Part shown: piece after piece, positions 1 through 64,000 of the stretch | Numbering within the stretch: the stretch's first letter is position 1 | How the letters are laid out: each line of letters opens with the position of its first letter | Origin: a virus | DNA length: 64,000 nucleotides | Direction: 5' to 3' (one strand) | Virus record (IMG/VR): IMGVR_UViG_3300027896_005002 | Span: 251,488 to 315,487 of that record | Position numbers and translations under genes: made by a program | Notes under the pieces: generated by a model | What the model saw: only the letters and a program-made list of their open reading frames with translations | The model's database searches: none | Told to the model about the DNA's origin: nothing

Positions 1-737
1 CGACCCAATTTGACAGTCTTACCTGTTCGTTTAGCTACTTCTATTGCAATAACTTCTTTATTGAATTGAATAAATCCAAACATATTCATGAAACTTGCAC
101 CCCATGCGTCATTACTTCTAAATCTAATATTGCAATTTAACCAATAAATACCTTGCTCATCTTCTACAATTCGATACCATAATGACTGTAAACAAGGCGG
201 ATCATAACAAGTTATATCTAAATTTGGCATCCAAGTAATCATTTGTGCTTGTCTGGTAAATGGCTGTTCAACTAATTTTTGTATTACATATTCAATTTGG
301 TCAATTTTAAAATACCCACGATTGATTGATTGTATTTCTTCAATAATAGTTTTTTCACAATCTGGAGAATGAATATATGGATGTTTCTCTTTCCACATTC
401 CATAATTTTTTAATCGACCATGGTAAGTATATTCCCATCTTGTATCTGACGGATCATTAATATTTTTAACCCAATGATCTTTCAATCCTTTCAATTCCAT
501 TACATACTCTTTAAGATTTTCAACACCGCCTGGAAAAGCTAAATGAATCATTGGATCACTTTCGGGCTCATATATCGTTATATTCATTGTACTATCAATA
601 CTTAAGGGATCATCAGGTTTATCATATTGTGTCTTTAATCGAATACCCTTATTGTACAATGTACATATTGCCTGTTCATAAGCAACTGCCAAACTATTTC
701 CACTAGCAATTAAAATAGGAATATCTTTCATTTTCAT
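1..737 (-). CDS. Thymidylate synthase (ThyA) superfamily enzyme, 3' end cut by window start
   Basis: Minus-strand ORF starts ATG at 737 (MKMKDIPIL...) and runs past position 1. It has the ThyA core motifs ...QAQMITWMPNLDITCYDPPC... (catalytic Cys) and ...LNCNIRFRSNDAWGASFMNMFGF..., matching RRIIxSAWNP...LPPCH and LxCQLYQRSxDxxLGxPFNIASY. The N-terminal half is divergent. Confidence 0.6.
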   Translation of the reverse strand, partial: MKMKDIPILIASGNSLAVAYEQAICTLYNKGIRLKTQYDKPDDPLSIDSTMNITIYEPESDPMIHLAFPGGVENLKEYVMELKGLKDHWVKNINDPSDTRWEYTYHGRLKNYGMWKEKHPYIHSPDCEKTIIEEIQSINRGYFKIDQIEYVIQKLVEQPFTRQAQMITWMPNLDITCYDPPCLQSLWYRIVEDEQGIYWLNCNIRFRSNDAWGASFMNMFGFIQFNKEVIAIEVAKRTGKTVKLG

Positions 738-1189
738 CCTCTATAACTTTCTTGATCTTTAGCAACACAATTATTTTCAATATCCCACCATACTTCTTTA
801 TTAACTTCAACATAATTTGGTGTTTTTGACCACCATGTAGCAGAATAATAAACCATCTTTTTTGTAACTGGATCTTCCATCATTTCACATACAGTATCCT
901 GAGTATTAGTTGAATCTTGTAAATCAAATAATGGTATTATTAATCTTCTTGTAGATACAGTTTTACATCTTATATTTTGTGCATTAATTAAATTCTCTCG
1001 AGTATAATCAATACTTGGTATAAATTGTTTTCTAAATTTTACCGGAATAGTTTTTAAAGTATTTTCGATAATTTGAGTACAAGACGGACAATATCTTTCA
1101 TCATTAAATTCTACGTGACCGTAAACACTTGGATGATATGAATAAACAGTTTTACAATGTTCACATCTTTGAATTCTTGTCGTTGTCAT
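734..1189 (-). CDS. Cys-rich zinc-binding hypothetical protein
   Basis: 151 aa ORF with CxxC...CxxC pairs (RCEHCKTVY...YCPSC); no family recognised. Confidence 0.35.
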   Translation of the reverse strand: MTTTRIQRCEHCKTVYSYHPSVYGHVEFNDERYCPSCTQIIENTLKTIPVKFRKQFIPSIDYTRENLINAQNIRCKTVSTRRLIIPLFDLQDSTNTQDTVCEMMEDPVTKKMVYYSATWWSKTPNYVEVNKEVWWDIENNCVAKDQESYRG

Positions 1190-1590
1190 TTTAAGTATCC
1201 CATTGTTGTTTTTTTAACTTTTTTATGAAATAATTTAAACCTTAAATCACGCCAAAATCTTAAATAAAACATTTTTTTATACCAAGGTTTTATTGCCCAA
1301 GTATTGACGACAACAATTCCAACAGTTTCTTCTATTGTCCAACCAACATTTTTTTTTGGATTATCAGCAGGCAAAACTGTCAATTCTTGTCGAGGCAAAT
1401 TCATAAATATTTGATTACGGCTATGATTATACAAACAATAATTGAAATTACAGAAATTAAAGCCACATTTCCGCAAATTATTTTAAACCACTTTGGTTCT
1501 TTAAACTTTGTTAATAAACTTACTTTTGCAGTAATCATCATTAAACAAAGTAAAATACATGATAATATCCCTAATTTTAATATCATCATA

Positions 1591-2142
1591 TTATTCATCC
1601 TCTTCAGTTTTACTTTTACCAGTGAAAGCTCTGACATCATCATCAGAATTATCAGATTTGAGAGACGACGTCGGTTTCTCCATTTTCATCATAGAAACTA
1701 TATTGACCAATCTATCACCGCGCTCACCAAAACCAAAGGCAACAGATCTAATATTAGCTGCATCTTCTTTCTTTTTCAACATCTCAAAATATCGTCTTCT
1801 ATATTCTGGATCAGTCATTACAGCTTCATCAACCATCTTATCTGTCACTCGTTTTCCAGATACTTCAGCCAACTCTTCTCTATAATGTTTTGATCTTTCT
1901 TTTTCCCAAATCTCAAAAGAAATTTTTTCTCTATCAAATTCAATTGCAGCCTGATTTGCCAATACATTCCACCGTGCATGTAGTGATGGATTTTCAGCCA
2001 TCATATTACAAGCTTTTTGTGGAGTGAGAATATCTATTGAGGGTATATACAGTTTTTGATTGATGTCAACATCAATAGTCTCATCATAAACTTTAAAAGA
2101 GACTTTAAATTCAATTGGCGCTTTACCTTTTTTCCCCATCAT
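1591..2142 (-). CDS. Hypothetical protein with acidic C-terminal tail
   Basis: 183 aa ORF, moderately higher GC, acidic tail (...SDNSDDDVRAFTGKSKTEEDE), reminiscent of SSB-type tails; unassigned. Confidence 0.35.
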   Translation of the reverse strand: MMGKKGKAPIEFKVSFKVYDETIDVDINQKLYIPSIDILTPQKACNMMAENPSLHARWNVLANQAAIEFDREKISFEIWEKERSKHYREELAEVSGKRVTDKMVDEAVMTDPEYRRRYFEMLKKKEDAANIRSVAFGFGERGDRLVNIVSMMKMEKPTSSLKSDNSDDDVRAFTGKSKTEEDE

Positions 2143-2162
2143 GATAATTAGATATGCAAAAA

Positions 2163-2591
2163 TTAACTTTGAATTAAAGATATGTTGAAAGAATCATCAC
2201 TAACCGAAAAAATTTTGTTAAAACCCTCTGAATAAGTCGGTGGTTGTAATTTTTTTGCAGTACTATAAATCGCAACATCTGGAACTTTTCTAGTCCGTTG
2301 TTTGTTACGTAAAATTGCATCTTTTACATTAGATAAAAAATGATAACAGATGATCTCGTAACCAGCTCTTTTTGCAGGTTCAATATAAACAAGTCTATCA
2401 ACTTTGAGAGGATTAGTATTGTCAATTACAATTTTAGTTTTTGATTCGAGGCACGCTTGAAATAAATATTTTTCACGATAACGAGTTTGTAATGTATCAA
2501 GATTGATTCTTACATGAGTATCAAAAAATTGTTGTTTAAAAAATGTCGATTTTCCACATGCTTGAATTCCTACAAAAATAATAAGTTCCAT
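2163..2591 (-). CDS. P-loop kinase (polynucleotide kinase / AAA_33-like)
   Basis: Walker A motif IFVGIQACGKSTF at the N-terminus. Size and layout fit the small nucleotide or polynucleotide kinases found beside RNA ligases. Confidence 0.5.
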   Translation of the reverse strand: MELIIFVGIQACGKSTFFKQQFFDTHVRINLDTLQTRYREKYLFQACLESKTKIVIDNTNPLKVDRLVYIEPAKRAGYEIICYHFLSNVKDAILRNKQRTRKVPDVAIYSTAKKLQPPTYSEGFNKIFSVSDDSFNISLIQS

Positions 2592-2594
2592 AAT

Positions 2595-2801
2595 TTAATT
2601 TTTAATTTCAACACAACCAGCAAGCTCACAAATACCATGACTACCATCAGGACAGTTATGAATATATGTTTTATTACATTGTTCACGTAAAGCTTCAAAT
2701 GCTTGACCTATAGTTGTTTGCATACTTTCTTCAATCACTCCACATTTGCGACATTTAAATTGTAATTTTGCATAAGTATTTGACATAATTTCTCCTACCA
2801 A
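2595..2801 (-). CDS. Small Cys-rich hypothetical protein
   Basis: 68 aa with CRKCG...CNKTYIHNCPDGSHGICELAGC; zinc-ribbon-like. Confidence 0.3.
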   Translation of the reverse strand: MVGEIMSNTYAKLQFKCRKCGVIEESMQTTIGQAFEALREQCNKTYIHNCPDGSHGICELAGCVEIKN

Positions 2802-3187
2802 AAATATTCTTTATTACTTGCAATTTTCTTCATTTTTTCTAAAATAATTTTATCTTCGATTACTCTAATTTCATTTGCTGCTGTTTTAATTATTGGATTG
2901 TAAACATTTTTGACCGTTCCATTTATTATACTATAATTCTTAAGAACCCAGTTAGGCAAATATCTCTTAGGATACTTACAAAACCGTTTTCGTAAACGTT
3001 TATTTCTAGTCCATCGTTTTGAATTTTTTAAATTTGATAGATATGCTAAACGATGCCATTCATTAATAGGAAATTCATCAGGCAAATTTAACTCTTGCGG
3101 ATGTATTTCTACTTTAGCTTTTATTACAAACATTTTTTTCATATTAGATGGCATCATATTTCCAAAACCCAGGAATAATTTTAGCAT
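2795..3187 (-). CDS. Hypothetical basic protein
   Basis: 130 aa ORF, no recognisable motif. Confidence 0.3.
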   Translation of the reverse strand: MLKLFLGFGNMMPSNMKKMFVIKAKVEIHPQELNLPDEFPINEWHRLAYLSNLKNSKRWTRNKRLRKRFCKYPKRYLPNWVLKNYSIINGTVKNVYNPIIKTAANEIRVIEDKIILEKMKKIASNKEYFW

Positions 3188-3518
3188 TAGGAATAATTCT
3201 TGCCATATTTAAAGCACCAATAGGATTAAAACTATGAATTATTATATGATTTGCCTGCTTATCTTCATTTCTTTCTAACCATTGAGCAACTTCATATCCA
3301 GTACCAGGACCAGAAGGTTCATAATATTTATCTCCCAAATCATGATCCAAACATATCAAATCAAACTTTTCACGTCCTTGAAGACAACTGATAGCATCTT
3401 TAGCAGTTTTAACTGTAATTACATCATGACCAATAAATTTCTTACGAAAAATTATAAGCCTTTCTTCACTGTCATCTAATATAAAAATTCTCATACATTT
3501 ATCTTTCAATTTTTTCAC
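3144..3518 (-). CDS. CheY-like receiver-domain-like protein (tentative)
   Basis: MRIFILDDSEERL...FDLICLDHDLGD...GTGYEVAQWL...HIIIHSFNP has acidic pocket residues in the positions of a response-regulator receiver fold. Confidence 0.3.
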   Translation of the reverse strand: MKKLKDKCMRIFILDDSEERLIIFRKKFIGHDVITVKTAKDAISCLQGREKFDLICLDHDLGDKYYEPSGPGTGYEVAQWLERNEDKQANHIIIHSFNPIGALNMARIIPNAKIIPGFWKYDAI

Positions 3519-3954
3519 CTAACTTTTCCATGTCTTCATCTAACAAATCTAAAATAATTTTAGCATATGCAGAATCAGATCCTTTTCGATATGCTCTTGC
3601 GGTTATATATAAAAAATTCACTACTAAATTGTATTTAGCTTCAACTTCGCTTTTTCCTCGACCAACAATTGGAGTTCCCGGTAATACTGTTGCATCAGCA
3701 TGATATCCATCCTCAGATCGTTCTACAACAATTTTTAAAGCTTTTTCAATATTGGGAAAATGTATTTCTGATTCTTTTATGTCTTCTTTTGGGTCTTTCA
3801 TTAATATTTCATCCCAAGTGTCATTTTCAATAATCGAATGTCCTGATGCTGCAGTATTCATCGGTCTCAAAAATTTTTCAGCATTTTCTTTTTTAACAAA
3901 AAATGCCATAATAGTATTTTTTTGTAAACCATTATGAACCGTATATATTTTCAT
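3499..3954 (-). CDS. Hypothetical protein
   Basis: 151 aa ORF in the co-directional gene array. Confidence 0.3.
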   Translation of the reverse strand: MKIYTVHNGLQKNTIMAFFVKKENAEKFLRPMNTAASGHSIIENDTWDEILMKDPKEDIKESEIHFPNIEKALKIVVERSEDGYHADATVLPGTPIVGRGKSEVEAKYNLVVNFLYITARAYRKGSDSAYAKIILDLLDEDMEKLGEKIER

Positions 3955-3956
3955 TA

Positions 3957-4319
3957 CTAACCACCTTCCAATTCATTAAATTCTGTCTCTTCATCATCAT
4001 CAAAAATAGCTTTTTCAACAAGTAAACAAAGCATTGCTTTAACAAAATCTTTACCCATCATTTCATTACTACAATGCAGTTTTCCATCTTCAACATAAAA
4101 AGAAAATGATCCAAAACCAGTACCTTTCATACTCCAATGCACTTCAACTGGATGATACAAAGTCGGCGTTAATTCAAAACCAAAAGCTTCTTCATATTTT
4201 TTGACCATTTCTTTCGGTTTTGTTATAAAATCCTTATCAATGGTCATATCAAAATTTGCATCAGTTTTAAACGACTCGAATATCTCTTCAAGCTTCGACT
4301 TCTTTTGCGATCGCTTCAT
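3957..4319 (-). CDS. Hypothetical protein (start trimmed to an internal Met to avoid a 150-nt overlap with dnaE)
   Basis: The track ORF 3957..4439 overlaps the upstream polymerase ORF by 150 nt; the internal Met at 4319 (MKRSQKK...) gives a roughly 30-nt overlap. Confidence 0.25.
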   Translation of the reverse strand: MKRSQKKSKLEEIFESFKTDANFDMTIDKDFITKPKEMVKKYEEAFGFELTPTLYHPVEVHWSMKGTGFGSFSFYVEDGKLHCSNEMMGKDFVKAMLCLLVEKAIFDDDEETEFNELEGG

Positions 4320-7269
4320 ATTTTGCCATTCTTTCCTTTTGCTCTTCTGTTTTTTCATATACATTACCAACACAACAAACATCATACATATCAATGAAGA
4401 TATGATCCATATACTGACTAGTTTCAACTTCTCCGGCAATTATATTTGCTATTTTAATAACATCTAATATTGGTATCTTCTTAAATTTATCGCCTACTGG
4501 AATTAATGCCTTTTGACAACGTTTATTATATATTGGTAATCTAACTTTCACTATATTAAATTTTGCATCAGTTAATACAACATAATAATAAGCATTTCCA
4601 TTTTTACTTGTCTTTTTAATGATATCAGTTATTATTCCCCAAGAATATTGCTTTTGATGTAATCTTGGCTCCGTAAATTTTGTTAATGATTTAGCACCTA
4701 TATCTTTTATTTTCTGTTTTTGAATATCTGTTAATTTTGTTCTCCAATCAACACCATAAGCTTCCACAAATCTATCATGCTCAAATTTTTTATCATTGTA
4801 ATCGACATCTTGTTGCCAATTTTTCTCTTTCCTAATCTCAACAAAATATTTTTGTAATATCTCATTTTGTGTACCAAAACAATCAAAAGCATGAGCATCT
4901 ATCAAAGCAACAACAACACCTTTTCCAATCTTTTTAATCTCTGCTGTTTTACTATAAAAACCTTCAAAAGAAACAAAAGGTTGCGATGTAACTATTGTAT
5001 TGACTGCTGCCGGTCCTACACCTACAATATGTTCAATTCCAAACATAATGTTATTTTCATGAATTGTAAATCCTCTATTTGCTGTCCTAATATCAACAGG
5101 TATAATATTAATACCTTTATTCATTGCTTCAGCAAAATAACTCGGAAATTTCTCTGTTAATGAATTTGAAAACAATACTACAAAGAATTCCAGTGGATAA
5201 TACATCTTAAACCACATCATTTGGTAACTGAGAATCGTGTATGCTACTGCATGCGATTTATTGAACCCATAGCGAGTGAATGATACGCAGTTATCCCACC
5301 AAGATTCAGCTACTTTTGAAGTTAATCCATTGCTAACGCAGCCTTTAATGAATTTATCTTTAATTTCTGCTCGTTGTTTTGCACTTTTGTCTTTAGCATC
5401 TGTATCTCTAACAGATTTCATTAAATTCTTTCTGACAGTATCAGTCAAATCTAATGGAAATCCTGCTACAATATGACACAATCTCATAACATCTTCTTGA
5501 TAAACTAAGATGCCATAACTTTCCTTAAGACATTTTTCAATTAATGCAGATCCAAAATCAAATTTCTTACCATGTTTTCTTTCTGCATATTCATGATGCA
5601 TTCCCATATCTAACGGTCCAGGTCGTCCTAATGCAGTTGCTGATGTAATGTCTGCAAATGAATTCGGTTTTATTTCCTTAAGTAAAGATTTCATCAAACT
5701 ACTATTATGGACAACAAATCCATTTGCAACATAATTATGTTTTTGTTTTGTATTAAAACCAATATCATAAACAGTTTTTAATCCAGAATAAATAAATTTC
5801 TTAATTTTAATAAATTTATATCTTTGTGTATATTTTTTAAATTTACCAAGAACTTTTGGTTCACAATTTTTTTTGATGCATTGTTTACAAATATTATCAA
5901 CGCGACACTGTTCAACAATTGCGCGAGAAGATTCACAATAATATTGTGACCGTTCACGTTCTTGATCAATTAATACATTGTCACCAACTTTTAAATCTTT
6001 AAGTTGATACCAATCTATCTTTCTATTCTTTTTAGCATAATATTCATGTAGTTGAGTTGATTCAATACACATTTGATTTTCAAGTATAAGAATAAAAACA
6101 TGATCTTGTTTTTTCTGCATTGCTTGAATTTTTTGTCGTATCTTCCGTTTATTCTTGAGATCAACACAACCAATCTTATTTACAGATTCTGGATCTTGTA
6201 CAAATTTATTATACAACTCTTCAATCCTATAATTTCCTATCCAAGAATTTTCACCAATACACTCAAACTGGAAAATACCATTAGTATCTGTCTGTCTAAA
6301 TCTTTCATATACAAGATCATTTCCATCTAATGGCAATTTTGCTGAAAACTCTTCATATAACAATGATGTTAACTGTCCATTATCAATTGATTCAATGTCA
6401 AAATCTGCTTCTTTATTGTAAGATTTTCTTAATCTAATTAAGTCAAGTATCTCCTTTACAATGGTCAACGTTTTGAGACCTAAAATATCAAATTTGATAA
6501 ATCCTGAAGACTGTAAATCTTTCCTAATGATACCATCAACCCAACTTGTAATCAATTCATCTTTATGTCTCATTAATGGTATTGATTCATCAATTTTATC
6601 TGGAGTCGCAACGACACCTGCCGGATGTTTTGTTAGATGTCTTAGCTGACCTTTTAATTTGAAAATTATATCTTTTATTTGTGGATGTCGATCAAAATAT
6701 TTTCTTAAATCATAAAGATCTTTTCTGAATTCTTTATCACCTGGTTCTTTAGCTATTAAAATATCAAAATCTTCTTCAGATAAAAGATCAACATCATCAC
6801 CGAGATTTTTAACAACATCATTAGTATCATTTAAGTCAATATCAAAAATTCTGGCAATATCTCTAGTAACCATTTTCATTTTCATTTGACCATAAGAACC
6901 AATAGGTGCTACATGATCACTACCGTATTTATTGATAAAGTATTTTATAACTTGTTCTCGTTCATTAATACTAAAGTCACTATCAATATCAGGAAATGAA
7001 GATTGTTTTTTAATGACTAACGGCAAGTTTGATTGGACTGGATCTGTTTGAGAGATACCAAGAAGATAATAAATTAATGATCCATGTTTTTCAATTTTTG
7101 TTTCAGTTTTTAAAATATTGAGAACATAATCTATATTGTTTTGAACTTCAATATTTGACAATTCTTTTTCAAGCTGTAGAATATATCGCTGATCTTGCTG
7201 TAAACCTAACTTTGTAAGATGTTTCTCGCAAAGATATTGAATAAAATTTAATTTGGTTAATTCGGCCAT
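4288..7269 (-). CDS. dnaE: DNA polymerase III alpha (DnaE) family, C-terminal portion carrying the palm catalytic motif
   Basis: 993 aa ORF. Contains ...GSLIYYLLGISQTDPV...SSFPDIDSDF... (DnaE palm PDxDxDF catalytic aspartates) followed by KYGSDHVAPIGSYGQMK, matching the DnaE core downstream of the FERFLNPER motif. Confidence 0.85.
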   Translation of the reverse strand: MAELTKLNFIQYLCEKHLTKLGLQQDQRYILQLEKELSNIEVQNNIDYVLNILKTETKIEKHGSLIYYLLGISQTDPVQSNLPLVIKKQSSFPDIDSDFSINEREQVIKYFINKYGSDHVAPIGSYGQMKMKMVTRDIARIFDIDLNDTNDVVKNLGDDVDLLSEEDFDILIAKEPGDKEFRKDLYDLRKYFDRHPQIKDIIFKLKGQLRHLTKHPAGVVATPDKIDESIPLMRHKDELITSWVDGIIRKDLQSSGFIKFDILGLKTLTIVKEILDLIRLRKSYNKEADFDIESIDNGQLTSLLYEEFSAKLPLDGNDLVYERFRQTDTNGIFQFECIGENSWIGNYRIEELYNKFVQDPESVNKIGCVDLKNKRKIRQKIQAMQKKQDHVFILILENQMCIESTQLHEYYAKKNRKIDWYQLKDLKVGDNVLIDQERERSQYYCESSRAIVEQCRVDNICKQCIKKNCEPKVLGKFKKYTQRYKFIKIKKFIYSGLKTVYDIGFNTKQKHNYVANGFVVHNSSLMKSLLKEIKPNSFADITSATALGRPGPLDMGMHHEYAERKHGKKFDFGSALIEKCLKESYGILVYQEDVMRLCHIVAGFPLDLTDTVRKNLMKSVRDTDAKDKSAKQRAEIKDKFIKGCVSNGLTSKVAESWWDNCVSFTRYGFNKSHAVAYTILSYQMMWFKMYYPLEFFVVLFSNSLTEKFPSYFAEAMNKGINIIPVDIRTANRGFTIHENNIMFGIEHIVGVGPAAVNTIVTSQPFVSFEGFYSKTAEIKKIGKGVVVALIDAHAFDCFGTQNEILQKYFVEIRKEKNWQQDVDYNDKKFEHDRFVEAYGVDWRTKLTDIQKQKIKDIGAKSLTKFTEPRLHQKQYSWGIITDIIKKTSKNGNAYYYVVLTDAKFNIVKVRLPIYNKRCQKALIPVGDKFKKIPILDVIKIANIIAGEVETSQYMDHIFIDMYDVCCVGNVYEKTEEQKERMAKYEAIAKEVEA

Positions 7270-7314
7270 GGTACATTATTTACCAATTTTTGCTATTGTA
7301 TTACAGGTAGTTAA

Positions 7315-7539
7315 TTATGTAACATAAATAAGATCATTTTGTGAATGCGCAGAATGTAATCTAATACAAGCATGTGATGATCTAACGCCAAATCCGAGTA
7401 TTATAGGTCCTTTTATATCTTGTCTACAACATAAATCATCACATTCTTTTCTAATTTTACAATTACTACAGCCTATAGTATTTTTAAGTGTTCGATTTTT
7501 GTATATTCTTTCTTCTTCTGCACCAGGAATTGTACTCAT
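7315..7539 (-). CDS. Small Cys-rich hypothetical protein (inside dnaE insertion)
   Basis: 74 aa with CSNCKIRKECDDLCC. Confidence 0.3.
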   Translation of the reverse strand: MSTIPGAEEERIYKNRTLKNTIGCSNCKIRKECDDLCCRQDIKGPIILGFGVRSSHACIRLHSAHSQNDLIYVT

Positions 7540-8129
7540 TTTTTAATCTTTGACATTATATAAGTATATCCATGTATAGGATCATGAGGTAATGTACAAT
7601 TAGAACAATCTTTTATGTCATTTTTTAATTTATAAATTCCACCACAATCATCAATATGATATAAAGGACAATAGCAAAATAAACAGTTAACTTTTTTAAG
7701 ATCATGACAAGGCCAATATTCACATTTTTCATGATTGAAATTAGTAAACTCTGCACGTTCAATCATGTAAAAGCCTTGTACATTGAGAACACCATCATTA
7801 CTTGGATGTGGATCATGAACCAAAATTCCATGTCTATAAATAACAGCATGACCCGTTTTTACATATAACCTTGGACTGTCACCATGAACAATTACATATC
7901 CATCAAGTCCTTCATATTTATTTAAATCTTCAGGTTTTCCATGACCCATATATTCATAACCATTTTTTAACAAAAATTGTCTAAATGGCGGAAACCAATT
8001 TTTATCCAATTCAAATTGAGGTACTTCATCAAACGGTATTTCAAGTAAAGAAGCGACACAGGCAGCAAAACAATTGCCTGTTACTGATCCATCATGAGTG
8101 CTAATTTTTGTTTGTTTAATAGGTATCAT
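7536..8129 (-). CDS. Papain-fold peptidase C39-like domain fused to a C-terminal Cys-rich domain (tentative)
   Basis: N-terminal TGNCFAACVASLL (C39-like catalytic Cys context) and GHAVIYRHGILVHDPHP (His...DP motif). C-terminal cluster CEYWPCHDLKKVNCLFCYCPLY...CGG...CSNC. Confidence 0.35.
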   Translation of the reverse strand: MIPIKQTKISTHDGSVTGNCFAACVASLLEIPFDEVPQFELDKNWFPPFRQFLLKNGYEYMGHGKPEDLNKYEGLDGYVIVHGDSPRLYVKTGHAVIYRHGILVHDPHPSNDGVLNVQGFYMIERAEFTNFNHEKCEYWPCHDLKKVNCLFCYCPLYHIDDCGGIYKLKNDIKDCSNCTLPHDPIHGYTYIMSKIKK

Positions 8130-8132
8130 CTG

Positions 8133-8525
8133 CTAACTTATAGATACGATTTTAACTTTTTTAGATTTAAAAACTTTTTCAAAATCAACATTTTGAATAG
8201 TGTCATTATAGAAAAAATATGCAATATTTTCTAAAAAGAAATTACCATCAATACCAATATCATTTAACTTCTTAATAACTTCACCTTTCGGCATTGTTAA
8301 CCATGTATCATTTGGACCAATAAAGGATGGATCTAAATGTGAATGCATACACATTATAGCATCGTTATAATCACTTATTTTGACCATTTTAGTCGCAAAT
8401 AATTGTAGAAAATAATCAAACCAAACATTGGTCTTTTTAACTGATATTTCAATAAGATCGACTAATGTAACTGATTTGTCACATTTTAGTACTAACATGT
8501 CGTTCCTTGTTTGAAAGAATAACAC
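8133..8525 (-). CDS. Hypothetical protein (inside dnaE insertion)
   Basis: 130 aa ORF. Confidence 0.3.
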   Translation of the reverse strand: MLFFQTRNDMLVLKCDKSVTLVDLIEISVKKTNVWFDYFLQLFATKMVKISDYNDAIMCMHSHLDPSFIGPNDTWLTMPKGEVIKKLNDIGIDGNFFLENIAYFFYNDTIQNVDFEKVFKSKKVKIVSIS

Positions 8526-9153
8526 TAATATCTAAATATCCACCACATCCAACAGGAACGGTATAGGCAACTCTATTATGCGGTTTATCTTCTTTCGATG
8601 TATATGGCTGATTATTAGGACCATAATGAAAATCCAAAATATCACAAAATGCATTTAGCACATCTATGTGTGGTGTTGGATCTTCTATCCAAGGAACCAA
8701 AATTAAATCTAAATCGCGTTTAACTGACCCATGAACAGCTAAAGCATATCCTCGTTTTCGAGCTTCTTCTTGAAGTATGCCAAAATATGTCACATACCAA
8801 ATTGGCATCCATTCAGGTACAGGAGTTTTTTCTCGCACTAATTGTGGATCAAGAATATGAACTTCTCTAACATCAATTTTCTTCTTTGATAATGATTTGC
8901 CCAATTTAATTCTACCATCTGTACTTTGTAATAATTGTTTCACTAAATCTTTCTTTTCATTAGGTAAATCATCAAAAGTCTTTACTACTTTAAAATCAAT
9001 TTCAAAATTTTCAGAATGATCACCTTTAGTACAATTGCTACACATATATCCTATTTTTTGATTTGAAGGGTCATCTGCAGGTACAAGTTCTTTATTACTA
9101 CAATTATGATTTGTCATTGCATCTAACCATTGTTCAACAGTTTCAAATAACAT
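8479..9153 (-). CDS. Hypothetical protein, possible minimal nucleotidyltransferase fold
   Basis: AVHGSVKRDLDLILVPW resembles the hG[GS]x(n)DxD nucleotidyltransferase motif; an N-terminal CxxC pair. Weak. Confidence 0.25.
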   Translation of the reverse strand: MLFETVEQWLDAMTNHNCSNKELVPADDPSNQKIGYMCSNCTKGDHSENFEIDFKVVKTFDDLPNEKKDLVKQLLQSTDGRIKLGKSLSKKKIDVREVHILDPQLVREKTPVPEWMPIWYVTYFGILQEEARKRGYALAVHGSVKRDLDLILVPWIEDPTPHIDVLNAFCDILDFHYGPNNQPYTSKEDKPHNRVAYTVPVGCGGYLDISVILSNKERHVSTKM

Positions 9154-9165
9154 ATTTTCCTCTAT

Positions 9166-9786
9166 TCAATACATTTCCATGTGTTGTCTTAAAACTGAAT
9201 TCATTCTTGTAGAATAACCTTTACCTTGTTTTTTGAACCAATCAAGTACATCTGCATCTATCCTCATATGTAAAGCAATTTTCACATTGTGTATCGGACA
9301 ATCTTCTGATCTAACGCGTCGATGTTTACTAAGCCAACTACATGTACATTGTTTTAAAACATCTTTTTCAATTGAATATATACAAACTGCACGACTTGCT
9401 TGTACAAATGGTATTTTTTTAATTTCACCATCTACAAATTTTCCGGTAGCTAAATTATTAATTAATCGTCCCATTAATGTTATATGAACAGTTTTCTGTC
9501 TTAACATTGAAGCTAATTTTAATTCTAATTCATCTAAAGCTTTATTTGCTATATCTTCAGCCTTTTGTCCTTTTATGAGTTCTTTTTGAATGACAATAAT
9601 AATAGTCTTCGGATAAAATTTATACGATGGTGGTTGAGGAATATAATTTATCACTTCTATTTTATAATGTGGTATTGACGATAAATGATCATTATCTTTA
9701 TAATTTATCAACCATATTTTTGACTTGTTTCGAATACCAACACTTTCTATTTCACCTATTACTCTAGAACTTCTAATAACTTTCAT
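9166..9786 (-). CDS. Protein with C-terminal BrnA/DUF4415-like domain
   Basis: C-terminus IDADVLDWFKKQGKGYSTRMNSVLRQHME matches the BrnA antitoxin-like signature (...DVLEWFKAQGKGYQTRINAxLR..). Confidence 0.45.
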   Translation of the reverse strand: MKVIRSSRVIGEIESVGIRNKSKIWLINYKDNDHLSSIPHYKIEVINYIPQPPSYKFYPKTIIIVIQKELIKGQKAEDIANKALDELELKLASMLRQKTVHITLMGRLINNLATGKFVDGEIKKIPFVQASRAVCIYSIEKDVLKQCTCSWLSKHRRVRSEDCPIHNVKIALHMRIDADVLDWFKKQGKGYSTRMNSVLRQHMEMY

Positions 9787-9809
9787 TTATCGTCCTCCTC
9801 ATCACTAAA

Positions 9810-11660
9810 TTATTCCTCTTTTATCAATCGATTCTCATACCACTTATCAAAATCATCCTGATCATAATCTAATTCTTTTAACACTTTACTCTCAATATTA
9901 AAATCCCTTATTGAAAAATCATAAATTGCAACACTTCTAGACATGCTCAAGAATCTCTCAAATAATAGTCCATGTATTATTGGATCAACATTCGTTATAT
10001 CTAAAAGATAACAAACAAGAGATCCTGCAGCACTCCCTCTAGCAGATCCTACGAGAACGTTATTCTGTTTTGCAAATTTAATATAATCTGCTACAATAAG
10101 AAAATAATCTGCCATATCTGTTTTTCGAATAACACTCAATTCTGTCTTCACTCGTTTTATATAAACATCATCCCATAAATCTGTTGCTTTTCTTTCCCAA
10201 CCTTCTCTGGCCATTTCTACAAGGTACTCATAACTACTTTGGTTATCTTTTGTCACAATTCTCGGCAATTTCTCTTTAGAATCCCAATCCCAAATATTTA
10301 CTTTATTTGCTACTTCTAAAGTATTATTCAATCCTTCAATTAATTCATCTGGTGTCATATATTTACTATGACCAGCATCCAAATATGTATCTATCATTTG
10401 ATGACGATCTTTAAACCATAAATCCTTTGTAGCAAATTCCCATACTCTCTTAAATTTCTTTTTGCCTGTAATAATTTCATATATCTCTTCAAATGAAATC
10501 CCATAATCTTTATTATAAGATGTTAGTCTAAATTCAGCAAATCGATCCAACTCTATAAAATCGCTGTGTATTTGTCTGACACAACTTTCTGTTTGTGTTT
10601 CACCGCATTTTTCTTTAATAGCATCTAGAATTTCTCCAATGGCATTCATTCGTTTTTTATCTTTCATTGTGACCTGTTGACCATCATCCTTTGATCCCAA
10701 CATTAGAGAAATTTCTTGCGCCTTTGAATCTTCTTTATCTAAATAATGAACGTCATTTGTTATGATGTATTTGATATTTAATTCTTTGGCAATATCTATT
10801 AAAATTCTGTTGACATATCGTTGTTTGTCAATATCAATTATCATGATTTCAATATAGAAGTCATCACCAAATATTTCTTTAAATTGTTTTGCAACTTCAA
10901 TTCCCGCTTTTTTAGCACTGTCAACATTATTATCTTCATTCCTTAAAATAGCATTATTTATTGAACCAGCAAGACATGCTGATGACACAATTAATCCTTC
11001 TTTATTTTCAGCTAAAAAATTGAATGCTGTCCGAGGTTTATAGTAGAATCCATTTCTTGCAGCATCAGATACTATTTTAATGATATTTCTTCGGCCTTTT
11101 TCATTTTTTGCCAGGAGGACAACATGTCGATTATATTTGAGATGATCACGTTGTTTTGATAATTCTTCTTGTTGTTGTTTTAATTTTTTTAGTTCTTCAC
11201 CAAAAGCTTCTTTTATTTCTGAAGAATCTAATTCAAGAATTTCTTCAACATTATTTTTACCCATTATATGATCAAATATTGCAATATTAGCATTCACTAA
11301 TTTTTGACTTATTTTCTTATTTACAATTTGTTTAACGACTTTCATCACGCTTTCTATTTTATCTATTTGAACTTCTAATTCTTTAACCAAATGTCGTTCA
11401 TTTTGCATGTACATTTCAACACCAACAATTGGTTTTAAATTATTAGATCTACAATACATAAAGAAAGAAGGATGAGCACCTATACTACCATGATCAGTTA
11501 TTGCAAGAGCTGACATTCCTATTTCAATTGCTTTTTTGGCATATTGTGTAGGTTTTCCAATACCATCTTTGAGAGAGAAATCACTATGAAGGTGTAAGTG
11601 AATAAAATCTTTTTTATCACCAGATGCATATAATTTTTGTTTTAGTTCTTCTAATTCCAT
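9810..11660 (-). CDS. dnaE: DNA polymerase III alpha (DnaE) family, N-terminal portion (PHP domain and start of palm)
   Basis: 616 aa starting ATG at 11660. Has the PHP motif HLHLHSDFSLKDGIGKP...ITDHGSIGAHP and ends with ...VGSARGSAAGSLVCYLLDITNVDPIIHGLLFERFLSMSR (DnaE GSAAGS/FERFLNPER region) before a stop. Confidence 0.85.
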   Translation of the reverse strand: MELEELKQKLYASGDKKDFIHLHLHSDFSLKDGIGKPTQYAKKAIEIGMSALAITDHGSIGAHPSFFMYCRSNNLKPIVGVEMYMQNERHLVKELEVQIDKIESVMKVVKQIVNKKISQKLVNANIAIFDHIMGKNNVEEILELDSSEIKEAFGEELKKLKQQQEELSKQRDHLKYNRHVVLLAKNEKGRRNIIKIVSDAARNGFYYKPRTAFNFLAENKEGLIVSSACLAGSINNAILRNEDNNVDSAKKAGIEVAKQFKEIFGDDFYIEIMIIDIDKQRYVNRILIDIAKELNIKYIITNDVHYLDKEDSKAQEISLMLGSKDDGQQVTMKDKKRMNAIGEILDAIKEKCGETQTESCVRQIHSDFIELDRFAEFRLTSYNKDYGISFEEIYEIITGKKKFKRVWEFATKDLWFKDRHQMIDTYLDAGHSKYMTPDELIEGLNNTLEVANKVNIWDWDSKEKLPRIVTKDNQSSYEYLVEMAREGWERKATDLWDDVYIKRVKTELSVIRKTDMADYFLIVADYIKFAKQNNVLVGSARGSAAGSLVCYLLDITNVDPIIHGLLFERFLSMSRSVAIYDFSIRDFNIESKVLKELDYDQDDFDKWYENRLIKEE

Positions 11661-12194
11661 TTATCTTAACAAGCTTTCTTGAGAGACTACAGTGTCTTTT
11701 CCATTACAAACACATTCCATTATTTGATTTTCTTTATCAGTCGATTTACTTGTTGAACTAGCATATGGAAGAAATTTACTTGCACAATTATGACATTCAA
11801 GAAATCCTAATCCTATTTCTTTTAATTCTTCTCCACAATTAAAGCAATAAAACATTGTGTGCTCAGTTATTTGATTACTAATTACAAAAGACTCAAGTCG
11901 TTTTCTTATAATTTCTAACTTATCTTCTTGTCCGAAAAAAGCACCTTGTAACGAACATTTAGGTCCATTTGTACCACATGTAAATGATAATTTATTATTT
12001 TCAAATTCTATTACTAAATATTCTAATTGATGACTAAAATAAAATACAAATTCGCCATCACTAATAGGTGGAAGTGCAGTCCATCCAACTACAGATTTAT
12101 TCCAAGTAGATTGAGGTCTGTTTTCTGATAAATCCATGTATTCTTTGAACAATCGTTCCAATTCATCTATTACTATTTTATCATTTATTATCAT
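11661..12194 (-). CDS. Hypothetical zinc-ribbon protein
   Basis: 177 aa with CFNCG...CHNC. Confidence 0.3.
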   Translation of the reverse strand: MIINDKIVIDELERLFKEYMDLSENRPQSTWNKSVVGWTALPPISDGEFVFYFSHQLEYLVIEFENNKLSFTCGTNGPKCSLQGAFFGQEDKLEIIRKRLESFVISNQITEHTMFYCFNCGEELKEIGLGFLECHNCASKFLPYASSTSKSTDKENQIMECVCNGKDTVVSQESLLR

Positions 12195-12195
12195 T

Positions 12196-12477
12196 TTATT
12201 TGATCCAAGTTAAAGACCAAGAATCACCAGGACGTTCAAATCTATTATCATATCGATGATAAAGGATTGGAAAATCAAGTTTGAAACATCCTTTCGGACA
12301 TGTGCATAAAACAGCTCGACCATATTTGGGATGAATACCTTCAAGCTCATCCCATTCTTTATCAGATAACTTTTCATCAGGTTTTTTATTTAATTCATCA
12401 ATGCGTTCTTGAGAAACTGATGAATGTTGTTCTAATTCAAATCCACATAAAGGACAATGCATTTTATCTCCAATCAA
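12196..12477 (-). CDS. Hypothetical zinc-ribbon protein
   Basis: 93 aa with CPLCG...CTCPKGC. Confidence 0.3.
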   Translation of the reverse strand: MIGDKMHCPLCGFELEQHSSVSQERIDELNKKPDEKLSDKEWDELEGIHPKYGRAVLCTCPKGCFKLDFPILYHRYDNRFERPGDSWSLTWIK

Positions 12478-13120
12478 TTAATTCTTTACCCATTTCCTTC
12501 AATAATTCATTGGTCTTCGAAAAATGTTTACATCCAAAAAATCCTCTTGATGCTGACAGCGGTGATGGATGATTTGCAGTCAAGATATGATTTCCATCAG
12601 CAATGTATTGCTGTTTCTTTTGTGCGTGATTACCCCATAACAGAAAAATAATGTCTTTTTTACTAGAAATTAATTGTATGACATTATTTGTAAATATTGA
12701 CCACCCAATGTGTGAATGCGACATTGGTTTATGAGCTTCAACAGTCAAAGCCGTATTTAATAAAAGAATGCCTTGTTGTGCCCAAGATGTTAAATCAGTT
12801 GATGTTTTCTCAATATTCAAATCATCTTTTAATTCTTTAAAAATATTCCTCAAGCTTGGTGGTTTTTTTATTCCTTGTGGCACCGAAAAACATAAACCAT
12901 GTGCTTGACCGTCATCATGATAAGGATCTTGACCTAAAATTACTATTTTTAATTTGTCAATAGAGCATTGATTAAATGCATTGAATATTAGATTTTGAGG
13001 AGGAAAAATTTGTGATGTTTTATATTCATTTTCAAGAAAAATTTCCATTTTTTTAAAATATAACTTATTGAATTCATTTTCAAAAAATTTAAACCATGAT
13101 TCTTCTATAAAATCTATCAT
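12464..13120 (-). CDS. ung: Uracil-DNA glycosylase, family 1
   Basis: VILGQDPYHDDGQAHGLCFSV, PPSLRNIFKEL, WAQQGILLLNTALTV and HPSPLSASRGFFGCKHFS are the canonical family-1 UDG motifs. The track start at 13123 is GTG; ATG at 13120 is the more likely start. Confidence 0.85.
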   Translation of the reverse strand: MIDFIEESWFKFFENEFNKLYFKKMEIFLENEYKTSQIFPPQNLIFNAFNQCSIDKLKIVILGQDPYHDDGQAHGLCFSVPQGIKKPPSLRNIFKELKDDLNIEKTSTDLTSWAQQGILLLNTALTVEAHKPMSHSHIGWSIFTNNVIQLISSKKDIIFLLWGNHAQKKQQYIADGNHILTANHPSPLSASRGFFGCKHFSKTNELLKEMGKELIDWR

Positions 13121-13125
13121 CACAA

Positions 13126-13374
13126 TTATTCACCATCTTCATATTTGATGTTGATATTAATGGGTATTTGACGTTTATAACTATTTGCGGCTTTTAGATT
13201 ATTTTTCTTAATATGCGCCCATATAACTTTTATTGTAGAAATATCAACTGTTTGGTTTTTCAAATTTGAATCAAGCTTTTTAAATACTAAATTCATTAAA
13301 CAATGTTTAGGATCAGCACCATTACCGCAACCTACTGTTAACCATTCACTACAAAGAGTATTTGAACATTTCAT
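13126..13374 (-). CDS. Hypothetical protein
   Basis: 82 aa ORF. Confidence 0.25.
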   Translation of the reverse strand: MKCSNTLCSEWLTVGCGNGADPKHCLMNLVFKKLDSNLKNQTVDISTIKVIWAHIKKNNLKAANSYKRQIPININIKYEDGE

Positions 13375-13377
13375 AAT

Positions 13378-14079
13378 TCATCCTTGCCAGTAGCAATATA
13401 AACATTTATGAGTACATCTTATTTTCTGAGTTAGTAATTCTTTCTTACTTGCTAAACATGCACAATGTTCTCGTTGACCTTTTGCAAAATCAATAAATTT
13501 GACACCTAAAATTTCACAATCAATTTTAGAAACACAGCCGGTACATTCAAAACCAGGTTCACCACAAACCTCTGGTTTTCCAAAATCTTCCCATATTTTC
13601 TTTCTTAATTCTAGTGGAGCATGAAAAGTACTCCATGGTAAACGTATCTTTAATTGATCAAATCGTTCCTTTACATGATCATATTGATCAATAAAAGATA
13701 TTCTTACTCTAGTTTTAACAATTTTTTGAGCTTTTTCTAGTACTTGTTCGGCTAATTTAGTACCAATATCAGTTGGAATAATTGGGTCTATTCGCAAAAC
13801 AATCCGTTCTGGTCCATAATAATCACAAAGTTTTTCAAATCCTTTTAATGATTCATTAGAATGAGGTACTTCACATTCATATATTGATTGACCAAGACCA
13901 GTAATAGTAGTATGAATAATTATATTAAATTGTTTTGAATTTGGAGTGTGTTCAAGAATGTCGAATAATTTATCAGGATCTTTAGTTATGAGGATTGCCG
14001 GCTTGTTGTCTTGGACCCATGGTAACCAAGCATGATCAAATACAGGATCTCCACGTTCTGTTATTCCAATTAGATTCAT
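13378..14079 (-). CDS. DUF1848-family putative 4Fe-4S protein
   Basis: GPERIVLRIDPIIPT and the C-terminal cluster CGEPGFECTGC...CACLASKK...CTHKCLYCYWQG match the DUF1848 pattern (GPERVIWRYDPII...CNCVVSKD...CxHGCRYCYA) recalled from archaeal and bacterial members. Confidence 0.55.
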   Translation of the reverse strand: MNLIGITERGDPVFDHAWLPWVQDNKPAILITKDPDKLFDILEHTPNSKQFNIIIHTTITGLGQSIYECEVPHSNESLKGFEKLCDYYGPERIVLRIDPIIPTDIGTKLAEQVLEKAQKIVKTRVRISFIDQYDHVKERFDQLKIRLPWSTFHAPLELRKKIWEDFGKPEVCGEPGFECTGCVSKIDCEILGVKFIDFAKGQREHCACLASKKELLTQKIRCTHKCLYCYWQG

Positions 14080-14813
14080 ACATGTAAGTTTGTATTTGAT
14101 AAAAAATGATCGACAATTCGTTGTACTAAATCAAAGTGCTTTTCATATAAATGACCACTATTAGATATCCAAATTAATTCACCAATGTCTAAAGAAGGAT
14201 ATACTATCTGTAAATCATGCAACATTCTTTCTTGAATTATAGCAAACCATGGAAAATCTGAAAAGAATCCATACATCATGTCAGAACTTCTCATTTCAAC
14301 CAATGAGATTAATTTATCATGTCTAATAAAAAACTGTTGACCTAATGTACAGATAAAATCTGACATTCCATTTTTATTATATTCTTGTTGTATTGAAGGT
14401 CTATTATAAATTATTATTGATCGTCTTGAAAATGAATTTTTTGATAATTCTGCTAATGCACTATCATATTGATTGAAATTTTCTTTACTGTAGACTAAAT
14501 AACCATAATTACTATTTATTACTTGTTGTTCATCTTTAGAACAAACATTTAACCAAAGTTTGGCATGTTTGGCTATTTCTTTTACTGAAAGATCTTGACT
14601 ATCATACCATTCAATTTCATGTTGTATGTATTCCACAGGTGATTTTCTTATACCGAATAAATCAAGAAATTTTTGTGTAGGGTCAAGACTCATTTTCAAA
14701 CCAAGAACTTCAACTGTTTTGACGCCTGTTTTGTCTATTACAAAATCATTATTTTTGATTTTATTGTAAAAAGGCAATAAAGCATTTTCAATAAAAATTT
14801 GTTCATTTTTCAT
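14076..14813 (-). CDS. Deoxycytidylate 5-hydroxymethyltransferase (T4 gp42-like dCMP hydroxymethylase)
   Basis: Close to the T4 gp42 sequence as recalled. FVIDKTGVKTVEV matches FVVDKTGVKTIEI. INSNYGYLVYSKENFNQYDSALAELSKNSFSRRSIIIYNRPSIQQEYNKNGMSDFICT matches INSNYGWAIWSEDNYAQYDMCLAELGQNPDSRRGIMIYTRPSMQFDYNKDGMSDFMCT. Confidence 0.8.
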   Translation of the reverse strand: MKNEQIFIENALLPFYNKIKNNDFVIDKTGVKTVEVLGLKMSLDPTQKFLDLFGIRKSPVEYIQHEIEWYDSQDLSVKEIAKHAKLWLNVCSKDEQQVINSNYGYLVYSKENFNQYDSALAELSKNSFSRRSIIIYNRPSIQQEYNKNGMSDFICTLGQQFFIRHDKLISLVEMRSSDMMYGFFSDFPWFAIIQERMLHDLQIVYPSLDIGELIWISNSGHLYEKHFDLVQRIVDHFLSNTNLHV

Positions 14814-14855
14814 AATAGTTTTTATTTATATTTTTTGTCGTCACTTTTACAATAA

Positions 14856-14887
14856 ACAAAAAAAAGACTGATGCTTTTGACATCAGC
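14856..14887 (-). terminator. Rho-independent terminator downstream of the HU gene
   Basis: Hairpin ctgatg / catcag with a 7-nt loop, followed on the minus strand by a T-run (revcomp of aacaaaaaaaag). Confidence 0.5.
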
Positions 14888-14914
14888 CTTTTTAGTAATC
14901 ACGTGAAGAATTGT

Positions 14915-15301
14915 TTATTCTTCAGCTGAATCTTCGACGTACTTTTCAAGTTCGATAACGCCATTAACCAGCTGTTTGAGATTCTTTAACGGTCTGAATT
15001 TCACGACGTCCTTGGCAGGAATACTGACCATTTTACCAAAGGATTTACGATCCCGTGCTTCTCTGTGAAGCTTCACGAATTTTCCAAAACCAGGGATCTT
15101 CACATAGCCTTTTTCAAGAAGTCCTTTCTTGACTGAGTATACAACTGCTTGAATTGCAACTTTGGATTCCCTACGGGATAGACCCGTTACTTCTTGCACG
15201 ACTGAAATAAGATCCGGCATTCTGAACTGATCACTCTTTGCACGACGTTTCTTCGTCGTCTTTTCAGTTTTTTCTGTGGCTGCTGCCTTGTCTTTTGCCA
15301 T
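14915..15301 (-). CDS. HU/IHF-family DNA-binding protein with Lys-rich N-terminal extension
   Basis: ...GYVKIPGFGKFVKLHREARDRKSFGKMVSIPAKDVVKFRPLKNLK matches the HU signature (GFGxFxxxxRxxRxGRNPxTGxxIxIPAxxVxxFKxxKxLK). GC visibly higher than the flanks. SD GGAGG before the ATG. Confidence 0.8.
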   Translation of the reverse strand: MAKDKAAATEKTEKTTKKRRAKSDQFRMPDLISVVQEVTGLSRRESKVAIQAVVYSVKKGLLEKGYVKIPGFGKFVKLHREARDRKSFGKMVSIPAKDVVKFRPLKNLKQLVNGVIELEKYVEDSAEE

Positions 15302-15526
15302 AAAAATCCTCCCATACGTTAAAGTTAAGTGAACTAAAAATCAATCTAAAGTGTTAAACTACATATTATTACTATACTCGATTTTTTTTAAAATTTACAA
15401 TTTACCTCAATTAATGTACTATCACAGTTGTATAATTACAAAATGCTACAGATAGCATTTACTACAGCATTCAAAATTCATTGATTTTAAGAAATAATGA
15501 GGTGTTAATGTGAAGATCGAAGATTT

Positions 15527-15994
15527 TTATAATTCTAAAATTTCAAATCCATTTAAGGCAGCATTTGTTATTGCATCTTCTTTTGTGTCACAAACCATAA
15601 GAAGTAATCCGTCCTCACCATCTTTAATGGAATTAATTATGGCTTGGTCATCTTTTATCCATAATGCAAATTTTTCTAATCTACCATCTTCATTTTCAAC
15701 TTGAACAATTATACCTTCAGAATCATCTAACAAATCTTGAAATTTACCGACAAGATACTCAAGTATTGTTTTGTCATCATTACAGTTAATCAATTCTTTC
15801 TCAAGATCTGATTTATCATCAAGATAAGTTATCGCTTTCGTTAAACATCTAGCTACAACTTCAGGATACATTATTTTACCCATAATTCTTTCATATGTGT
15901 CAATACATGATTGACTATTTCGTAATTGACCACCTACGCAACCTGCACTTCTTGCAGGACAACTATTACATGGTGGAGGACTAAATTCTAACAT
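15527..15994 (-). CDS. Hypothetical protein with N-terminal Cys cluster
   Basis: PPCNSCPARSAGCVGG...SCID; no family assigned. Confidence 0.3.
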   Translation of the reverse strand: MLEFSPPPCNSCPARSAGCVGGQLRNSQSCIDTYERIMGKIMYPEVVARCLTKAITYLDDKSDLEKELINCNDDKTILEYLVGKFQDLLDDSEGIIVQVENEDGRLEKFALWIKDDQAIINSIKDGEDGLLLMVCDTKEDAITNAALNGFEILEL

Positions 15995-16008
15995 TTGCTT
16001 TCAGAATC

Positions 16009-16920
16009 CTATGAAAAATTTGCTACAAATGTTTCAAACTCTCTAATAAAAGAATTAAACTCATATTTCTTAAACATAGTCTTCAATTTAAGAAAATCAG
16101 GTTTTACTTTTGAATCTACTGTAATATCCATATCTGTACAAATTGTAACTAATTTTTTATTTAATATCAATTGCTCTTTATGCTTATTTATTTTTTCTTG
16201 TAATTTACTACTAATAGGCTTCTTAACACCATCAGAAGCAAATTTGTAATGTATATCGACTTTAACAATATCCTCAATATTTCCATTACACTGTATCAAT
16301 TCCTTTGATGTCTTTTTTCCTATACCATCAATCCCATTAATATTGTCGGTAGAATCACCGTTTAATGCTAAATAATCTACAAATAAACTTGGCGGAATGC
16401 CATATCTCTCTTTTACTACTTCTGGTGTCATAATCCTATCAGCACCATCTTCACCTTGTCGAGGATTAACAACGTTCACATTTTGACTAACCAACTGATT
16501 GAAATCCTTATCTCCAGAAATAATAAGTACTTTGTAGCCGAATTTTCTAGATTTCTTAGTAAGAACACCAATTATATCATCTGCTTCAGTATTAGATATT
16601 TGAATTTGCCTCACACCTAATAAAGTTAAAAATTCTTTAGTTAATTGCAATTGGTAAATGAATTCATTTGACCGTGGTTCTCTATTAGCTTTATATTCAG
16701 CATATATTTCTTTTCGAAAATTCGATCCTCCACCATCCCAAACAACTACCATTATATCACTTGGATATGTTGATGCAATTATTCTTAATGAATTTAGAAA
16801 ACCAAAAGTAGCACCAACAAATACTGTTTCATTATCAACAATACATTTTAAATGTTGAAAGGATGGAACATGAAATGTTCGACTTAAAAGATGATTCGCA
16901 TCAATTAAAACCGTTCGCAT
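16009..16920 (-). CDS. 5'-3' exonuclease / flap endonuclease (Pol I 5'-nuclease, T4 RNase H / T5 D15-like)
   Basis: EADDIIG, ISGDKD and the HhH-type INGIDGIGKKTSKEL motif. Confidence 0.8.
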   Translation of the reverse strand: MRTVLIDANHLLSRTFHVPSFQHLKCIVDNETVFVGATFGFLNSLRIIASTYPSDIMVVVWDGGGSNFRKEIYAEYKANREPRSNEFIYQLQLTKEFLTLLGVRQIQISNTEADDIIGVLTKKSRKFGYKVLIISGDKDFNQLVSQNVNVVNPRQGEDGADRIMTPEVVKERYGIPPSLFVDYLALNGDSTDNINGIDGIGKKTSKELIQCNGNIEDIVKVDIHYKFASDGVKKPISSKLQEKINKHKEQLILNKKLVTICTDMDITVDSKVKPDFLKLKTMFKKYEFNSFIREFETFVANFS

Positions 16921-17255
16921 TATAATACTACTAAATCTGGAAGTGGTTGAATTTTTGTTATATATCCATTGGCATATGCCGACAGTTGTATTCTACCTAA
17001 TTTAGAAATAAGTTCAATTCGTTGATCAACATCCTTTATTGTAGTCAAAGAAGACTGTAAATGTTTTATACAATTTAAAACCCAATCTTTATCTTTTCCA
17101 TATTTCAAATGTTCTATTAATGAAGGTATTACTTGACGACAAGCATTGTTAATAACTTCTGATTTTTTTGTATGACAATTAAATCTTTTATGTTCATGCA
17201 AAAAAGTTTTTAATAACTCTTCTACATCACTATCTATATCTATAGTTGTTCTCAT
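16920..17255 (-). CDS. Hypothetical protein
   Basis: 111 aa ORF. Confidence 0.3.
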   Translation of the reverse strand: MRTTIDIDSDVEELLKTFLHEHKRFNCHTKKSEVINNACRQVIPSLIEHLKYGKDKDWVLNCIKHLQSSLTTIKDVDQRIELISKLGRIQLSAYANGYITKIQPLPDLVVL

Positions 17256-17325
17256 ACATCTCTCTTTAATTATATTTGTTCTTCAAACTATTTTCATCTC
17301 TATATTTTTCACTAACTCTTCTTTT

Positions 17326-17850
17326 TTAGGCTTCATGTTCCGATTTTTCAGTCATATCAATTTTTTTTAATATCTTATCTGAATCCTGCCAGTTAATGCC
17401 GAATTGTTCGAGAATAAAATCGAAATCTTGAATATTGTGTTTTATACATTTTCTAAATTCTTTTTTATTTAATTCATCAAAGCCGCCTGGCGGTATATGA
17501 AGTAACTCATGTAAAATTAATACATATTTTGTTGACATGTCAATAACTAACCAATTTTCCATGTGTACAGTAAGTACATAATCTAGATCGGTAAATAAAC
17601 CATACATAGGTTTCATACCGTAGATTTTTGCTTGATAGCTACATTTTTTCTTTGAAAAGCCAAGATAACCAATTCTACTTGGTTTGAGATGACTTAATTT
17701 TTCTGAAAATTTTTCTATTAATTGTGATACAATTGGTTTAATGTCAGAATCACGTTTTTCCCATTTAGGTAATTGAATTCCACCAACATCACTAACTGCC
17801 ACTTTTTGAGAGTCTTGAATGTCATCTTCAGCAACAGGTCTTTTTGCCAT
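17326..17850 (-). CDS. Putative HExxH metal-dependent hydrolase
   Basis: ILHELLHIPPGG contains an HExxH zinc-binding motif; otherwise unassigned. Confidence 0.3.
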   Translation of the reverse strand: MAKRPVAEDDIQDSQKVAVSDVGGIQLPKWEKRDSDIKPIVSQLIEKFSEKLSHLKPSRIGYLGFSKKKCSYQAKIYGMKPMYGLFTDLDYVLTVHMENWLVIDMSTKYVLILHELLHIPPGGFDELNKKEFRKCIKHNIQDFDFILEQFGINWQDSDKILKKIDMTEKSEHEA

Positions 17851-18199
17851 AATTACTCCTTTTTAGATATTTGTATACTTTAACCGAGTGCGCGATTAAG
17901 CGTGAAATTGCACAATCTTTATAATTCCAGCGCCAACCTTATCGCCAGCACCTTTTATCACTTATCACGCCCTACGGTATGACTTAAATTCTTTATTCTT
18001 TGAATTATCATTTTTTCTTTTTCTACAAGATCAATATCAACCTCTTCATTGTCGTCATTTGTATCATCTTGTTTTTTATCCTCATCGTCTGACATGTTAT
18101 CCTCTTTATAAACATTGTATTTCTCGTTCAGAAAACAAACAATAACTATTACGTTATTATAATTTACTTTTCAAAATTTAATTTTTACGTTTGGGACAG

Positions 18200-18514
18200 T
18201 TAATCAGATTTGCAAATTGGATAGAAGAATCTGCCTCGAGAATTGCCAACGCCAGCAAACTTATAATTTACCCAATATTCTATTAAAGAATCATTGACTT
18301 CTAAATAAAGACTCATAGAACATATATAATAAGCTTTTTTATTAGTATTTACCCAATAAATATTTTGATCACCATTTTGACCTATTAATTTTATATCTAT
18401 TATAGTGCCTGCAGAACGTACTTCAATATTATCATTAAAGCTACAAACAATTGACGCTATAATTAATAAAAATAAACAACATTTTTTTAAAACATGCATG
18501 CTTCTAAAAACCAT
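18200..18514 (-). CDS. Small secreted protein (signal peptide)
   Basis: 104 aa; N-terminal hydrophobic segment KKCCLFLLIIASIVCSF. Confidence 0.35.
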   Translation of the reverse strand: MVFRSMHVLKKCCLFLLIIASIVCSFNDNIEVRSAGTIIDIKLIGQNGDQNIYWVNTNKKAYYICSMSLYLEVNDSLIEYWVNYKFAGVGNSRGRFFYPICKSD

Positions 18515-20109
18515 CCAGGCAAAATTTTTCTATGTTTCCTGATAAAACCTCTAGCACCACTATCAAAAATATATGCAGTTCCCCAGTCTTGTTCTGATCT
18601 AAATATTCGTCCATAACTTTGTACTAATGTCAAGCAAGTTTGCCATATATACCACTCAGGATCCACGACCATTCTTCTAGCAACTTGTTTATCACCAATA
18701 TACAAATAAGGAATTTTAACTATTATTTCCCATCGTGCAAGATCATCTTTTAAGTCAACGCCTTCAGTCATTGATGGAGATACTAATACTAATGGTTCTT
18801 TTGACGTCAAAAATTTTTGTAATGAACTTTCTCTCGTTGTTGACGTATGAAATAATAACCTATTGTTTCCACAATTATTTTCTAAATAATTTGAAATTTT
18901 ATAGGAATTACAATGTATTAAACCCTTTTCTGTTTTATGAAAATTAAGAGCTTTATTTACATCAACAGCAATGTTATCTAAAGTTTTGTCAATATTTGCA
19001 AGATTCATATAACCAGTATCTGTAAAATATATTCTTCTATTCTTTGCTGGAAATGTTGAAGGTACTTGTATGAAAATAGCATTATCAGCATTTAAACCAA
19101 GACTCTTACAAAAACTATTTTTATCAAGAATTGTAGCAGATAGATAAACTCGTTGATTGCCAAAACTAAGTAAAGATTCTTCAGCAAATAAATCGACTGT
19201 TAATGGTTTGAATACAACTTTTTTCATTTTTAATTTTTCAGTTTTTTCAATAGTAAAGATCCATTCAACTGTTGCAAGCGTCCTCAAAAATAAATTCATT
19301 CGACGTACAAGTCTATCAAGGTCTTCAACTTGTGATATCAATTCGGTAGCTTCACCAGATAGTTTAAGAAATTCTTTTGATATTCGATTTAAATCTGATC
19401 TTTGACGATTTAATGAATTTAATTCATCTGATTTTGATGCAAGTAATTTTGCTAATTCATTTATATTTTGTTCGATCCAAAGTTTATATTCATCCAATGT
19501 TTCATAATTTGGTATTTCCACAGGATAACCAACTCGTTTAAATAAAAATTCTGATAGTAAGAATTCTGTTTGACCCATCAATTCTGACTCAATACAGTGA
19601 CATTCGTCGCAAATTAATAAGTTTCTCGGTTTAAAGAGATTACTTGGATCACATTCAATCACATTTAAAAAATATGAATAATTCATTAAAGCAATTGCTG
19701 ATCGAGCTGCTCTTTGTTTTGCATTTTGATATAAACATGTTCCGCTTTTATAACAATTTTTTCTTGCAGCCTCATAACATTCATTACACATTGCTGGTGA
19801 TCCTAAGAAAGTACATTCATAATTTCCTCTACCTTTCATAACAGCAATTTGTGTACCTTCTTCAAAATCTCTAGAATATTGATCTTGTAAGATTTTTTGT
19901 GATGTTAAACAATATGCTTGGTCTGACCAAAGACCAGCAGCGATTGCTACAGGTGATTTTCCAGAACCTGTTGGCATTTCAACAATAATATCTTTTACAC
20001 CATTTAATAAATGTGTCTGAATGGCTTCAGTGACTTCGCGCTGATGTTTACGATATGATGGTCTGGGGAAAAAATCTGTTATTTGTTTATTATCAAACCT
20101 GGGATTCAT
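18487..20109 (-). CDS. SF2 DNA helicase of the DinG/XPD (Rad3) family with Fe-S cluster domain
   Basis: Motif I EMPTGSGKS, motif II LICDECHCIE. Four Cys (YECTFLGSPAMCNECYEAARKNCYKSGTC) lie between motifs I and II, as in the XPD/DinG 4Fe-4S domain. Confidence 0.7.
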   Translation of the reverse strand: MNPRFDNKQITDFFPRPSYRKHQREVTEAIQTHLLNGVKDIIVEMPTGSGKSPVAIAAGLWSDQAYCLTSQKILQDQYSRDFEEGTQIAVMKGRGNYECTFLGSPAMCNECYEAARKNCYKSGTCLYQNAKQRAARSAIALMNYSYFLNVIECDPSNLFKPRNLLICDECHCIESELMGQTEFLLSEFLFKRVGYPVEIPNYETLDEYKLWIEQNINELAKLLASKSDELNSLNRQRSDLNRISKEFLKLSGEATELISQVEDLDRLVRRMNLFLRTLATVEWIFTIEKTEKLKMKKVVFKPLTVDLFAEESLLSFGNQRVYLSATILDKNSFCKSLGLNADNAIFIQVPSTFPAKNRRIYFTDTGYMNLANIDKTLDNIAVDVNKALNFHKTEKGLIHCNSYKISNYLENNCGNNRLLFHTSTTRESSLQKFLTSKEPLVLVSPSMTEGVDLKDDLARWEIIVKIPYLYIGDKQVARRMVVDPEWYIWQTCLTLVQSYGRIFRSEQDWGTAYIFDSGARGFIRKHRKILPGWFLEACMF

Positions 20110-21269
20110 TCATTTATAATTTTCTCAAATTTGTTCACAACATTCTTAATATCAAAAGGTTCTAATTCTTCAATTTGTACATCAAGAATAAGTTGTCTTT
20201 TTTTAACACTGGCATTTTTTAGATATTCAATTCTTTCTACTAAATCATATGCATCAGTAATTATATTTTCAGGACAAATAAACTGTTCAATTCCTTTTTG
20301 CTCTGCTAATCCAATAGCAATTACACCGTTTGCTGCAGTTTCATGTATTCTTTGAGTAATATGACCATGTTCAGCATAATTTTTCTTACATAATAAAACT
20401 GACGTCAAACATCTATTATAGATTAAATTCATATCTTTTGGTAAAATACGATCAGCAAAACAAATAAAAGGAAAATTCACTATATTTCTTTTAGCTATTT
20501 TGGAATATTTCATCCAATTACCGACAAATATTACTTTTTCTGGATATTCTGCAGCAAATGGATTAATATATTTGTAAACTTGGTCGTCTCTTTCATATTG
20601 TGAACCAATATATCCGATAAGATAATCAAGTCTTTCATTAACTTTAGTACCTTTAATTTTTTCCAAATCACATGGAAATAATAATGTCTGTCTAGTAATT
20701 ACATTTTTTATTGGATAAAGAGCTGGTGATAAAATTTTTATATCACTTATAAGATCGCAATTAAAATTAATTACATTACTATCATATTTTAATGTTTTAC
20801 AAGAAAATTGTGATCTTTTATTTAGTAATAATAATTCATCATCAGATGTCATTTTTTCATCTTTATCCCAAATTATTATTTTAGTCGGTGTATTTAAATA
20901 GTGACATAATAATTCTTGTTGTCTATCTAAATCAGGTGTATAGTTTTTGTCTGATTTGTCAACATTACAATTTCGGCCTTCAATTGGCCATCGCCATTCT
21001 AAAAATAAAATATCAACATTTGGAAATTTGTCATCATATTTGATTAAGCATAGAGTTTGTTGCTGTAAATGTTCATAAGTGCCTTGGGTATTAAACCCAA
21101 AAAGTGGTTCATTATTGTGATCAATATCTCTATTTTTTTGAACCCAAATAACCTCATGACCTCTTTTAATAAGATGTTCAATAAATAAAGCTCTTGTTAG
21201 TCTTCCTCCATCTGGAGAATCCAATAATCCATCACCAATAAAGCCCCAAGCTGAATAAGCTATTTTCAT
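20106..21269 (-). CDS. T4 beta-glucosyltransferase-like protein (putative hydroxymethyl-base glycosyltransferase)
   Basis: N-terminus MKIAYSAWG resembles T4 BGT MKIAIINMG. IGYIGSQYERDD matches VIYGGSFRSGQRE, and NYAEHGHITQRIHETAANGVIAIG matches NYNDNFITLRVWETMASDAVMLID in T4 BGT as recalled. Confidence 0.5.
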   Translation of the reverse strand: MKIAYSAWGFIGDGLLDSPDGGRLTRALFIEHLIKRGHEVIWVQKNRDIDHNNEPLFGFNTQGTYEHLQQQTLCLIKYDDKFPNVDILFLEWRWPIEGRNCNVDKSDKNYTPDLDRQQELLCHYLNTPTKIIIWDKDEKMTSDDELLLLNKRSQFSCKTLKYDSNVINFNCDLISDIKILSPALYPIKNVITRQTLLFPCDLEKIKGTKVNERLDYLIGYIGSQYERDDQVYKYINPFAAEYPEKVIFVGNWMKYSKIAKRNIVNFPFICFADRILPKDMNLIYNRCLTSVLLCKKNYAEHGHITQRIHETAANGVIAIGLAEQKGIEQFICPENIITDAYDLVERIEYLKNASVKKRQLILDVQIEELEPFDIKNVVNKFEKIINE

Positions 21270-21301
21270 AGTATTATAATCATGTTAGAAATCATTGATT
21301 T

Positions 21302-21766
21302 TTAATAATCTGAACTTTGAATTCGTCGTAGATTTTTGTCATTTTTATTTAGACATGAATCCATAAAAACGGGAGCAGTAATGTTCCATGCTATAGCCAG
21401 ATTTATTACAAAATGTTGTATGTCAGCAATTTCATCTCTTATATTTTCAATAATTACTGGATGACGAACTTTTTTGTGTGATTTGAAATTTGTTTCACGT
21501 AATAATTCGTGAACCTCTTCTAAAAGATATAAGCATGTATCTTTTGTATATCTTTCTCTTTCTTCAATAGATATATCTTTGAAATCATATCCTAAGATTT
21601 TTTGTATTTTTATTTGTCTATCAAAAAATTCATCAATAAAAGCTTTTTCAGTATAAACGTATTTATAAATTTTATTTCTTCTTGAAAGTATTGTTTGTAA
21701 TATCATTCCAATAAATATTCCGACACATATACAGCCAAAAATGATGTAATACATAAAAAATTCCAT
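21302..21766 (-). CDS. MazG-like nucleoside triphosphate pyrophosphohydrolase (candidate dCTPase), with N-terminal hydrophobic segment
   Basis: LLEEVHELLRE ... ENIRDEIADIQHFVINLA follows the MazG/all-alpha NTP-PPase EExxE...EExxD pattern. Confidence 0.45.
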   Translation of the reverse strand: MEFFMYYIIFGCICVGIFIGMILQTILSRRNKIYKYVYTEKAFIDEFFDRQIKIQKILGYDFKDISIEERERYTKDTCLYLLEEVHELLRETNFKSHKKVRHPVIIENIRDEIADIQHFVINLAIAWNITAPVFMDSCLNKNDKNLRRIQSSDY

Positions 21767-21767
21767 A

Positions 21768-22286
21768 TTAAGCCACCTTAATATCTTCTAACCTTATTGT
21801 AGTATAAATCGCACGATTGAAAATTTGTATTTCAACTTTGAGATTATTTACATCCGGGATATCAACAATTCTACCAGAAAGACCTTTACAATGACCATTT
21901 AGAATTTCAACAACATCACCAATTTTATATTGAAATGAGCATCTTATTTTGTTATCACCAGCAAATACTTTTATAATATCAATTTCTTGATTACGCAATG
22001 TTGAAGGTTTATCATCTACTCCTAAAAATTTGATAACATAATTTATTTCATAAATCGAGGCTTTAACGTTTGTATTTATTAAGTTTGTATTAATGAAGAG
22101 ATAACTTGGATAGACAGGAATGTTACGAATTATTTTTCTTTTTCGAACTTCTGTTACTTCTTTTATGGTGGGTAATAAAACCTCAGTAATTTTTCCATCT
22201 AAATCAGGTGAATTTAGAATACGGTCTTTTACATAAAATTCTTTTTCTTGAACAACAAATAATACATACCATTTGTTAATTGTCAT
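21768..22286 (-). CDS. NusG-like transcription antitermination factor (NGN plus KOW)
   Basis: N-terminal WYVLFVVQEKEF (NGN signature WYVxxxxxGxE) and KOW-like GDVVEILNGHCKGLSGRIVDI. Confidence 0.65.
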   Translation of the reverse strand: MTINKWYVLFVVQEKEFYVKDRILNSPDLDGKITEVLLPTIKEVTEVRKRKIIRNIPVYPSYLFINTNLINTNVKASIYEINYVIKFLGVDDKPSTLRNQEIDIIKVFAGDNKIRCSFQYKIGDVVEILNGHCKGLSGRIVDIPDVNNLKVEIQIFNRAIYTTIRLEDIKVA

Positions 22287-22314
22287 GAATAAATTATAAC
22301 ATAGTTCTCGAGAA

Positions 22315-23076
22315 TTATTTACAATTTATTTTAAATTCTTCTGAAATTTCTTGTCGAATCTTTTTTATTGTGCGAGCGATTCGGCGTTTTTTGATAGATG
22401 AAATTGTAGGTTCTGACTTATCATATTTTTCTGCTAGATCTTTTCCAGATAGTAATCCTTGAATGTCACCTTTAATAAAAATATCGTATTCCATATCAGA
22501 CATATATTTTTTACATTTTTGTAAAATTGATTCAATAATTAATTCATCATTAGCATTAATATCTTCTTCTGGTTCTGATATTATATCACCAAGAACAATT
22601 GATTTTTCATCATATTTATTTATAGGTGATTGCAAACTATCAGTAAAAACTCTTGGACTTAATTTTAATTTTTTTAATTTTTTTTCACCATCAACAACAT
22701 CAACTTCAACTTCAATCTCAACAGTTCGTTTTTTCTTTCTTAATTCTTTAATTACTCTATTAATTGTCTTTTTCAAAGCTGAATACATATAAGTTGAAAA
22801 TTTAGTGTTCTTGTCATGATCAAATGTTACTGCAACAGCTTTATAAAAACAACATAAACATCTTTGATATAAATCATCGTTATTATAAACATCAAATGTG
22901 TTTCTAGACTTCATTAACCGCCAACTAACATATTTCTTAATAACAAATTCCCAACAATCGCGGTCTCCTCGCTTTCTTGTTAGTAATTTTTTAAATAACT
23001 TCGTTTTTTGCGATGAACTTTTACAACTTCGATAATCCAATATGATTTCTTCATCTGTTTTAATTAAATCATTCAT
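22315..23076 (-). CDS. Sigma-70 family RNA polymerase sigma factor
   Basis: Region-2-like FSTYMYSALKKTINRVI and a C-terminal region-4 HTH (GKDLAEKYDKSEPTISSIKKRRIARTIKKIR). Confidence 0.55.
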   Translation of the reverse strand: MNDLIKTDEEIILDYRSCKSSSQKTKLFKKLLTRKRGDRDCWEFVIKKYVSWRLMKSRNTFDVYNNDDLYQRCLCCFYKAVAVTFDHDKNTKFSTYMYSALKKTINRVIKELRKKKRTVEIEVEVDVVDGEKKLKKLKLSPRVFTDSLQSPINKYDEKSIVLGDIISEPEEDINANDELIIESILQKCKKYMSDMEYDIFIKGDIQGLLSGKDLAEKYDKSEPTISSIKKRRIARTIKKIRQEISEEFKINCK

Positions 23077-23165
23077 TGCATTATCTCCATATTTTTAAGA
23101 ATACGATAAATTAATATATAATACTTACATAATTTTGTACATATATATTTTTTCTACTTAAAATA

Positions 23166-24287
23166 TTAGTATTTTGTTGCCTGATTGAAATATTGTCTGA
23201 ACTCTTCTTCATCACATTCATCGGGATCTTTATTTGGCGGCAAGAGTATATTATACGCTTCAACTTCACCATTAAAACTTTTAAGTATTTTTTCAGCTGC
23301 AATCTGACCTGCATTATCTTTTCCTTCAATAACATCATTGTCAAGCGCTGTATAAATTTTATCAAACCTTGATAGCAATAGTGTTTTCTTATGCTGACTC
23401 AACTTAGTACCTAAAAGAGCAACTACATTATAACCTAACATATGTAATCTCATCGCATCAAAAACACCTTCAACCAATATTACATAATTTGATTGTTTAA
23501 TTGCATTATCATAATTAAATAATAAAAATTTTGTATATGAACCATAAATAATATTTTTCTTTTCTTCACCAGGTTCTAAAACTGGCGGATAAATTATCTT
23601 CTTACATTCATATTTGTCTCTAAGTTCAATTAAATCAACTGTTGTTATTCTATCCTTCTTTGCTTGTGTTAATATTTTTAACCATTTTGCAGATCTACCT
23701 GACATATCCCTAGCGGCAAATGAATAAACTTTAGAGTACATTGTTATTGGTATTATAAGTCTATCCTTATAATAGCCACTTATTGCATATTTTAAACCCC
23801 AAAAATCAATCATTCGCTTACTAACACGTTTTTTTACTTTTAGAAAATGATCAAATGCTGGTTCAAATTCAGGATAGGAATTTAAATTAATTTCTGTATA
23901 CTGAGGTTTTTCATCAGCACTATCAACATCTTCACGTAATTCATTAGCTTCATCTAATAATAAATCTATTTCATTAGTTTGTGAATTATATCCTACTTGC
24001 TTTTTTATAAACTCAACAGCTGCACTAAATGATGGCAAATTCTCTAATTCTTTTACTAAATTAAATATTGTTTTTCCACCACAAACAAAACAGTTGTATA
24101 AACCTTTTTTAACATTGAAACTTGCTGAGGGTGATGAGTCTTTATGTCCAGGAAGTATGCAGCAAAAATTTAATTCATCACCATGTGATGCTACCATCCT
24201 TGCGTGGTAATGATCCAGGAACTTTAAAATATCAACCTTTTTGTAGATTGCTGACAGTTCTTTCTTGCTGTAGAACTTTTTATCCAT
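23166..24287 (-). CDS. dnaG: DNA primase (DnaG-like: zinc-binding domain plus Toprim)
   Basis: Zinc ribbon CCILPGHKDSSPSASFNVKKGLYNCFVCGG (CxxH...CxxC) and Toprim ILVEGVFDAMRL...LDNDVIEGKDNAG. Confidence 0.8.
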   Translation of the reverse strand: MDKKFYSKKELSAIYKKVDILKFLDHYHARMVASHGDELNFCCILPGHKDSSPSASFNVKKGLYNCFVCGGKTIFNLVKELENLPSFSAAVEFIKKQVGYNSQTNEIDLLLDEANELREDVDSADEKPQYTEINLNSYPEFEPAFDHFLKVKKRVSKRMIDFWGLKYAISGYYKDRLIIPITMYSKVYSFAARDMSGRSAKWLKILTQAKKDRITTVDLIELRDKYECKKIIYPPVLEPGEEKKNIIYGSYTKFLLFNYDNAIKQSNYVILVEGVFDAMRLHMLGYNVVALLGTKLSQHKKTLLLSRFDKIYTALDNDVIEGKDNAGQIAAEKILKSFNGEVEAYNILLPPNKDPDECDEEEFRQYFNQATKY

Positions 24288-24591
24288 TATACTATAAAAA
24301 TTTTTATACCACTAATAAAAATTTTTATCCTATTTTCGGATAGTCAAACAATAAATCCAAGATCTAAAATTATTTTTTAGAAATATTGTAGATTATCGGC
24401 AGCACTTAAATTGAGTTCAAATACAATCATTGTCTGGTGGTGCAATGTTCTTTAATGACTTAATGATTTTTAAAACAGCAAAAACTGTAAATGAAATTGC
24501 AAGAATAATAGCTGCGATAATTCCAATTTTCTTTTTCATAATTCTCCCTTAATGTATAATCTTATATATCATTTCATTTACAGTTTTTACA

Positions 24592-25770
24592 TTAATATGA
24601 TTTAAATCTATTTGTTTGTCCACCAACATCAATGTCATCCATTACAACAAATATACAAAGACCAATAGTCAATACTAATGTTATAAAAAATGTTATTATA
24701 ATTGCCGCAAATGTCGGTTCTACTGTCAAATAATCAAAATCATGAAAACTTTTCTTAACAAAGTTTTTCTTAACATCGTCTTGCATATACTCAACTACAT
24801 TGTTAAGATTCAATGTATCCATATCTTTAACTTTTCTAGCAACCCTAACTTTGAGTTGCTCCTTATCAGTCCAAGAAATTACTCTTGTCCATGTGATTTT
24901 CTTACCTTGTGTACCAATACACAAGATAAACTCATTCTTATTTCCACCTTTCCAATAGGCTTCTTGTTTGTTAGCTGCCTCACGTGGTTGATTGTTAAAT
25001 ACTAAAATCATCATATGAACCTTTTTAGTTGCCCCATATAATGCATTATACTTTTGAAGTTTAATACCAGCACTATCACTTTTATTAATTCCAAGAATAG
25101 GATAATAAGTCATTATATCATGCGTTTTTAAACTAACAAAACTATTAGGATAATCTGTAAATTTTGGATAATCAAATAATTTGAATGTTGCTTTTTCTAA
25201 TGAATCAATATCTTCAAAATTGAATACAGATTTTGCACACTTTACCCTATTTTGATAAATGTGTGTTTTACAGACTGCATATATATGCTGAAATGAAGTA
25301 TCAAGCATAGAAGTATATGCATTACCATTTTGCGTATAATAATGTCGATGCATGTTTACAAATGTTCTTTTTCCCCATGTTTTGCAAACATCCTCAAAAT
25401 AATTTTGAGTAACATAAAAACGTTCTCCAATATTATCATACACATACCACATCGGCGGATGATAAACTCTGTGTGAACAATCATAAGATTCTGTCGTTGT
25501 ACAATTTTTCCCACAACTGACCGTCCTATAACAAGTTTCACGATGCCATTCATCCCAGTCTTCTTCATAAGCTGCTTTGACCAAATAACTGTTCCATATT
25601 TCTTTAGTATTTAGTTGACTTTCAACAGAAGCTACTTTTCCTATAATAACTGCAATACAAGGAATACCAAAAACCAAAATATATTCCCATATTACAACTT
25701 TTTTGGTAAAGAATATTGCAAGTATTAAAACTGCTGCAAGTGGAATTAATAAAATTAACCATATTAACAT
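24592..25770 (-). CDS. Membrane protein with N- and C-terminal transmembrane segments
   Basis: 392 aa with hydrophobic helices at both ends and a Cys-rich soluble middle. Confidence 0.35.
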   Translation of the reverse strand: MLIWLILLIPLAAVLILAIFFTKKVVIWEYILVFGIPCIAVIIGKVASVESQLNTKEIWNSYLVKAAYEEDWDEWHRETCYRTVSCGKNCTTTESYDCSHRVYHPPMWYVYDNIGERFYVTQNYFEDVCKTWGKRTFVNMHRHYYTQNGNAYTSMLDTSFQHIYAVCKTHIYQNRVKCAKSVFNFEDIDSLEKATFKLFDYPKFTDYPNSFVSLKTHDIMTYYPILGINKSDSAGIKLQKYNALYGATKKVHMMILVFNNQPREAANKQEAYWKGGNKNEFILCIGTQGKKITWTRVISWTDKEQLKVRVARKVKDMDTLNLNNVVEYMQDDVKKNFVKKSFHDFDYLTVEPTFAAIIITFFITLVLTIGLCIFVVMDDIDVGGQTNRFKSY

Positions 25771-25846
25771 ATTAACCTCCTATTAAAAAACAATGGGACA
25801 TTGACCTTATATCAATGTCCCATTTTAGTATACATTTTTACCAGCT

Positions 25847-26404
25847 TTACTTCTTGCCAAGACCAAGATTAACATTATCATCTTTACCTTTTACATATAC
25901 ATCTTCAGTATGAGAAGATGTAATGATCTTGATCTCCAATGGTTTTTTACCGGCTAAAAACATATTCCAGGGTGCCGTAACCAGCATATTGTCATGTTGA
26001 AGTTTGACATCGGTTAATCGTTTTTGCGCCGTTAAAAATTCTGCACGATTAGACTCAATAGCATCCATAACGTCCTTGTATAACTCCGTAGCCATTGCAA
26101 TATTATGTTCATGGATGAATTTGAATATTGGTGATCCATTTGCTTCACCTTGATAACGTGCAGTCATTTCACCAAGCACAACTGTTTTGAAATCTTCCCT
26201 ATAAGCACCAAGTACTTGTACCTTTTGATCAAGAACTTTCCACGTTTTATCAAATACCTGTTTGCAGACACTTTGTTGCGCATCTCCTAAGTTGCGCAGT
26301 TTTGCTTCATTATTTACGGTAGCGAAATAAATCGCAATTAAAATGAATCCAAAGACCACGATCACGATCCCTGCCACCAAACCAATAATTTTGTTTTTGG
26401 ACAT
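25847..26404 (-). CDS. LemA-family membrane protein
   Basis: N-terminal TM (IIGLVAGIVIVVFGFILIAIYF) followed by the LemA-like layout, including the C-terminal APWNMFLAGKKP (LemA FPxNxxA..FG). Confidence 0.5.
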   Translation of the reverse strand: MSKNKIIGLVAGIVIVVFGFILIAIYFATVNNEAKLRNLGDAQQSVCKQVFDKTWKVLDQKVQVLGAYREDFKTVVLGEMTARYQGEANGSPIFKFIHEHNIAMATELYKDVMDAIESNRAEFLTAQKRLTDVKLQHDNMLVTAPWNMFLAGKKPLEIKIITSSHTEDVYVKGKDDNVNLGLGKK

Positions 26405-26434
26405 ACAAACACTCCTTTAAGTTAAATTGTGAAA

Positions 26435-26707
26435 CTATCTTTTCTTCTTTCTTTTCATACAAAAACCAAATTCTTTTTTCTTTCGAATCCATTTAATCCA
26501 GTTTTGAACTTTTTCATTTGCCAGTAATTTTTCTAAAGTATTAAATTGATGTGTTAATTCACTTATTGAAAATAATTCATGAATTTGATGAGCACAATCA
26601 ATACATACTGGAATTGTATCTTTTCCTTTTTTACAATGTGGCGTTAAATGATGTCGTTCTCTATAACAATCAGGAGTTTCTCGAGAACAAATTAAGCATT
26701 TAATCAT
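26435..26707 (-). CDS. HNH endonuclease
   Basis: CLICS...ERHHLTPH...G...PVCIDCAHQIH fits the HNH motif (CxxC...HHxxP...CxxCHxxxH). Confidence 0.55.
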   Translation of the reverse strand: MIKCLICSRETPDCYRERHHLTPHCKKGKDTIPVCIDCAHQIHELFSISELTHQFNTLEKLLANEKVQNWIKWIRKKKEFGFCMKRKKKR

Positions 26708-26711
26708 CTGT

Positions 26712-26841
26712 GTTATTCACCAAACATAACTTCACTATAGTAATCAGTTCCTTGACCTTTTTCATCTGCGGCTGGAAGTGTGTCTTCTATAAGTATGTCT
26801 TCTATAAGTATGTCTTTGGTATCATCATTATCTTCTTTCAT
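26712..26841 (-). CDS. Small acidic ORF with internal tandem repeat (DILIED x2), translationally coupled to the upstream gene
   Basis: Hand translation gives MKEDNDDTKDILIEDILIEDTLPAADEKGQGTDYYSEVMFGE. Its ATG overlaps the stop of ORF 26838..27095 (ATGA). Below the track size threshold. Confidence 0.3.
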
Positions 26842-27095
26842 TGAAAATGCTCCTTGCATAATGTAATAAATCGTTCAACTTGAGGCATCAATGATTTAAT
26901 TTCTTTTAGTTGACTTGACTGAATTGAAGCCGGAACTAAATTCGTTTGTCGTTGTTGTCGATGCCTTGTATGTGAAGAACAGTGACTTTTGACTTTTTGA
27001 TACATTCCAAGACTACAACATTGACGATCAAGTTTGATATGACCACACGTTTTACAATATTCACTTATTTCAGTTACTTTTGGCTTTTTACTCAA
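26838..27095 (-). CDS. Hypothetical Cys-rich protein
   Basis: 85 aa with CKTCG...CCSLG...HCSSH. Confidence 0.3.
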   Translation of the reverse strand: MSKKPKVTEISEYCKTCGHIKLDRQCCSLGMYQKVKSHCSSHTRHRQQRQTNLVPASIQSSQLKEIKSLMPQVERFITLCKEHFQ

Positions 27096-27269
27096 ACATG
27101 TGGGGGCAAGTTACTTTCTTCCAATGGTAAACCAATATTATGTTATTAGTATCATCAATTATCGTAGAATCATGAGCCATTACTGATGTTGTAGTTAATC
27201 CACAAACTGTATGATATTGCATATCAGAACGACGACAATTCCATTCAATTCGCTTATGAGTTATTATTG

Positions 27270-28934
27270 CTAATTGGTCCATAAATCTTCTTTCGTTAAC
27301 CAAGCCCTTTTTGCTATCCAAACACCAAAAGTTTGAACATAACTTAATTGATGTTTTTCATGAGCATCTGAACCAAATGAAATTTTCACACCTTTTTGCT
27401 GACACATTTTCAATATTGATTCATTGGCATCTAATCTATTCGGTTGACAATTTAATTCGACTGCTACATTATTGGCAGCACAAGCATCTAATACTTCACC
27501 AATATTCATTTCATGACCTGGTCTTTCGTTGATTAATCGACCAGTAATATGACCGATTATATCGACCTTGCCAGCTTGAATTACCGTTTTATATATTTCA
27601 GTTACATCTTTTGTTGTCGCTGAATGAATTGAACCAATGACTACATCGAGTTCGTCCAAAACATCATCTGGATAATCTAATGTGCCATCAGTTCTAATGT
27701 CGACTTCTGAACCTATTAAAATTTCAATATCGGAAAATTCTGTCCTCAATTGATGAATTTCTTTTATCTTTTGTTTTAATCTCTCAACACTTAATCCACT
27801 TGCAATTTTCAATGACTGAGAATGATCTGTAATTGCTATCTTTTTCAACCCAATCTTTCTGGCATATTCAACAATGTCTCGAATTGATGAAGTACCATCT
27901 GACCAAGTTGAATGAATATGATAGTCACAAACAATATCATCTTTTTCAATAATATCAATGTCATTACCTAACGCATATTTTTGAAATTCAATTGCTCCTT
28001 CTCGATGTTCCGGAGGAATCCATTCAAATCCTAATAATCGATAAATATCCTTTTCCGTTCCATTGTCCAATCGAGGACCAGTTCTTTCATCATTTTTATC
28101 CCGTTTATATAAACCATATTGAGAAAGAATCCAACCTTTTGCTATTGCAAATATCCTCATCTTTTTGTTATGTTCATCCGAACCAGTCAAATGCATGACA
28201 CCGGATTCAAAAACATCCTCATCAAAAGCATAGCAATCAATTTTTACACCATTTAACCAAACTGATGATTTTTTTTCACCAGAATCAATGACTTTTACTC
28301 CAGGCATATTTTCAAAATATCTTAAGGCTGCTTCTTTATCATCAGCCGTGATCGCAAAATCAACATCACCAACTGTTTCTTTTGACCTACGAAATGACCC
28401 ACAGAATTCAATCCGATTAACCTTAGGTTTCATATATTGAGCTATTAAGACAACATATTCAATAGCCTGATCCAACCTTATTCGTCCTCTAGTGGTCTCT
28501 AAATAAGCAATTCCTTTTTTAATTTTTTCAATGGTTTTGTTTTTAAAAATGTTGGCTATGGAATTGTCAACGATTGCAGCTTTTAAAGCAGCTATTGTAG
28601 AAATACCAAGTTCATGGTATATTTGAAGAGCAGTTTTTTCACCAATACCCTCAACCTTTAATAATTCATCAATTTTAACTGTTGATTGAAGGTACCTTTG
28701 ATTATCAATGATATATTGAATTTTACCGGTTTCAAGAAGCTCTTTTATATGCTGAGAAATTTTCGGTCCAATACCTTTAGTATTATCTAAATCTATACTT
28801 TCTATCCCAACATTTAAATGATCAACAAATGAAGCAGCAGATAGATAAGAACCAAATGAAAACTTGTTTGATCCGGTTGCTTTTTTTATTGTAGCTATAT
28901 CTCGTAAGGCATTTGCTACCAATTGATTTTCCAT
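27270..28934 (-). CDS. Family X DNA polymerase with C-terminal PHP phosphoesterase domain
   Basis: HhH GIGPKISQHI / GIGEKTALQI, nucleotidyltransferase motif CGSFRRSKETVGDVDFAI, then PHP DYHIHSTWSDG...ITDH. Confidence 0.8.
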   Translation of the reverse strand: MENQLVANALRDIATIKKATGSNKFSFGSYLSAASFVDHLNVGIESIDLDNTKGIGPKISQHIKELLETGKIQYIIDNQRYLQSTVKIDELLKVEGIGEKTALQIYHELGISTIAALKAAIVDNSIANIFKNKTIEKIKKGIAYLETTRGRIRLDQAIEYVVLIAQYMKPKVNRIEFCGSFRRSKETVGDVDFAITADDKEAALRYFENMPGVKVIDSGEKKSSVWLNGVKIDCYAFDEDVFESGVMHLTGSDEHNKKMRIFAIAKGWILSQYGLYKRDKNDERTGPRLDNGTEKDIYRLLGFEWIPPEHREGAIEFQKYALGNDIDIIEKDDIVCDYHIHSTWSDGTSSIRDIVEYARKIGLKKIAITDHSQSLKIASGLSVERLKQKIKEIHQLRTEFSDIEILIGSEVDIRTDGTLDYPDDVLDELDVVIGSIHSATTKDVTEIYKTVIQAGKVDIIGHITGRLINERPGHEMNIGEVLDACAANNVAVELNCQPNRLDANESILKMCQQKGVKISFGSDAHEKHQLSYVQTFGVWIAKRAWLTKEDLWTN

Positions 28935-29396
28935 ATATATATAATCAATTGGAAAGTCGTAGATTTGTTAAATCATAGATAAATAACATTATTTTCTTTG
29001 ACTTTTTAATATGGTTCGTATTAAAACAGATATTCATCACAGGCTTTTTTTATAGAAGCTAAATGATCACTTATTACCTAAAACTTCTTCATGACAATTT
29101 TCACAATAGAATCTTTCTTCTCCACGATTATAATCATCATAATTAATTTCTTGTATATGATTACTCAATTATTAGTAGTAGATTTTTGTCGTCGAATAGT
29201 CATTGATTTTTTAATAGGCTTTCCTACAAGACGTTTAGGAGGATGAATGTAGGTTTGTAAATTATAACTCCACATCCAATCATTTTCTTTTATTAATTCT
29301 CCTTCTCTCATTTGATAACCATGGCCATTACTTTGAGCACGTGACGTTTTGTATTTCATGTTCATGTAAATATAATCAAGATAAAAGCTGTAGATT

Positions 29397-29681
29397 TTAC
29401 AGAAGAGCTGTTTGACACATACAATAACCACCATTAAAATATCTATTACATTCCGGACAATAATGCCATGAATATACAGTTGTAAGTTGTAAATTTATAT
29501 CATCCAAATTACCTTCAAATAATTCATTTTTGTCTTTACCAAAAATCGTAAGATTATATTCTTTTTTGACTTTTTGATAACCTAAAGCAAAAGTCTGGTT
29601 AGTAGCACTACAAATATAATGGATTCTTAAAAAAAGTCTATCAAGAGGTTTATTAACATCAAAAATATCAGAATGACTCAT
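29397..29681 (-). CDS. Hypothetical protein
   Basis: 94 aa with a C-terminal CPECN...CMC zinc ribbon. Confidence 0.3.
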   Translation of the reverse strand: MSHSDIFDVNKPLDRLFLRIHYICSATNQTFALGYQKVKKEYNLTIFGKDKNELFEGNLDDINLQLTTVYSWHYCPECNRYFNGGYCMCQTALL

Positions 29682-30016
29682 CGTTCAACAAATAATATAG
29701 CATCATGAGGTAATATTACATAATCTTTACCATTAATTTGTACATCTATAGCATGATCTTTTAAATAAATTGCAATATCGTTTTCTTTTACTTGCAATGG
29801 AACATATTGAGGAGCTTGTTCATGTGGTTTCCACTCTTCATCTGTTTCTGAAATTTTAAAATCAGGAATTGCATACCCAGGACCAATATTGACAACAAAG
29901 CCTTTTGCAATATCTTTTTTAGCAGTCTGAGGTAGTATTATGCCGCCGGCTGTGGTTTCTTCTTTAAGTGGAGCGATTAAAACGCGACATCCAATAACGA
30001 TAATGTTGTTTAACAT
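29678..30016 (-). CDS. groES: Co-chaperonin GroES (Cpn10; T4 gp31 analogue)
   Basis: RVLIAPLKEETTAGGIILPQTAKKDIAKGFVVNIGPGY...VKENDIAIY...DYVILPHDAILFV matches the GroES pattern along its whole length. Confidence 0.8.
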   Translation of the reverse strand: MLNNIIVIGCRVLIAPLKEETTAGGIILPQTAKKDIAKGFVVNIGPGYAIPDFKISETDEEWKPHEQAPQYVPLQVKENDIAIYLKDHAIDVQINGKDYVILPHDAILFVER

Positions 30017-30345
30017 TTATCCTTTGAATAGTCTTCTAACAATTTTACAAGCTTGACATTATCAAATCGTTGTCTATCATTAGCAAGTCGTTTTTTAATA
30101 ATTTTGTAGTACCAACTAAGAATATCTGACATTCTACAAATAATTTCATCCTCTATTTTTTCAAAACAACAATCGCAAACAGTTAATCCTGCAAATGTAG
30201 TATGACTTACTGAATCATTATCATAAATACCTCGTTCATCTTCACCTTCATTATATTTTGCACCACAAATGTCACATGTAATATCACCACATGTTCCGGT
30301 GCCTACTCCAACACCAAATAATTCAGGTGAATCTTCATATCTCAT
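30010..30345 (-). CDS. Hypothetical Cys-rich protein
   Basis: 111 aa with TCGDITCDICG...CDCC. Confidence 0.3.
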   Translation of the reverse strand: MRYEDSPELFGVGVGTGTCGDITCDICGAKYNEGEDERGIYDNDSVSHTTFAGLTVCDCCFEKIEDEIICRMSDILSWYYKIIKKRLANDRQRFDNVKLVKLLEDYSKDKC

Positions 30346-30744
30346 TTTATTAACTCTAATTCATCAGGATCATATGAACCTATAGTATTATCATCATGAT
30401 GTAGTACATCATAACATAAACCATGAGCATCATGACTATCTATTATATGACCAAGTACACCCCATCTACGATGATATTTAGCTTCTTTTGTATATTCATC
30501 ATCATGTAATGGTTTTAATGTTTTAATGAGGATTCTCATATTATTAAAAGTAGGTGCAGTCTACCAAAACTGAAAAGAAAGATGTTTCTTTATCCATCCC
30601 TAAAACTAAAAACTGAAAACTAAAAGACAAACAACTTAAAATAATTTATCTTTTAGACAAGTATAAAATTTATGTCCATATTATTTAACGGTCTTTCGAC
30701 CCATAATACAAACATAAAAAAACTAGTTAACCACACCTACCCAA

Positions 30745-31272
30745 TTAAAGTTCTTCAACAACTGTTGATAAATTAAATTCATCTAATCCATCAACAATCT
30801 CATTAATTTGTCCTTGACAATTTTCTATAAGCTTATTCTTCTGTGCTATAGTCATCTGAGCTTTATATTTATTTGTTGCTTTTCCTTCATCACCATAAGT
30901 TGTCACTGCTTTTAAACCATATACAGGATTTAATTCTTTTAAAATTTGTATGTGAGATTTTAATTCACCCAATTCTAATATTTTTGGAAACATATTATAC
31001 TTGATATTAGTTTTCATAATCCTAGTTTTAAATTCAATAACTTTTGCTTTTTTGTCAATCAATGTTTTCAAAAGTTCATTGAAATCTTCAGGAAAATCAT
31101 TTTCCTCCAAAGTACTAACACAATTTTGCAGTCGATGCTGCAAATCCTTTACCTCACCTTGTAATCTTTTTACTGCTTTCATTGCTCTTACAATTTTCAT
31201 TTGAATATATCTCCTTTTTTCTTTATTATTTGCTAAATCATTAATCAAATTTACACGAAAGCATCTACTCAA
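30745..31272 (-). CDS. Hypothetical protein
   Basis: 175 aa, predicted helical. Confidence 0.3.
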   Translation of the reverse strand: MSRCFRVNLINDLANNKEKRRYIQMKIVRAMKAVKRLQGEVKDLQHRLQNCVSTLEENDFPEDFNELLKTLIDKKAKVIEFKTRIMKTNIKYNMFPKILELGELKSHIQILKELNPVYGLKAVTTYGDEGKATNKYKAQMTIAQKNKLIENCQGQINEIVDGLDEFNLSTVVEEL

Positions 31273-31467
31273 TTTTTAATCTAAAAAAAGTCTGTTCAGC
31301 CAGACTAACATATTCTTCAGCTGATCTAATTTGACCTATTGTTGTACAACCATTAACAACCTTTGCTGTTTTTTCTAACAATTTTATTTGCTCATCGTTC
31401 GTTATAGTTTTTTGTAAAAGATCCACTTTTGCCTGTAAATTGCTTTGAATATTAATAAACTCCATTA

Positions 31468-31965
31468 TTACCCCTCATTCTCATAAACGTCATTCCAACG
31501 ATTTTTTTGACTATCCAACGTATAAATATATGTTTCAACACTTATATGTTTTTCTATAATCGGACTAATAACTTTCCATTCTCCACCTGCTAATACACAA
31601 CCAAATCTCGGTCCACATACAATGACATTATCTTCTGTAGCTTTTTCATACACTGTCTTTAGACACATGTCTAAAGCTTTATAACGAATAGGCGCGATTT
31701 TTCCTGCCCATCGAATTCCATGTTGTGCAATCATATTGGCCACACAAATATCAGGAGTCACTTGAACAAATTGAACTTCTCCAAGTTGAGGATCACCTGT
31801 TGTAAACCAATGTTTATAAGCATTTTCTGATTCTGGATATTTATTTCTTAAAGCAATAACAAAACCTCGACCCCAACCACCTATGTCATTACAACAATGA
31901 ATTATCATAGCTGGTTTTTTGATGGGTTCAGTCGCATCACCTATTAAATAATGGATTTTAAGCAT
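31468..31965 (-). CDS. Macro-domain protein (ADP-ribose binding / hydrolase fold)
   Basis: GDATEPIKKPAMIIHCCNDIGGWGRGFVIAL matches the macro-domain GDIT...AIVNAAN..L..GGGV... layout. Confidence 0.55.
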   Translation of the reverse strand: MLKIHYLIGDATEPIKKPAMIIHCCNDIGGWGRGFVIALRNKYPESENAYKHWFTTGDPQLGEVQFVQVTPDICVANMIAQHGIRWAGKIAPIRYKALDMCLKTVYEKATEDNVIVCGPRFGCVLAGGEWKVISPIIEKHISVETYIYTLDSQKNRWNDVYENEG

Positions 31966-31982
31966 AAATTTTCTTTCTATTA

Positions 31983-32417
31983 TTATTTCAAAAGATATTG
32001 TAAAATTTTATCACGATTTTTCAAATACATTCTGAATTCCTCTAATTTTATTTCTTGCATTGTTTTTGCACTTTGAACATAATCAATTAATGTGTCTATA
32101 TGATCTGGTGGTTCAGTTATTCCTATATTCATTAAATCATCTTGGCCTTCTGTTGTATTTAAATAATCTACTATTTGTTGAAGTAACTTTTTACTTTTAT
32201 CTGTTAAAAATATCTTATCACTGTTCTTATCATGACGTTTTCTACCAGTTATATAAGCCCATTGATTATATCCACCAGGTCCTTTACAAATTTTCTTATA
32301 TAATCCTGATCGTATTCGAGCCCAGAATTTTTCTCTAATTAATAAAGACACTTCATCAAATTCCTCTTCCTCATATTTGTACATCCAATAATAATCGGAC
32401 ACATTATAACTCAACAC
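31983..32417 (-). CDS. Hypothetical protein
   Basis: 144 aa ORF. Confidence 0.3.
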   Translation of the reverse strand: MLSYNVSDYYWMYKYEEEEFDEVSLLIREKFWARIRSGLYKKICKGPGGYNQWAYITGRKRHDKNSDKIFLTDKSKKLLQQIVDYLNTTEGQDDLMNIGITEPPDHIDTLIDYVQSAKTMQEIKLEEFRMYLKNRDKILQYLLK

Positions 32418-33564
32418 TAAAAGTAATGTCTTTTAGTTTTAGTTTTTCAACCAAATATTTTTCAAGATATTTTCGAGATTTCATTTTTTCTAAATTATCA
32501 AAAAATTCTAGTATTGTTTTAACTTTGTTATCATATAATTGAAACATATAAGATGGATTTGCACAATCTTTTACAGCCAATGCAAATTCTTTTCGACTTT
32601 TTGAAAAATATTCTTTAAATTGTTCTGTTTCAGAATTAATTCTTTGAATATAAGCATCATATTTAGCTTTAACATCCATTACTATTTCAGTAAATTCACT
32701 AAAATAACCCAAAAATTCATCAATTTGATTATCAATTACCAAACTAATTACTGATCTTAAGCTACTACCTACTTTACTTTTTATGTGATGAATTGCAACA
32801 TATGATGGATTTTTAACTTTAACTCTTTTAAAACTGATGTTATCATCATCATTTTTTGTATAATCAACAGCAACAAATCCTTCATCTAAAGCTGCAAGAC
32901 TTTTGACTAAATCCAATAATTGATTTTTGTCAGCAAATGTTTCTATTTTTGGTAAATCAATACCAAGTTCTATTGACCACTCTTTTAAGTTTTTTAATGG
33001 AAGTTCTTCCCATGTAATAATCCGTCGCATCATTAATAAATGAAGTTGTCTATCTTTATAAATAGTAACAACTCTATTTTCTGGTGATGTTATTTCAAAA
33101 CAATATATAAATGACTTACTAATATTTTTCCAAAAATTTGGATATTTCTCTGTTGTTTTATAAAATAGATCTTTAAAAGTAATAGATGTTAGACCTACAC
33201 ATGATTCATTTTCAATCATGCCTCTTGTTGACATTAACCATTTATCATTGTAATTAAAGACAGATATTAATGATCCATCTAATTTTTCAAGGCCTACAGC
33301 TTTTGTAAAATCAAATGTATCTGTTATTCGAGGAACTTCACTATAATTAAAAAATCGTCGAAATGGATATGATATAATTCTCCAAGAATTTTTTTCTAGA
33401 ACTAATCCTCGACACTCTAAAACAATTAGATGATCTTTAGGCGAATCAATTTGATTATAATTTAAGACGACTAAGGACTCAAATTCGCTATAATCAACGC
33501 CAAATTCAATTTTAAGATTTTCTAAAGATTTTTCATTTAAATATTGTTGTACATTTAATAGCAT
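32404..33564 (-). CDS. RNA ligase 1 (T4 RnlA-like)
   Basis: Motif I VGLEKLDGSLISVF matches T4 Rnl1 ...KEDGSLVSTY (lysine adenylation site); length 386 aa is close to T4 Rnl1. Confidence 0.65.
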   Translation of the reverse strand: MLLNVQQYLNEKSLENLKIEFGVDYSEFESLVVLNYNQIDSPKDHLIVLECRGLVLEKNSWRIISYPFRRFFNYSEVPRITDTFDFTKAVGLEKLDGSLISVFNYNDKWLMSTRGMIENESCVGLTSITFKDLFYKTTEKYPNFWKNISKSFIYCFEITSPENRVVTIYKDRQLHLLMMRRIITWEELPLKNLKEWSIELGIDLPKIETFADKNQLLDLVKSLAALDEGFVAVDYTKNDDDNISFKRVKVKNPSYVAIHHIKSKVGSSLRSVISLVIDNQIDEFLGYFSEFTEIVMDVKAKYDAYIQRINSETEQFKEYFSKSRKEFALAVKDCANPSYMFQLYDNKVKTILEFFDNLEKMKSRKYLEKYLVEKLKLKDITFSVEL

Positions 33565-33608
33565 AGGTTTTATTATATGCTATTTTTTACAAGTGTTTTA
33601 TAAAATAA

Positions 33609-33642
33609 CTAAGGCTTGTTAAAAAAATCTAACAAGCCTTAG
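33609..33642 (-). terminator. Rho-independent terminator (13-bp perfect stem) downstream of ORF 33684..33947
   Basis: ctaaggcttgtta ... taacaagccttag inverted repeat with an 8-nt loop, then a T-rich run on the minus strand. Confidence 0.55.
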
Positions 33643-33683
33643 CAGTAGTCACTCATTTAAAAAATTCATTGCACAGCGTTGAA

Positions 33684-33947
33684 TTAAGTAAATTGTAAGA
33701 TAGATATTTTAGCTAGAGTGAGATTTGGATATCCATTTTGTAATCCAGTATCCAAAATAGCTTGTTTAATTTGAGTATGCCATTGGCTAGGAGAATTATC
33801 TGGGTCAAGTGAGATATTTGATCCAATATTATGCGTTTCACCTGCTGTATCTGTGTACCATGCATCCATTGAAACCAATATATTACCTGGTATCTGAGGA
33901 TCAGGTATGTCTTGAGTATACTTAAAACAAGTTGCTCTTTGTGTCAT
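33684..33947 (-). CDS. Hypothetical protein (higher-GC island)
   Basis: 87 aa ORF; composition clearly richer in G and C than the surroundings. Confidence 0.3.
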   Translation of the reverse strand: MTQRATCFKYTQDIPDPQIPGNILVSMDAWYTDTAGETHNIGSNISLDPDNSPSQWHTQIKQAILDTGLQNGYPNLTLAKISILQFT

Positions 33948-33960
33948 AAATTACTCCTTT

Positions 33961-35178
33961 CTATATTTCAGCATCCACTGTGCAATGAACTTTTATTTCT
34001 TGCCCTACTGACCAAGCTGCTAGACCTGTACAGTTAATATCTATACCGTCTGCAGATGGGTTCGCTGCTGCTGTAGCTGTTGCATCTGTAGCAGCAGGTA
34101 CGTTTCTCATAAAAGCATTAGCAGCACTGGGATTGTAGAAAGTAGTCGTGACTGGTGCAACTCTCATTTGCACTGGAAATTTCCATTGCATTGTTGAAGA
34201 AGTAGTAACAGCAGCAGCAATTGCAACCATTCCCCTTAAAGCGCCTGCAACACCACCACTTTGAGCAGGAGCAATAAGTGGAGGAAACGTCTTTTGATAA
34301 AATCTAAGACACCTTATAAGTTGTAATGATTGACTTCTAGGATACCAATCCCTAATCTCATAACCTGGATATAGACCGACCTCAGATATATTTAGTTCAT
34401 CATTATTAAGAGGTTGTCCATTAGTCCATATTGTTGGTATAATATTTTTACAAGTTGAAGGTATAATAAAAGTAGCTGAATATCGCACCCAGTTTGTTGT
34501 CAGAACACAAGTCATACCACTACCTACTAATGTTCCACCATCAACTAAAACTGGCGTGATATAAGTTAAGTTTGCACCAGCAGTCAAAGTAGGATCAGTT
34601 CCTACTGCACCCCACGCACTAATGTAACCTGCAGCACCAGAAGGCACTGTATCAACAGTTCCTCCACTGCCAAGAGCAACAATGCCCAGACGAACAGTCA
34701 TCGAAGATGCAACTGAATATTTCATCTTACATTGAAATCTAACAGTAAGACCTCTAAGATGTGCCATGTCATTTGTCTCAATTACCTGTCCGATAGCAAA
34801 CTTACCTGTATTCGTTATTTTCTTAAATTTTCCATATTGCCTAGTTGCTAAATTTGTCTCTGGTGTAGTCATTGTATCAACTACTTGAAAGTTCACACTT
34901 GCATTTTCATTTGATATCCACCAACGATCAGGACCATAAACTCTACCACCTACACTTGAATAAGTCGTCAATGTCGTTGGCACTTGTCGTTGAGCATAAT
35001 CAAATTCACCATTTGTGATGACGTTAGCATCTCTCAATCCAACAGGTGTAAGCGTGTCAATTTCACCAGAATCAAGTATTACCTTTAATCTACTATCAGC
35101 AGTATCATAATATATTGCTGCTTTATTTGTAGATGGTGTTCCTGGTGTTGCTGTCTTGTTAAGTACTAAAAAACTCAT
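33961..35178 (-). CDS. Putative fibrous / structural-like protein (higher-GC island), function unknown
   Basis: 405 aa, Thr/Ser/Gly/Ala-rich; N-terminus MSFLVLNKTATPGTPST...IYYDTADSRLKV is reminiscent of fibre-type proteins. Unassigned. Confidence 0.3.
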   Translation of the reverse strand: MSFLVLNKTATPGTPSTNKAAIYYDTADSRLKVILDSGEIDTLTPVGLRDANVITNGEFDYAQRQVPTTLTTYSSVGGRVYGPDRWWISNENASVNFQVVDTMTTPETNLATRQYGKFKKITNTGKFAIGQVIETNDMAHLRGLTVRFQCKMKYSVASSMTVRLGIVALGSGGTVDTVPSGAAGYISAWGAVGTDPTLTAGANLTYITPVLVDGGTLVGSGMTCVLTTNWVRYSATFIIPSTCKNIIPTIWTNGQPLNNDELNISEVGLYPGYEIRDWYPRSQSLQLIRCLRFYQKTFPPLIAPAQSGGVAGALRGMVAIAAAVTTSSTMQWKFPVQMRVAPVTTTFYNPSAANAFMRNVPAATDATATAAANPSADGIDINCTGLAAWSVGQEIKVHCTVDAEI

Positions 35179-35196
35179 AATTTAATTTCTCCTTTC

Positions 35197-35619
35197 TTAT
35201 CCTATTTCAAAATAACTTGCAAGTCCAATTTCCGTAGTAAATGTTGCTACAATTTCATATAAAAACGGCATATATAATGACTGCCCTGCTGCTATAGTCA
35301 CATTTGCTGCTGGAGCGACAGTATTCGTAGTTATTACTCCAATTGATCCTGAATAGCCAGATGTACCTATACCTGAATATCCAGATATGCCAGAATATCC
35401 TGATAAACCAACTCCAACTGCTCCTGAATAACCTGATGTACCTACTCCAGAATATCCTGATGTTCCTACACCTGAATATCCACTATAACCCGATAAACCT
35501 GAATAACCGCTTGTCCCTATTTTTCCGGAATAACCAGACTGTCCTGCTGCTGCCCCGGAATAACCTGAACGACCTGACCATCCACTTTTTCCTCTTGGCG
35601 GTTGGTTAAAAACATCCAT
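35197..35619 (-). CDS. Gly/Ser/Tyr repeat protein (SGYSG repeats)
   Basis: About 15 copies of (T/L/I)SGYSG in the N-terminal two-thirds, with a non-repetitive C-terminus. Confidence 0.4.
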   Translation of the reverse strand: MDVFNQPPRGKSGWSGRSGYSGAAAGQSGYSGKIGTSGYSGLSGYSGYSGVGTSGYSGVGTSGYSGAVGVGLSGYSGISGYSGIGTSGYSGSIGVITTNTVAPAANVTIAAGQSLYMPFLYEIVATFTTEIGLASYFEIG

Positions 35620-35631
35620 ATATATCTCCTA

Positions 35632-36231
35632 TTAAGCAACTAAAAGATTGGCGTAAGAATTCCAGGAATTTGTAATAATTGATTGAACAACAGAATCGGC
35701 GACAAGAGCTCCATTGGCTTGAACGGTTGCATTCAAAGCTAACGCAGACATGAATTCCATAACTACGACCATAATATCCGGCAAAGCGAATGCAATCAAC
35801 TTCATTCTGTTGGCATGATTCGTAGTTCCAGGATCTTCCAAGAACACGGCAGCAGCTTGAGTTATAACCGCAGTCAAACATTTTCTTTGAAGGACTTCGG
35901 AATTGTACAAATCCGCAATCACAATATAATTGGAAGTAACAATTGTAACATCTTTATCCATATCATTTACAGGCTCGTCCTGAACATAATATGCTTTTTC
36001 CCCGCCTGTACCTTCCCCATATACTTTGAAGGTTATTTCTTTGGTTTGCGAAATCGGCTTCTTATTTTGTTCTGAATATCCGACTTCCAAAACCATCATG
36101 CTATAAGACTTAGTATTGGTGAGGATAGTATCATCCACAGAAGAAACAAGAACAGGAGTTCCTACATCTTTATACATTGCTGTTATGTCTGCAATTATTT
36201 GTGCCTTAGTCATATCCGCCATATTCTCCAC
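35632..36231 (-). CDS. Hypothetical protein (higher-GC island)
   Basis: 199 aa ORF. Confidence 0.3.
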   Translation of the reverse strand: MENMADMTKAQIIADITAMYKDVGTPVLVSSVDDTILTNTKSYSMMVLEVGYSEQNKKPISQTKEITFKVYGEGTGGEKAYYVQDEPVNDMDKDVTIVTSNYIVIADLYNSEVLQRKCLTAVITQAAAVFLEDPGTTNHANRMKLIAFALPDIMVVVMEFMSALALNATVQANGALVADSVVQSIITNSWNSYANLLVA

Positions 36232-36245
36232 CTTTCCCTTAAATT

Positions 36246-36833
36246 CTAACCTTCTGTAAAATGCTGTTTTTGATTTAGTAAATGTCTCTGTGTAGTTATA
36301 TTTTTAAATCGTCTTACTCTTGGTTTTCGAGGCATTCTCATCAATTCTTTATGTTTGCGTTTAAAATTTTGTTTTCCTGTCAATTGTTTCTTAGATTCAG
36401 GATGTTCATCCAAATATTTTTGTTGTCGATAAAGAGGCATTCTAAACCATTTCTTGCGTTGTACAGCCTTAGCTTTTGCTAAACGTATAAATTGTTCATC
36501 AATTATTGCAGCATGGACCATATTTTCTCGTTGTTTTCTAAATCGATCCCATAAATCTCGTTTTTCTTTTAATCTGAATTCTGCTTCTTCTAAACTTCTT
36601 GCTGTAAAAGTCGTTTCAGTAACAAAATCATTAAACATGAATGTCTTCATATCTGGCCAATAATCTACATATTGAATACCCAATTTTTCAGCAACATTTT
36701 CACCAACTTGATCCAGTCGTTTTTTTGATTTTGGATGATCTGCTAAATATTTCTCTTGCTGCAAACTAGTCATATTTTCAAACAACATTGCTTTTTTAAC
36801 AAATTCAATTTGCAATGATGAAAAATGCTTCAT
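36246..36833 (-). CDS. Basic protein with repeated xQxKYLxxHP(K/E)SKK motif; divergent paralogue of the next gene
   Basis: N-terminus MKHFSSLQIEFVKKA...QQEKYLADHPKSKKRL, and a second copy RQQKYLDEHPESKKQL near the C-terminus. Confidence 0.4.
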   Translation of the reverse strand: MKHFSSLQIEFVKKAMLFENMTSLQQEKYLADHPKSKKRLDQVGENVAEKLGIQYVDYWPDMKTFMFNDFVTETTFTARSLEEAEFRLKEKRDLWDRFRKQRENMVHAAIIDEQFIRLAKAKAVQRKKWFRMPLYRQQKYLDEHPESKKQLTGKQNFKRKHKELMRMPRKPRVRRFKNITTQRHLLNQKQHFTEG

Positions 36834-36911
36834 TCCTCCTCCTCTTTTTATAATAGATTTATAAAAGAATCTACAATAAATAGTTTGATTATGAACAAAA
36901 AGGAGTATCTA

Positions 36912-37742
36912 ATGAAACATATAGCTACAATTCAATCTGAATTTTTAAAGCATGCTCGCAAATGGGATGAAAAATCGCTCACAGAACAAAAACGATATCT
37001 TCGCAAGCATCCAAAAACAAAACGTCGAGTCACAGCAAAACCAGAAACTTTAGATTTTGATAAATGGATTCTTGACAAACAATTCATGAACTTGCAAACA
37101 AATCAAAAAACTCCATTTGATAAACTCCCAGAAGAACAGCAAAAATCTATTCGTGATCATTTTACTCAAGAAAAAAAACACTTTGAACAAGAACAAGATG
37201 ATCCAACAGATGATATAGAAGATGGAGATGAGGAAAAAACTAAGTTGAAAAAATTTACAATTATGGGTGGTCCTGGTGAAGGTGGTAGTGTAAGAGCAGA
37301 AAATGCTCAAGACGCAATGAAAAAATACTTAATGAAATATGAAGAATATAGTGAAGATAGAGCAAATAAAGAATTAAATGTTGAAAAAGGTGAATTTGAT
37401 CCTAAAGCTAATGCAACAATGTTTGGTAATTTTCAAGTTAAGGAAGAAACAAAACCAATATCAGAACGTCAAGTACGACGACTTGGTAGAAAAATTAGAA
37501 GAGATATTAAAGGCGCCGGTAAAGAACAAGACGGAATAGAACTTGATATTGCAAAAAATGTTATAAATTCAAATCCTCAATTAAAAAAATATTTCTTGGA
37601 TCAAAATATAGCAGAAGATAAAATTGCAGAAGCTTTTGCAGATTATTTAGTCAAACCTAAGAAAAAAGAAAAAGAACGCACTCAAACAGATCAATTTGGA
37701 CGAAAAATTCCATTAGTTGGACCACAAATGCCTACTAACTAA
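36912..37742 (+). CDS. Paralogue of 36246..36833 on the opposite strand (shares the MKHxxxxQxEF...KxYLxxHPKxKxR N-terminus)
   Basis: Starts MKHIATIQSEFLKHARKWDEKSLTEQKRYLRKHPKTKRRV, preceded by SD AAGGAG 8 nt upstream of ATG 36912 (track ORF 36825 lacks a plausible start). Acidic and Lys-rich thereafter. Confidence 0.45.
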   Translation: MKHIATIQSEFLKHARKWDEKSLTEQKRYLRKHPKTKRRVTAKPETLDFDKWILDKQFMNLQTNQKTPFDKLPEEQQKSIRDHFTQEKKHFEQEQDDPTDDIEDGDEEKTKLKKFTIMGGPGEGGSVRAENAQDAMKKYLMKYEEYSEDRANKELNVEKGEFDPKANATMFGNFQVKEETKPISERQVRRLGRKIRRDIKGAGKEQDGIELDIAKNVINSNPQLKKYFLDQNIAEDKIAEAFADYLVKPKKKEKERTQTDQFGRKIPLVGPQMPTN

Positions 37743-37766
37743 TTTTTGGTCTCAAAGGAAAAATAA

Positions 37767-38126
37767 ATGAACTTCAATTTATTTGTATCTATTTGTGTCA
37801 TTGTTTTCATTACTTTCATCGCCTTATCTTTTATATCACCTACACTTGAAAAATATCGAAAATATTTAATAATTCTAATACCTGCAATCTTTGTTATCTT
37901 AGGATTAGTAATATTTAAAAGAAGTAAAAACAATCAACCAGATCCAATTATTAGTAAAACAATAGATGATATTGAAAATGATTTCAAAGAAGCCAGTGAT
38001 GTAGCATCACTTAAAACAAGACTTGCAGATGAAAAAAGAGATGCTGATATAAAGAAACTAAAAGAAATTACTGAAATTAAAGATAAAAATATTCGTCGTC
38101 AAAAATTAGCAGAACTAATAGGATAA
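37767..38126 (+). CDS. Small membrane protein (two TM helices, charged C-terminal tail)
   Basis: FVSICVIVFITFIALSFI and LIILIPAIFVILGLVIF hydrophobic helices, then a Lys/Asp/Glu-rich tail; holin-like layout. Confidence 0.35.
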   Translation: MNFNLFVSICVIVFITFIALSFISPTLEKYRKYLIILIPAIFVILGLVIFKRSKNNQPDPIISKTIDDIENDFKEASDVASLKTRLADEKRDADIKKLKEITEIKDKNIRRQKLAELIG

Positions 38127-38129
38127 ATC

Positions 38130-38675
38130 ATGAAAACAATAATTGTGATGTTCTTGCTTTATTTAAATATTTTTGCTGCAGTAAAGATATCTATTTCTGA
38201 TAATCCACCTGAGGATACAACAAAATATAATTTTATGCCTGAAAAACCACTTGCATTAGATAGTCTTTTAATAATTAAAACAGATTACTTCAAAGATTCA
38301 GCAAAATATAGTGATTTTAAATCAATTGCAATTAATAGTGGCGCCGTTAAAATTTGTGCAAATGATAGTTGTAATAAGGAAAAACAGATTACTATTCCTG
38401 CAGGTTTATTGATATCTGATAGAACTGCATATGAGCTTGCTTGTTATAGAATTGCTATGACAGATGTCAATAGACGACTTTTAATAGCTAAAGAAATACT
38501 TTATCATTATGATAAAAATATTAAACAAGCTCAACTAATATATAATTATCAAATTGAAGATCTTAGACAACAAGCAAAAAGATCTTGGTTTGAACAAAAC
38601 ATCAAATATATTGCTTTTATTACAGGTCTTGTAACTGCTATTGCTACGGAATTTGCAGTAATGAGAGTTAAATAG
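38130..38675 (+). CDS. Secreted / membrane-anchored protein (N-terminal signal, C-terminal TM)
   Basis: MKTIIVMFLLYLNIFAA signal-like N-terminus; C-terminal IAFITGLVTAIATEFAV hydrophobic anchor. Confidence 0.35.
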   Translation: MKTIIVMFLLYLNIFAAVKISISDNPPEDTTKYNFMPEKPLALDSLLIIKTDYFKDSAKYSDFKSIAINSGAVKICANDSCNKEKQITIPAGLLISDRTAYELACYRIAMTDVNRRLLIAKEILYHYDKNIKQAQLIYNYQIEDLRQQAKRSWFEQNIKYIAFITGLVTAIATEFAVMRVK

Positions 38676-38702
38676 ATTTGTAATGTCTCTGGTCATAAAA
38701 AA

Positions 38703-38730
38703 AAGACCGAGATCATCGGTCTTTTCTTTC
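38703..38730. terminator. Bidirectional rho-independent terminator between the convergent plus-strand islet and the vWA gene
   Basis: aagaccga gatca tcggtctt hairpin flanked by an A-run upstream and a T-run downstream. Confidence 0.55.
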
Positions 38731-38758
38731 CCCTAAGGAAATATCATATCCTTACTTT

Positions 38759-39550
38759 TTAAGTAAAGAATGAATTTGAAGTACCTACAACGGTTTGGCT
38801 TTTCCGAATGATTGACTGACTGACGAGACCCATTGATTCTCGAATATCGTGAGCAGAGCTACCGGATGTTTTAGCATTAGGAAATCCCATTGCCTTTGCA
38901 TCCGCATCACCACTTCCGAATCCGACATAGACAAAGTAGAACATTTCCGTTTTGTGGCAATCATCTACAAGCACTTTAACATCACTTGCTTTAAAATCTT
39001 GTGAATCATTGTCCTGGCCATCCGTCATTACTGCAATAATGCATTTTGTGCGAATTCCATTATCATTCAACGATTTTGCATAAACACGCATACCAGTAAT
39101 TGCACTGACAATTGTGTCAAACAATCGCGTTGAATCACCATTGGCAATATATTGACTGCCAATTTTGCCGATGTCGCCGACCTTTTTGAAACCGTATAAA
39201 ATGTCTTCCTTTGTGGCAAACGTCCTGGTACTTACAAGCATTGAATCTGCTTGTTTTGATTTCCTCATTGCATCGATGACCAATTCGTCAAATGAATCAC
39301 GAACCGTTAATTCATTGCCTTTCATTGAAAATGACGCATCCAATATAAGAGATGCAATTGTTACTGTGTCTGTCACCAGATCTTCAGCACCAACGCCCGT
39401 GCAACCTATTATATTGGTGTCATCCAAACTGTTAATCATCACATTTCCAGCCAATGAATTAATTGGATTGACAGCAGATGCACTTGCACTCTGAATAAGG
39501 TTTTGTATTGTAGATAAGTCTACTACCGGATTATTTTGGCTTCCAGCCAT
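38759..39550 (-). CDS. von Willebrand factor A (vWA) domain protein (TerY-like)
   Basis: MIDAS motif LILDASFSMKG (DxSxS) and downstream AVMTDGQDND (TDG). Visibly higher GC than neighbours. Confidence 0.65.
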   Translation of the reverse strand: MAGSQNNPVVDLSTIQNLIQSASASAVNPINSLAGNVMINSLDDTNIIGCTGVGAEDLVTDTVTIASLILDASFSMKGNELTVRDSFDELVIDAMRKSKQADSMLVSTRTFATKEDILYGFKKVGDIGKIGSQYIANGDSTRLFDTIVSAITGMRVYAKSLNDNGIRTKCIIAVMTDGQDNDSQDFKASDVKVLVDDCHKTEMFYFVYVGFGSGDADAKAMGFPNAKTSGSSAHDIRESMGLVSQSIIRKSQTVVGTSNSFFT

Positions 39551-39571
39551 AATGTTTTATCCTTTCTTTTT

Positions 39572-40528
39572 TTAAAACTGAAAATCCGTGCTTTTCATAA
39601 TGTTCATTCCGGCCTTTTTGAATTTTTTGAATTCATTTTGTGTGATGGCTTCAAAATCCACTAGAGGATGTTTAACCGAACTCATACAATCCTCGAAAAT
39701 GAATACCTTTTTCAAAACATCCGGATCTTTTACGACAACGGCAAAGTAGTCGTAGATTTGCAATTCAGTTTCCAACACGCAATGGCTCTTTGCCTGGCCC
39801 ATGATGATGACCTTGTCGTGTTTCATCAACAGATTCAAGAAATCCGTATTGAATCCGCCTTGTTTGTGCTTTGCAATCGGTACTTCGGGCTTCAGAATAC
39901 CGTACATTTCTGATTGTGGAATGAGACCTTTTTGCAAGAAGTTGAGTTGGGATTTTCTTGCAAAAGCATGGAACGCAAGAATTTCAAACAGAGAAGGATC
40001 CATTGCATTGCCGGGCGTTCCAAGCATTGTATGATAAGGCCACAACATCAGTTTCTTTTGGGAATTTCTTTCCAATGTTGCTTCATACTCGATACTGCCT
40101 ACCGGATCGATGATTGCCTGAAAATCACCTTTATCCATTAACTTTTTCTCAAGTATGGAATAAATATCCGGTTTTTGCTGTTTCAGTGTCCTCCACCATG
40201 ACCGGTAGAAGATCTGGAAAATAAGATGGGTGTCCAAAGAAGCGAAGATCGTCGTTATTCTATCCATATTTGTCAGGATAAAAGTAATTGCTCGACGAAT
40301 ATCTTCTTCAGCTCCATCAACATATAGTGATCCATCCTTGTGACAAAAATCGATTTGCATATCGATGATCATCAATGCAATCTTCTCTTTGTCTGTTACC
40401 GATGCCGGAATGGACATTGCATCGGCTTCCTGTTCAACAATTCCGACTCCAGCCGGATTTTTGTACAACCGAGGTAGAAACAGTGTTCCTACTTTTGCTG
40501 GATCATAAAACGACGGCTTAAATGTCAT
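39572..40528 (-). CDS. Isochorismatase-family cysteine hydrolase (candidate nicotinamidase PncA-like)
   Basis: ALMIIDMQIDFC...GSLYVDGAE (catalytic Asp context) and IMGQAKSHCVLETE (catalytic Cys context GxxxxxCVxxT). Confidence 0.6.
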   Translation of the reverse strand: MTFKPSFYDPAKVGTLFLPRLYKNPAGVGIVEQEADAMSIPASVTDKEKIALMIIDMQIDFCHKDGSLYVDGAEEDIRRAITFILTNMDRITTIFASLDTHLIFQIFYRSWWRTLKQQKPDIYSILEKKLMDKGDFQAIIDPVGSIEYEATLERNSQKKLMLWPYHTMLGTPGNAMDPSLFEILAFHAFARKSQLNFLQKGLIPQSEMYGILKPEVPIAKHKQGGFNTDFLNLLMKHDKVIIMGQAKSHCVLETELQIYDYFAVVVKDPDVLKKVFIFEDCMSSVKHPLVDFEAITQNEFKKFKKAGMNIMKSTDFQF

Positions 40529-40579
40529 ATACTCCTCCTTCTAAAATTATGTTATTATAATCAATCAGACAGTCATAGA

Positions 40580-42439
40580 TCAACTTAATTCTAAGTAAAT
40601 AATTTTATTTGTTAAAATAGATAAAATTCCTTGTGTGTATAACATCAACTGACTTGAATCATTTACATAGCTAGCAGTCGATGCTTTTACTGATACATTA
40701 CCATGCTTTTCAATAGCAATACCTGAATCAGTAGGATGAATTAAATTAGATCCTGCAAACGTTTTTCCATAAATATTAGACAATAATTCTGAACTTATTG
40801 ATTCTTCAGATTTTGTTTCCAATATTTTTCCCTTATCATCGATAATATGCCAATGAGAATATGTCCGACCATTATGTATATTCTTCCGTAATAAAAGAAC
40901 ACTATTAACAGAAGTAATTACATCCATATCTATAACCTGACCTGGTAAATCCGGCAACTTAATCTCATAACGAACAGTTGGAGTAAAAATAAAAAATTGA
41001 TATTTTTCAAATATTCGATAAAAACCAAAATTAAGATATTTTCCTGCTTGAATCCACGTTTGATTCTCTATTGATGACATTATATCTGTTTCAATGAAAT
41101 TGTTTCCACCAACAATTGAACCTCTCATTATTGTATTATTAGTCAATCTATAAAAACCATCATTATCACAAGTAATTACTGGTTCATTCCTGTACAACAT
41201 TGTTGATGTACTACCAACATGCTTAATGCTTTTATTGCTAACATCAAATATTAATACTTTAGTGTTTTGAGCAACTACAAGATAATGTAGTAAAAAGTAT
41301 TCATATCTGAAATCCTTTTGAAATCCTTGCCACAAAGTAATTGTGTTTTCAGAATTTTTTGTAACTAATGATAAATTAGTATTTTTGCCATCATAACTTA
41401 TAACAACAATTGTATCATTAATCACTTTAGTAAATAGAATTGTTCCTTCAATTTGAAATAATGTAGAAGCCACACATTGCTCTTTTCCAACCTGTTTTGT
41501 CATTTTTACTTTTGACAAATTTGCAGTAATTTGAGGTGTAACTTGCATACACTGCGGACAGGTACCTCTAGAATTATGATAAAATGTTTTACAAGCGCTA
41601 CATTCAATGAATGAATTTTGCAATGATTGAAGTAAAGTAATGGGTAAATTTGGTCGTTGACCATGACAGAAAATTTCTGAAAAATATGTTAAAAGTTCAT
41701 CACTTATAGTTTCAGGTTTTTTTCCCATTACAGGATAAGTAACACTCTTGTCAAAAACCCAGACATTATTTTGTGCTCGTGTAAACAATGTTTTATGTTG
41801 TTGTTGAATTCCACCATAAGGATGAACAAAGAATAAACTTTTGAAAAGTATTACAGCAAAAGAATACCAATCTGTTTGCTGTGTAAACATTGGCTTTTTT
41901 GTCAAATCAACACCATATAAACTAGGATCAATAAAATCTTCTGTTCCAACTATACATGGATAACTGTCAAATTGAAATGAATCAACATCTATATAAATCG
42001 GTACATAAGTAGTAATATCGAATAATATATTAAGATCGTTAAAATCACCAACAATTATACCTAAATCATGAATTGAATCCAAAGTTGTTTTTGTTTGAGT
42101 AAAACAATCCACAACATGATTAGTAGTTATTTGCTGTACGCTTCGAAATTTTGTAACCGATAAATTTCTAATATCTTTGCAATTATCTGCAATACCCATT
42201 GCAAAACCAATAACTTTATTTCTATTATCATATAAATTGTCGATCGGCGCCATTACATTGACTGGAAAAGCAAATCTATGTGATAAAAAATCCTGTAGTT
42301 TTTTTGCTCTTTCCGCTGTAGGTTGATGATAAATTTTAAACGCAACATTACCATGAACTACAATGTTTGCCTCACCACCACTACCGATACTCTTTTTAGG
42401 ATCAATAGTAATTGGTGTACCTTGATAAATTACTTGCAT
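40580..42439 (-). CDS. Eukaryotic-like Ser/Thr protein kinase domain with large C-terminal zinc-ribbon and repeat region
   Basis: Gly-rich loop IGSGGEANIV, Lys in VAFKIY, catalytic loop IHDLGIIVGDFNDLNILF (HxDxxxxN), DFG-like YIDVDSF; C-terminal CSACK...CPQC. Confidence 0.65.
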   Translation of the reverse strand: MQVIYQGTPITIDPKKSIGSGGEANIVVHGNVAFKIYHQPTAERAKKLQDFLSHRFAFPVNVMAPIDNLYDNRNKVIGFAMGIADNCKDIRNLSVTKFRSVQQITTNHVVDCFTQTKTTLDSIHDLGIIVGDFNDLNILFDITTYVPIYIDVDSFQFDSYPCIVGTEDFIDPSLYGVDLTKKPMFTQQTDWYSFAVILFKSLFFVHPYGGIQQQHKTLFTRAQNNVWVFDKSVTYPVMGKKPETISDELLTYFSEIFCHGQRPNLPITLLQSLQNSFIECSACKTFYHNSRGTCPQCMQVTPQITANLSKVKMTKQVGKEQCVASTLFQIEGTILFTKVINDTIVVISYDGKNTNLSLVTKNSENTITLWQGFQKDFRYEYFLLHYLVVAQNTKVLIFDVSNKSIKHVGSTSTMLYRNEPVITCDNDGFYRLTNNTIMRGSIVGGNNFIETDIMSSIENQTWIQAGKYLNFGFYRIFEKYQFFIFTPTVRYEIKLPDLPGQVIDMDVITSVNSVLLLRKNIHNGRTYSHWHIIDDKGKILETKSEESISSELLSNIYGKTFAGSNLIHPTDSGIAIEKHGNVSVKASTASYVNDSSQLMLYTQGILSILTNKIIYLELS

Positions 42440-43261
42440 TTAATTGACCTCTATATTTGTAAGCTTTTCTGCACAACTTGCACAAACATTACATATTTCC
42501 TTTGCATCATTTGTTAATAGACTATTACATGTTGCACATAATGTTTCAAAAATCACACAGCACACATCATCATTAAATAACTTTTCATTTTGCCATACAT
42601 TAATTCTACGTTGTAATTGTCGCCCTTTAGTACCATACAAATCACTTATATGATACTTATCATGATTTATAAGTGGTGTCAGTCCGTCAGAACCGATAAT
42701 TAATCTTTTGACGTTTACAGTTAAGTAATTTCTTATTTCTATACCACTTAATTTTGTTCTGGATTGTGTAAGATATTTATCAGGTATATTTCCATATGCA
42801 AGATAATGAGGACTATTATCTTGATCAAATTTGATGACATCATTATTGATAACTATTACACCATCACCACAACGACCTATAAGAGTATTTATATCATCAA
42901 TAATAAAAAAGATGAACGTTGCAAGTAGATTATTTTTAATAAAATCAACTTGTTCTGATATATCAAAAATCATTAAATTTCTTAGGAATTCATCAATATA
43001 AGTATAAACACTATGCGTTAAAATTGCAGCTAAATCTGATTTAATTTGTTGTTGCGCATTAAGTTGTTGTAATTTTTTTAAAATAAATGTTCCTAACAAA
43101 TTAGCTCCAATTTCAGAATTTGTTCCTTCTGAACAACCATCACAAATAATACCATAAATAGTATTATTTGCTGTAGCTATTTTGCAAAAATCCTGCAAAT
43201 TTTTTCTTTCAAAAATATGATCATGACCAATATGAATTGCACTATTTAAAGAAAAAATCAT
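42440..43261 (-). CDS. PP2C-family Ser/Thr protein phosphatase
   Basis: ICDGCSEGTNSEIGANL (PP2C DGxGG...G..AS region) and IIGSDGLTPLI (PP2C xxSDGL motif). Start placed at the internal Met MIFSLNS (43261) because the longer track ORF overlaps the upstream gene by 95 nt. Confidence 0.6.
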   Translation of the reverse strand: MIFSLNSAIHIGHDHIFERKNLQDFCKIATANNTIYGIICDGCSEGTNSEIGANLLGTFILKKLQQLNAQQQIKSDLAAILTHSVYTYIDEFLRNLMIFDISEQVDFIKNNLLATFIFFIIDDINTLIGRCGDGVIVINNDVIKFDQDNSPHYLAYGNIPDKYLTQSRTKLSGIEIRNYLTVNVKRLIIGSDGLTPLINHDKYHISDLYGTKGRQLQRRINVWQNEKLFNDDVCCVIFETLCATCNSLLTNDAKEICNVCASCAEKLTNIEVN

Positions 43262-43322
43262 TATATTCTCCGGGTTAAAACGAAAAGTCCAGATTTTATA
43301 CTGGACTTTTCTTAAAAATGGA

Positions 43323-44129
43323 TTATGCTGCTTTTGCTTTTGCTTTATCCTTCGCCATATATCGTTGCATCCTAACGGCAACATCCTTAATACCATAAAT
43401 GTCCAATTGAAAATCATTCAATAATTCAACTGGATCGATGCCTAAAATGGCAACAGTATAAAGTATTGATGGCATAATAGTGCCGATGTCTTTTATGTAA
43501 AAATCAATATTGTTTTGGCCGTAAAATTGACGTTTAATGTCTTCTTCCATTTTACCAGTTCGCATAAAAGCCAAAGAACACCACGCCACATGATTTCCAT
43601 GAAGAATCGACATCATTTCTATCGAATTAACGTTCTTTATGGCAACTATCAACATGTCAATGACATCCTGTTCGGAATATAGAATGCTTGACTTATTGCA
43701 AAGAAAAGCACTTATACTTTTTGCCAATGACATTGTTGTTGCCTGATTACTTACTTTTGCACCATGCGGCAATTCATCGAATGTGACAAAATTGGGATTA
43801 AACACTTTGTCTGCGGGATTTGCATCGGTTGAAATTCCTAATTGTAATCTTGCTTCAGGCGACAGGTCCTTTACATAAACTGCATTTTGTTCTTTGCCAG
43901 TAAATGTATAGGATTTCATTCCTGCACCTGCATAATCAATTTTGAGAGTTTTTCCTACCGGAAAAAAACCCTTAAATGGATTATGTAGATCATCCATTTT
44001 AGCTTTTTGTCCTTCATACCAAATATCATGAGGACAACGAGCCGGAATATCAACCGTCTCTAACAAATACAAATAAACTGCACTACCACTGCCAGGTATA
44101 GTGGTAGGTTTATCAATCGGATACCTCAT
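43323..44129 (-). CDS. Hypothetical protein adjacent to phosphatase
   Basis: 268 aa, Lys/Ala-rich C-terminal tail (KDKAKAKAA); no family recognised. Confidence 0.3.
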   Translation of the reverse strand: MRYPIDKPTTIPGSGSAVYLYLLETVDIPARCPHDIWYEGQKAKMDDLHNPFKGFFPVGKTLKIDYAGAGMKSYTFTGKEQNAVYVKDLSPEARLQLGISTDANPADKVFNPNFVTFDELPHGAKVSNQATTMSLAKSISAFLCNKSSILYSEQDVIDMLIVAIKNVNSIEMMSILHGNHVAWCSLAFMRTGKMEEDIKRQFYGQNNIDFYIKDIGTIMPSILYTVAILGIDPVELLNDFQLDIYGIKDVAVRMQRYMAKDKAKAKAA

Positions 44130-44147
44130 ACTTAATCTCCTTTCTTT

Positions 44148-44816
44148 CTACTTTATGATTTCACCTGTTTTGTAAGACCAAAACAATATGTCTAAGTGGT
44201 CAATATTTATATCAATTTGATTTGCAAAGTTCATCATACGTCGCTCAATCTCAATGTATTCTTTACCATTTCTTGGCTTTGAAACTTTGACTTTAAATAA
44301 ATTTAACATAGAAATGATATGTTTATCTAAAATAGCAAAGCCTTGATATCCTACATTTCGTAAAAAATGACTACTTTCTTTAAAACCTATTCCTAAAATG
44401 TTTAATTTAAGAAATTCACGAAGAGCAAATTGATCATTAATGATTTCAAATATTCGGAATAAATTTAATCCAAAACTACGTTGAAGATAATCTCTAGATT
44501 CAATTATATATTTTGCTCTTACGTTTGGAAATCGATGGTTATGTTTTAATTTATTTTTGATGGTTTCTTCATTATCGGTTATAATAGTGTCACCGAGAAT
44601 ATCAATACATCTTAGCGCCATTTTTGCACTGGCATTTGCGGTAAGAATACAAAAAACTAATTCTTTGAAAAGTGCTAACCTATCGCCACTAGAACCAATT
44701 GCTTGGAATTCACTTAGTCGATGTTCAATTTGAGGCTGGATAAGATTATAATAATCTTTTAGACTACTTATAGAATCAATTACTTTTGAATTATCAACTT
44801 TTATAATGTCGATCAC
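44148..44816 (-). CDS. HhH-GPD DNA glycosylase, Ogg2-like (8-oxoguanine DNA glycosylase / AP lyase)
   Basis: ELVFCILTANASAK and ILGIGFKESSHFLRNVGYQGFAILDKHI match the Ogg2 signature (GxGxKxASHFLRNxGxxDxAIxDRHI) with the catalytic Lys and Asp. Confidence 0.55.
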   Translation of the reverse strand: MIDIIKVDNSKVIDSISSLKDYYNLIQPQIEHRLSEFQAIGSSGDRLALFKELVFCILTANASAKMALRCIDILGDTIITDNEETIKNKLKHNHRFPNVRAKYIIESRDYLQRSFGLNLFRIFEIINDQFALREFLKLNILGIGFKESSHFLRNVGYQGFAILDKHIISMLNLFKVKVSKPRNGKEYIEIERRMMNFANQIDINIDHLDILFWSYKTGEIIK

Positions 44817-45622
44817 AACAAATTTGTAACTTCTCTAACAAAATGTTGAAAATCAGATCGTTCTCTGATTTTAGGATCCCAAGCCATGCCCATTTCCTTA
44901 AGATCATATTGCTTGGTAATTGTTGCCCCTTCTTTATCTGGTTCTTTAGCCAATAACCAAACTGTATCTGCAATAGCCATTGCACTTTCAAGATCATGAC
45001 TAACCAAAATCAATGTATTATATTCGTTTAACACGGAAATCTTGAGTAATAATTCAATCACTTTGTCTTTCATCAATGTATCTAAACCAGAAAACGGCTC
45101 ATCCAAAAGAATGAATTTATTATCCGTCAGAATTTGCTGAATAATGCTTACGCGTTGTTTTTGTCCGCCCGAAAGTTGTGCAGGATATTTATTTAATTGT
45201 TCTGAAAGACCAAAATCAGTAGCATATTTACGTATTATAGAATCAGCAGTTGTACTATCGTATTTTTTTCCACAATGAGACAATCCTCTTTTGAGATTGT
45301 TGTAAATTGTTCTGTGATCAAAAAGTATATAATTTTGTGGAATAATACCCACTTCGCCTGGAGTAACTAAATGCTGATCTTCTGTTATAAGAACGCGACC
45401 TGTTGTTGGCCTCATTAATCCAGAAAGAATTTTAAATAATTGAGTTTTTCCCAAACCACTGCGACCAACAAGAGCAACGACTTGTCCTTGATCAACATTG
45501 GCTCGAACCACATCCCTAATTTCAAAATTGATGTCACGGAGAATTTGACGACCCGTATATTGAAGGCTAACATCTTTTGCCGACAACAGAACATTTTTTA
45601 ATTGGTAATCTATTTTATTCAT
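44813..45622 (-). CDS. ABC transporter ATP-binding protein
   Basis: Walker A GRSGLGKTQ, ABC signature LSGGQKQRV, Walker B ILLDEPFSGLD. Start placed at Met 45622 (ATGA overlap with the permease stop) instead of the track start 45670. Confidence 0.8.
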   Translation of the reverse strand: MNKIDYQLKNVLLSAKDVSLQYTGRQILRDINFEIRDVVRANVDQGQVVALVGRSGLGKTQLFKILSGLMRPTTGRVLITEDQHLVTPGEVGIIPQNYILFDHRTIYNNLKRGLSHCGKKYDSTTADSIIRKYATDFGLSEQLNKYPAQLSGGQKQRVSIIQQILTDNKFILLDEPFSGLDTLMKDKVIELLLKISVLNEYNTLILVSHDLESAMAIADTVWLLAKEPDKEGATITKQYDLKEMGMAWDPKIRERSDFQHFVREVTNLL

Positions 45623-46488
45623 TTGTTCACCTGTAATGTTGAATAAAGAAATAAACAACGACGTAACCATCTTAAACTTATGTCAATTAAAACACCAAAA
45701 AAGAATATAATCATAAGAACCGCAAACACTCTTGGTAAATTCAAAATCTTATTGGCCTTTATGATCATTGTGCCTAAACCACCTTCTGCCATACTTAAAC
45801 CTTCAACCATTGTAATCATTAACCAAGATATTGCAAAGTTTTGTCGAATGACTTCAACAACCATATCAAGTTGTCCCAAAATAATTACTTCATATAATGT
45901 TTCATATTTACCAAAGCGAAGTGTTTTACATAAATCATATTGTTGATTGTTAATTTGTGCCAAAATTGATGTTAATGAAGTAATAAAAAATGGTACAATA
46001 CCAAAAATCAAAAGACTGATTTTTAATTGACTCGTATCTTTTGACATCAAAGTAAATAGGAATATTAAACCATTAAGTGTTAAATATCGACATTGAGTCA
46101 TAAAATTTGTAATTGGTCGAATTATAGGAATGACTGATGCATATGTAAATATTAATGCAATTACCATTGAATAAAGCATTGCTTTAATTGTTAGCATCAA
46201 ACTGCTAAACAAATTATCAATGAAGCCTTGTTCAGTGACAATTGCAGCAATATTCTGAGCCACAATAAATGGTCCAGGTATTAAACTTTCTTTGCCGCAA
46301 ATTAAATGCCAACAAAGAAAAGCTAATATTACTTCAAAAACAATAACAATAGTTTTTGCTCGTTTTGGAAGTGTCGCAAAAGGTTCAAACATTGGAATTT
46401 TCATTTTTATTTTTCCCTTAAAAAAGAAAGACTTGGAAAATGTAAAGAGATCAACCACGCCAGTAGCCAAGCCTCTAAACATCTCCAA
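45619..46488 (-). CDS. ABC transporter permease
   Basis: 289 aa with multiple hydrophobic helices, directly upstream of the ATPase and downstream of the binding protein. Confidence 0.6.
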   Translation of the reverse strand: MEMFRGLATGVVDLFTFSKSFFFKGKIKMKIPMFEPFATLPKRAKTIVIVFEVILAFLCWHLICGKESLIPGPFIVAQNIAAIVTEQGFIDNLFSSLMLTIKAMLYSMVIALIFTYASVIPIIRPITNFMTQCRYLTLNGLIFLFTLMSKDTSQLKISLLIFGIVPFFITSLTSILAQINNQQYDLCKTLRFGKYETLYEVIILGQLDMVVEVIRQNFAISWLMITMVEGLSMAEGGLGTMIIKANKILNLPRVFAVLMIIFFFGVLIDISLRWLRRCLFLYSTLQVNK

Positions 46489-46498
46489 GTCCTATTAA

Positions 46499-48262
46499 TT
46501 AATTACCAAGGACAATTTCTACTCGACGATTCTTTGCACGACCTGCAGCACTTGAATTATCCGCTATTGGTCTTGTATCACCAAAACCTTGAGCCTCAAG
46601 AGCTTTGGGCTTCATTCCTTTTGTTGTTAGTAAATAATCCTTTACTGCATTTGCGCGATTATCGGAAAGTTCAAGATTTTTCTCAGTATTTCCGGTATTA
46701 TCGGTATGACCATAAATACCCAACTTACAACCTTCTGCAACCATTGCAGAGTTGAATATTTCATCAAGTACTCTGTAGGATTCAGGTCTGATTTTGGAAC
46801 TTCCAACCTCAAACTGAATTTGATATGATTTTGATGAAACTTTAGTAGTGATTTGATCGGAATAATTTACGGCTAAAGCTTTTCCTTCCATTAATTCCGG
46901 ATGGTTTGCAACCACAGACATTAGGAATGATTTATCAATTACCTTGGAATAATCCGGATAGGTTGGCATTATTTCCGGATACATTTTGCTTAAAATAGTT
47001 CCAAAGGTATTGTAAACGATTTTGTATCGATCGATACCATCTTTTCCTAAGCCGAACATATTGGCAGCATCCGAAAGATTAAAAGCCATTGAACCGCCAA
47101 GATCAACTTCGAAATTTTGAACATCTTTTTGTTTCATTCCATTATAATATTTAAGCCAATATGTTGGATCCTGTTCATTATAGACCTTGGCTGATACTTT
47201 TGCCGCAAACATTTTTGCATCGCTGAAAGACCGAACTTGATCACCTGCAGTTCCCAATGCTGCAATCAAACTTTCAATATCTGATCGATGATCATTGGCA
47301 AATTTCTTGATTGTGATTGTGATGTTCGGCATTTGCGATGCATATTGTTTTGTGGAAGCAATAGTAACCAATCCACCTTTTTTGGTTGCTACATTGACAT
47401 CACCAGGTGTCCAAGTGGCAACAGCATCAACATTAACCGAAGTGTCTTTGTTTGTCTTCTTACCATTAATAACAAGTTTGCGTTTGTCTTTGATTTCCGA
47501 GATGTACTTGTTTGGAGCGTCCAGAAAATCACTGGCAGCAATAATATTAATGGCATTATAGTCATAAGTGGTTTCATCCGGATTGACTGAAAGACCATTG
47601 TCACCAGCCCATTTAAGAAGAATGTTAATATCACCGTCACGAAGAACGCCGGCAACGCATTTTCCGATAGCAGCTTTGGGATTTGTTTTCCATTCTGGAG
47701 GTCCCATAATTTTATCTTCACCATAGGATTTTCCCATTGGATAGAATCCCATCGGTTGATAGTCAGGACCGAGAGGTGCTAATTCCTTACATAAACCTTG
47801 GAAAAATGCCGGCATTCCGTCACCCATAAATGATGCAAATACAGCATTAGTTGATGGATTATTTTTGTAATCCTGTGCAAATTTAACAACATCCGCACAT
47901 GCTTTACTGCAATCATCCTGACGGATAATATTAATTGTAAGTCCAGCTTTTTCGATCAATGATCCTTTTGTTGTAACCGGACCGCCATTGGCATACATAA
48001 GAGCGAATTGCGAATTCCATGCCATGATTTTCCAATCAACTTTTACCGCACCATTACCACTTTCCTGATCTGAAGGCATTGCAAGTTTTTGTGCGTTGCC
48101 ACTGAACGATGCTTCCGGAGCATCAGGTAATGTTACCTTTCCGACGACTGCGGCAGCTTTTGCAACCTTTGGTAATTTGTCATACCATAAGGTTTTGCCA
48201 CCAAGAATGGCACCAATGACAATGATGCCCAACATTAATTGACCTCTAGCCTTGATCTTCAT
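46499..48262 (-). CDS. ABC substrate-binding protein (NMT1/SsuA/TauA-like) fused to a C-terminal OmpA/MotB peptidoglycan-binding domain
   Basis: N-terminal signal/anchor, large periplasmic domain, and C-terminal NTGNTEKNLELSDNRANAVKDYL...GFGDTRPIADNSS...RRVEIV, the OmpA-C signature. Higher GC than the flanks. Confidence 0.6.
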   Translation of the reverse strand: MKIKARGQLMLGIIVIGAILGGKTLWYDKLPKVAKAAAVVGKVTLPDAPEASFSGNAQKLAMPSDQESGNGAVKVDWKIMAWNSQFALMYANGGPVTTKGSLIEKAGLTINIIRQDDCSKACADVVKFAQDYKNNPSTNAVFASFMGDGMPAFFQGLCKELAPLGPDYQPMGFYPMGKSYGEDKIMGPPEWKTNPKAAIGKCVAGVLRDGDINILLKWAGDNGLSVNPDETTYDYNAINIIAASDFLDAPNKYISEIKDKRKLVINGKKTNKDTSVNVDAVATWTPGDVNVATKKGGLVTIASTKQYASQMPNITITIKKFANDHRSDIESLIAALGTAGDQVRSFSDAKMFAAKVSAKVYNEQDPTYWLKYYNGMKQKDVQNFEVDLGGSMAFNLSDAANMFGLGKDGIDRYKIVYNTFGTILSKMYPEIMPTYPDYSKVIDKSFLMSVVANHPELMEGKALAVNYSDQITTKVSSKSYQIQFEVGSSKIRPESYRVLDEIFNSAMVAEGCKLGIYGHTDNTGNTEKNLELSDNRANAVKDYLLTTKGMKPKALEAQGFGDTRPIADNSSAAGRAKNRRVEIVLGN

Positions 48263-48300
48263 AGAAGATCACTCCTTTCTTTAAGGTTAATGGATACCAA

Positions 48301-49305
48301 TTATTTTAATAATGAATCATAAACATCAGTAGTTGGAACTTCACCTGCATTTATCGATTGAATTCCTTGTGTTTTCATTTTTTCCATTTGCTTCCATGTA
48401 TTATCTTCATCAAATGTTTTTAAGAATTCTAAACCTTCATGTTGAGCCGATGCATTTTCAAGATCAATTGATTTCATATATTCGGAAGTACAACTTATGG
48501 CACGTTTCATGTTTGAAACTTTTCCGGCAATGTCAGTCTTTAATAAATCCAATGATTGTTCAACCATTAATTGTTTTTCAGGATCACCATTAAAGAACCT
48601 TTGAGCAGCGCCTAGTGCCTTACTACCGGCTGTAACTGACCTATATAATTGTTTTTGCAAATCAAGAGCATTTTTTGCATCATCAATCATAAAGGCACTC
48701 TTTTTGTAAATCATATCCAAGTAATTATATGTTTTACATAAATTATCATAAATTGGCATTAATGATTGAATGAATGAATTAAGACGACCTGCTTGCGCAG
48801 AAGCATTAGCAACTTGATCTTCATAACCTTTTTTGCCAGAGCCTGTGGTAACTATTGATTTCTGTTTCGTTAGGTCTTTTTGTTTCTCTTTTAATGTGCC
48901 TTCTAATCGTTCTTTTTCCAGCCCAATATCATTTGCTAAAAGATCATTTATTTTTTCTCGTTGTTTTACCATATCCTTGATTTGATCTTCAGCCAAAACA
49001 AATGGATCCCATTCAAAAATAAGACCAACCGTATATTTCATTAGTATATCCCAAACAGCCTGAAGTCGTAATCGTAAAGGTTTATTTGTCACAAGGAATA
49101 AAAACAAAAGGGCTGCTACACAAGCAATGCCCACATTAATTGTATTCCATATTACCGCAGTCAGCATTGGAAATGCCCACATTGCTAAAACTGCAAAGCC
49201 TCCAAGAGCAACAACGGTTTTAACTTTACCACCTGGCCGATTCCAATAAGCTTTTAGCTTTTGATCACCGGCTTGCATCATAGCATATGAATTCATAAAA
49301 ATCAT
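48301..49305 (-). CDS. Membrane-anchored coiled-coil protein
   Basis: Two N-terminal TM helices, then a long predicted coiled-coil region. Confidence 0.3.
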   Translation of the reverse strand: MIFMNSYAMMQAGDQKLKAYWNRPGGKVKTVVALGGFAVLAMWAFPMLTAVIWNTINVGIACVAALLFLFLVTNKPLRLRLQAVWDILMKYTVGLIFEWDPFVLAEDQIKDMVKQREKINDLLANDIGLEKERLEGTLKEKQKDLTKQKSIVTTGSGKKGYEDQVANASAQAGRLNSFIQSLMPIYDNLCKTYNYLDMIYKKSAFMIDDAKNALDLQKQLYRSVTAGSKALGAAQRFFNGDPEKQLMVEQSLDLLKTDIAGKVSNMKRAISCTSEYMKSIDLENASAQHEGLEFLKTFDEDNTWKQMEKMKTQGIQSINAGEVPTTDVYDSLLK

Positions 49306-49312
49306 CCTTTCC

Positions 49313-49981
49313 TTAAGAGATATATTGTTGAGATTTTGTCATTATTGTTTCAATTTTCTTTGTAAAAGTATCACATGCAGCTAAAAAGCCACCTTCATTC
49401 TTTTGTAATTGCATAGTTGCCGTTGAAATTTCAGTTTGTAAACTTTCTGCAGTCTTAACAAGCTGTTCATTGAGTTTTAAAAGTCGGTCAATTTCAGCTT
49501 TATTTGTTTCAATTGTTTGTGTCACTTCTAATATTTTTGATTTTCTTGAATTCGATTCATTGTCAATCTTCTTTTTCAAAGCAGTTTGAAAACCATCCCT
49601 ATCTTTTGCAATAACTTCCATATAAGTTTTTGCACTTTGAATTACTTTATCCTTTGTCATACCATTAAGAGCCAATGACGCAAAAGCCGCAGTATATGCT
49701 AACTTTTCATCCGCAACAGTCGGTAAAAGTTTTTCAAGAACCTGAGCAAATTCATAGTAATCAGGTCCTGGCAAATTAGCACCTTTTAAAAGAGAATCAA
49801 AATGTTCGATAAACTTTGCTAAATCAACATCAGGAACAGAAACTGGCGCAGCTGGCGTTGACACTTGAAATGATTGTGATGGTAACGGCGACTTTTGCTG
49901 TGTTGGATTTTGCGGCTTTGGTCTTTCATCGTCAAAGTCTGCAAGACCTGCACTTTGAAGTACTTTTTTTATTTTATTCAT
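49313..49981 (-). CDS. Hypothetical coiled-coil protein
   Basis: 222 aa; Pro/Gln-rich N-terminus, helical C-terminus. Confidence 0.3.
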   Translation of the reverse strand: MNKIKKVLQSAGLADFDDERPKPQNPTQQKSPLPSQSFQVSTPAAPVSVPDVDLAKFIEHFDSLLKGANLPGPDYYEFAQVLEKLLPTVADEKLAYTAAFASLALNGMTKDKVIQSAKTYMEVIAKDRDGFQTALKKKIDNESNSRKSKILEVTQTIETNKAEIDRLLKLNEQLVKTAESLQTEISTATMQLQKNEGGFLAACDTFTKKIETIMTKSQQYIS

Positions 49982-50004
49982 ACTCTCTCCTTAGTTCATT
50001 AAAT

Positions 50005-51180
50005 CTACATTATTCCTAATGTTTGTTTACAAAGATTAACTGTTTTAATATTACCAGTATATTTTTTAGCGTCATCTGATAATTTTATTGTGTCTATCCA
50101 TTCATTACCAAAATTACATGCTATTAATTTAATGACTATATTAAGTGGTTTTACACCAACATCGTTTGTAAACCATGTACCAATACCATATCGATCAATT
50201 GCTTTATCTTTGCAAGCTTCATGAATAACATTAATCTGATCCATGGAATGAAGATTGTCCGAAAACATTAACATTTTACTGAGAGGATTTATTCTAAGTT
50301 TTTGATAATGTGCTATTGCTTTATCTAAAAAAATCAATGGTTGTCCACTATCTTGACGCATACCATCATAAAGCTTTGCATACTTTGTATTAAAAGATTT
50401 AAGAAAAACATCGGTGGTAAAAGTATCAGGTAATGCTGTTCCAAGATCACCATTAAATACTTCAACCCATGCTTCATTGGCCATATCATTGGCCATTTTA
50501 AATCCATATAAAGCTGCATGAAGCATATACCATTCATGAGCAACTGTTCCCATAGGAATAAGATTATGTAACATCGCAAAATGAATATTACTTGTTCCTA
50601 ACATATGACCATTGCCGTATTTTTTCAAATGTGCTATGGTTTCATTTTGAACGTGATAAGCAAATCGTCTTCGAGATCCAAATTCTGAATAGTAAATATT
50701 CATATTAGCTAATTTTTCTGCTTTGTCCCGATTATTTTGTTCCCGTTTTTCTATACTGTATATATCATTTTTAATTTCTTTACACGTCATTCTATAATAA
50801 AGTTCACTTATTGTACTCATTAATGGTACTTCCCATAAAACAGTTCTGTAAGCAGGTCCAATAATATCAACACTTAAATCTGGACCTTTTTGTTCTATTT
50901 TAACTTCACTAGGATCAAATTGATATCCTGCAAGAAAATCTAAATAAACGGGATTTAAATAATAACATCGTTCTCGTAAAAAATCTTTTTCATCATTACT
51001 AAGTTTCATTGTTCTAAAACCATCAACAAGTTTGCGTAATTGTTCAGCAAATCCGTCAGGAAATTCTCTCTTGTCACGATTTATAAACTTATAATGATTA
51101 AAAACTTTTGGATATTTTTGACAAATAGCCATGTCCATGGTTAATTTATATAAATCAGTATCTAGCATTGATGAAATCAT
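50005..51180 (-). CDS. pncB: Nicotinate phosphoribosyltransferase
   Basis: N-terminal MLDTDLYKLTMDMAI (NAPRTase hallmark LDTDxYKxTM), plus GTSN and GTVAHEW motifs. Confidence 0.8.
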   Translation of the reverse strand: MISSMLDTDLYKLTMDMAICQKYPKVFNHYKFINRDKREFPDGFAEQLRKLVDGFRTMKLSNDEKDFLRERCYYLNPVYLDFLAGYQFDPSEVKIEQKGPDLSVDIIGPAYRTVLWEVPLMSTISELYYRMTCKEIKNDIYSIEKREQNNRDKAEKLANMNIYYSEFGSRRRFAYHVQNETIAHLKKYGNGHMLGTSNIHFAMLHNLIPMGTVAHEWYMLHAALYGFKMANDMANEAWVEVFNGDLGTALPDTFTTDVFLKSFNTKYAKLYDGMRQDSGQPLIFLDKAIAHYQKLRINPLSKMLMFSDNLHSMDQINVIHEACKDKAIDRYGIGTWFTNDVGVKPLNIVIKLIACNFGNEWIDTIKLSDDAKKYTGNIKTVNLCKQTLGIM

Positions 51181-51941
51181 AGTATCTCCCTTTTAACTGT
51201 GTATCCACTTGAATACTTTCTTTCACCTCTAATCACTTTATAAATATTTTTAATATTATGTTCTTTACAAAAAGCACGCAAATTATCTGTGGTAAATTCT
51301 TTACCATCAATATTTGTCAAAATAAAAATCCTATAATTTCTATTTTTTCCTAACATTGAATTTCGCATTTTCTCTCTTGTAATAAATGTTATGACTCTAT
51401 TTTTTCGTGCTTTACTTAAATTTCTTTTGTGATTATCGGAAAATTTTATTCCTTTTTTAATGTTACTTAATAAATCTTTAGTCTCTTTAGAATGATGTCC
51501 CCATGATATACCTTTTTTATTTTTGCTGATTCTTTCTCTAGTCTCATTAGAAATAACCTTACCACTTGCACCATCTCCACCATCAGAAAGATTAGTTAAA
51601 GGTCCAACATTTAAATTCAATCTACCAATTGTTTTAATTAGTAATGTTTCTAAATCAAAAGCTTCTTCTTCACTTAAATTTTCTTTTATTTTTAAAATTA
51701 TTGGTTCTTTTCCTATTTGTAAAATATTACGAATAGTCTGTAACCTTAATAACTTAATTTCATTTATAAATAGTTTTTGATTTTTTTTACTCTTTTTTAA
51801 TTGATGTAAATAACGTTTTCTTCGACCTTTTCCAACATAAAATGGCTCATATTCAAATTCAAAATCTTTATACTTATATATACCTTTTTTTCTTATATCT
51901 AAATAAATATAAACATAAAAATCTTTTAACTCGTCATTCAT
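51177..51941 (-). CDS. GIY-YIG homing endonuclease with NUMOD3-like repeats
   Basis: FYVYIYLDIRKKGIYKYKDFEFEYEPFYVGKGRRKRY carries GIY...YVG and the Arg; C-terminal repeats SNETRERISKNKKG / SDNHKRNLSKARKN resemble NUMOD3 DNA-binding modules. Confidence 0.7.
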   Translation of the reverse strand: MNDELKDFYVYIYLDIRKKGIYKYKDFEFEYEPFYVGKGRRKRYLHQLKKSKKNQKLFINEIKLLRLQTIRNILQIGKEPIILKIKENLSEEEAFDLETLLIKTIGRLNLNVGPLTNLSDGGDGASGKVISNETRERISKNKKGISWGHHSKETKDLLSNIKKGIKFSDNHKRNLSKARKNRVITFITREKMRNSMLGKNRNYRIFILTNIDGKEFTTDNLRAFCKEHNIKNIYKVIRGERKYSSGYTVKREIL

Positions 51942-51944
51942 AAT

Positions 51945-52808
51945 TTACATTATTTTTGCTTTAGAATCCCAATCAGTATATAATGAATTATCCGGTCTGT
52001 AAACTAAAGATTTTATACTTGAAGCAGTATTATTTTGTGTACAAGTTGAAGTTGATACAGTAACACCATTAATATCATAGGGTTGACCATTTCCAAACCA
52101 ATTCAATTTATCGCCATCACTTTCAACAACAATATCATCCAACCATTGAGTAATTTGATCTTGAGTTATTCTATTGTCATAACACCAACTCAAAAAATTA
52201 TCCATGTGCTTTACATTTTTTGGTATCCATAATTCTCTAAAAACTATAGATGTTACACCAAGTGATTTGTAATGCATAATATAACTAATCATTTGATTTT
52301 TTGAATTTATTCCGGCCTTGCATACAACACAACTTAATCTAACTGCAAGACCTAAATTAGTTAACTTTTTAAATAATTGAACATAATCCAATTCCAAACC
52401 ATACAATTCCTGACATTTATCAGTATTGTAATGCGGTACTGTCATTGTTAAATTAGTGATATAAGGAGCCAACATTTGGGAAAAATCCCGGCCAAAAGAA
52501 GGCATTGCCAGAATTTCAGAACCATTTGTATGAAGATCAATTTGACCGAAGTATTTTTTGCAAAGCCATAAAATATTTTCAATATTTGTCCAACTGCCTA
52601 ACAATGTTTCTCCAGAAGATGTTATAATCGCAGTCGAAGCATTTCCGTCTTTTGCGTATTTAATGCATTTTTCCAGTTTGGGTAAATTAATTCCAGGTTT
52701 TTTCAAATCTTTACGAATGTCTGCTGTCATAGCAGCTATGCAATATTTACATTTTGCATTACATCCGACTTCTTGAGGAACAATAGAAATAGAACTTATA
52801 TGCATCAT
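51945..52808 (-). CDS. Radical SAM enzyme, substrate unknown
   Basis: VGCNAKCKYCIA (CxxxCxxC) and SSGETLL (GGE-like SAM motif). Confidence 0.6.
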   Translation of the reverse strand: MMHISSISIVPQEVGCNAKCKYCIAAMTADIRKDLKKPGINLPKLEKCIKYAKDGNASTAIITSSGETLLGSWTNIENILWLCKKYFGQIDLHTNGSEILAMPSFGRDFSQMLAPYITNLTMTVPHYNTDKCQELYGLELDYVQLFKKLTNLGLAVRLSCVVCKAGINSKNQMISYIMHYKSLGVTSIVFRELWIPKNVKHMDNFLSWCYDNRITQDQITQWLDDIVVESDGDKLNWFGNGQPYDINGVTVSTSTCTQNNTASSIKSLVYRPDNSLYTDWDSKAKIM

Positions 52809-54412
52809 TTTCCTTGGAATTGGTTAAACAAATTAGCAATCGGCATCCTACGACCGATAATAAGATCCCTTTCTGATATGATTAATCCTGGAGCAGCTTG
52901 ATGTCTTTTATATTCATTTTTATCAACCATTTGAATTACTCTAGCTACAGTTTTATAATCAAACCCATTGTCGATGATATCATCAGCCGACATATTCTTT
53001 TCTATGTATCTTTTTAAAATACCGTCCAAAATATCGTAGGGCGGCAGTGAATCTGTGTCTTTCTGCTCAGGTTTTAGTTCTGCTGAAGGAGGTTTTGTAA
53101 TTGTATTTTTAGGTATTTGCAAATAAAGTTCACATATTTTATAAATAGTAGTTTTATAGACATCTGAAATTACAGATAAACCACCACACATATCACCATA
53201 AAGTGTACAATAACCTACTGACATTTCTGATTTATTTCCAGTAGATAATAATAATCGACCTTCATCATTTGAAACAGCCATTAATAAACAACCACGAATT
53301 CGAGCTTGAAGATTTTGTTCCGTAACATCCGATTTATATATTCCACCCAATGCAATATTATATACTTGTAATATTTGCTCAATATTTACTATTTGTGACG
53401 TCATCCCTAAATTATTAACTAAATCTTGAGCATCTGTTATGCTTCCCTGACTTGAATATGCCGACGGCATCAATAAACCATGTACATTTAAAGCACCTAA
53501 AGCTTCAACAGCAAGTGCAGCAGTCAAAGCAGAATCAACACCGCCAGATAATCCTAATACTGCTTTTTCGAATTTAGTTTTATAAAAATAATCACTAATT
53601 CCCAAAACCAAAGCCTTTTTGATTTGAACAGTGTCGCTTGGATATTCATTTACTGTGCCTTCGATATGTTTCAGTTGATGGTCTTCAAATTGTACCATAA
53701 CATTTGCTTCTGTAAATTGAGGTGCAATCATTTCAGCAATATCACCATTAACAATCATACTGGCACCATCAAAAATCAATCCATCCTGGCTACCGACCTG
53801 ATTGACATAGAGAATTGATTTGCCAACTTCCGTACTTCGTTTGGTAAGGACTTGTTTTCTTATTCCAACTTTACCTTTTGAAAAAGGTGATGCATTTAAT
53901 GAGATGATGAGATCGGTATCCTTATACATTGATACTGGTTTTTTATCATAATCATCATCCCAAGCATCTTCACAAATAATCAAACCGATTTTCGTTCCTT
54001 TTACGTCTAAAATCAATTTGGACGTTCCAGGAGTAAAATATCGCCGTTCATCAAATACAACTTTGTTCGGCAAAAGTTGCTTATAATATCGATTCACTTT
54101 ACCATTTTTAATCGCACTTGCAACATTATATAAATGAAGCCCAACCTTGACAACATGGCCTACAATAATAACTAAATTACTATAAGCTTTGGATAATACA
54201 CAAACATCGTCAAAAGTATTAGTATTGGCGTCAATGAAAGCCTGATTATATAAAAGATCTTTTTGTGGATATCCGGTTATTGTAGCTTCTGGGAAAACAA
54301 CAATATCTGCATTCTTATTTGCTGCAATCATCACACTGGATTTTATTTTATTTAAATTTTGTATAAAATTACCAACAGAAGTATTGATTTGTGCCACCAT
54401 TATTTTTAACAT
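52805..54412 (-). CDS. nadE: Glutamine-dependent NAD+ synthetase (nitrilase/CN-hydrolase domain plus NadE)
   Basis: PP-loop GLSGGVDSAL in the C-terminal synthetase domain; the N-terminal domain has the CN-hydrolase layout (...VFPE...CEDAWD...). Confidence 0.8.
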   Translation of the reverse strand: MLKIMVAQINTSVGNFIQNLNKIKSSVMIAANKNADIVVFPEATITGYPQKDLLYNQAFIDANTNTFDDVCVLSKAYSNLVIIVGHVVKVGLHLYNVASAIKNGKVNRYYKQLLPNKVVFDERRYFTPGTSKLILDVKGTKIGLIICEDAWDDDYDKKPVSMYKDTDLIISLNASPFSKGKVGIRKQVLTKRSTEVGKSILYVNQVGSQDGLIFDGASMIVNGDIAEMIAPQFTEANVMVQFEDHQLKHIEGTVNEYPSDTVQIKKALVLGISDYFYKTKFEKAVLGLSGGVDSALTAALAVEALGALNVHGLLMPSAYSSQGSITDAQDLVNNLGMTSQIVNIEQILQVYNIALGGIYKSDVTEQNLQARIRGCLLMAVSNDEGRLLLSTGNKSEMSVGYCTLYGDMCGGLSVISDVYKTTIYKICELYLQIPKNTITKPPSAELKPEQKDTDSLPPYDILDGILKRYIEKNMSADDIIDNGFDYKTVARVIQMVDKNEYKRHQAAPGLIISERDLIIGRRMPIANLFNQFQGK

Positions 54413-54436
54413 AACATTCTCCTTTAATATTCAACT

Positions 54437-55087
54437 TTAAAAATTCCATGAATGATACCACCACAAACCAATTGAATAATCAGGCTTATTTGTCACATCA
54501 TCCATTATAATACCAAGAGAAAATGAATTATTGCTGAGATTTATACCAATACCCGGAACTAATCTAAGCGTTTGAGTGTGTTGTTTAAATCCAGTAATAG
54601 GAATAATATCACAGAAAATATCGAATTTACTATTAAATTTGTATCCTGGTGTAATACATGTCCATAAAGAAAGATCATTAGAATTATATGTAATATTCAA
54701 TCCTGTGTTATTTTGCATGTACCAATGAGTAGTTTCAAAAAACATGCCATGATATTGTAATGAAATATATTCATCATTAGCCAATATTGCTGCAAGATTA
54801 TTTTTTGTAATTGCATATCGAACCATTCCCCACCAAGAATTATATGAAAAATCCGGAATAAAAGTTATTGATCCAACATTAGCCCAGACATCAATATTAT
54901 CGGTAATGCCTACTGCAGCAAGTAAATCGGCACCAACTGTTGTTGAAGATTTAAAATTATAGACGTAGGCATATGGGTTTGCTACAATTGTTCTTTTCCC
55001 TGACATCATGGGAAAACAAGAATAACTATACGGAAAAGCATAAAATACGATCGCGCAAACAATCATTGACATTAAAATCTTTTTCAT
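54437..55087 (-). CDS. Outer-membrane beta-barrel-like protein (signal peptide, C-terminal aromatic residue)
   Basis: Start placed at MKKILMSMIVCAIVFYAF (signal-like); alternating aromatic/hydrophilic strands; ends ...WWYHSWNF with a terminal Phe, as in OMP barrels. Confidence 0.4.
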   Translation of the reverse strand: MKKILMSMIVCAIVFYAFPYSYSCFPMMSGKRTIVANPYAYVYNFKSSTTVGADLLAAVGITDNIDVWANVGSITFIPDFSYNSWWGMVRYAITKNNLAAILANDEYISLQYHGMFFETTHWYMQNNTGLNITYNSNDLSLWTCITPGYKFNSKFDIFCDIIPITGFKQHTQTLRLVPGIGINLSNNSFSLGIIMDDVTNKPDYSIGLWWYHSWNF

Positions 55088-55158
55088 TTTAAAAATTCTT
55101 TCTAAAAAGTCTGACAATTCTAACTCATATAAATATAGTCGCAAAAATTATCAATGAT

Positions 55159-55440
55159 TCAATTAAAATGCTTAACATCTTTTAAAAACTTCGTAAATAA
55201 TGTAGTAAATAATTCATCATGTTCAATTGGCGTAGCAAAAGGCATGTATAAACGGTTATTATTAGGAGTACAAAATGAAAATGAAAATCTATGATCTGAA
55301 TAAACAACGCAACGAATATTTTGCTCACCTTTAAATTCAAACCATGATTCTTCTAATGTCATCTCTCTGATAAAGCCGTGATCGTACGGCATGAATTTCC
55401 GTTCAATCATTTTTTTTATTAACAATTCTTTATTAATCAA
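55159..55440 (-). CDS. Hypothetical protein
   Basis: 93 aa ORF. Confidence 0.3.
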   Translation of the reverse strand: MINKELLIKKMIERKFMPYDHGFIREMTLEESWFEFKGEQNIRCVVYSDHRFSFSFCTPNNNRLYMPFATPIEHDELFTTLFTKFLKDVKHFN

Positions 55441-55442
55441 AA

Positions 55443-55802
55443 TTAAAAATCCTCAATAGTTGTAACAACTCTATTCTTTACAATAAGCCTATATTTACCA
55501 CATGGAATTTTACCAGATTTTAAATGATCAATAAGTGTTACATTTTTTTCTGACAGAATTTCATTTGAAATTGCAGCAATGTCAATTTTCAATACTCTTT
55601 CGCAATATCGCAATAATGCGTGTTCTGATACTACTGGTTTTCTATTCGAAATTTCTCTAATTTCCCGTCTTGTTTTTTCTAATTGTCGAGTTTTATCAAT
55701 GAGTTGTTGCCTCAATCGATCAAAATCTTTTTGAAGAAAAAGCAAATCTGATTCTAATTGAGTTTGTATAACTTGAAGCCGTTTTAAATCTTGTGCATCC
55801 AT
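55443..55802 (-). CDS. Hypothetical coiled-coil protein
   Basis: 119 aa ORF. Confidence 0.3.
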   Translation of the reverse strand: MDAQDLKRLQVIQTQLESDLLFLQKDFDRLRQQLIDKTRQLEKTRREIREISNRKPVVSEHALLRYCERVLKIDIAAISNEILSEKNVTLIDHLKSGKIPCGKYRLIVKNRVVTTIEDF

Positions 55803-56365
55803 TATAACATTTTATTTTTACAGAAAAATTGTATAAAAGAAACATATTTTGACAAAAGAAGAGTTTTCATGTCATGATGAGTCATTGAAATAAATTCATC
55901 AGCAGGCATTATTATTCTTTCAATTTTCTCACCTTCTTCTTCAAGTCCAAAAATTGTCCCATCCTTTAATTGATTTTGTTCAATAATTACATAAGCTAAA
56001 TATGCACATGATGTCAGTATACCTGGTGCTGCTGCAACCGGCTGTCCATTATTTAGTAAATTGACTTGTTCTATTGTAACAGAAGCTTTAATTTCTTCCC
56101 ATAATTCTTTTACAATTAATTCTTTCACACCTATTTTGGTATCAAATAAACCAGCAGGCACTTCGACTAAAAGTGGCGTTCCTGATGATATTTTTTCTCT
56201 CAAAGCTGTCCGTTCTTGTTTTACTAAAACAACACTATCTCGATCCCTTAAATAAACCAAAACAGCCACACAATCAGGTACTTCTACTACTTCTTTACCT
56301 GATATATCTATAAATACCTTTGAGAATCCAGAATGTAGCATTTTTTTAACATATTCATTTTTCAT
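55802..56365 (-). CDS. Nudix hydrolase, ADP-ribose pyrophosphatase-like (degenerate Nudix box)
   Basis: LLVEVPAGLFDTKIGVKELIVKELWEEIKA resembles the NudF region ...AGxLDxGE....A.RELxEExG; the final Gly of the box is not conserved. Confidence 0.45.
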   Translation of the reverse strand: MKNEYVKKMLHSGFSKVFIDISGKEVVEVPDCVAVLVYLRDRDSVVLVKQERTALREKISSGTPLLVEVPAGLFDTKIGVKELIVKELWEEIKASVTIEQVNLLNNGQPVAAAPGILTSCAYLAYVIIEQNQLKDGTIFGLEEEGEKIERIIMPADEFISMTHHDMKTLLLSKYVSFIQFFCKNKML

Positions 56366-56533
56366 TATGCTTCCTTATTTTAAAATAAATTAAATCCACT
56401 TCATCTTGTTTTAAAACAACACCTCTAAGACAAGTTGGACACATTCCAAATTGAGGATCACATTCTTTCAAAGGTACCAATCCACAACAAATACAAGTAT
56501 TGTTAGATAAATTATTATCAACAACTTGCATAT

Positions 56534-56869
56534 TCATTTACATAATCCAGCTTCATGTAGTATTTGTTTATGAGCTACAGAAATATATGGCTTTAAATAA
56601 CCGGCCTTTAAATTTCCAGATGTAGTCAACCTAATTACTAAAAGTGTTCCACAATATACACACCAATAATTTGTCGAAGACAATTTAAACCATTCATGTT
56701 TTTTATGTTGTAAATCTCGTATATTGGTAGGATTAAAAAAAGTTTGAAAAAAATCGTTGTTTATTTGATACTTATAATAAACAACACCACAATATTGACA
56801 CCATTGAAAGGTAGTATTTTCAATTTTATTAAATCGATGTTTACACACCTTCGACTTCATTTTGTTCAA
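56534..56869 (-). CDS. Hypothetical zinc-ribbon protein
   Basis: 111 aa with two CxxC pairs. Confidence 0.3.
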   Translation of the reverse strand: MNKMKSKVCKHRFNKIENTTFQWCQYCGVVYYKYQINNDFFQTFFNPTNIRDLQHKKHEWFKLSSTNYWCVYCGTLLVIRLTTSGNLKAGYLKPYISVAHKQILHEAGLCK

Positions 56870-58127
56870 ATTGTTCTTTAAAAGTTATTGCATAATCTTT
56901 AAGTGAAGTATTAAACATTGCCTTCATCAGTTTCTTACCTGTCATATAATCATGGATTGCAACTTTTTGTTCCTCGGGTAATTTTCTATCACTGTTCTTC
57001 CAAAAAAATCTATTCATTGATACTTTTACCCAACCTTTATCATCCAAAGTAATTTGGCCATCATCAGTTTTAAATCCAAACTTCTTACATAAATCATCTG
57101 CAAAATATCTGTGATTTAAATTAGAACAACCATAAAAGTGACCATCAAGATCTATATAACCCGATTGCCATTTTGTCTTTCTTATATCTTCACTGTTAAT
57201 GGTCTCTCTTTTACTATCCATCATCATGTTTTTGACAAAATTTTCAACACCTAAATCAACACCAGAAAGCCCCATTACATCAGCTAAAGTTTTTTCAATA
57301 GATAATCGTGACAATAAAGCAGTACTTGACATATCTGACTGCTGTGCAAATTGTACAAGTTGTACAAGTTGATCATGGTCGTCTTCTATTGAACACAAAT
57401 TCCTAATTTCATGATCACTATAAATATACACATGATCAGGACCATACTTTCTGTCAAAATACACTTTTACAGGCATTAGATAAGAAATAATATTTTCATA
57501 AGCTGAATAACATTTTTGAAGAGAACTAATGCTGTCTTTGTCTTTGCCAGTAGGTCCTTCACGTAAAGGAATTTCATCTGTAGGCAGCATGTCTAATGAT
57601 ATTTCAACTGCAAATTGATTTGAAATGTTCCTAATATCTAACCAATATTTATTTACTTCTTTGCGAATAGAATTCTCTGTTTTGTTTTCTTCAACTGCTC
57701 TTATCCATAAATATGCATTACTTTGACAACCTTCAAAGGTAGAAGGAAATCGTCGATATAATTGAAATTGTCGCAAATACAATTCAGATACAAATAATTT
57801 TGTTTTTTTCAATAACACAACATCTTTCCAGCTATCTAATAGCGGAAAAGATTTATGATTGTCTTTACCACTTTGATCAGGGTCCCAATAATGACGATTA
57901 TCTTTTACAATATCAAATCCATCAGGTGCAGCCCAACCTGTAAATTTTTTCTTACCTGAAACTATTGGAATAAAATAATCATTCAAACTTTTAAGAGAGA
58001 TATGATCAGGAAATGTATCAATCCATACTTTAATGGCTTTAACTTCATTTCCTTCAACCCATAAATGCCGTAACATCCATGTAAACCATTTACCTTCAAC
58101 ATTAAACTGAACTTTAATTGTCGCCAT
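56841..58127 (-). CDS. Hypothetical protein (428 aa) between Nudix and ligase genes
   Basis: No family recognised by eye. Confidence 0.3.
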   Translation of the reverse strand: MATIKVQFNVEGKWFTWMLRHLWVEGNEVKAIKVWIDTFPDHISLKSLNDYFIPIVSGKKKFTGWAAPDGFDIVKDNRHYWDPDQSGKDNHKSFPLLDSWKDVVLLKKTKLFVSELYLRQFQLYRRFPSTFEGCQSNAYLWIRAVEENKTENSIRKEVNKYWLDIRNISNQFAVEISLDMLPTDEIPLREGPTGKDKDSISSLQKCYSAYENIISYLMPVKVYFDRKYGPDHVYIYSDHEIRNLCSIEDDHDQLVQLVQFAQQSDMSSTALLSRLSIEKTLADVMGLSGVDLGVENFVKNMMMDSKRETINSEDIRKTKWQSGYIDLDGHFYGCSNLNHRYFADDLCKKFGFKTDDGQITLDDKGWVKVSMNRFFWKNSDRKLPEEQKVAIHDYMTGKKLMKAMFNTSLKDYAITFKEQFEQNEVEGV

Positions 58128-58592
58128 TAGTTCCTTTCAATACGGCTTTGTTATCTGCAATATAACTAACCATCTTTCGGTTGTACAGGAAGCGTCTGCC
58201 GTATTTAACCTGTTTTAATTATTTTCCTTTTTCCAGCTCGACCACTCTTTTTTGAAAAAAGACTGAGATAAATTTGAACAATTTTTAGATCCTCTTTTGA
58301 TCCTTGACATTTTTTAATTTTATCTATAGCAATTTCTGCTTTGTATTTCAATTTTTCTAAAGTATTCACAATATTTCTTTCCAAGACTTTCTTCGATGAG
58401 CCTCTCTATACGAAGTAATTGCTTTTTTACATTCATCATTAGATTGATAAGTCCAATGCCACAACTTTAACTCGTTTCCTTCATCTTCCTTAGTAATAAA
58501 ACAATCAATCCAAAACCACAAAAACTTAACCTGTAACTTATATCTTACTGGCAATGAATCACTAAACAAAATTTTAAAATTCATATTTCTCC

Positions 58593-58979
58593 TTAGTAGC
58601 AATTAGTAGCAAATATTTTTGTAATATCATCAAAATATTTGATAATTTCAGAAGGTAATAATCCGCATTCAACAGCTCGTTTACCGTTTCTGGCAATTCG
58701 AAAAATTTCAGCATCTTTATCAATAAAGAAACGTTTTCTTTTTTTAGATTTAGATTTTGAATGTTCTTGCGAATCTATAAAATCAGCAACTTGTCGTAAA
58801 CAATTTGGTCTCCAAAATGTTAAATCATCACTAATAAGACATAATAATTTCCGGCGACCAACTCGTTCTTTATGTATATGTCCAATTCCTCCTCCAGAAT
58901 AACCTGTAACTGGAAATCCTTTTGCATCAATTCCAATTTTTAATTTTTTCATCTTAGTCCACCATTGCCCAAAATTCAT
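58593..58979 (-). CDS. Hypothetical basic protein
   Basis: 128 aa ORF overlapping the ligA start by 26 nt. Confidence 0.25.
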   Translation of the reverse strand: MNFGQWWTKMKKLKIGIDAKGFPVTGYSGGGIGHIHKERVGRRKLLCLISDDLTFWRPNCLRQVADFIDSQEHSKSKSKKRKRFFIDKDAEIFRIARNGKRAVECGLLPSEIIKYFDDITKIFATNCY

Positions 58980-60924
58980 CTTCTGATATCATTTTAATTC
59001 CAAGTGTTTGTGCCTTTGCTATCTTATTGCTATTGGATTTTATAGCCACAAGAAAATTCAAATCCTTATTCACTCGACTTATTGTTCCTCCATGAGCCTG
59101 TACCAATTCATACCATTCTTCTCGTTTATATGGCTTATTGGTCTTTGGATTTACCTTTGAAAAAGCACCAGTAACCTGAAATGATTTTCCTTGTAATTTA
59201 TTGGATTCAGTTTTTACAGCTTGAGCTTTCCTAATCTTAATTCCACTTGCCATCAATTTTTCAATAAGTGGTTGTCGTTGTTCCAGTCCTTCAACGATTT
59301 CTTTCGCTCTTGATGAACCAATTCCAGAAATCTTGGCTAAATCATCAACTGTAACCTCTTCCATTAATGTTCCTAAATCATATTCATCAGCTATCAATTC
59401 AGCCATAGTTTCACCAAGAGAAGGAATTGCCAAAGCACATAAAAAAGTTACAAGATCCATTTCTTTACATCTATCCAATCCATCGGTAATTTTCTTTGCT
59501 GATTTTTCTCCCATTCGATCTAAACCAGCGATATTATTCGCCGTAAGAATAAAGAAATCTGCAGGATCCTTAATAATATTCTTATCAAACAATTGTTGAA
59601 TTGTACTTTCACCCAAACTATCCATACCCATCCGCTTTTTAAGTACATCAACAAAATGCCTTATTTTTCGAAATTCTTTTCCTTCACATTCATTACTTGT
59701 GCATATGAGACTTACACCTTCGGAACCATCATCCTTTTTTACCTTAGTAACCGGTCCATGACACATCGGACATTCGGTAGGAATTTTATACGGCTTACCA
59801 GCAGACTGTATAACCTCCGTAACTTTTGGAATTATTTCACCTGCTTTAATCACCAATATTGTATCACCAATACCAACCTTCAATCTTTCAATTTCATCGA
59901 AATTATGAAGCGATGCAGCTTTTACCATCGATCCATCAATATTCACAGGTTCAATTACTGCATTTGGTGTTATAACTCCTGTTCGACCAACTGTTAAAAT
60001 AATATCTCTAAGAGTAGTTGCGACGCCTCTTGCATCAAATTTAAAGGCAATTTGTGCTTTTGGGTCACCACCAGGATGAAGTCCAAGATCTTTTTGTTTT
60101 TGAATACTATTAAGTTTTATCACCAAACCATCAATATTATATGGCAATTTTTCTCTATCTGATGTCGTATATTGTTCTCGAACTCTGATGACTTCCTGAG
60201 GGGAAATTAATTTATAATTAGCAGTTACCATTTTTAAAGTATGTGACAAATAATCCATTTTTTCTGTTTCAAAACTAAATGTCACATCATCCGAAACTAT
60301 ATCATAAACTACAATACAAAGCATCTCACAACCTTCGCCATCAAACCTTTTACAAATACCACTTGCCGCATTTCTAGGATTTGCATATTTTTTATCAGTG
60401 GTTTGTAATGCGTTGATTGTTTCAAAATCCTTCTTTAATAAAATAATTTCACCACGAACACTAGCCTTTATCTTCTCAGGAATATCCTTCTGAACATATT
60501 TCATTCTCAAAACATTAATGGTAATATCTTCACCGGTCCGACCATCACCGCGAGTTAATCCCTGAACTAATTTACCATTATCATAAATTAACTCCACTGA
60601 CAATCCATCAAATTTATCCTCGGTAACACAAACCCTTCCAACAACACCTGTCCTTTTACACCAATCATTAAATTCGGGAACTGACATCGCATTTTGAAGG
60701 GAAAACATTTTCATCAAATGAGGAGCTTTTTGCCAACCGGAATCTTTTGATGTAGGAGCACCGGTTTCTAATAATACTTGACTATTTGAATCTAACTGTC
60801 TTAATCTTTCCATTAAAGCATCAAAGGCCGCATCTGAAATCCTCGGTTGTTTATTATAATAAAGATATCGATGCAGCCTAATATCGCTTTCTAATCTGGC
60901 AATCTCTGGTTTGTTATTTTTCAT
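58954..60924 (-). CDS. ligA: NAD+-dependent DNA ligase
   Basis: Adenylation motif CVTEDKFDGLSVELIY (KxDG), GLTRGDGRTGEDIT, Zn-finger cysteines (CPMCHG...C), HhH region and C-terminal BRCT-like domain. Length 656 aa is typical of LigA. Confidence 0.85.
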   Translation of the reverse strand: MKNNKPEIARLESDIRLHRYLYYNKQPRISDAAFDALMERLRQLDSNSQVLLETGAPTSKDSGWQKAPHLMKMFSLQNAMSVPEFNDWCKRTGVVGRVCVTEDKFDGLSVELIYDNGKLVQGLTRGDGRTGEDITINVLRMKYVQKDIPEKIKASVRGEIILLKKDFETINALQTTDKKYANPRNAASGICKRFDGEGCEMLCIVVYDIVSDDVTFSFETEKMDYLSHTLKMVTANYKLISPQEVIRVREQYTTSDREKLPYNIDGLVIKLNSIQKQKDLGLHPGGDPKAQIAFKFDARGVATTLRDIILTVGRTGVITPNAVIEPVNIDGSMVKAASLHNFDEIERLKVGIGDTILVIKAGEIIPKVTEVIQSAGKPYKIPTECPMCHGPVTKVKKDDGSEGVSLICTSNECEGKEFRKIRHFVDVLKKRMGMDSLGESTIQQLFDKNIIKDPADFFILTANNIAGLDRMGEKSAKKITDGLDRCKEMDLVTFLCALAIPSLGETMAELIADEYDLGTLMEEVTVDDLAKISGIGSSRAKEIVEGLEQRQPLIEKLMASGIKIRKAQAVKTESNKLQGKSFQVTGAFSKVNPKTNKPYKREEWYELVQAHGGTISRVNKDLNFLVAIKSNSNKIAKAQTLGIKMISEDEFWAMVD

Positions 60925-60991
60925 ATTTCCTCCTATATAATATAGTCATCAAAAAAGGCGTAGATTTTGGGTTTAAATGTTAAAACGAAGA

Positions 60992-61234
60992 TTATTTTTG
61001 AGGCTTTTCTTTGACATTTTTCTTTGGATAAAAAGGATTATATTTAGCATTTATTTTGCCAATAATAATGCCGATCGCTAATCCTACTGCAAAAGTAAAA
61101 CTAAAAAGAACTAACATAAAATTTGAATGTACTGGTACAATCATATCTTGCATATTACTATATTCTATTTTAAAGACAATGAATAACCAGTCTTCTTTAA
61201 CATCAACTTTCAAACTAGAAAAGAGAGACGACAA
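60992..61234 (-). CDS. Small membrane protein
   Basis: 80 aa with a central hydrophobic helix (MLVLFSFTFAVGLAIGIIIG). Confidence 0.3.
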   Translation of the reverse strand: MSSLFSSLKVDVKEDWLFIVFKIEYSNMQDMIVPVHSNFMLVLFSFTFAVGLAIGIIIGKINAKYNPFYPKKNVKEKPQK

Positions 61235-61292
61235 CAGGAATTGAACCTGCGTAGGCAGTTTTGCAGACTGCCAACCACTCGGACACGCCGTC
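61226..61292 (-). tRNA. tRNA-like gene, class I shape, anticodon read as GCA (Cys); no encoded CCA
   Basis: Minus-strand GACGGCGTGTCCGAGTGGTTGGCAGTCTGCAAAACTGCCTACGCAGGTTCAATTCCTGTTGTCGTCT. T-arm GCAGG-TTCAATT-CCTGT; anticodon arm GCAGT-CUGCAAA-ACTGC (U33, A37); 7-bp acceptor with two G-U pairs. D-arm not resolved by eye. Confidence 0.5.
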
Positions 61293-61303
61293 TAAAATGA
61301 AGA

Positions 61304-61558
61304 CTAACTGAAGAACTTTCTTTCCTGTATCGTCAATCTAGAAATACCCTTATAATGACGCCTTGGATTGCCACAACAATACTGTGAACATCGTTTAGTA
61401 GTATTTCTCAAATATCTTGCTGCAATCTCTCGTTGTTTTCTAACATCTACAGAATAATAAAAATTTGACACTCTTTTACGACTCTTCTTAACACCAACAA
61501 GAAAATGATCCCTCTTGTTTTGAGGATGCGGCATAATGACTCCTTTTGTTAGCGCCAC
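61304..61558 (-). CDS. Small basic hypothetical protein between the two tRNA genes
   Basis: 84 aa, Arg/Lys-rich, with a C-terminal RCSQYCCGNPRRHYKG motif; higher GC at its 5' end. Weak resemblance to small zinc-binding ribosomal proteins; unassigned. Confidence 0.25.
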   Translation of the reverse strand: MALTKGVIMPHPQNKRDHFLVGVKKSRKRVSNFYYSVDVRKQREIAARYLRNTTKRCSQYCCGNPRRHYKGISRLTIQERKFFS

Positions 61559-61597
61559 TAAGTGCGCGTTCGTTTGGAAGCCATCATATCCTCCTTC

Positions 61598-62215
61598 TTA
61601 TAAAAGATCACTATAACTCAAATTTTTATTCTCATTACACAATTTCTTCAATCGATTTAACCACTGAAAAGTCTTTACTTTAAACATAAAAGGATGTTGT
61701 TGTTTGTGCTGACTCTTCATCTTACATACTACACCTTCAAATGTAATTCCAGCTAATTGGTTTGTACGTATTTGATTCTCAACCTCATGATTGAAATTAC
61801 CTTTATGCACAAGCTTCGGTATCCCGATATGACCATAAAGATCAATAAATTCATCTGGATTTATTATTCCACTCTTAAAAGGATTAACATCTATAAGAAC
61901 AATATTATGAGGTTCTTCTATATGAAATCCGGCAAAACTACTACCTCCATAAAATTCAAAAAATGCTACTACTCTATTATATCTTTGTTTCTCAAAAACT
62001 TTATTCATCTCTTCTTCATATTTCTCTTTTATAAGATCTTGCGCATCTATAATATAATCTTGATCTGTCCCAAGCAATCGTCTTCGACTACCAAATTTCC
62101 AAAAACCCTTCTTTCTTTCCCATTCAGCTCGAATATTTGATCCATCTAACTTATCAAAAGCATAAACATAAGATCCATATCTAAGAGTAGATGTTATTGA
62201 AATATACTGTTTCAT
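61598..62215 (-). CDS. RNA ligase 2-like nucleotidyltransferase (KxDGxN motif)
   Basis: YAFDKLDGSNIRAEW resembles Rnl2 motif I KIHGTN (PF09414-type ATP-dependent RNA ligases); 205 aa. Confidence 0.45.
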   Translation of the reverse strand: MKQYISITSTLRYGSYVYAFDKLDGSNIRAEWERKKGFWKFGSRRRLLGTDQDYIIDAQDLIKEKYEEEMNKVFEKQRYNRVVAFFEFYGGSSFAGFHIEEPHNIVLIDVNPFKSGIINPDEFIDLYGHIGIPKLVHKGNFNHEVENQIRTNQLAGITFEGVVCKMKSQHKQQHPFMFKVKTFQWLNRLKKLCNENKNLSYSDLL

Positions 62216-62331
62216 ACTCTTTTTCTTATTGATGGTCTTAAAGGATGTTTTTCTAACTCATCGCCTATAGTTTCATACTCTTTTTCTTATTGATGGTCTT
62301 AAAGGATGTTTTTCTAACTCATCGCCTATAG
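62210..62331. repeat. Perfect 61-bp tandem duplication (2 copies) covering the RBS and start codon of ORF 61598..62215
   Basis: tttcatactctttttcttattgatggtcttaaaggatgtttttctaactcatcgcctatag occurs at 62210..62270 and again at 62271..62331. Confidence 0.85.
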
Positions 62332-62489
62332 TTTCATAATAACAATCATCACACATAAAACCATTTAGTACTTTCTATTTTCCAGTAACCATTGATATCG
62401 GTACTTGACACTTGCAACACTTATCACCATCTATAGTTAAAGTACCTTTATCCATCATTTCCAAAAATTCTTGTAATGTATATGACATT

Positions 62490-62834
62490 TTACCCTAACT
62501 CGTTTGGTACAACGCAACAATATTTTTGTCGTTCTTCTTTAAATTTTTCCCATTGCTGATTTAAATATACAAGTTTTGACTTATCATCAATTTTTGGCAC
62601 TAATTCAATTTCTTTTAATGGTATTACAGTACCATATTGTTTCATATTAGGTTGTAAATTTCCAATATTATAATGATATTCTATATCTAAAAAATTACCA
62701 CCAAATTTATGTCTACTAATTATGAATCCTATATCAATTTTATTATAAATACCTATTTTGGCCCAACGAGCATAAATAAAATAAAGACAACCATCTTTAC
62801 AATCATCTATTTCTATCATTGATAAACATATCAT
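62490..62834 (-). CDS. Hypothetical protein
   Basis: 114 aa ORF. Confidence 0.3.
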   Translation of the reverse strand: MICLSMIEIDDCKDGCLYFIYARWAKIGIYNKIDIGFIISRHKFGGNFLDIEYHYNIGNLQPNMKQYGTVIPLKEIELVPKIDDKSKLVYLNQQWEKFKEERQKYCCVVPNELG

Positions 62835-62857
62835 ATTTGTCTCAATTACAACTTAAA

Positions 62858-62948
62858 TGGAGACGGCGGTGGGATTTGAACCCACGTTGGAGCTTTCGCT
62901 CAGCAGTTTTGCAGACTGCGATCTTCGACCAACTCGATCCACGCCGTC
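62858..62948 (-). tRNA. tRNA gene with long variable arm (class II shape), encoded CCA, anticodon read as GCA
   Basis: Minus-strand GACGGCGTGGATCGAGTTGGTCGAAGATCGCAGTCTGCAAAACTGCTGAGCGAAAGCTCCAACGTGGGTTCAAATCCCACCGCCGTCTCCA. Perfect 7-bp acceptor, T-arm GTGGG-TTCAAAT-CCCAC, V-arm GAGC-GAAA-GCTC, and the same anticodon arm as the other tRNA. Confidence 0.6.
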
Positions 62949-62949
62949 A

Positions 62950-64000
62950 TTAAGTATTTTCTCTAATAAAACGCCTAACCTGAGTATGAGACACATTCCA
63001 TAAATTAGCAAGTTTTGAAATAGATCCCCATTTTTTTAAATCTATATTTTGTAAGTCTTGTAATCTTTGATTATGAATCTTAAATGATTTCACTTTATTC
63101 AATACAATAATAAGTTTTTCTATTTGCTTTTTTGTTTTTCGTTTTATTTGTTTTGTTGTTGTTATACTTTCTTTCTTTTGATTTATGTTTTCTTTTTTTC
63201 GATTATTTAATAGTAATAATTTGTTTTGCAATTTTTCATTAAAACTACAAACAGTTCTTTTTTTAAGTACTTCTAAAACTTCATTCAATACACTTTTAGA
63301 CTCATTACAAACAACTTTCCATGGTAATCTTATTACTTCAACACCCAAATTATTAAGCAATTCATCTTTTCGTTTATCAATTTCTTTTTGATGATTATAT
63401 CTATAATGTTGTGATCCATCAATTTCAATTGCTACATTTAAATTTTGAAAAAAGAAATCAATTCTATAAAAAGACACTCTATACTCACGAATATAATCTT
63501 TATTTAATTTATAACCTGATGTTTGTAAAAAATTATTGAAAAATTTTTCTGCAAATGACTCGTGAAATTGTCGTTTGCACATTCTACCTTCTTTATGACT
63601 TCTTTTAATAACATCAGACATATTTCTTTTTTCACAATTTTTTAATACATGATTTAAATCTCTCTTTGTAAAACCATTTTGTTGCCTAATAATTTTTATC
63701 GGCACATTATCATAATAAAGTGATTTTATTTTTTTAATATTTTCAGTTGTTAAATGACATTTTTCAATATGCATTACAAAAATATTTGCAGGAAATGAAT
63801 GATTACACTTATCACAAATATACAATCCATTTGTGGATTTATATTGTGTAAAGTCGACTTTTTTATATTTTCTTATTCGTCTTAATCTTCTTGGACCTAA
63901 ACCATTGCATGAATTATAATGTATCTTATATACTTTACTGCTTATAAAATTTCCACACTTAGAACATAAAATTTCTTTAAGTTTTTTTATTTTTGGACCA
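62950..64000 (-). CDS. DUF559 / Vsr-like PD-(D/E)xK endonuclease-domain protein with C-terminal HTH and N-terminal tandem Cys/His zinc-finger-like repeats (N-terminus beyond window)
   Basis: YRVSFYRIDFFFQNLNVAIEIDGSQHY...DELLNNLGVEVIRLPW matches the DUF559 core (IEIDG..H ... G..V.R). C-terminal HTH WGSISKLANLWNVSHTQVRRFIREN. The reading frame stays open from 63826 to the window end, encoding the repeats ILCSKCGNFISSKVYKIHYNSC / LYICDKCNHSFPANIFVMHIEKC. Confidence 0.45.
   Translation of the reverse strand, partial: GPKIKKLKEILCSKCGNFISSKVYKIHYNSCNGLGPRRLRRIRKYKKVDFTQYKSTNGLYICDKCNHSFPANIFVMHIEKCHLTTENIKKIKSLYYDNVPIKIIRQQNGFTKRDLNHVLKNCEKRNMSDVIKRSHKEGRMCKRQFHESFAEKFFNNFLQTSGYKLNKDYIREYRVSFYRIDFFFQNLNVAIEIDGSQHYRYNHQKEIDKRKDELLNNLGVEVIRLPWKVVCNESKSVLNEVLEVLKKRTVCSFNEKLQNKLLLLNNRKKENINQKKESITTTKQIKRKTKKQIEKLIIVLNKVKSFKIHNQRLQDLQNIDLKKWGSISKLANLWNVSHTQVRRFIRENT

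Follow-up and report, generated by a model that had tools for sequence, protein, structure and literature searches.

The five close-packed ORFs at positions 7315-9786 of the window (the whole 64,000-nucleotide stretch of viral DNA analyzed here) lie on the minus strand between the two halves of the dnaE gene of a giant phage. It is likely that this polymerase was split anciently, and that the junction between its two cistrons readily accepts unrelated accessory genes, which recombination brings in and removes. In this reading the block is not a toxin-antitoxin pair and carries no mobility machinery of its own. The halves, the ORFs, and their parts are:

9810-11660, minus strand: DnaE N half, 616 aa, PHP domain and start of the palm; upstream boundary of the gap
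9166-9786, minus strand: ORF A, 206 aa, two modules
9367-9786, minus strand: ORF A residues 1-140, a domain without an assigned family
9169-9366, minus strand: ORF A residues 141-206, a CxC...CxxH motif, then a BrnA-type ribbon-helix-helix domain
8825-9808, minus strand: strain-variable segment, ORF A plus codons 1-110 of ORF B
8479-9153, minus strand: ORF B, 224 aa
8824-9153, minus strand: ORF B residues 1-110, a Cys-containing N-terminal part, poorly modelled
8482-8823, minus strand: ORF B residues 111-224, predicted minimal pol-beta-like nucleotidyltransferase-fold domain, HGS-x3-DxD...D
8133-8498/8525, minus strand: ORF C, 121 aa from the ATG at 8498, or 130 aa from the GTG at 8525
7536-8129, minus strand: ORF D, 197 aa
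7746-8129, minus strand: ORF D residues 1-128, predicted C39-like papain-fold cysteine peptidase
7539-7745, minus strand: ORF D residues 129-197, PF04071 Cys-rich small domain
7315-7539, minus strand: ORF E, 74 aa, a Cys-rich orphan with six Cys; its start overlaps the ORF D stop (ATGA)
4288-7269, minus strand: DnaE C half, 993 aa, rest of the palm, fingers, and HhH; downstream boundary of the gap
5704-6261, minus strand: mini-intein inside the DnaE C half (Pfam Intein_splicing)

The N half matches the Pfam PHP domain (E 7.6e-40) and positions 1-99 of the DNA_pol3_alpha profile, and has split homologues in relatives L001-L004 (61-64% identity). The C half contains the PDIDSDF catalytic motif and matches positions 68-260 of the DNA_pol3_alpha profile as well as the finger, HHH_6, and Intein_splicing families. 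On an intact 1,093-aa DnaE homologue taken as reference, the N half maps to residues 4-428 and the C half to residues 320-887; the halves overlap because a diverged segment of ~100 aa is duplicated and present in both. This duplicated coding sequence, together with the halves' own stop or start codons, speaks against a group I or II intron, and no intron was matched in Rfam at E ≤1 (window positions 4000-12500).

That five ORFs lie between polymerase halves, as the first-pass annotation had it, is supported by the ORF layout and by the Pfam matches of both halves, and the motifs quoted there (GNCFAAC, GHAVIY, and VHDPHP in ORF D; HGSVKRDLDLIL in ORF B) are all present. At the ~30% GC of the region one codon in about 13 should be a stop, so that five adjoining frames of 74-224 codons would be far beyond chance. 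The ORFs are 0-45 nt apart or have start/stop overlaps, and are accompanied by Shine-Dalgarno-like sequences. No terminator-like sites were found on the coding strand of the block, and promoter-like sites were not in excess over shuffled sequence. Judging from this spacing, the five ORFs probably share transcripts with the polymerase genes. A blastn search with window positions 4200-11800 found no DNA similarity to known phages among 50,697 phage records.

The site of the split is far better conserved than what fills it. In close relatives (62-73% identity) dnaE is split at the identical residue, and one common site is shared by all 12 distinct gap arrangements found among them. The distant clade L048-L052 (35-38% identity) shares this split site, mostly without cargo, and the remaining fetched relatives with a complete gene (L005-L013 and others) have a single intact DnaE ORF of ~980-1,260 aa. 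A census of ~20 loci, a tally of contents and not a tree-based count of gain and loss, gave the following gap contents:

L036: no cargo, stop/start overlap
L004: no cargo, 190-bp spacer
L042: ORF C alone
L035 and L037: ORF C and a glycosyltransferase-like gene
L038: a 126-aa ORF and ORF C
L002, L003, and L039: ThyX and ORF C
L045: a 427-aa ORF and ORF C
L001 and L046: a collagen-like gene and ORF C

Because every close relative and a distant clade are split at the same site, with cargo that is unrelated or missing, the split is independent of the present cargo and probably predates it. The same observation speaks against the earlier suggestion that one mobile cassette had been inserted into an essential gene. 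Nor did the five genes prove to be a travelling unit, since the ORF B and ORF D families are found singly in unrelated phage contexts. Caulobacter jumbo phages have members of both families, yet a functional linkage between them was rejected: in phage CcrSC the two homologues are on opposite strands with 15 kb between them. In phage CcrPW, an ORF B homologue is absent near the ORF D homologue.

ORFs A, B, D, and E are restricted to one sub-lineage. By blastn against the window, L021 is 99.3% identical from 8824 onward (ORF B C-domain, ORFs C, D, and E, then the DnaE C half) and 92.7% identical up to 9809, the end of the DnaE N half, with nothing alignable between 9809 and 8824. Instead of the segment 8825-9808, L021 holds 506 bp with two small ORFs and a different ORF B N-terminus, and the breakpoint coincides with the ORF B domain boundary. 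Substitutions in the ORF B C-domain between the window and this 99.3%-identical strain are mostly synonymous. ORFs A and B are each assembled from modules found singly elsewhere.

The mechanism that we favor is as follows. In this ~416-kb phage lineage, dnaE would be a standing two-gene split polymerase, whose short junction would tolerate extra DNA and so become a hot spot of accessory-gene gain, loss, and swapping. The likely route would be recombination between co-infecting relatives, with the conserved polymerase halves serving as homology arms. Given a junction that acts as a hot spot for unrelated genes, the five gap ORFs would be independent passengers.

Searches for mobility genes in the gap were negative. 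The five ORFs contained no homing endonuclease in Pfam (E ≤1), PHROGs (E ≤0.1), or NCBIfam (E ≤1), which upholds the first reading of the block on this point, and none was found in the scanned gap ORFs of L001-L003, L021, L035, L038, L039, L045, L046, and L049. The five ORFs likewise had no match to a transposase or integrase family in Pfam, PHROGs, or NCBIfam. Candidate transposon-like ends were only short AT-rich chance repeats, direct or inverted.

ORF A is, as judged from its sequence, a BrnA-type ribbon-helix-helix protein with an extra N-terminal domain, and is predicted to bind DNA. Residues 164-203 match BrnA_antitoxin (PF14384) with an E value of 7e-14 and a score of 52.4 bits, well above the gathering cut-off of 26.1, so that the BrnA-like C-terminus noted at first was confirmed. 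The C-terminal ~40 residues are 42% identical to residues 45-87 of BrnA from phage phiE202; the protein also matches phrog_4692. The N-terminal module (residues 2-141) exists as a standalone protein in P0060, and the C-terminal module is found by itself in P0057 and P0058. No IMG/VR loci with homologues of ORF A, P0057, or P0060 were found.

ORF B is a putative small enzyme with a minimal nucleotidyltransferase fold. The predicted structure of its C-domain has the alpha/beta fold of pol-beta-like nucleotidyltransferases, with the HGS..DxD..D motif spread over the end of strand 1, the beginning of strand 2, and a later strand; the nucleotidyltransferase likeness suggested earlier therefore holds at the level of fold. 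In the family alignment G142, D147, D149, and D208 never vary, and at least 90% of sequences have S143. GS and DxD are separated by only 3 residues, versus x(9-13) in the motif hG[GS]-x(9-13)-[DE]h[DE]h. ORF B had no match in Pfam, NCBIfam, or PADLOC, and its profile had no significant match among PDB sequences. The family comprises phrog_35913 and phrog_31354, both without functional annotation, and homologues of the C-domain in other phages are surrounded by unrelated early genes.

ORF D is a predicted C39-like cysteine peptidase joined to a Cys-rich metal-binding module, in agreement with the initial proposal of a C39-like peptidase fused to such a module; fold, catalytic residues, and PF04071 all support it. 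Structural matching of the model gave a papain-like fold closest to C39 domains. All 43 sequences keep Q6, C20, H94, and D106 unchanged; from their order and spacing, these residues would correspond to the catalytic set of C39, namely Gln (oxyanion hole), Cys, His, and Asp. Residues 1-128 had no Pfam match at E ≤1, hence none to PF03412, and nothing was found with the ORF D profile among PDB sequences. Residues 129-196 match PF04071 (zf-like; E 4.5e-19, 68.6 bits versus a cut-off of 27), a domain also precomputed for P0013, a protein 99% identical to ORF D. The family, phrog_5845, is without functional annotation; its members are standalone 125-150-aa proteins in varied genomic contexts, and the PF04071 fusion is unique to ORF D. 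The homologue in Acinetobacter phage Effie, considered as a second case of the fusion, ends in a different C-terminus. The neighboring ORF E is conserved in L021 and L022 only and has no family match, a WhiB-like PHROG at E 0.065 being non-significant. A 30-nt imperfect inverted repeat inside ORF E was rejected as an RNA element (fold z-score -0.07).

ORF C sits least easily with a set of independent passengers. It is clade-specific and alone recurs from gap to gap, being present in 10 of the 12 arrangements; homologues occupy the gap in L001, L002, L003, L035, L037, L038, L042, L045, L046, and L021, and none was found outside a dnaE gap among the fetched loci. In L001, L003, L038, and L045 it overlaps the DnaE-C start. 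This recurrence and overlap indicate that some of the cargo is not there at random, and ORF C may have to do with the polymerase or with the event by which dnaE was split. In the former case ORF C, and possibly other gap ORFs, would serve the two-piece Pol III alpha as an accessory protein or in its assembly, and the gap genes would have a role in replication instead of being passengers, which would account for its confinement to the gap and for the operon that the cargo seems to share with the polymerase. We consider this unlikely, because the polymerases of L004, L036, and the L048-L052 clade are split but do without ORF C, and ORFs A, B, D, and E are limited to one sub-lineage. The latter case, that a free-standing homing endonuclease (like mobE in nrdA or seg in gene 43) or other mobile element entered an intact dnaE and left ORF C as its degenerate remnant, the other ORFs arriving later, is less probable still. 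The relatives have many homing endonucleases and inteins around dnaE, the diverged ~100-aa duplication suggests a recombinational origin, and a gene almost always in the gap and never seen elsewhere would suit a relic. ORF C, however, has no detectable endonuclease motif or family match: it had no significant match in Pfam, PHROGs, or two profile searches of PDB sequences, where the best hit, I-MsoI, was non-significant (E 0.35). It is moreover missing from the distant split clade and from two close relatives.

The proposal that the block is a toxin-antitoxin or abortive-infection module fared poorly. No BrnT (PF04365) was matched by Pfam among the five ORFs at E ≤1, and tblastn and phmmer searches of the 64-kb window in six frames with phiE202 BrnT gave a best E value of 1.4, a search with one query sequence that very divergent toxins could escape. 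No HEPN, AbiEi, MenA, or other partner was matched among the five ORFs in Pfam, NCBIfam, or PADLOC, and of the defence-system models applied to them, PADLOC returned nothing relevant and NCBIfam nothing. ORFs A and B might still act as a pair, or both as orphan antitoxin-like proteins directed against host toxins: the BrnA domain of ORF A is bona fide, the two genes adjoin with a 12-nt spacer, and both proteins resemble classes known from toxin-antitoxin systems. Such a role in toxin-antitoxin, abortive infection, or counter-defence is improbable, given the missing partners and the size of ORF A, which at 206 aa with extra modules exceeds both the 90-aa BrnA annotated in phiE202 and the range of a small single-domain antitoxin (about 70-110 aa). 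Further, the ORF B C-domain is kept without ORF A in the 99%-identical L021, and a BrnA-like neighbor is absent from all ORF B homologue contexts read. We give equally little weight to a broader version, in which the dnaE junction would be a replication-coupled expression slot for counter-defence, with ORFs A and B as toxin-less antitoxin mimics directed at toxin-based immunity of the host, ORF D cleaving a host factor, and ORF C partnering the two-piece Pol III alpha. Least probable of all is that ORF D processes a translationally coupled ORF E, in the manner of RiPP or bacteriocin maturation. Such a role would suit the C39 fold and catalytic residues of ORF D, as well as the small size of ORF E, its six Cys, and its start overlapping the ORF D stop. 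But ORF E lacks a double-glycine leader (...KNTIG precedes the first Cys) and has no homologues beyond its own strain group; neither an ABC transporter nor a GG-leader peptide lies beside ORF D in the window ORFs read or in four homologue contexts; and in four other contexts inspected the ORF D homologues have no comparable small Cys-rich neighbor.

A polymerase split anciently, with a junction open to accessory genes, has partial precedents. The family-B DNA polymerase gene 43 is split into 43A and 43B in Aeromonas phages 25 and 44RR, with an untranslated spacer between them in 44RR, where phage 25 has a seg endonuclease gene; in phage Aeh1 mobE splits nrdA, and in T4 mobA splits the topoisomerase gene (PMC2988022). 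As in those cases, an essential replication gene is present here as two adjacent cistrons whose products need reassembly and, as with gene 43, the intercistronic content varies among relatives. The same review raised the possibility that an insert had invaded an already split gene (PMC2988022), which is the reading favored for the dnaE gap. Unlike gene 43, dnaE encodes a C-family Pol III alpha with a PHP domain; unlike the gene 43, mobE, and mobA cases, the scanned dnaE-gap ORFs include no homing endonuclease, the cargo amounts to as many as five unrelated genes, and the halves share the diverged ~100-aa duplication. Group 2.2 jumbo phages also encode Pol III alpha in two pieces, but theirs is a minimal catalytic subunit, a core without PHP and other domains, encoded by genes far apart and alongside a family-B polymerase (Iyer et al. 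2021, PMC7824862), whereas the DnaE of the window is full-size and PHP-containing, and its genes are adjacent with cargo between them. Our literature search, whose coverage was incomplete, found no adjacent split of a PHP-containing phage DnaE.

Phage morons and hyperplastic regions consist of small unrelated genes, often orphans, that lie between core genes, vary among strains, and are transcribed with their neighbors. The dnaE cargo resembles them in being small, unrelated, strain-variable accessory genes between conserved core genes, but its slot lies inside what other phages have as a single essential gene, and ORF C is nearly fixed there. Individual cargo proteins likewise match known systems only in part. 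ORF A shares its C-terminal ribbon-helix-helix domain with the type II BrnT/BrnA system (phiE202 gp6/gp7), but differs in its added N-terminal domain and CxC...CxxH motif, and its neighbors are a polymerase half and ORF B rather than BrnT. ORF B has the ~110-aa alpha/beta core of MNT antitoxins, AbiEii/MenT toxins, and aminoglycoside and lincosamide nucleotidyltransferases, and, like minimal pol-beta nucleotidyltransferases, would combine GS and DxD motifs with a further Asp from a later strand; its GS-to-DxD distance is shorter (3 residues versus about 9-13), and it has neither a Pfam match nor a partner gene. The best structural matches of ORF D are the papain-like C39 domains of bacteriocin/PCAT transporters (LahT 6mpz, PCAT1, ComA 5xe8), with which it shares the Gln/Cys/His/Asp set but not PF03412, the ABC transporter, or an identified double-glycine substrate, and from which its PF04071 fusion sets it apart.

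Several families gain from this analysis: phrog_5845 receives a fold-level assignment as a C39-like Cys peptidase, phrog_35913 and phrog_31354 one as minimal nucleotidyltransferases with an unusual HGS-x3-DxD, and a BrnA-like subfamily is recognized by the CxC...CxxH motif ahead of its domain. The case also cautions against inferring toxin-antitoxin modules from domain names only. The cargo genes themselves are ordinary; more useful is their context, a full-size DnaE encoded as two adjacent genes in two divergent clades of uncultured phages. Ranging from empty to five unrelated genes, the dnaE junction offers a natural series on the tolerance of a polymerase to fission and on the formation of hot spots.

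Five small genes (ORFs A to E) lie between the two halves of a split dnaE, which encodes the Pol III alpha subunit. They are arranged head to tail, separated by spacers of 3-45 nt or joined by stop/start codon overlaps, and Shine-Dalgarno-like sequences are present. The gap has the GC content of its surroundings (~30%); promoter-like sites are no more frequent in it than in shuffled sequence, and its coding strand shows no terminator-like site.

Features of the split dnaE locus (window coordinates)
9810-11660, minus: DnaE N half, 616 aa, upstream of ORFs A-E; PHP domain, DNA_pol3_alpha profile positions 1-99
9813-10163, minus: duplicated palm segment, N copy (DnaE-N residues ~500-616)
9166-9786, minus: ORF A, 206 aa
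8479-9153, minus: ORF B, 224 aa
8133-8498, minus: ORF C, 121 aa counted from ATG
7536-8129, minus: ORF D, 197 aa
7315-7539, minus: ORF E, 74 aa
6970-7269, minus: duplicated palm segment, C copy (DnaE-C residues 1-100)
4288-7269, minus: DnaE C half, 993 aa, downstream of ORFs A-E; DNA_pol3_alpha profile positions 68-260, finger, HhH, mini-intein

The window belongs to an uncultured very large phage, because it matches a metagenome contig of 415,903 bp that has the identical gene set (L022), its relatives are listed in IMG/VR as viral contigs, and among its other ORFs are matches to phage families of helicase, NAD-dependent ligase, NAD synthetase and tail fibre. No nucleotide similarity was found between this phage and 50,697 deposited phage records. 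A receiver-domain protein is encoded just downstream of the polymerase operon (3144-3518, minus; PF20274 cREC_REC precomputed for the identical L022 gene).

Relatives were fetched from IMG/VR and metagenomes, the junction was read in each, and gap proteins were assigned by Pfam. The split residue is identical in every close relative (62-73% identity), and the gap contents vary.

Gap contents in relatives (C, ORF C homologue)
Nothing, stop/start codon overlap: L036
Nothing, 190-bp spacer: L004/L040
C alone: L042, L043
C and a glycosyltransferase-like protein: L035, L037
126-aa ORF and C: L038
ThyX and C: L002/L044, L003/L039
427-aa ORF and C: L045
Collagen-like protein and C, with or without an 88-aa ORF: L001, L046

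In a distant clade (L048-L052, 35-38% identity) the split falls at this site too; the two genes usually overlap or stand 1 nt apart, mostly without cargo (e.g., L048, halves at 6515-7993 and 7995-10817), so that two-gene DnaE is widespread among uncultured phages. In the remaining fetched relatives with a complete gene on their contig, DnaE is one intact ORF of ~980-1,260 aa. The split is independent of the cargo. Thymidylate synthase type and position also vary among relatives, since ThyA lies upstream of dnaE here (with UDG and DUF1848 genes, 12464-14813, minus) and ThyX in the gap of L002 and L003.

Mapped on an intact homologue, DnaE-N covers residues 4-428 and DnaE-C residues 320-887; the halves thus overlap, and a ~100-aa palm segment exists in two diverged but still similar copies (blastp E 4e-7). 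As read by eye, the N copy retains GSARGSAAGS and has YDFSIRDF in place of the catalytic PDIDSDF, and the C copy retains PDIDSDF and has lost the GS motif. This complementary decay suggests that dnaE fission occurred by partial tandem duplication.

DnaE-C also carries a 186-aa mini-intein after GIFQFE (5704-6261, minus) in which no endonuclease domain was detected. Relatives have extra inteins in the N half at GARG|C (L003, L004, L036, L039) and in the C half at YGFNK|C (L002, L003, L004), some with candidate HNH-like CxxH/CxxC motifs. By eye, TnpB-like ORFs flank the L004 dnaE region (8791-9816, 19748-20887), and L001 (20720-21784) and L002 (3709-4791) have GIY-YIG-type endonuclease-like ORFs close to dnaE. 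Mobile elements thus appear common around the locus, with none detected inside the gap.

A sister strain from another sample (contig L021) shares 99.3% identity with window 8824-6993, from the B C-domain through C, D and E to the DnaE-C start, and 92.7% with the end of DnaE-N. The intervening stretch is 984 bp long in the window (ORF A and ORF B residues 1-110) and 506 bp long in L021, where it holds two small ORFs and another N-terminus for ORF B; the breakpoint falls on the ORF B domain boundary. The A-E block is not a unit, and the first-pass proposal of a single mobile cassette is not supported, given this strain-level replacement. No flanking repeats were found around the block. The 65-aa ORF replacing ORF A in L021 (299-496) has a 130-aa paralogue in the window (2795-3187, minus; tblastn E 2e-6), with the motif W.RNKRLRK.F in common; apparently a small-gene family is being shuffled within the genome.

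ORFs A and B, judged by the matches of their parts, are themselves composites. The BrnA-like domain proposed for ORF A was confirmed by a BrnA_antitoxin match to residues 164-203 (52 bits vs a cut-off of 26), a region that shares 42% identity with the BrnA of phiE202, a Burkholderia phage. Residues 2-141 correspond to P0060, a standalone protein of 148 aa, and residues 141-205 (CxC...CxxH motif plus BrnA RHH) match standalone 69-106-aa proteins. A conserved C-x-C-x12-C-x2-H ahead of the RHH marks a BrnA-like subfamily that includes ORF A residues 141-206 (9169-9366, minus), P0057 and P0058 and is found in metagenomes as standalone proteins of 69-106 aa.

The nucleotidyltransferase-like reading of ORF B stood at fold and motif level, with caveats. 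ORF B has no Pfam match; residues 111-212 match phrog_35913 and phrog_31354. The consensus of 12 homologues is GYALAVHGS..RDLDLI.VPW ... KPHGR ... YLDISV, with H141, G142, R146, D147, D149, R194, D208 and S210 invariant and S143 in at least 90%. The domain model (pLDDT ~90) has the order helix-strand-strand-helix-three strands; its fold-match scores are moderate, with similar scores from NuoC-like chains, and 3 residues separate GS from DxD, against the usual 9-13. ORF B thus resembles nucleotidyltransferases in predicted fold and motif and is not a member of a curated family. In most homologues its C-domain stands alone as a protein of ~125 aa, and the neighbours of B-domain homologues are unrelated early genes (such as RNA ligase, methylase, VRR-NUC) or hypothetical genes.

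The C39-like peptidase/Cys-rich fusion seen in ORF D was likewise recovered: a PF04071 match (E 4.5e-19) spans residues 129-196, and Q6, C20, H94 and D106 are invariant across 43 homologues, whose alignment gave a model of residues 1-128 at pLDDT ~95. Residues 1-130 match phrog_5845 (function not annotated). Among the homologues, this fusion occurs only in this strain group; all others are 117-170-aa single-domain proteins or bear other tails.

Rival readings were scored independently, not to a sum of 1. ORF C may be a factor linked to the polymerase, or it may be left over, as a relic, from the splitting of the gene. Of the 12 gap arrangements, 10 include it; hmmsearch across every fetched locus never placed it outside the gap, and it often overlaps the start of DnaE-C. 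Its conserved N-terminal K..T(L/I).D.I..TGI....FWF.Y looks, by eye, possibly helix-turn-helix-like, and a basic KSRKIKV ends the protein. It has no match in Pfam, PHROGs or PDB sequences and, because it is absent from cargo-free and distant split loci, is not required for split DnaE in general. We consider a polymerase link unlikely. Still less likely is a relic of a splitting element. As the first-pass annotation had noted for homing endonucleases, none of ORFs A-E matches a homing-endonuclease, transposase or integrase family. No intron RNA was found at the locus.

That A and B serve in toxin-antitoxin or counter-defence is just as improbable as the relic reading, and the proposed toxin-antitoxin or abortive-infection module was not upheld. 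The BrnA-like domain speaks for it, but canonically, as in phiE202, BrnT and BrnA (90 aa each) overlap, and BrnT (PF04365) was found neither in ORFs A-E nor, searching with one phage BrnT, in any of the six frames of the 64-kb window. HEPN, AbiEi and MenA partners are absent among ORFs A-E, and PADLOC gave no match. In Caulobacter jumbo phage CcrSC the B and D families are both present, 15 kb apart on opposite strands. That D and E, adjacent here, form a peptidase-substrate pair is very improbable; ORF D homologues have varied contexts, and those inspected contain no consistent small partner.

The simplest history is an old dnaE fission, through duplication and then degeneration, followed by genes entering and leaving the junction, which is probably a permissive hot spot for accessory genes. 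Cargo is probably co-transcribed with dnaE and exchanged by homologous recombination with the polymerase halves as arms, and ORFs A-E would have independent functions. The nearest precedent comes from Aeromonas phages 44RR and 25, in which gene 43 is divided into 43A and 43B; at the junction one phage has an untranslated spacer, the other a gene for a seg endonuclease, and the authors consider it possible that an insert invaded a gene that was split beforehand (PMC2988022). Here, in contrast, the gap ORFs scanned include no endonuclease, and as many as five unrelated genes ride in the junction. The split minimal Pol III alpha that Iyer et al. reported from group 2.2 jumbo phages has its genes far apart and lacks PHP (PMC7824862), whereas the DnaE here is full-size with its halves in adjacent genes. 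The cargo is ordinary. Its genes belong to phage families already on record or have folds that can be recognised; it is the conserved split and its loadable junction that deserve specialist attention.

What the first reader, a model, noticed from the sequence alone, without database searches (positions are those of the whole stretch)
12464..14813. T4-style cytosine hypermodification enzymes (dCMP hydroxymethylase, BGT-like glucosyltransferase at 20106..21269, MazG-like NTPase at 21302..21766) in a DnaE-encoding, AT-rich phage
The 14076..14813 product matches T4 gp42 residue by residue across long stretches. A T4 beta-glucosyltransferase-like protein and a MazG-type pyrophosphatase (candidate dCTPase role) lie a few kb away, and a second ThyA-fold enzyme sits at 1..737. 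Together they predict glucosyl-hydroxymethyl-pyrimidine DNA. This phage, however, uses a DnaE polymerase and host-like sigma and NusG factors, unlike T4. A family-1 UDG sits in the same block.
Basis: partly seen in the sequence, partly recalled or inferred. Interest (0 to 1): 0.7.

Follow-up and report, generated by a model that had tools for sequence, protein, structure and literature searches.

The report
Glycosyl-hydroxymethylcytosine DNA genes in a huge phage
A roughly 416-kb uncultivated phage carries the same three-enzyme kit that phage T4 uses to replace cytosine in its DNA with sugar-coated hydroxymethylcytosine; this is a known trick, here in a different kind of phage and with a distant cousin of the T4 sugar-adding enzyme.

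Summary
ORF 14076-14813(-) is a T4-type dCMP hydroxymethylase: 43% identical to T4 gp42 over its full length, and identical at 15 of 16 active-site positions. These include D143, D169 and D177, which mark 5-hydroxymethyl-dCMP synthases and exclude the RB69-type 5-hydroxy-dCMP synthases.

ORF 20106-21269(-) is a GT-B glycosyltransferase and a remote but real homologue of T4 beta-glucosyltransferase. The family HMM scores T4 BGT at 40 bits, and BGT is the top Foldseek hit. It does not match Pfam's BGT model, and no cultured phage in the collection carries it.

Across viral contigs, 76 of 83 loci with this GT family have a ThyA-fold gene within 10 kb. Every complete partner has the D143/D169/D177 signature. 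77 of 83 also have a TMK-like kinase, and 77 of 83 a DnaE polymerase.

ORF 21302-21766(-) belongs to the same Pfam family as the T4 gp56 dCTPase. ORF 12464-13123(-) is a true family-1 UNG.

The overlooked ORF 13378-14079(-) is a radical-SAM-like DUF1848 protein that is not generally linked to this pathway.

Verdict: predicted glycosylated 5hmC DNA, a new member of a known kind and moderately interesting. The sugar, the hm-dCMP kinase and the chemistry remain untested.

The parts
14076..14813 (-). T4-type dCMP hydroxymethylase (5-hydroxymethyl-dCMP synthase), 245 aa, first gene of the transcription unit
   Evidence: PDB 1b5e/1b49 at E 3e-53. 42-43% identity at 100% coverage to gp42 of T4-like phages. 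PF00303 at E 2e-19. Active site E58 W80 Y94 S142 D143 C146 T147 M165 R166 S167 D169 G173 D177 H207 Y209 equals T4 gp42 at 15 of 16 positions.
14861..14893 (-). Terminator-like hairpin (14-pair stem plus T run) between the HU-like gene and the hydroxymethylase gene. It marks the start of a new unit.
   Evidence: Terminator scan; sequence read directly.
13378..14079 (-). DUF1848 radical-SAM-like protein, 233 aa. Its start overlaps the hydroxymethylase stop by 4 nt. Its role in the pathway is uncertain; it is probably a DNA repair or other function.
13126..13374 (-). 82-aa ORF of unknown function between DUF1848 and UNG
   Evidence: No Pfam, PHROG or NCBIfam match. Absent from relative L006.
12464..13123 (-). 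Family-1 uracil-DNA glycosylase (UNG)
   Evidence: NCBIfam NF003592 at E 4e-90, TIGR00628 at E 7e-79, both above cut-off. GQDPY and HPSPLS motifs present.
20106..21269 (-). GT-B glycosyltransferase, a remote homologue of T4 beta-glucosyltransferase. Predicted 5hmC-DNA glycosyltransferase.
   Evidence: AF2 pLDDT 92.5. Foldseek PDB top hit is T4 BGT 1c3j at E 1e-10. hhalign against T4 BGT gives probability 79%, E 1.6e-5. The family HMM scores T4 BGT at 40.2 bits and finds nothing for T4 AGT or RB69 gp46:47. 76 of 83 viral loci with this family carry a D143/D169/D177 ThyA homologue within 10 kb.
21302..21766 (-). gp56-like all-alpha NTP pyrophosphatase (PF08761), candidate dCTPase/dUTPase, 32 nt upstream of the GT
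   Evidence: PF08761 at 29.5 bits against cut-off 22.9; T4 gp56 scores 25.4 bits in the same family. An HMM seeded only from the window protein scores T4 gp56 at 33.7 bits and RB69 gp56 at 35.2 bits. EEVHE...EIAD metal-binding motif present. Homologues lie in 51 of 83 GT loci.
1..737 (-). 5' part of a second ThyA-fold gene (309 aa in the full contig, L138:10459-11388). Methanogen-type thymidylate-synthase-like; presumed dTMP supply.
   Evidence: TIGR03283 at E 1.5e-26, below cut-off, on the truncated protein. PF00303 at E 2.5e-9 on the full-length protein. The residue that sets base specificity is ambiguous.
9810..11660 (-). N-terminal piece of the DnaE-type replicative polymerase (PHP domain plus the start of the alpha domain), in the same gene string as the hydroxymethylase
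   Evidence: PF02811 at E 8e-40, PF07733 at E 3e-34. Aligns to residues 3-379 of an intact phage DnaE.
4288..7269 (-). C-terminal piece of DnaE with an intein
   Evidence: PF07733, PF17657, PF14579 and Intein_splicing matches. Aligns to residues 354-846 of an intact phage DnaE.

Best explanation
The window is the replication and nucleotide-metabolism region of a roughly 416-kb uncultivated phage. The phage is predicted to replace cytosine in its DNA with glycosylated 5-hydroxymethylcytosine by the T4 route.

1. The gp56-like pyrophosphatase (21302-21766) hydrolyses dCTP, and probably dUTP, to the monophosphate. This removes the canonical precursor and feeds the next step (inferred from family membership).
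2. The gp42-like enzyme (14076-14813) converts dCMP plus methylene-tetrahydrofolate and water to 5-hydroxymethyl-dCMP (strongly supported by the sequence).
3. Kinases raise it to the triphosphate. The specific kinase was not found in this window (a gap).
4. The phage's own DnaE-type replicase incorporates it (inferred).
5. After replication, the BGT-related GT-B enzyme (20106-21269) transfers a sugar from a nucleotide-sugar to the hydroxymethyl group in DNA. This is inferred from remote homology to T4 BGT and from the near-obligate genomic pairing with hydroxymethylases. The sugar is unknown; a hexose from a host UDP-sugar is the default guess.

The second ThyA-fold enzyme most likely supplies dTMP, and UNG keeps uracil out of the DNA. 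The DUF1848 radical-SAM-like gene in the same operon is most likely a separate function of the DNA-repair type.
For: Hydroxymethylase:
- E 3e-53 to the T4 gp42 structures and 42.9% identity to T4 gp42.
- Catalytic C146 is present, as are D177 (cytosine specificity), D143 (water access, so a non-methyl product) and D169. D169 is Asn in all tested 5-hydroxy-dCMP synthases (criteria in PMC13326640).

Glycosyltransferase:
- High-confidence GT-B model; T4 BGT is the top Foldseek hit.
- hhalign probability 79%. The family HMM scores T4 BGT at 32-40 bits and T4 AGT and RB69 gp46:47 below zero.
- The alignment places invariant G222-S223, R227, R307 and E310 on BGT G188-S189, R191, R269 and E272.
- A ThyA-fold gene lies within 10 kb in 76 of 83 loci. 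About 25 of these are adjacent or overlapping.
- All 74-75 partners that cover those alignment positions carry D143, D169 and D177.
- The link holds in 21 of 23 GT clusters at 50% identity and in 11 of 11 at 40%.
- Control loci chosen by DUF1848 have a ThyA-fold gene in 2 of 50 and the kinase in 0 of 50.
- In the 335-kb relative the order is hydroxymethylase, GT, DUF1848, DnaE with no gaps between them.

NTPase:
- Same Pfam family as T4 gp56.
- An unbiased profile scores T4 gp56 at 34 bits.
- It sits directly upstream of the GT here and in L007.
Against: - There is no chemistry: nothing here shows which base is in the virion DNA.
- The GT fails Pfam's BGT N-domain model PF09198 (positive control).
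- The catalytic-base equivalence (E91 to BGT D100) rests on a low-confidence global alignment.
- A homologue at about 31% identity sits in a Streptomyces cluster that looks like nucleoside-antibiotic biosynthesis. The family can therefore probably also act on free hydroxymethylcytosine nucleosides or nucleotides.
- The TMK-like kinase that accompanies the GT in 77 of 83 loci is missing from this window and from its close relatives. No T4 gp1-like kinase was found either.
Confidence: 0.65

Rival explanations
1. The phage makes 5-hydroxymethylcytosine DNA but does not glycosylate it. The GT-B enzyme would act on another acceptor, such as a cell-envelope, protein or small-molecule substrate.
Against: 92% of viral loci with this family have a hydroxymethylase-signature ThyA homologue within 10 kb, against 4% of control loci. 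In the relative L006 the GT lies directly between the hydroxymethylase and DUF1848. Sequence profiles single out T4 BGT.
Confidence: 0.1
2. The GT glycosylates the hydroxymethyl group at the level of the free nucleotide (hm-dCMP or hm-dCTP) or nucleoside rather than on DNA. The modification would then be pre-replicative, or the product would not be a DNA base at all.
For: A 31%-identical homologue in Streptomyces phaeochromogenes lies next to a ThyA-fold enzyme with D143/D169/D177, a carbamoyltransferase, a methyltransferase and APH-type kinases. That context fits nucleoside-antibiotic synthesis on free substrates. In most phage loci the GT lies directly next to a nucleotide kinase.
Against: The only characterised relative, T4 BGT, acts on DNA. 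The sugar-modified pyrimidines described in the papers read here are glycosylated on DNA after replication (PMC13326640; bioRxiv 10.1101/2023.12.21.572611). A bulky glycosyl-dCTP would have to be accepted by the DnaE replicase.
Confidence: 0.08
3. The DUF1848 radical-SAM-like enzyme, translationally coupled to the hydroxymethylase, tailors the hydroxymethyl or glycosyl group further. The final base would then be a new hypermodification rather than plain glycosyl-5hmC.
For: There is a 4-nt overlap with the hydroxymethylase gene. In the 335-kb relative the gene order is hydroxymethylase, GT, DUF1848. The protein has a radical-SAM fold and a CX3CX2C motif. Its nearest structural neighbour, spore photoproduct lyase, acts on pyrimidine C5-methyl chemistry in DNA.
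Against: Only 2 of 50 viral DUF1848 loci have any ThyA-fold gene within 8 kb, and only 1 has the GT. Relative L007 has the hydroxymethylase and GT but no DUF1848 at this position. Other huge-phage contexts are uninformative. The window is rich in DNA-repair genes (UNG, Ogg, PolX, ligase), which fits a repair role.
Confidence: 0.07
4. The ThyA homologue makes a different C5 product: 5-hydroxy-dCMP as in RB69 and DLP3, or 5-methyl-dCMP.
For: ThyA homologues that look like gp42 were recently shown to be flavin-dependent 5-hydroxy-dCMP synthases in RB69, DLP3 and others (PMC13326640).
Against: The diagnostic D169N substitution is absent. The window enzyme keeps D169, W80, E58 and G173 as T4 gp42 does, whereas RB69 gp48 has N169, A80, F58 and V173. 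It is 43% identical to T4 gp42 but only 20% to RB69 gp48. D143, rather than a bulky hydrophobic residue, argues against a methyl product.
Confidence: 0.04

Closest known systems
Phage T4 cytosine replacement pathway (gp56 dCTPase, gp42 dCMP hydroxymethylase, gp1 dNMP kinase, beta- and alpha-glucosyltransferases)
   Same: The hydroxymethylase is the same enzyme family, with 43% identity and an almost identical active site. The NTPase is in the same Pfam family as gp56. The GT is homologous to BGT in the nucleotide-sugar domain and has the same GT-B fold. As in T4, a separate ThyA-fold enzyme is present alongside the hydroxymethylase.
   Different: The replicase is a split C-family DnaE, not a B-family gp43. 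There is no AGT homologue. No gp1-like kinase was found in the window. The GT N-domain does not match Pfam PF09198. The genome is about 416 kb, encodes sigma and NusG homologues, and has UNG and a DUF1848 gene in the operon.
RB69 / DLP3 / RL38JI glycosylated 5-hydroxycytosine clusters (nucleotide kinase, first glycosyltransferase, ThyA homologue) - PMC13326640
   Same: The cassette logic is the same: a TMK-like kinase, a GT-B transferase and a cytosine-specific ThyA homologue lie side by side. That arrangement holds in 56-77 of the 83 loci of this GT family. The ThyA homologue also shares D177 and an acidic residue at position 143.
   Different: The ThyA homologue here keeps D169 (hydroxymethyl type), whereas those have N169 (hydroxyl type). 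The GT family HMM gives no signal on RB69 gp46:47. No sugar-nucleotide synthesis genes were seen in the window.
Metaviromic betaGT-like GT-B DNA glycosyltransferases (GT53/GT66/GT94) of Pyle et al., bioRxiv 10.1101/2023.12.21.572611
   Same: These are GT-B enzymes from uncultivated phages, structurally nearest to T4 betaGT, that put sugars on 5hmC. HMM mining in that study found GT-B relatives next to thymidylate-synthase homologues in about 28% of contigs.
   Different: The tested enzymes work after a methyltransferase/TET route to 5hmC, not the pre-replicative ThyA route.
MilA-type CMP hydroxymethylase clusters of actinomycete nucleoside antibiotics
   Same: A Streptomyces homologue of the GT lies next to a ThyA-fold enzyme with D143/D169/D177.
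   Different: That context is a chromosomal small-molecule cluster with a carbamoyltransferase, a methyltransferase and APH kinases. It is not a phage replication module.

Membership tests
T4-type dCMP hydroxymethylase (5hm-dCMP synthase, ThyA superfamily) | ThyA fold with full-length similarity to T4 gp42 | tested here: met
   PF00303 at E 2e-19. PDB 1b5e at E 3e-53 over residues 6-236. 42.9% identity over 233 aligned positions.
T4-type dCMP hydroxymethylase (5hm-dCMP synthase, ThyA superfamily) | Catalytic cysteine (E. coli ThyA C146) | tested here: met
   C in the 'DFICT' motif aligns with E. coli C146 and T4 C148.
T4-type dCMP hydroxymethylase (5hm-dCMP synthase, ThyA superfamily) | Asp at the N177 position (cytosine rather than uracil substrate) | tested here: met
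   D in 'GFFSD' aligns with T4 D179. Criterion from PMC13326640.
T4-type dCMP hydroxymethylase (5hm-dCMP synthase, ThyA superfamily) | Acidic residue at the L143 position (hydroxymethyl rather than methyl product) | tested here: met
   D143, as in T4. Criterion from PMC13326640.
T4-type dCMP hydroxymethylase (5hm-dCMP synthase, ThyA superfamily) | Formation of 5hm-dCMP from dCMP and methylene-THF | not testable with these tools
   Needs an enzyme assay or an in vivo incorporation assay.
RB69-type 5-hydroxy-dCMP synthase | Asn at the D169 position (D169N) | tested here: not met
   The window enzyme has D169; RB69 gp48 has N169 in the same alignment. Criterion.
T4 beta-glucosyltransferase (Pfam PF09198, CAZy GT63 by my recollection) | Match to the Pfam BGT N-terminal domain model PF09198 | tested here: not met
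   No PF09198 hit at E <= 0.01. T4 BGT itself scores 325 bits in the same library.
T4 beta-glucosyltransferase (Pfam PF09198, CAZy GT63 by my recollection) | GT-B two-Rossmann-domain fold | tested here: met
T4 beta-glucosyltransferase (Pfam PF09198, CAZy GT63 by my recollection) | Sequence homology to BGT in the UDP-glucose-binding C-domain, including S189, R191, R269 and E272 | tested here: met
   hhalign probability 79%, E 1.6e-5. HMM scores of 32.3 and 40.2 bits. Invariant S223, R227, R307 and E310 align to those residues. Their role in BGT is from my knowledge of the BGT structures.
T4 beta-glucosyltransferase (Pfam PF09198, CAZy GT63 by my recollection) | Catalytic base equivalent to D100 | tested here: inconclusive
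   Global hhalign places BGT 'LFTD100IRLP' on 'LFLE91WRWP', with E91 and R93 invariant in the family. That part of the alignment has low confidence.
T4 beta-glucosyltransferase (Pfam PF09198, CAZy GT63 by my recollection) | Transfers glucose from UDP-glucose to 5hmC in duplex DNA | not testable with these tools
   Indirect support only: 76 of 83 loci pair the GT with a hydroxymethylase-signature ThyA homologue.
T4 alpha-glucosyltransferase (PF11440) | Sequence or profile similarity to AGT | tested here: not met
   BLASTP E 0.6. hhalign probability 1%. HMM score below zero.
T4 gp56 dCTPase/dUTPase family (all-alpha NTP pyrophosphatases, PF08761) | Pfam PF08761 match above the gathering score, shared with gp56 | tested here: met
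   Window protein 29.5 bits and T4 gp56 25.4 bits, against a cut-off of 22.9. A profile seeded from the window protein alone scores T4 gp56 at 33.7 bits.
T4 gp56 dCTPase/dUTPase family (all-alpha NTP pyrophosphatases, PF08761) | Acidic metal-binding motif EXXE...EXXD | tested here: met
   'EEVHE' and 'EIAD' read directly in the translation. The motif definition is from my knowledge of MazG-like enzymes.
T4 gp56 dCTPase/dUTPase family (all-alpha NTP pyrophosphatases, PF08761) | Hydrolysis of dCTP | not testable with these tools
   Substrate preference cannot be read from the sequence.
Family-1 uracil-DNA glycosylase (UNG) | Equivalog HMM above cut-off and the catalytic GQDPY / HPSPLS motifs | tested here: met
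   NF003592 at 301.5 bits against cut-off 162; TIGR00628 at 264.6 against 185.75. Motifs present.
Radical SAM superfamily (DUF1848, PF08902) | PF08902 match, CX3CX2C cluster motif, partial TIM-barrel radical-SAM fold | tested here: met

The most novel reading that the evidence does not exclude
The DUF1848 radical-SAM-like enzyme may be a dedicated tailoring enzyme of this pathway. It is translationally coupled to the hydroxymethylase here and sits directly after the GT in the 335-kb relative. Its nearest structural relative, spore photoproduct lyase, works on the C5-methyl group of pyrimidines in DNA. If this reading is right, these huge phages carry a so-far undescribed hypermodified cytosine made by radical chemistry on hydroxymethyl- or glycosyl-hydroxymethyl-cytosine.
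Probability: 0.07. Interest if true: 0.8.

Novelty: new member of a known kind. Interest (0 to 1): 0.4.

Why it matters
- It predicts that a huge, uncultivated, DnaE-replicating phage has fully substituted, sugar-modified cytosine DNA. Such DNA would resist most restriction enzymes and many CRISPR nucleases. It would also affect how the DNA behaves in sequencing and cloning.
- The comparative result goes beyond this phage. There is a distinct BGT-related glycosyltransferase family of 813 cluster representatives at 50% identity. It was not found in any of 50,697 deposited phage genomes.
- In viral contigs this family sits almost always beside a hydroxymethylase-signature ThyA homologue, a TMK-like kinase and a DnaE polymerase.
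- That gives a concrete set of candidate DNA glycosyltransferases to test. It also raises the question of how C-family replicases handle hm-dCTP.

Tried and rejected
- Nucleotide search of 12000-22000 against 50,697 phage records found no match.
- tblastn of the window GT and of two distant family members against the same collection found no match. No cultured reference exists for the GT.
- Sequence search of the GT and of DUF1848 against the PDB found nothing meaningful.
- I first guessed that invariant D135, at the end of strand 130-134, was the catalytic base. The global profile alignment instead puts BGT D100 on E91, so I dropped the guess. The equivalence remains unsettled.
- I tested whether DUF1848 is a general partner of the hydroxymethylase. 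It is not: 1 to 2 of 50 loci, and two other huge-phage contexts were uninformative.
- A literature search for DUF1848 returned nothing useful.
- I looked for the hm-dCMP kinase with T4 gp1 and with a profile of the TMK-like kinases that flank the GT elsewhere. The only hit was a weak one (11.5 bits, E 0.004) to the AAA_33 kinase at 2163-2591. That kinase sits among RNA-repair-type genes and is probably a polynucleotide kinase.
- I tried to call the base specificity of the second ThyA-fold enzyme. An ungapped reading gives Asn at +8 from D169, but HMMER inserts 3 residues and gives Gly, so it is unresolved.
- Sigma-70-type promoter matches in the region are no more frequent than in shuffled sequence: 74 against 76.9.


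Full report
**Setting.** The window is about 30% G+C, and almost all genes lie on the minus strand. The exact proteins occur on a 415.9-416.0 kb metagenomic contig (ENA ERZ27247850 k141_2484546), so this is a piece of a huge phage. The neighbourhood of the finding is a replication module. It contains a primase, a sigma-70-like protein, NusG, an XPD-like helicase, a 5'-3' exonuclease and an HU-like protein. It also has a DnaE polymerase split into two ORFs, the second carrying an intein. No nucleotide-level relative exists among 50,697 deposited phage genomes.

**The hydroxymethylase.** ORF 14076-14813(-), 245 aa, matches the crystal-structure sequences of T4 deoxycytidylate hydroxymethylase at E 3e-53 over residues 6-236. 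Ordinary thymidylate synthases score only about 1e-7. By tblastn it is 42-43% identical over 100% of its length to gp42 of T4-like phages.

A 2026 paper showed that some gp42 look-alikes (RB69 gp48, DLP3 gp80) are flavin-dependent 5-hydroxy-dCMP synthases. It also gave residue criteria in E. coli ThyA numbering (PMC13326640):
- N177D indicates a cytosine substrate.
- An acidic residue at 143 indicates a product other than methyl.
- D169N is diagnostic of the 5-hydroxy type.

I aligned the window enzyme with E. coli ThyA, T4 gp42 and RB69 gp48. It has E58, W80, Y94, S142, D143, C146, T147, M165, R166, S167, D169, G173, D177, H207 and Y209. That is identical to T4 gp42 at 15 of 16 positions. RB69 gp48 differs at 58, 80, 169 (Asn) and 173. 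Identity is 42.9% to T4 gp42 and 19.8% to RB69 gp48. I therefore call it a T4-type 5-hydroxymethyl-dCMP synthase with high confidence.

**The glycosyltransferase.** ORF 20106-21269(-), 387 aa, gave little with standard tools:
- Pfam gave only a sub-threshold Glyco_trans_1_2 hit and no match to the BGT model PF09198.
- Nothing was found in PHROGs or NCBIfam.
- There was no PDB sequence hit and no tblastn hit in any deposited phage.

As a control, T4 BGT scores 325 bits on PF09198, which covers only its N-domain. On its C-domain it gives the same weak Glyco_trans_1_2 hit.

A search of the large protein collection found 62 homologues, all but a few from metagenomes. With an alignment of 38 of them, AlphaFold gave a confident GT-B model (pLDDT 92.5). 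The comparisons with known structures and sequences gave these results:
- Foldseek against the PDB ranks T4 BGT structures first (1c3j, E 1.3e-10), just ahead of other GT-B enzymes.
- Pairwise BLASTP with T4 BGT finds a 93-residue C-domain match.
- hhalign of the family alignment against T4 BGT gives probability 79%, E 1.6e-5 over 144 columns.
- Family HMMs score T4 BGT at 32.3 bits (38 sequences) and 40.2 bits (107 sequences). T4 AGT and the RB69 arabinosyltransferase gp46:47 score below zero.

The aligned columns put the family's invariant G222-S223, R227, R307 and E310 on BGT G188-S189, R191, R269 and E272, the nucleotide-sugar-binding residues as I recall them from the BGT structures. A global profile alignment puts BGT 'LFTD100IRLP' on 'LFLE91WRWP', with E91 and R93 invariant. 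That part of the alignment has low confidence.

**Comparative genomics of the GT family.** This is the strongest evidence for function.

A scan of IMG/VR with the family alignment returned 79 loci. Together with four loci from protein look-ups, 76 of 83 carry a ThyA-fold ORF within 10 kb on the same strand. About 25 of these are directly adjacent or overlapping, and most of the rest lie within about 1.2 kb. Every partner that covers the relevant alignment positions has C146, D143, D169 and D177 (74-75 of 74-75). This holds even though most partners are only about 29% identical to T4 gp42.

The association holds in 21 of 23 GT clusters at 50% identity and in all 11 clusters at 40%. In a control set of 50 viral loci chosen by DUF1848, a ThyA-fold ORF was within 8 kb in 2 and the kinase in 0.

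Other genes found in the GT loci:
- 77 of 83 have a thymidylate-kinase-like ORF, adjacent to the GT in 56.
- 51 of 83 have a homologue of the window NTPase.
- 77 of 83 have DnaE, and none has a T4-type polymerase.

In the 335-kb relative of this phage the order is hydroxymethylase, GT, DUF1848, DnaE with no intervening genes. In another lineage a UDP-galactopyranose mutase lies directly upstream of the GT, so the sugar may differ between lineages.

An exhaustive profile search finds 813 cluster representatives (50% identity) at E <= 1e-3. Two further family members also have no tblastn match in deposited phage genomes.

One chromosomal homologue, in Streptomyces phaeochromogenes, lies beside a ThyA-fold enzyme with the same D143/D169/D177 signature, a carbamoyltransferase, a methyltransferase and APH-type kinases. 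That looks like a nucleoside-antibiotic cluster. The common denominator of the family is therefore the hydroxymethylcytosine moiety, and action on free nucleotides cannot be excluded for the phage enzymes.

**The NTPase.** ORF 21302-21766(-) passes the Pfam gathering score for PF08761 (29.5 against 22.9), the family in which T4 gp56 itself falls (25.4 bits). Pairwise BLAST with gp56 is weak (E 1e-3). A profile built only from the window protein and its metagenomic relatives scores T4 gp56 at 33.7 bits and RB69 gp56 at 35.2 bits. The EXXE...EXXD acidic motif is present. The gene sits 32 nt upstream of the GT here and immediately upstream of it in relative L007. A dCTPase role is the natural inference, but it cannot be read from the sequence.

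**Other genes in the flagged interval.**
- 12464-13123 is a bona fide family-1 UNG.
- More than 1,000 DUF1848 homologues exist, many on 100-590 kb contigs, but they are not generally near ThyA or GT genes.
- Given the window's repair complement (UNG, Ogg, PolX, FEN, NAD-dependent ligase), a repair-type role for DUF1848 is the more likely reading. A tailoring role is kept as the low-probability novel case.
- A strong terminator-like hairpin at 14861-14893 precedes the hydroxymethylase gene. The hydroxymethylase-DUF1848 and orf93-UNG gene junctions overlap, and the ORFs from the hydroxymethylase down to the DnaE N-terminal piece are separated by at most 2 nt. They therefore look like one transcription unit.

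**The second ThyA-fold gene.** The window holds only its first 245 codons. The full protein is 309 aa. It resembles methanogen-type thymidylate synthases (TIGR03283 at E 1.5e-26, below cut-off; best phage hit Methanobacterium virus PhiF1). The residue that sets base specificity could not be assigned because of an insertion in that loop. By analogy with T4 td I take it to be the dTMP source, but this is an inference.

**Gaps.**
- No T4 gp1-like or TMK-like kinase was detected in the window or in the 10 kb to its left. The close relatives of this phage also lack the adjacent kinase. The gene may lie elsewhere in the 416-kb genome.
- No sugar-nucleotide synthesis gene was seen among the ORFs scanned, so a host UDP-sugar is assumed.
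- Nothing here measures the actual base.

**Comparison with what is known, and verdict.** Mechanistically this is the T4 scheme. The hydroxymethylase and NTPase are members of the T4 families. The GT is a distant relative of BGT that fails the Pfam BGT model, so I describe it as BGT-related rather than as a BGT.

Prior work already reported betaGT-like GT-B DNA glycosyltransferases in metaviromes and noted their frequent association with thymidylate-synthase homologues (bioRxiv 10.1101/2023.12.21.572611). ThyA-based hypermodification cassettes with a kinase and a first GT are also described (PMC13326640).

The finding is therefore a new member of a known kind. The DnaE context, presented as a contrast with T4, turns out to be the rule for this GT family. 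Interest is moderate (0.4). The most useful products are a defined, testable family of candidate 5hmC glycosyltransferases and the open question of the DUF1848 gene.

Noticed in passing
window 13378-14079 (-): Short-form DUF1848 protein with a C-terminal CX3CX2C and four more invariant Cys. Its predicted fold is nearest spore photoproduct lyase. More than 1,000 homologues exist, many on 100-590 kb phage-like contigs. This is an uncharacterised radical-SAM-like family common in huge phages.
   Followed up: yes
window 9810-11660 (-) and 4288-7269 (-): DnaE is encoded in two ORFs 2.5 kb apart, with five small ORFs between them (one BrnA-antitoxin-like, one with a Cys-rich zf-like domain). The second piece carries an intein. 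Both pieces keep a copy of the 'GS..YLL.I..DP' motif, so the split is not a clean cut. In relative L006 the gene is in three pieces.
   Followed up: partly
window 12464-13123, 16009-16920, 27270-28934, 44148-44816, 58954-60924 (all -): A near-complete base-excision-repair set in one phage: UNG, 5'-3' exonuclease/FEN, PolX with a PHP domain, an Ogg-type 8-oxoguanine glycosylase and an NAD-dependent DNA ligase.
   Followed up: no
window 39572-40528, 50005-51180, 52805-54412, 55802-56365 (all -): NAD salvage and synthesis genes: an isochorismatase-like protein (possibly a nicotinamidase), nicotinate phosphoribosyltransferase, glutamine-dependent NAD synthetase and a Nudix hydrolase. A similar NAPRTase plus isochorismatase pair lies near DUF1848 in a 590-kb contig (L142).
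   Followed up: no
window 40580-42439 and 42440-43417 (-): A Ser/Thr protein kinase-like gene immediately followed by a PP2C-type phosphatase.
   Followed up: no
window 44813-45670, 45619-46488, 46499-48262 (-): An ABC transporter ATPase, a permease component and a 587-aa protein ending in an OmpA domain. These are host-like envelope and transport genes inside the phage.
   Followed up: no
window 61225-61292 and 62858-62948 (-): Two tRNA-Cys(GCA) genes. The second is 91 nt long with the anticodon at position 37, which is unusually long and may reflect an insertion or intron.
   Followed up: no
window 21302-21766 (-), residues 1-27: The gp56-like NTPase begins with a hydrophobic stretch of about 27 residues (MEFFMYYIIFGCICVGIFIGMILQTIL). 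This looks like a membrane anchor or signals a mis-set start codon.
   Followed up: no
L143 (Streptomyces phaeochromogenes JAPELP010000010.1) 7333-11065: The GT homologue (31% identity) lies beside a ThyA-fold enzyme with D143/D169/D177, a carbamoyltransferase, a methyltransferase, two APH-type kinases and sugar-nucleotide enzymes. This looks like a hydroxymethylcytosine nucleoside-antibiotic cluster.
   Followed up: partly
L005 8913-11083: In a 40-kb phage contig a UDP-galactopyranose mutase gene overlaps the start of the GT homologue. This suggests a galactofuranosyl modification of 5hmC in that lineage.
   Followed up: no
window 2163-2591, 3144-3518, 32404-33564, 61598-62215 (-): RNA-repair-type genes are scattered in the window: an AAA_33 P-loop kinase, a cyclic-phosphate-processing receiver domain (cREC_REC), a T4 Rnl1-like RNA ligase and a second RNA-ligase-like ORF.
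   Followed up: no
window 51177-51941 and 51945-52808 (-): A GIY-YIG/NUMOD3 homing-endonuclease-like gene lies next to a second, weak radical-SAM-like ORF (PF04055 at E 8e-4).
   Followed up: no
L138 14033-16441 (about 3.6 kb to the left of the window): An 802-aa RecA with a LAGLIDADG domain, probably an intein. This would be a second intein-bearing replication or recombination gene in the phage.
   Followed up: no

What the first reader, a model, noticed from the sequence alone, without database searches (positions are those of the whole stretch)
31468..31965. Macro-domain protein in a phage carrying NAD salvage genes
A macro domain (ADP-ribose binding/hydrolysing) could remove ADP-ribose marks placed by host ADP-ribosyltransferase defences, or process NAD-derived signalling molecules. 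Together with the Nudix ADPRase-like protein and the NAD synthesis genes, it suggests a coordinated ADP-ribose/NAD counter-defence theme.
Basis: partly seen in the sequence, partly recalled or inferred. Interest (0 to 1): 0.5.

Follow-up and report, generated by a model that had tools for sequence, protein, structure and literature searches.

The report
Huge-phage SCO6735-type macrodomain hydrolase
The gene is a real, probably active ADP-ribose-removing enzyme (a macrodomain) in a roughly 416-kb phage that also carries NAD-synthesis genes; this kind of phage counter-defence gene is already known, so it is a solid but fairly ordinary find.

Summary
The ORF at 31468-31965 (minus strand, 165 aa) is real and is a macrodomain. 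Pfam-A gives no hit, but the sequence matches the solved macrodomains SCO6735 (E 7.6e-38) and BT1257 (E 9e-35). An AlphaFold model (pLDDT 96.4) superposes on BT1257 at 1.2-1.3 A.

It belongs to the glutamine-type branch of the ALC1-like class. The residues shown by mutagenesis to matter in SCO6735 are kept: N26, Q81, R33, R85 and G122. One glycine of the phosphate loop is valine (V124), and this is typical of its clade. It is not DarG, not MacroD/YmdB, and only marginally similar to the phiKZ anti-DarT macrodomain AdfM.

Two characterised relatives suggest different substrates:
- SCO6735 removes ADP-ribose from thymine in ssDNA and uracil in RNA.
- Phage Adpp dephosphorylates ADPR-1''-phosphate to feed NAD reconstitution.
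Sequence alone cannot decide between them.

The NAD genes are real (PncB, glutamine-dependent NadE, a weak ADPRase-like Nudix) but lie 18-24 kb away. The macro gene's own transcription unit starts with a T4 RnlA-type RNA ligase. In related phages the same macro family sits beside NARP1, NARP2 and NARP3-like NAD modules.

Verdict: new member of a known kind, modest interest.

The parts
31468..31965 (-). Stand-alone macrodomain gene (165 aa), SCO6735/BT1257 (Gln-type, ALC1-like class) subfamily
   Evidence: ORF. PDB phmmer 5e3b E 7.6e-38 and 2fg1 E 9e-35. Profile against PDB 1e-63 and 1e-58. AF2 pLDDT 96.4. Foldseek TM 0.86-0.92 to BT1257.
31861..31899 (-). Residues H23-F35, loop 1 of the ADP-ribose pocket (H-C-C-N26-D-I-G-G-W-G-R33-G-F). 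N26 corresponds to SCO6735 Asn27 and R33 to Lys34.
   Evidence: Alignment to SCO6735. In 122 sequences N26 and G34 are invariant and H23 and G32 are kept in 121. Mutagenesis data in PMC9411070. Codons checked.
31708..31725 (-). Q81-H-G-I-R85-W86. Q81 corresponds to SCO6735 Gln85 and occupies the position of the catalytic Lys of TARG1, DarG and AdfM. R85 corresponds to Lys89. W86 is a clade marker at the start of the long 'mobile loop'.
   Evidence: Q81 is invariant in 122 sequences. AdfM K78 aligns to Q81. W86 is typical of homologues at 50% identity or more.
31576..31611 (-). P119-R-F-G122-C-V124-L-A-G127-G128-E-W130, the phosphate-binding loop. V124 replaces SCO6735 Gly128 / TARG1 Gly123.
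   Evidence: Position 124 is V in 53, G in 47 and D in 10 of 122 family members.
31471..31530 (-). C-terminal tail (Y146-G165) carrying the clade-specific motif YTLxxQKxRWxxxYEN, absent from SCO6735/BT1257-type homologues
   Evidence: Modelled with pLDDT 82-92 and a short helix at 151-156.
32404..33564 (-). T4 RnlA-family RNA ligase, first gene of the probable transcription unit that contains the macro gene
   Evidence: Pfam RNA_lig_T4_1 E 2.6e-19. NCBIfam TIGR02308 E 2e-28, below its cut-off.
33608..33643 (-). Terminator-like 16-bp hairpin followed by a T-run, just upstream of the RNA ligase start. It marks the likely upstream boundary of the unit.
31983..32417 (-). Unknown 139-144 aa gene between the RNA ligase and the macro gene. 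It overlaps the ligase stop and ends 17 nt before the macro ATG.
   Evidence: No hit in Pfam, NCBIfam, PHROGs or PDB. Not conserved beside the macro gene in relatives.
31265..31465 (-). Unknown 66-aa gene starting 2 nt after the macro stop
   Evidence: No family hits. Not conserved in relatives.
50005..51180 (-). Nicotinate phosphoribosyltransferase PncB (distant context, 18 kb away)
   Evidence: Pfam NAPRTase E 1.1e-51. NCBIfam 407.6 bits, above the cut-off of 379.
52805..54412 (-). Glutamine-dependent NAD+ synthase NadE (distant context)
   Evidence: Pfam NAD_synthase E 2.9e-75 plus CN_hydrolase. NCBIfam 633.5 bits, above the cut-off of 479.
55802..56365 (-). Nudix hydrolase, weakly ADP-ribose/NDP-sugar pyrophosphatase-like, with a degenerate Nudix box (distant context)
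   Evidence: Pfam NUDIX E 1.5e-6. NCBIfam YffH/AdpP 35.8 bits, below the cut-off of 79.6. Box sequence GLFDTKI..KELWEEIK. PDB best match NUDT14, E 1e-3.

Best explanation
The gene encodes a catalytically competent, stand-alone macrodomain of the glutamine-type SCO6735/BT1257 branch of the ALC1-like class.

Proposed mechanism:
- The enzyme binds the ADP-ribose moiety between the GGWGxG loop and the PRxGCxLAGG loop.
- Asn26 locks Gln81 against the ring oxygen of the distal ribose.
- A water-mediated reaction releases whatever is attached to C1'' and yields free ADP-ribose.

My committed reading of the substrate is ADP-ribose attached to thymine in single-stranded DNA and/or uracil in RNA by a host DarT2-type or related ADP-ribosyltransferase. 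On this reading the protein acts as an 'orphan antitoxin', a nucleic-acid repair enzyme that keeps phage replication and transcription going. It would be made early, together with an RNA-repair ligase.

Shown: the fold, the family, the conservation of residues and the operon layout. Inferred: catalytic activity, the substrate and the counter-defence role.

The stated confidence of 0.4 is for the nucleic-acid substrate. Confidence that this is an active ADP-ribose-releasing macrodomain hydrolase used in counter-defence is about 0.8.
For: Family and fold:
- The closest characterised homologue is SCO6735 (about 40-42% identity over 140-154 aligned positions, E 7.6e-38). SCO6735 removes thymine-linked ADP-ribose from ssDNA faster than DarG or TARG1 and rescues cells from DarT (PMC9411070). 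It also removes uracil-linked ADP-ribose from ssRNA (PMC13036486).
- The model has pLDDT 96.4 and lies 1.2-1.3 A from BT1257.

Catalytic residues:
- Every SCO6735 residue whose mutation abolished or strongly reduced DNA de-ADP-ribosylation is kept or conservatively replaced, apart from Gly128: Asn27->N26, Gln85->Q81, Lys34->R33, Lys89->R85. Also kept are Gly126->G122 and His24->H23, whose mutant lost activity by misfolding.
- N26, Q81 and G122 are invariant in 122 homologues.
- The two DNA-positioning basic residues are kept as Arg here and in most of the query's clade. They are Ser and absent-or-variable in the Adpp-like phage macro.

Other support:
- The macro core is net positive, +2 here and a clade median of +4, similar to SCO6735 at +4.
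- The gene sits in a tight same-strand run behind a terminator, headed by a T4 RnlA-type RNA ligase and within a replication/repair region containing PolX-PHP, primase and helicase.
- A phage macrodomain that removes DarT2 marks from DNA has been demonstrated: AdfM of phiKZ (PMC13309987).
Against: - No biochemical data exist for this protein or for any member of its V124 clade.
- Gly128 of SCO6735 is Val here, and the G128E mutant of SCO6735 loses most of its activity.
- A sibling phage branch of the same Gln-type family appears to correspond to Adpp, a characterised ADPR-1''-phosphate phosphatase rather than a nucleic-acid enzyme.
- In relatives, the genes found beside this macro family are mostly NAD/ADP-ribose metabolite genes: NAMPT, NMNAT-Nudix, NrtR-type Nudix, PnuC, NadR-like kinases and SLOG.
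- The RNA-ligase adjacency is not conserved in the closest relatives.
- The host is unknown, so it is not known whether it carries DarT.
- The whole protein is not basic (pI 6.5).
Confidence: 0.4

Rival explanations
1. ADPR-1''-phosphate phosphatase, or hydrolase of another small ADP-ribose derivative (Adpp/Poa1p-like).

The enzyme would convert ADPR-1''-P into free ADP-ribose. ADPR-1''-P is made by RES-type NAD+-degrading defences such as aRES, or arises as the by-product of Tpt1/KptA-dependent RNA repair. The ADP-ribose would then be recycled by Nudix and the phage NAD-synthesis genes, restoring the NAD+ pool.
For: - PHROG 335 'phosphatase' is the only phage-family hit (E 1.7e-18).
- The family profile matches the NARP1-embedded (Prs-like / macro / NAMPT-like) Vibrio phage macro at hhalign probability 98%, E 2e-13, with the Gln aligned.
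- Adpp of this operon type was shown to dephosphorylate ADPR-1P and to defeat aRES (bioRxiv 10.64898/2026.01.28.702374).
- The family profile also matches yeast Poa1p (E 1.4e-12, N-terminal part only). The best BFVD structural match is labelled 'Poa1p-like'.
- Relatives lie directly beside NAD modules. One locus has NMNAT-like/NadE/../macro/Nudix-NrtR/../PnuC/NadR-like. Ten of 66 dereplicated IMG/VR loci have NMNAT-Nudix and/or NAMPT within 3 kb upstream. Nudix, SLOG or AAA_28 genes lie near seven of the nine V-type loci examined.
- This phage carries PncB, NadE and a Nudix.
Against: - Identity to the Adpp-like protein is only about 29%, against 40-44% to SCO6735/BT1257.
- The Adpp-like and 121Q proteins have Asp at position 124 and lack the basic residue at position 33. 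The query has Val and Arg.
- Of the three Poa1p residues mutated in the deposited structures (H23, S30, F152; role assumed from that), S30 and F152 are not conserved, being G30 and A126 here. This rests on the PDB entry names and an alignment to a Poa1p sequence recalled from memory.
- No Adps/Namat (NARP1) pair is present in the window, and the NAD genes are 18-24 kb away.
- Clustering of unrelated counter-defence genes in islands could explain the neighbourhoods. Most of the NARP2-linked loci share one syntenic block, so they are not independent observations.
Confidence: 0.33
2. Protein de-ADP-ribosylase.

The enzyme would remove mono-ADP-ribose from Glu/Asp (or other) side chains. The targets would be phage or host proteins modified by a host defence ADP-ribosyltransferase, or modifications made by the phage's own Alt/Mod-like enzymes, which it would then tune.
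For: - SCO6735 and TARG1 hydrolyse Glu/Asp-linked protein ADP-ribosylation.
- In some Streptomyces phages the gene next to the homologous macro gene is annotated Sir2 in some records.
Against: - SCO6735 strongly prefers DNA over protein substrate in competition.
- No ADP-ribosyltransferase or sirtuin was found among the window ORFs scanned.
- The 'ADP-ribosyltransferase' label in phage Francob is placed on the macro gene itself, so it is an annotation error.
Confidence: 0.1
3. Non-catalytic ADP-ribose binder.

The protein would act as a sensor or sponge that sequesters ADP-ribose-derived immune signals, or that binds and blocks a toxin such as DarT, rather than hydrolysing anything.
For: - V124 replaces a glycine whose mutation weakens SCO6735 and abolishes ADP-ribose binding in TARG1. 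The SCO6735 result is; the TARG1 G123E result is from my own knowledge.
- Catalytically dead SCO6735 still inhibits DarT by binding it.
- ICP1 AdfB works by binding DarT.
Against: - The catalytic pair N26/Q81 is invariant across 122 homologues, including all V124 members. That degree of conservation is not expected for a pure binder.
- Side chains at position 124 occur naturally (Asp) in the Adpp-like branch, whose tested member Adpp is an active enzyme.
Confidence: 0.05

Closest known systems
SCO6735 (Streptomyces coelicolor; PDB 5E3B) and BT1257 (Bacteroides thetaiotaomicron; PDB 2FG1/2AFC)
   Same: - Same fold and same length class, with 40-44% identity.
- Same Gln in place of the TARG1/DarG catalytic Lys, and the same Asn.
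- Same GGWGxG and PRxGCxLAGGxW loops, and the same long 'mobile loop' with no gaps in the alignment.
- Basic residues at the two DNA-positioning sites.

   Different: - Val instead of Gly at SCO6735 position 128.
- A conserved Trp (W86) in the mobile loop.
- An extra conserved C-terminal tail of about 18 residues (YTLxxQKxRWxxxYEN).
- Encoded by a huge phage rather than a bacterial chromosome.

Adpp, the NARP1-associated macrodomain ADPR-1''-phosphate phosphatase of phages (Vibrio phage Gary; operon-equivalent protein in Vibrio phage 184E37-2)
   Same: - Same Gln-type branch of the macro family (hhalign probability 98%, E 2e-13).
- Phage-encoded and stand-alone, about 150-165 aa.
- Same PHROG (335, 'phosphatase').

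   Different: - Only about 29-30% identity.
- Adpp-like proteins have Asp-Arg where the query has Val-Leu (positions 124-125) and Ser where the query has Arg33.
- Adpp lies between Adps and Namat. The query lies behind an RNA ligase, and no NARP1 genes are in the window.

AdfM (phiKZ gp104), the first reported phage macrodomain anti-DarT factor, and DarG2 macrodomains
   Same: A stand-alone phage macrodomain of the ALC1-like class. The proposed role, removing DarT2-type ADP-ribose from DNA, is the same as my best explanation.
   Different: - Sequence similarity is marginal: BLASTP 25 bits over 27 residues, hhalign probability 12%.
- AdfM and DarG use a catalytic Lys (K78 / K80) where the query has Gln81.
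- DarG also has a C-terminal DarT-binding domain and a neighbouring darT gene, both absent here.

Human TARG1/OARD1 and yeast Poa1p
   Same: Same ALC1-like class. Profile E-values are 2e-9 (TARG1) and 1.4e-12 (Poa1p, N-terminal part only), with Foldseek TM about 0.7.
   Different: - TARG1 catalytic Lys84 and Asp125 are replaced by Gln81 and Ala126.
- Poa1p Ser30 and Phe152 are replaced by Gly30 and Ala126.
- The mobile loop is shorter in TARG1.
(the TARG1 and Poa1p sequences were recalled from memory and checked against published residue numbers)

Membership tests
Macrodomain superfamily | Three-layer alpha/beta/alpha fold with a mixed six-stranded sheet | tested here: met
   AF2 model with pLDDT 96.4. 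All of the top 50 Foldseek PDB hits are macrodomains or designs built on that fold, with TM up to 0.92.
Macrodomain superfamily | Match to the Pfam Macro models (PF01661 and relatives) | tested here: not met
   There is no Pfam-A hit even at E<=10. Only 2 of the 120 closest homologues carry a precomputed PF01661 hit. This shows low sensitivity of the Pfam model for this branch, not absence of the fold.
Macrodomain superfamily | Gly-rich ADP-ribose / diphosphate-binding loops | tested here: met
   G29-G30-W-G32-R-G34 and G122-C-V-L-A-G127-G128 are present. G34, G122 and G128 are invariant and G32 and G127 are kept in 121 of 122 sequences. One loop glycine is Val124.
SCO6735/BT1257 subfamily (Gln-type, ALC1-like class) | Full-length sequence similarity to the solved members | tested here: met
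   phmmer E 7.6e-38 and 9e-35. Profile E 1e-58 and 1e-63.
SCO6735/BT1257 subfamily (Gln-type, ALC1-like class) | Gln at the position of the TARG1/DarG catalytic Lys, positioned by a conserved Asn (SCO6735 Gln85 / Asn27) | tested here: met
   Q81 and N26 are present and invariant in 122 sequences.
SCO6735/BT1257 subfamily (Gln-type, ALC1-like class) | Long 'mobile loop' (five residues longer than in TARG1/DarG) | tested here: met
   Residues 82-92 align without gaps to SCO6735. TARG1 has a 5-6 residue gap in this region.
SCO6735/BT1257 subfamily (Gln-type, ALC1-like class) | Gly126 and Gly128 in the phosphate-binding loop | tested here: inconclusive
   G122 is present. Position 124 is Val. Across the family this position is V in 53, G in 47 and D in 10 of 122 sequences, so it does not define the wider family but does separate the query's clade from the characterised members.
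SCO6735/BT1257 subfamily (Gln-type, ALC1-like class) | Hydrolysis of thymine-linked (DNA) or uracil-linked (RNA) ADP-ribose | not testable with these tools
   This needs an enzyme assay.
DarG antitoxin (type II TA, NCBIfam NF048014) | Score above the curated cut-off | tested here: not met
   23.5 bits against a cut-off of 250.
DarG antitoxin (type II TA, NCBIfam NF048014) | Catalytic Lys (Lys80 of T. aquaticus DarG) | tested here: not met
   Gln81 occupies this position.
DarG antitoxin (type II TA, NCBIfam NF048014) | C-terminal DarT-binding domain and an adjacent darT gene | tested here: not met
   The protein is 165 aa and consists of the macro domain only. The neighbours are an RNA ligase and small unknown genes with no ART signature.
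AdfM (chimallivirus anti-DarT macro) | Homology to phiKZ gp104 with the N23/K78 active site | tested here: not met
   BLASTP gives 25 bits over 27 residues. hhalign gives probability 12%. K78 aligns to Q81.
Adpp / Poa1p-type ADPR-1''-P phosphatase | Position inside a NARP1 operon (Adps-Adpp-Namat) | tested here: not met
   No Prs-like or NAMPT-like gene lies next to the macro gene or anywhere among the window ORFs scanned. The other roughly 350 kb of the genome was not seen.
Adpp / Poa1p-type ADPR-1''-P phosphatase | Sequence relationship to the NARP1-embedded phage macro | tested here: met
   hhalign probability 98%, E 2e-13, 30% identity. Shared PHROG 335. This shows family-level relatedness only; SCO6735 is much closer.
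Adpp / Poa1p-type ADPR-1''-P phosphatase | Poa1p residues mutated in the deposited structures (His23, Ser30, Phe152), assumed to be functionally important | tested here: inconclusive
   His23 is conserved. Ser30 is Gly and Phe152 is Ala. The NARP1-embedded Vibrio protein also lacks Ser30 and Phe152, so these residues do not define the phage enzymes (Poa1p mutant names; Poa1p sequence recalled from memory).
MacroD/YmdB-type O-acetyl-ADP-ribose deacetylase (the automatic JGI name of the homologues) | Similarity to MacroD/YmdB structures or the PF01661 signature | tested here: not met
   No MacroD or YmdB chain appears in the PDB sequence searches at E<=10 or E<=1. There is no PF01661 hit. The JGI label looks like a generic COG-level name.

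The most novel reading that the evidence does not exclude
The V124 / W86 / C-terminal-tail clade appears to be largely confined to large environmental phage contigs. It could be a distinct specificity class of macrodomain hydrolase that acts on an ADP-ribose conjugate or immune signal not yet described.

On this reading it would work together with Nudix, SLOG and NadR-like genes and with a fourth, Preiss-Handler-type phage NAD+ rebuilding route (nicotinamidase-like / PncB / NadE). That route differs from NARP1, NARP2 and NARP3.
Probability: 0.1. Interest if true: 0.6.

Novelty: new member of a known kind. Interest (0 to 1): 0.3.

Why it matters
ADP-ribosylation and NAD+ depletion are central weapons in bacterial anti-phage immunity, and phage macrodomains have only just been shown to counter them: AdfM against DarT2 and Adpp against aRES.

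This gene shows that a third, sequence-distinct group of macrodomains is common in huge environmental phages. It is the glutamine-type SCO6735-like branch, here in a clade with its own markers. The wider family sits beside every known type of phage NAD+ reconstitution module.

If tested, the protein would help to settle whether this branch repairs ADP-ribosylated nucleic acid or recycles ADP-ribose metabolites. It would also show whether the residue at position 124 (Gly, Val or Asp) sets that choice. As a single annotation it does not change current understanding.

Tried and rejected
- Pfam-A on the macro ORF gave no hit at E<=10. This is a model-sensitivity issue, not evidence against the fold.
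- DarG membership was rejected on score, catalytic residue, domain architecture and neighbourhood.
- The MacroD/YmdB label used by JGI was rejected.
- A conserved RNA-ligase/macro operon, or an RNA-repair pathway with Tpt1, was not supported. The closest relatives at 63-77% identity share only the macro gene with this locus. No KptA/Tpt1 or 2H phosphoesterase was found among the scanned ORFs. The 144-aa gene between the ligase and the macro has no detectable family.
- A megablast search of the region against cultured phages found nothing.
- A regex search for a canonical Nudix box found none. The Nudix gene has a degenerate box.
- Sigma-70 promoter scanning was uninformative: 44 sites against 37.7 +/- 6 expected.
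- Net charge and pI did not separate nucleic-acid-type from phosphatase-type relatives.
- Synteny between the NAD cluster around the macro gene in L014 and the window's NAD cluster was tested and not found; only NadE matches, at 28% identity.
- The literature search for the Poa1p structure paper did not return it.
- I ran no further search on the 144-aa neighbour because it is not conserved beside the macro gene.
Full report

Yes. An ORF runs from 31965 (ATG) to 31468 (TAA) on the minus strand and encodes 165 residues. It is not a chance ORF.
- An identical protein is found on three other metagenome contigs, the longest about 416 kb.
- The large protein database holds 871 homologues at E<=1e-5.

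Other evidence does confirm it.
- phmmer against PDB chains gives SCO6735 from Streptomyces coelicolor (5e3b, 'Macrodomain protein') at E 7.6e-38, BT1257 (2fg1/2afc) at E 9e-35, and the macro domain of ALC1/CHD1L at E 1e-9.
- A 60-sequence profile raises these to 1e-58, 1e-63 and 9e-24. It adds Poa1p (1.4e-12, N-terminal part), TARG1 (2e-9) and DarG (2e-6).
- An AlphaFold2 model built on that alignment has mean pLDDT 96.4 and pTM 0.91.
- The model superposes on BT1257 with TM 0.86-0.92 and rmsd 1.2-1.3 A. Next come SCO6735, ALC1, DarG, TARG1 and Poa1p.

**2. Which macrodomain, and are the functional residues there?**

The SCO6735 study (PMC9411070) defines a subclass of the ALC1-like class. 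This subclass lacks the catalytic Lys of TARG1 and DarG and uses Gln85, held by Asn27. Lys34 and Lys89 position the DNA, and Gly126 and Gly128 lie in the phosphate-binding loop. Mapping through the pairwise alignment and a 122-sequence alignment gives:

| SCO6735 | Query | Note |
|---|---|---|
| His24 | H23 | kept in 121 of 122 sequences |
| Val25 | C24 | backbone contact only |
| Asn27 | N26 | invariant |
| Lys34 | R33 | conservative change |
| Gln85 | Q81 | invariant |
| Gly87 | G83 | |
| Lys89 | R85 | conservative change |
| Gly126 | G122 | invariant |
| Gly128 | V124 | the one departure |
| Gly131-Gly132 | G127-G128 | G128 invariant |

The 'mobile loop' has the long SCO6735 length.

The one departure is V124. 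SCO6735 G128E loses most of its activity. However, position 124 is not conserved in the family: V in 53, G in 47, D in 10.

The split at position 124 is clean.
- Homologues at 50% identity or more to the query mostly carry Val, less often Asp. They also have Trp at position 86 and, in most cases, a C-terminal tail of about 18 residues with the motif YTLxxQKxRWxxxYEN.
- Homologues below about 48% identity are the classical Gly type, like SCO6735 and BT1257.

So the query is a member of the SCO6735/BT1257 subfamily but belongs to a distinct, uncharacterised clade. The members whose contigs I examined are phage-like, and several contigs are 148-474 kb long.

**3. What it is not**

- It is not DarG. 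It scores 23.5 bits against a cut-off of 250, has Gln instead of the catalytic Lys, has no C-terminal DarT-binding domain and has no darT neighbour.
- It is not MacroD/YmdB, which is the automatic JGI name of many homologues. No such chain or Pfam signature is matched.
- It is only marginally similar to AdfM (phiKZ gp104), the first phage macrodomain shown to remove DarT2 marks (PMC13309987). BLASTP gives 25 bits over 27 residues and hhalign gives probability 12%. AdfM's catalytic Lys78 falls on Q81.

**4. A second characterised relative**

A 2026 preprint (10.64898/2026.01.28.702374) shows that 15% of NARP1 operons carry a macrodomain, Adpp. Adpp dephosphorylates ADPR-1''-phosphate, the product of RES-type NAD+ cleavage, so that NARP1 can rebuild NAD+.

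Among my tblastn hits are Vibrio phages in which the homologous 'phosphatase' lies between a Prs-like and a NAMPT-like gene, which is that operon. This Adpp-like protein has the following properties.
- It is itself closer to BT1257/SCO6735 than to Poa1p.
- It matches the query's family profile at hhalign probability 98%, E 2e-13.
- It keeps the Asn and the Gln.
- It has Ser at position 33 and Asp-Arg at positions 124-125. Phage 121Q also has Asp at 124.

The Gln-type branch therefore contains both a nucleic-acid ADP-ribosylhydrolase (SCO6735) and, very probably, an ADPR-1''-P phosphatase (Adpp). The query is about 40% identical to the first and about 29% to the second. At position 124 it carries a third state, Val.

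**5. Genomic setting in the window**

The window has 31% G+C, and the 6-kb stretch around the gene (29000-35000) has no DNA-level match to cultured phages. It carries a tail-fibre gene, an intein, homing endonucleases and a large replication/repair set.

A 16-bp terminator-like hairpin at 33643-33608 precedes a tight same-strand run:
- a T4 RnlA-family RNA ligase at 32404-33564;
- an unknown 144-aa gene whose start overlaps the ligase gene's stop codon;
- the macro gene, 17 nt further on;
- an unknown 66-aa gene, 2 nt further on;
- a DUF6847 gene.

The NAD genes are real but distant:
- PncB (50005-51180) and glutamine-dependent NadE (52805-54412), both above the curated NCBIfam cut-offs;
- a Nudix (55802-56365) that is only weakly ADP-ribose/NDP-sugar pyrophosphatase-like and has a degenerate box;
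- a weak nicotinamidase-like protein (39572-40528).

A NAD-dependent DNA ligase at 58954-60924 is an alternative reason for the phage to secure NAD+.

**6. Genomic setting in relatives**

The closest relatives (63-77% identity, on contigs of 148-474 kb) share only the macro gene with this locus, so the RNA-ligase adjacency is not conserved. NAD/ADP-ribose genes do recur near the macro gene.

Across nine V-type loci:
- AAA_28 (NadR-kinase-like) genes lie within 5 kb in five;
- Nudix genes lie within 4 kb in three;
- SLOG-family genes lie next door or 0.7 kb away in two.

One locus (L014) has the order NMNAT-like / NadE / ... / radical-SAM / macro / Nudix-NrtR / ... / PnuC / NadR-like. The macro reading frame overlaps both of its immediate neighbours (a 306-aa unknown gene and the Nudix-NrtR gene) by 4 nt.

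I also ran an unbiased clustering of neighbours around 66 dereplicated loci, 61 of them from IMG/VR. The commonest families within 3 kb were:
- a PTH2-like peptidyl-tRNA hydrolase (12 loci);
- a bifunctional NMNAT-Nudix (9 loci);
- NAMPT (9 loci), which with NMNAT-Nudix makes up NARP2.

These mostly fall in one syntenic block, NMNAT-Nudix / NAMPT / (DSPc) / macro / PTH2 / HD / PD-(D/E)XK. They therefore count as few independent events.

Together with the published NARP1-Adpp case, the same macro family is found beside NARP1, NARP2 and NARP3-like modules. RNA-repair or tRNA genes are a second recurring theme: RNA ligase, PNK, RtcB, the CCA-adding enzyme and PTH2. Both themes match the survey of Iyer et al. 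(PMC9503650). That survey reports Macro domains in 56% of jumbo phages, typically in early regions with host-manipulation and RNA-repair genes.

**7. Mechanism and how sure**

Well supported (about 0.8): this is an active macrodomain hydrolase that releases free ADP-ribose from a C1''-substituted ADP-ribose and serves counter-defence.

The substrate is unresolved. I commit, at about 0.4, to base-linked ADP-ribose on single-stranded nucleic acid: thymine in DNA and uracil in RNA, as made by DarT2-type toxins. My reasons are:
- the nearest characterised homologue does exactly this;
- every residue tested there except Gly128 is retained, including the two basic DNA-positioning residues that the Adpp-like branch lacks;
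- the local operon is a nucleic-acid repair one.

The main rival, at about 0.33, is ADPR-1''-P or another small ADP-ribose derivative. It is favoured by the neighbourhoods in relatives and by the kinship with Adpp and Poa1p. Protein de-ADP-ribosylation (about 0.1) and a non-catalytic binder (about 0.05) are less likely. These enzymes are chemically promiscuous at C1'', so both main activities may be present in vitro.

**8. Novelty and score**

Macrodomains in large phages, their link to NAD/ADP-ribose conflict, and their use as counter-defence enzymes are all already described. This protein is a new, uncharacterised member of a known family, in a clade with recognisable markers.

Interest is modest (0.3). 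A specialist would not be surprised. The Gly/Val/Asp choice at position 124, and the family's presence beside three different NAD-rebuilding modules, are testable leads.

Noticed in passing
window 39572-40528, 50005-51180, 52805-54412: The phage's NAD genes form a Preiss-Handler-type set: a weak nicotinamidase-like protein, a bona fide PncB and a glutamine-dependent NadE. This is not NARP1 (Adps/Namat), NARP2 (NAMPT/NMNAT-Nudix) or NARP3 (PnuC/NadR). No NadD was found among the window ORFs scanned. It may be a fourth phage route to NAD+, or simply support for the NAD-dependent ligase.
   Followed up: partly
window 51177-51941 and 51945-52808: A GIY-YIG/NUMOD3 homing endonuclease and a weak radical-SAM-like gene sit between PncB and NadE. 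A radical-SAM gene also lies two genes upstream of the macro gene in the NAD cluster of the unrelated locus L014, although the two radical-SAM proteins do not match at E<1e-4.
   Followed up: partly
IMG/VR loci L021, L032, L034, L040, L048, L052, L065, L070, L079 (match at about 10001 in most): These loci share a conserved block: NMNAT-Nudix / NAMPT / (dual-specificity phosphatase) / macro / PTH2-like peptidyl-tRNA hydrolase / unknown 119 aa / HD (RelA/SpoT-like) / PD-(D/E)XK nuclease. It looks like a NARP2-centred counter-defence island, and I did not find the extra members described in the literature I read.
   Followed up: partly
L014 691-9756 (Logan ERR9973195 contig): A phage-like contig carries the cluster NMNAT-like, NadE, radical SAM, macro, Nudix fused to an NrtR winged-helix domain, PnuC and a 329-aa NadR-like protein. 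That amounts to a NARP3-like pair plus NadE plus an ADP-ribose-responsive regulator-like Nudix, all on one strand.
   Followed up: no
window 4288-7269 and 9810-11660: The DNA polymerase III alpha subunit is split into two ORFs, PHP plus the N-terminal part and then the rest. About 2.5 kb of other genes lie between them (zf-like, BrnA-antitoxin-like), and the downstream part contains an intein.
   Followed up: no
window 40580-43417: An adjacent pair of a Ser/Thr protein kinase-like gene (619 aa) and a PP2C phosphatase-like gene (325 aa). A T7 kinase that disarms defences by phosphorylation was among the literature hits (PMC13645617).
   Followed up: no
window 44813-48262: An ABC-transporter ATPase, a binding-protein-dependent permease component and a 587-aa protein with a C-terminal OmpA domain lie next to each other. 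This is unusual cargo for a phage.
   Followed up: no
window 21768-23076 and 29678-30016: The phage encodes a NusG-like protein, a sigma-70 region-2 protein and a GroES-like co-chaperonin.
   Followed up: no
window 12464-13123, 27270-28934, 44148-44816, 58954-60924: A base-excision-repair-like toolkit is present: UDG-family glycosylase, PolX with a PHP domain, an Ogg 8-oxoguanine glycosylase and the NAD-dependent ligase LigA. A second small RNA/DNA-ligase-like gene lies at 61598-62215.
   Followed up: no
window 61225-61292 and 62858-62948: There are two tRNA-Cys(GCA) genes on the minus strand. The second is 91 nt long with the anticodon at position 37, so it may carry an insertion or intron.
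   Followed up: no
L012 3998-4486 (Streptomyces phage Francob gene 167): The homologous macro gene is annotated 'ADP-ribosyltransferase' in GenBank. In other Streptomyces phages it is labelled 'hydrolase' or 'phosphatase'. The first label is an annotation error, because the protein is a macrodomain.
   Followed up: partly
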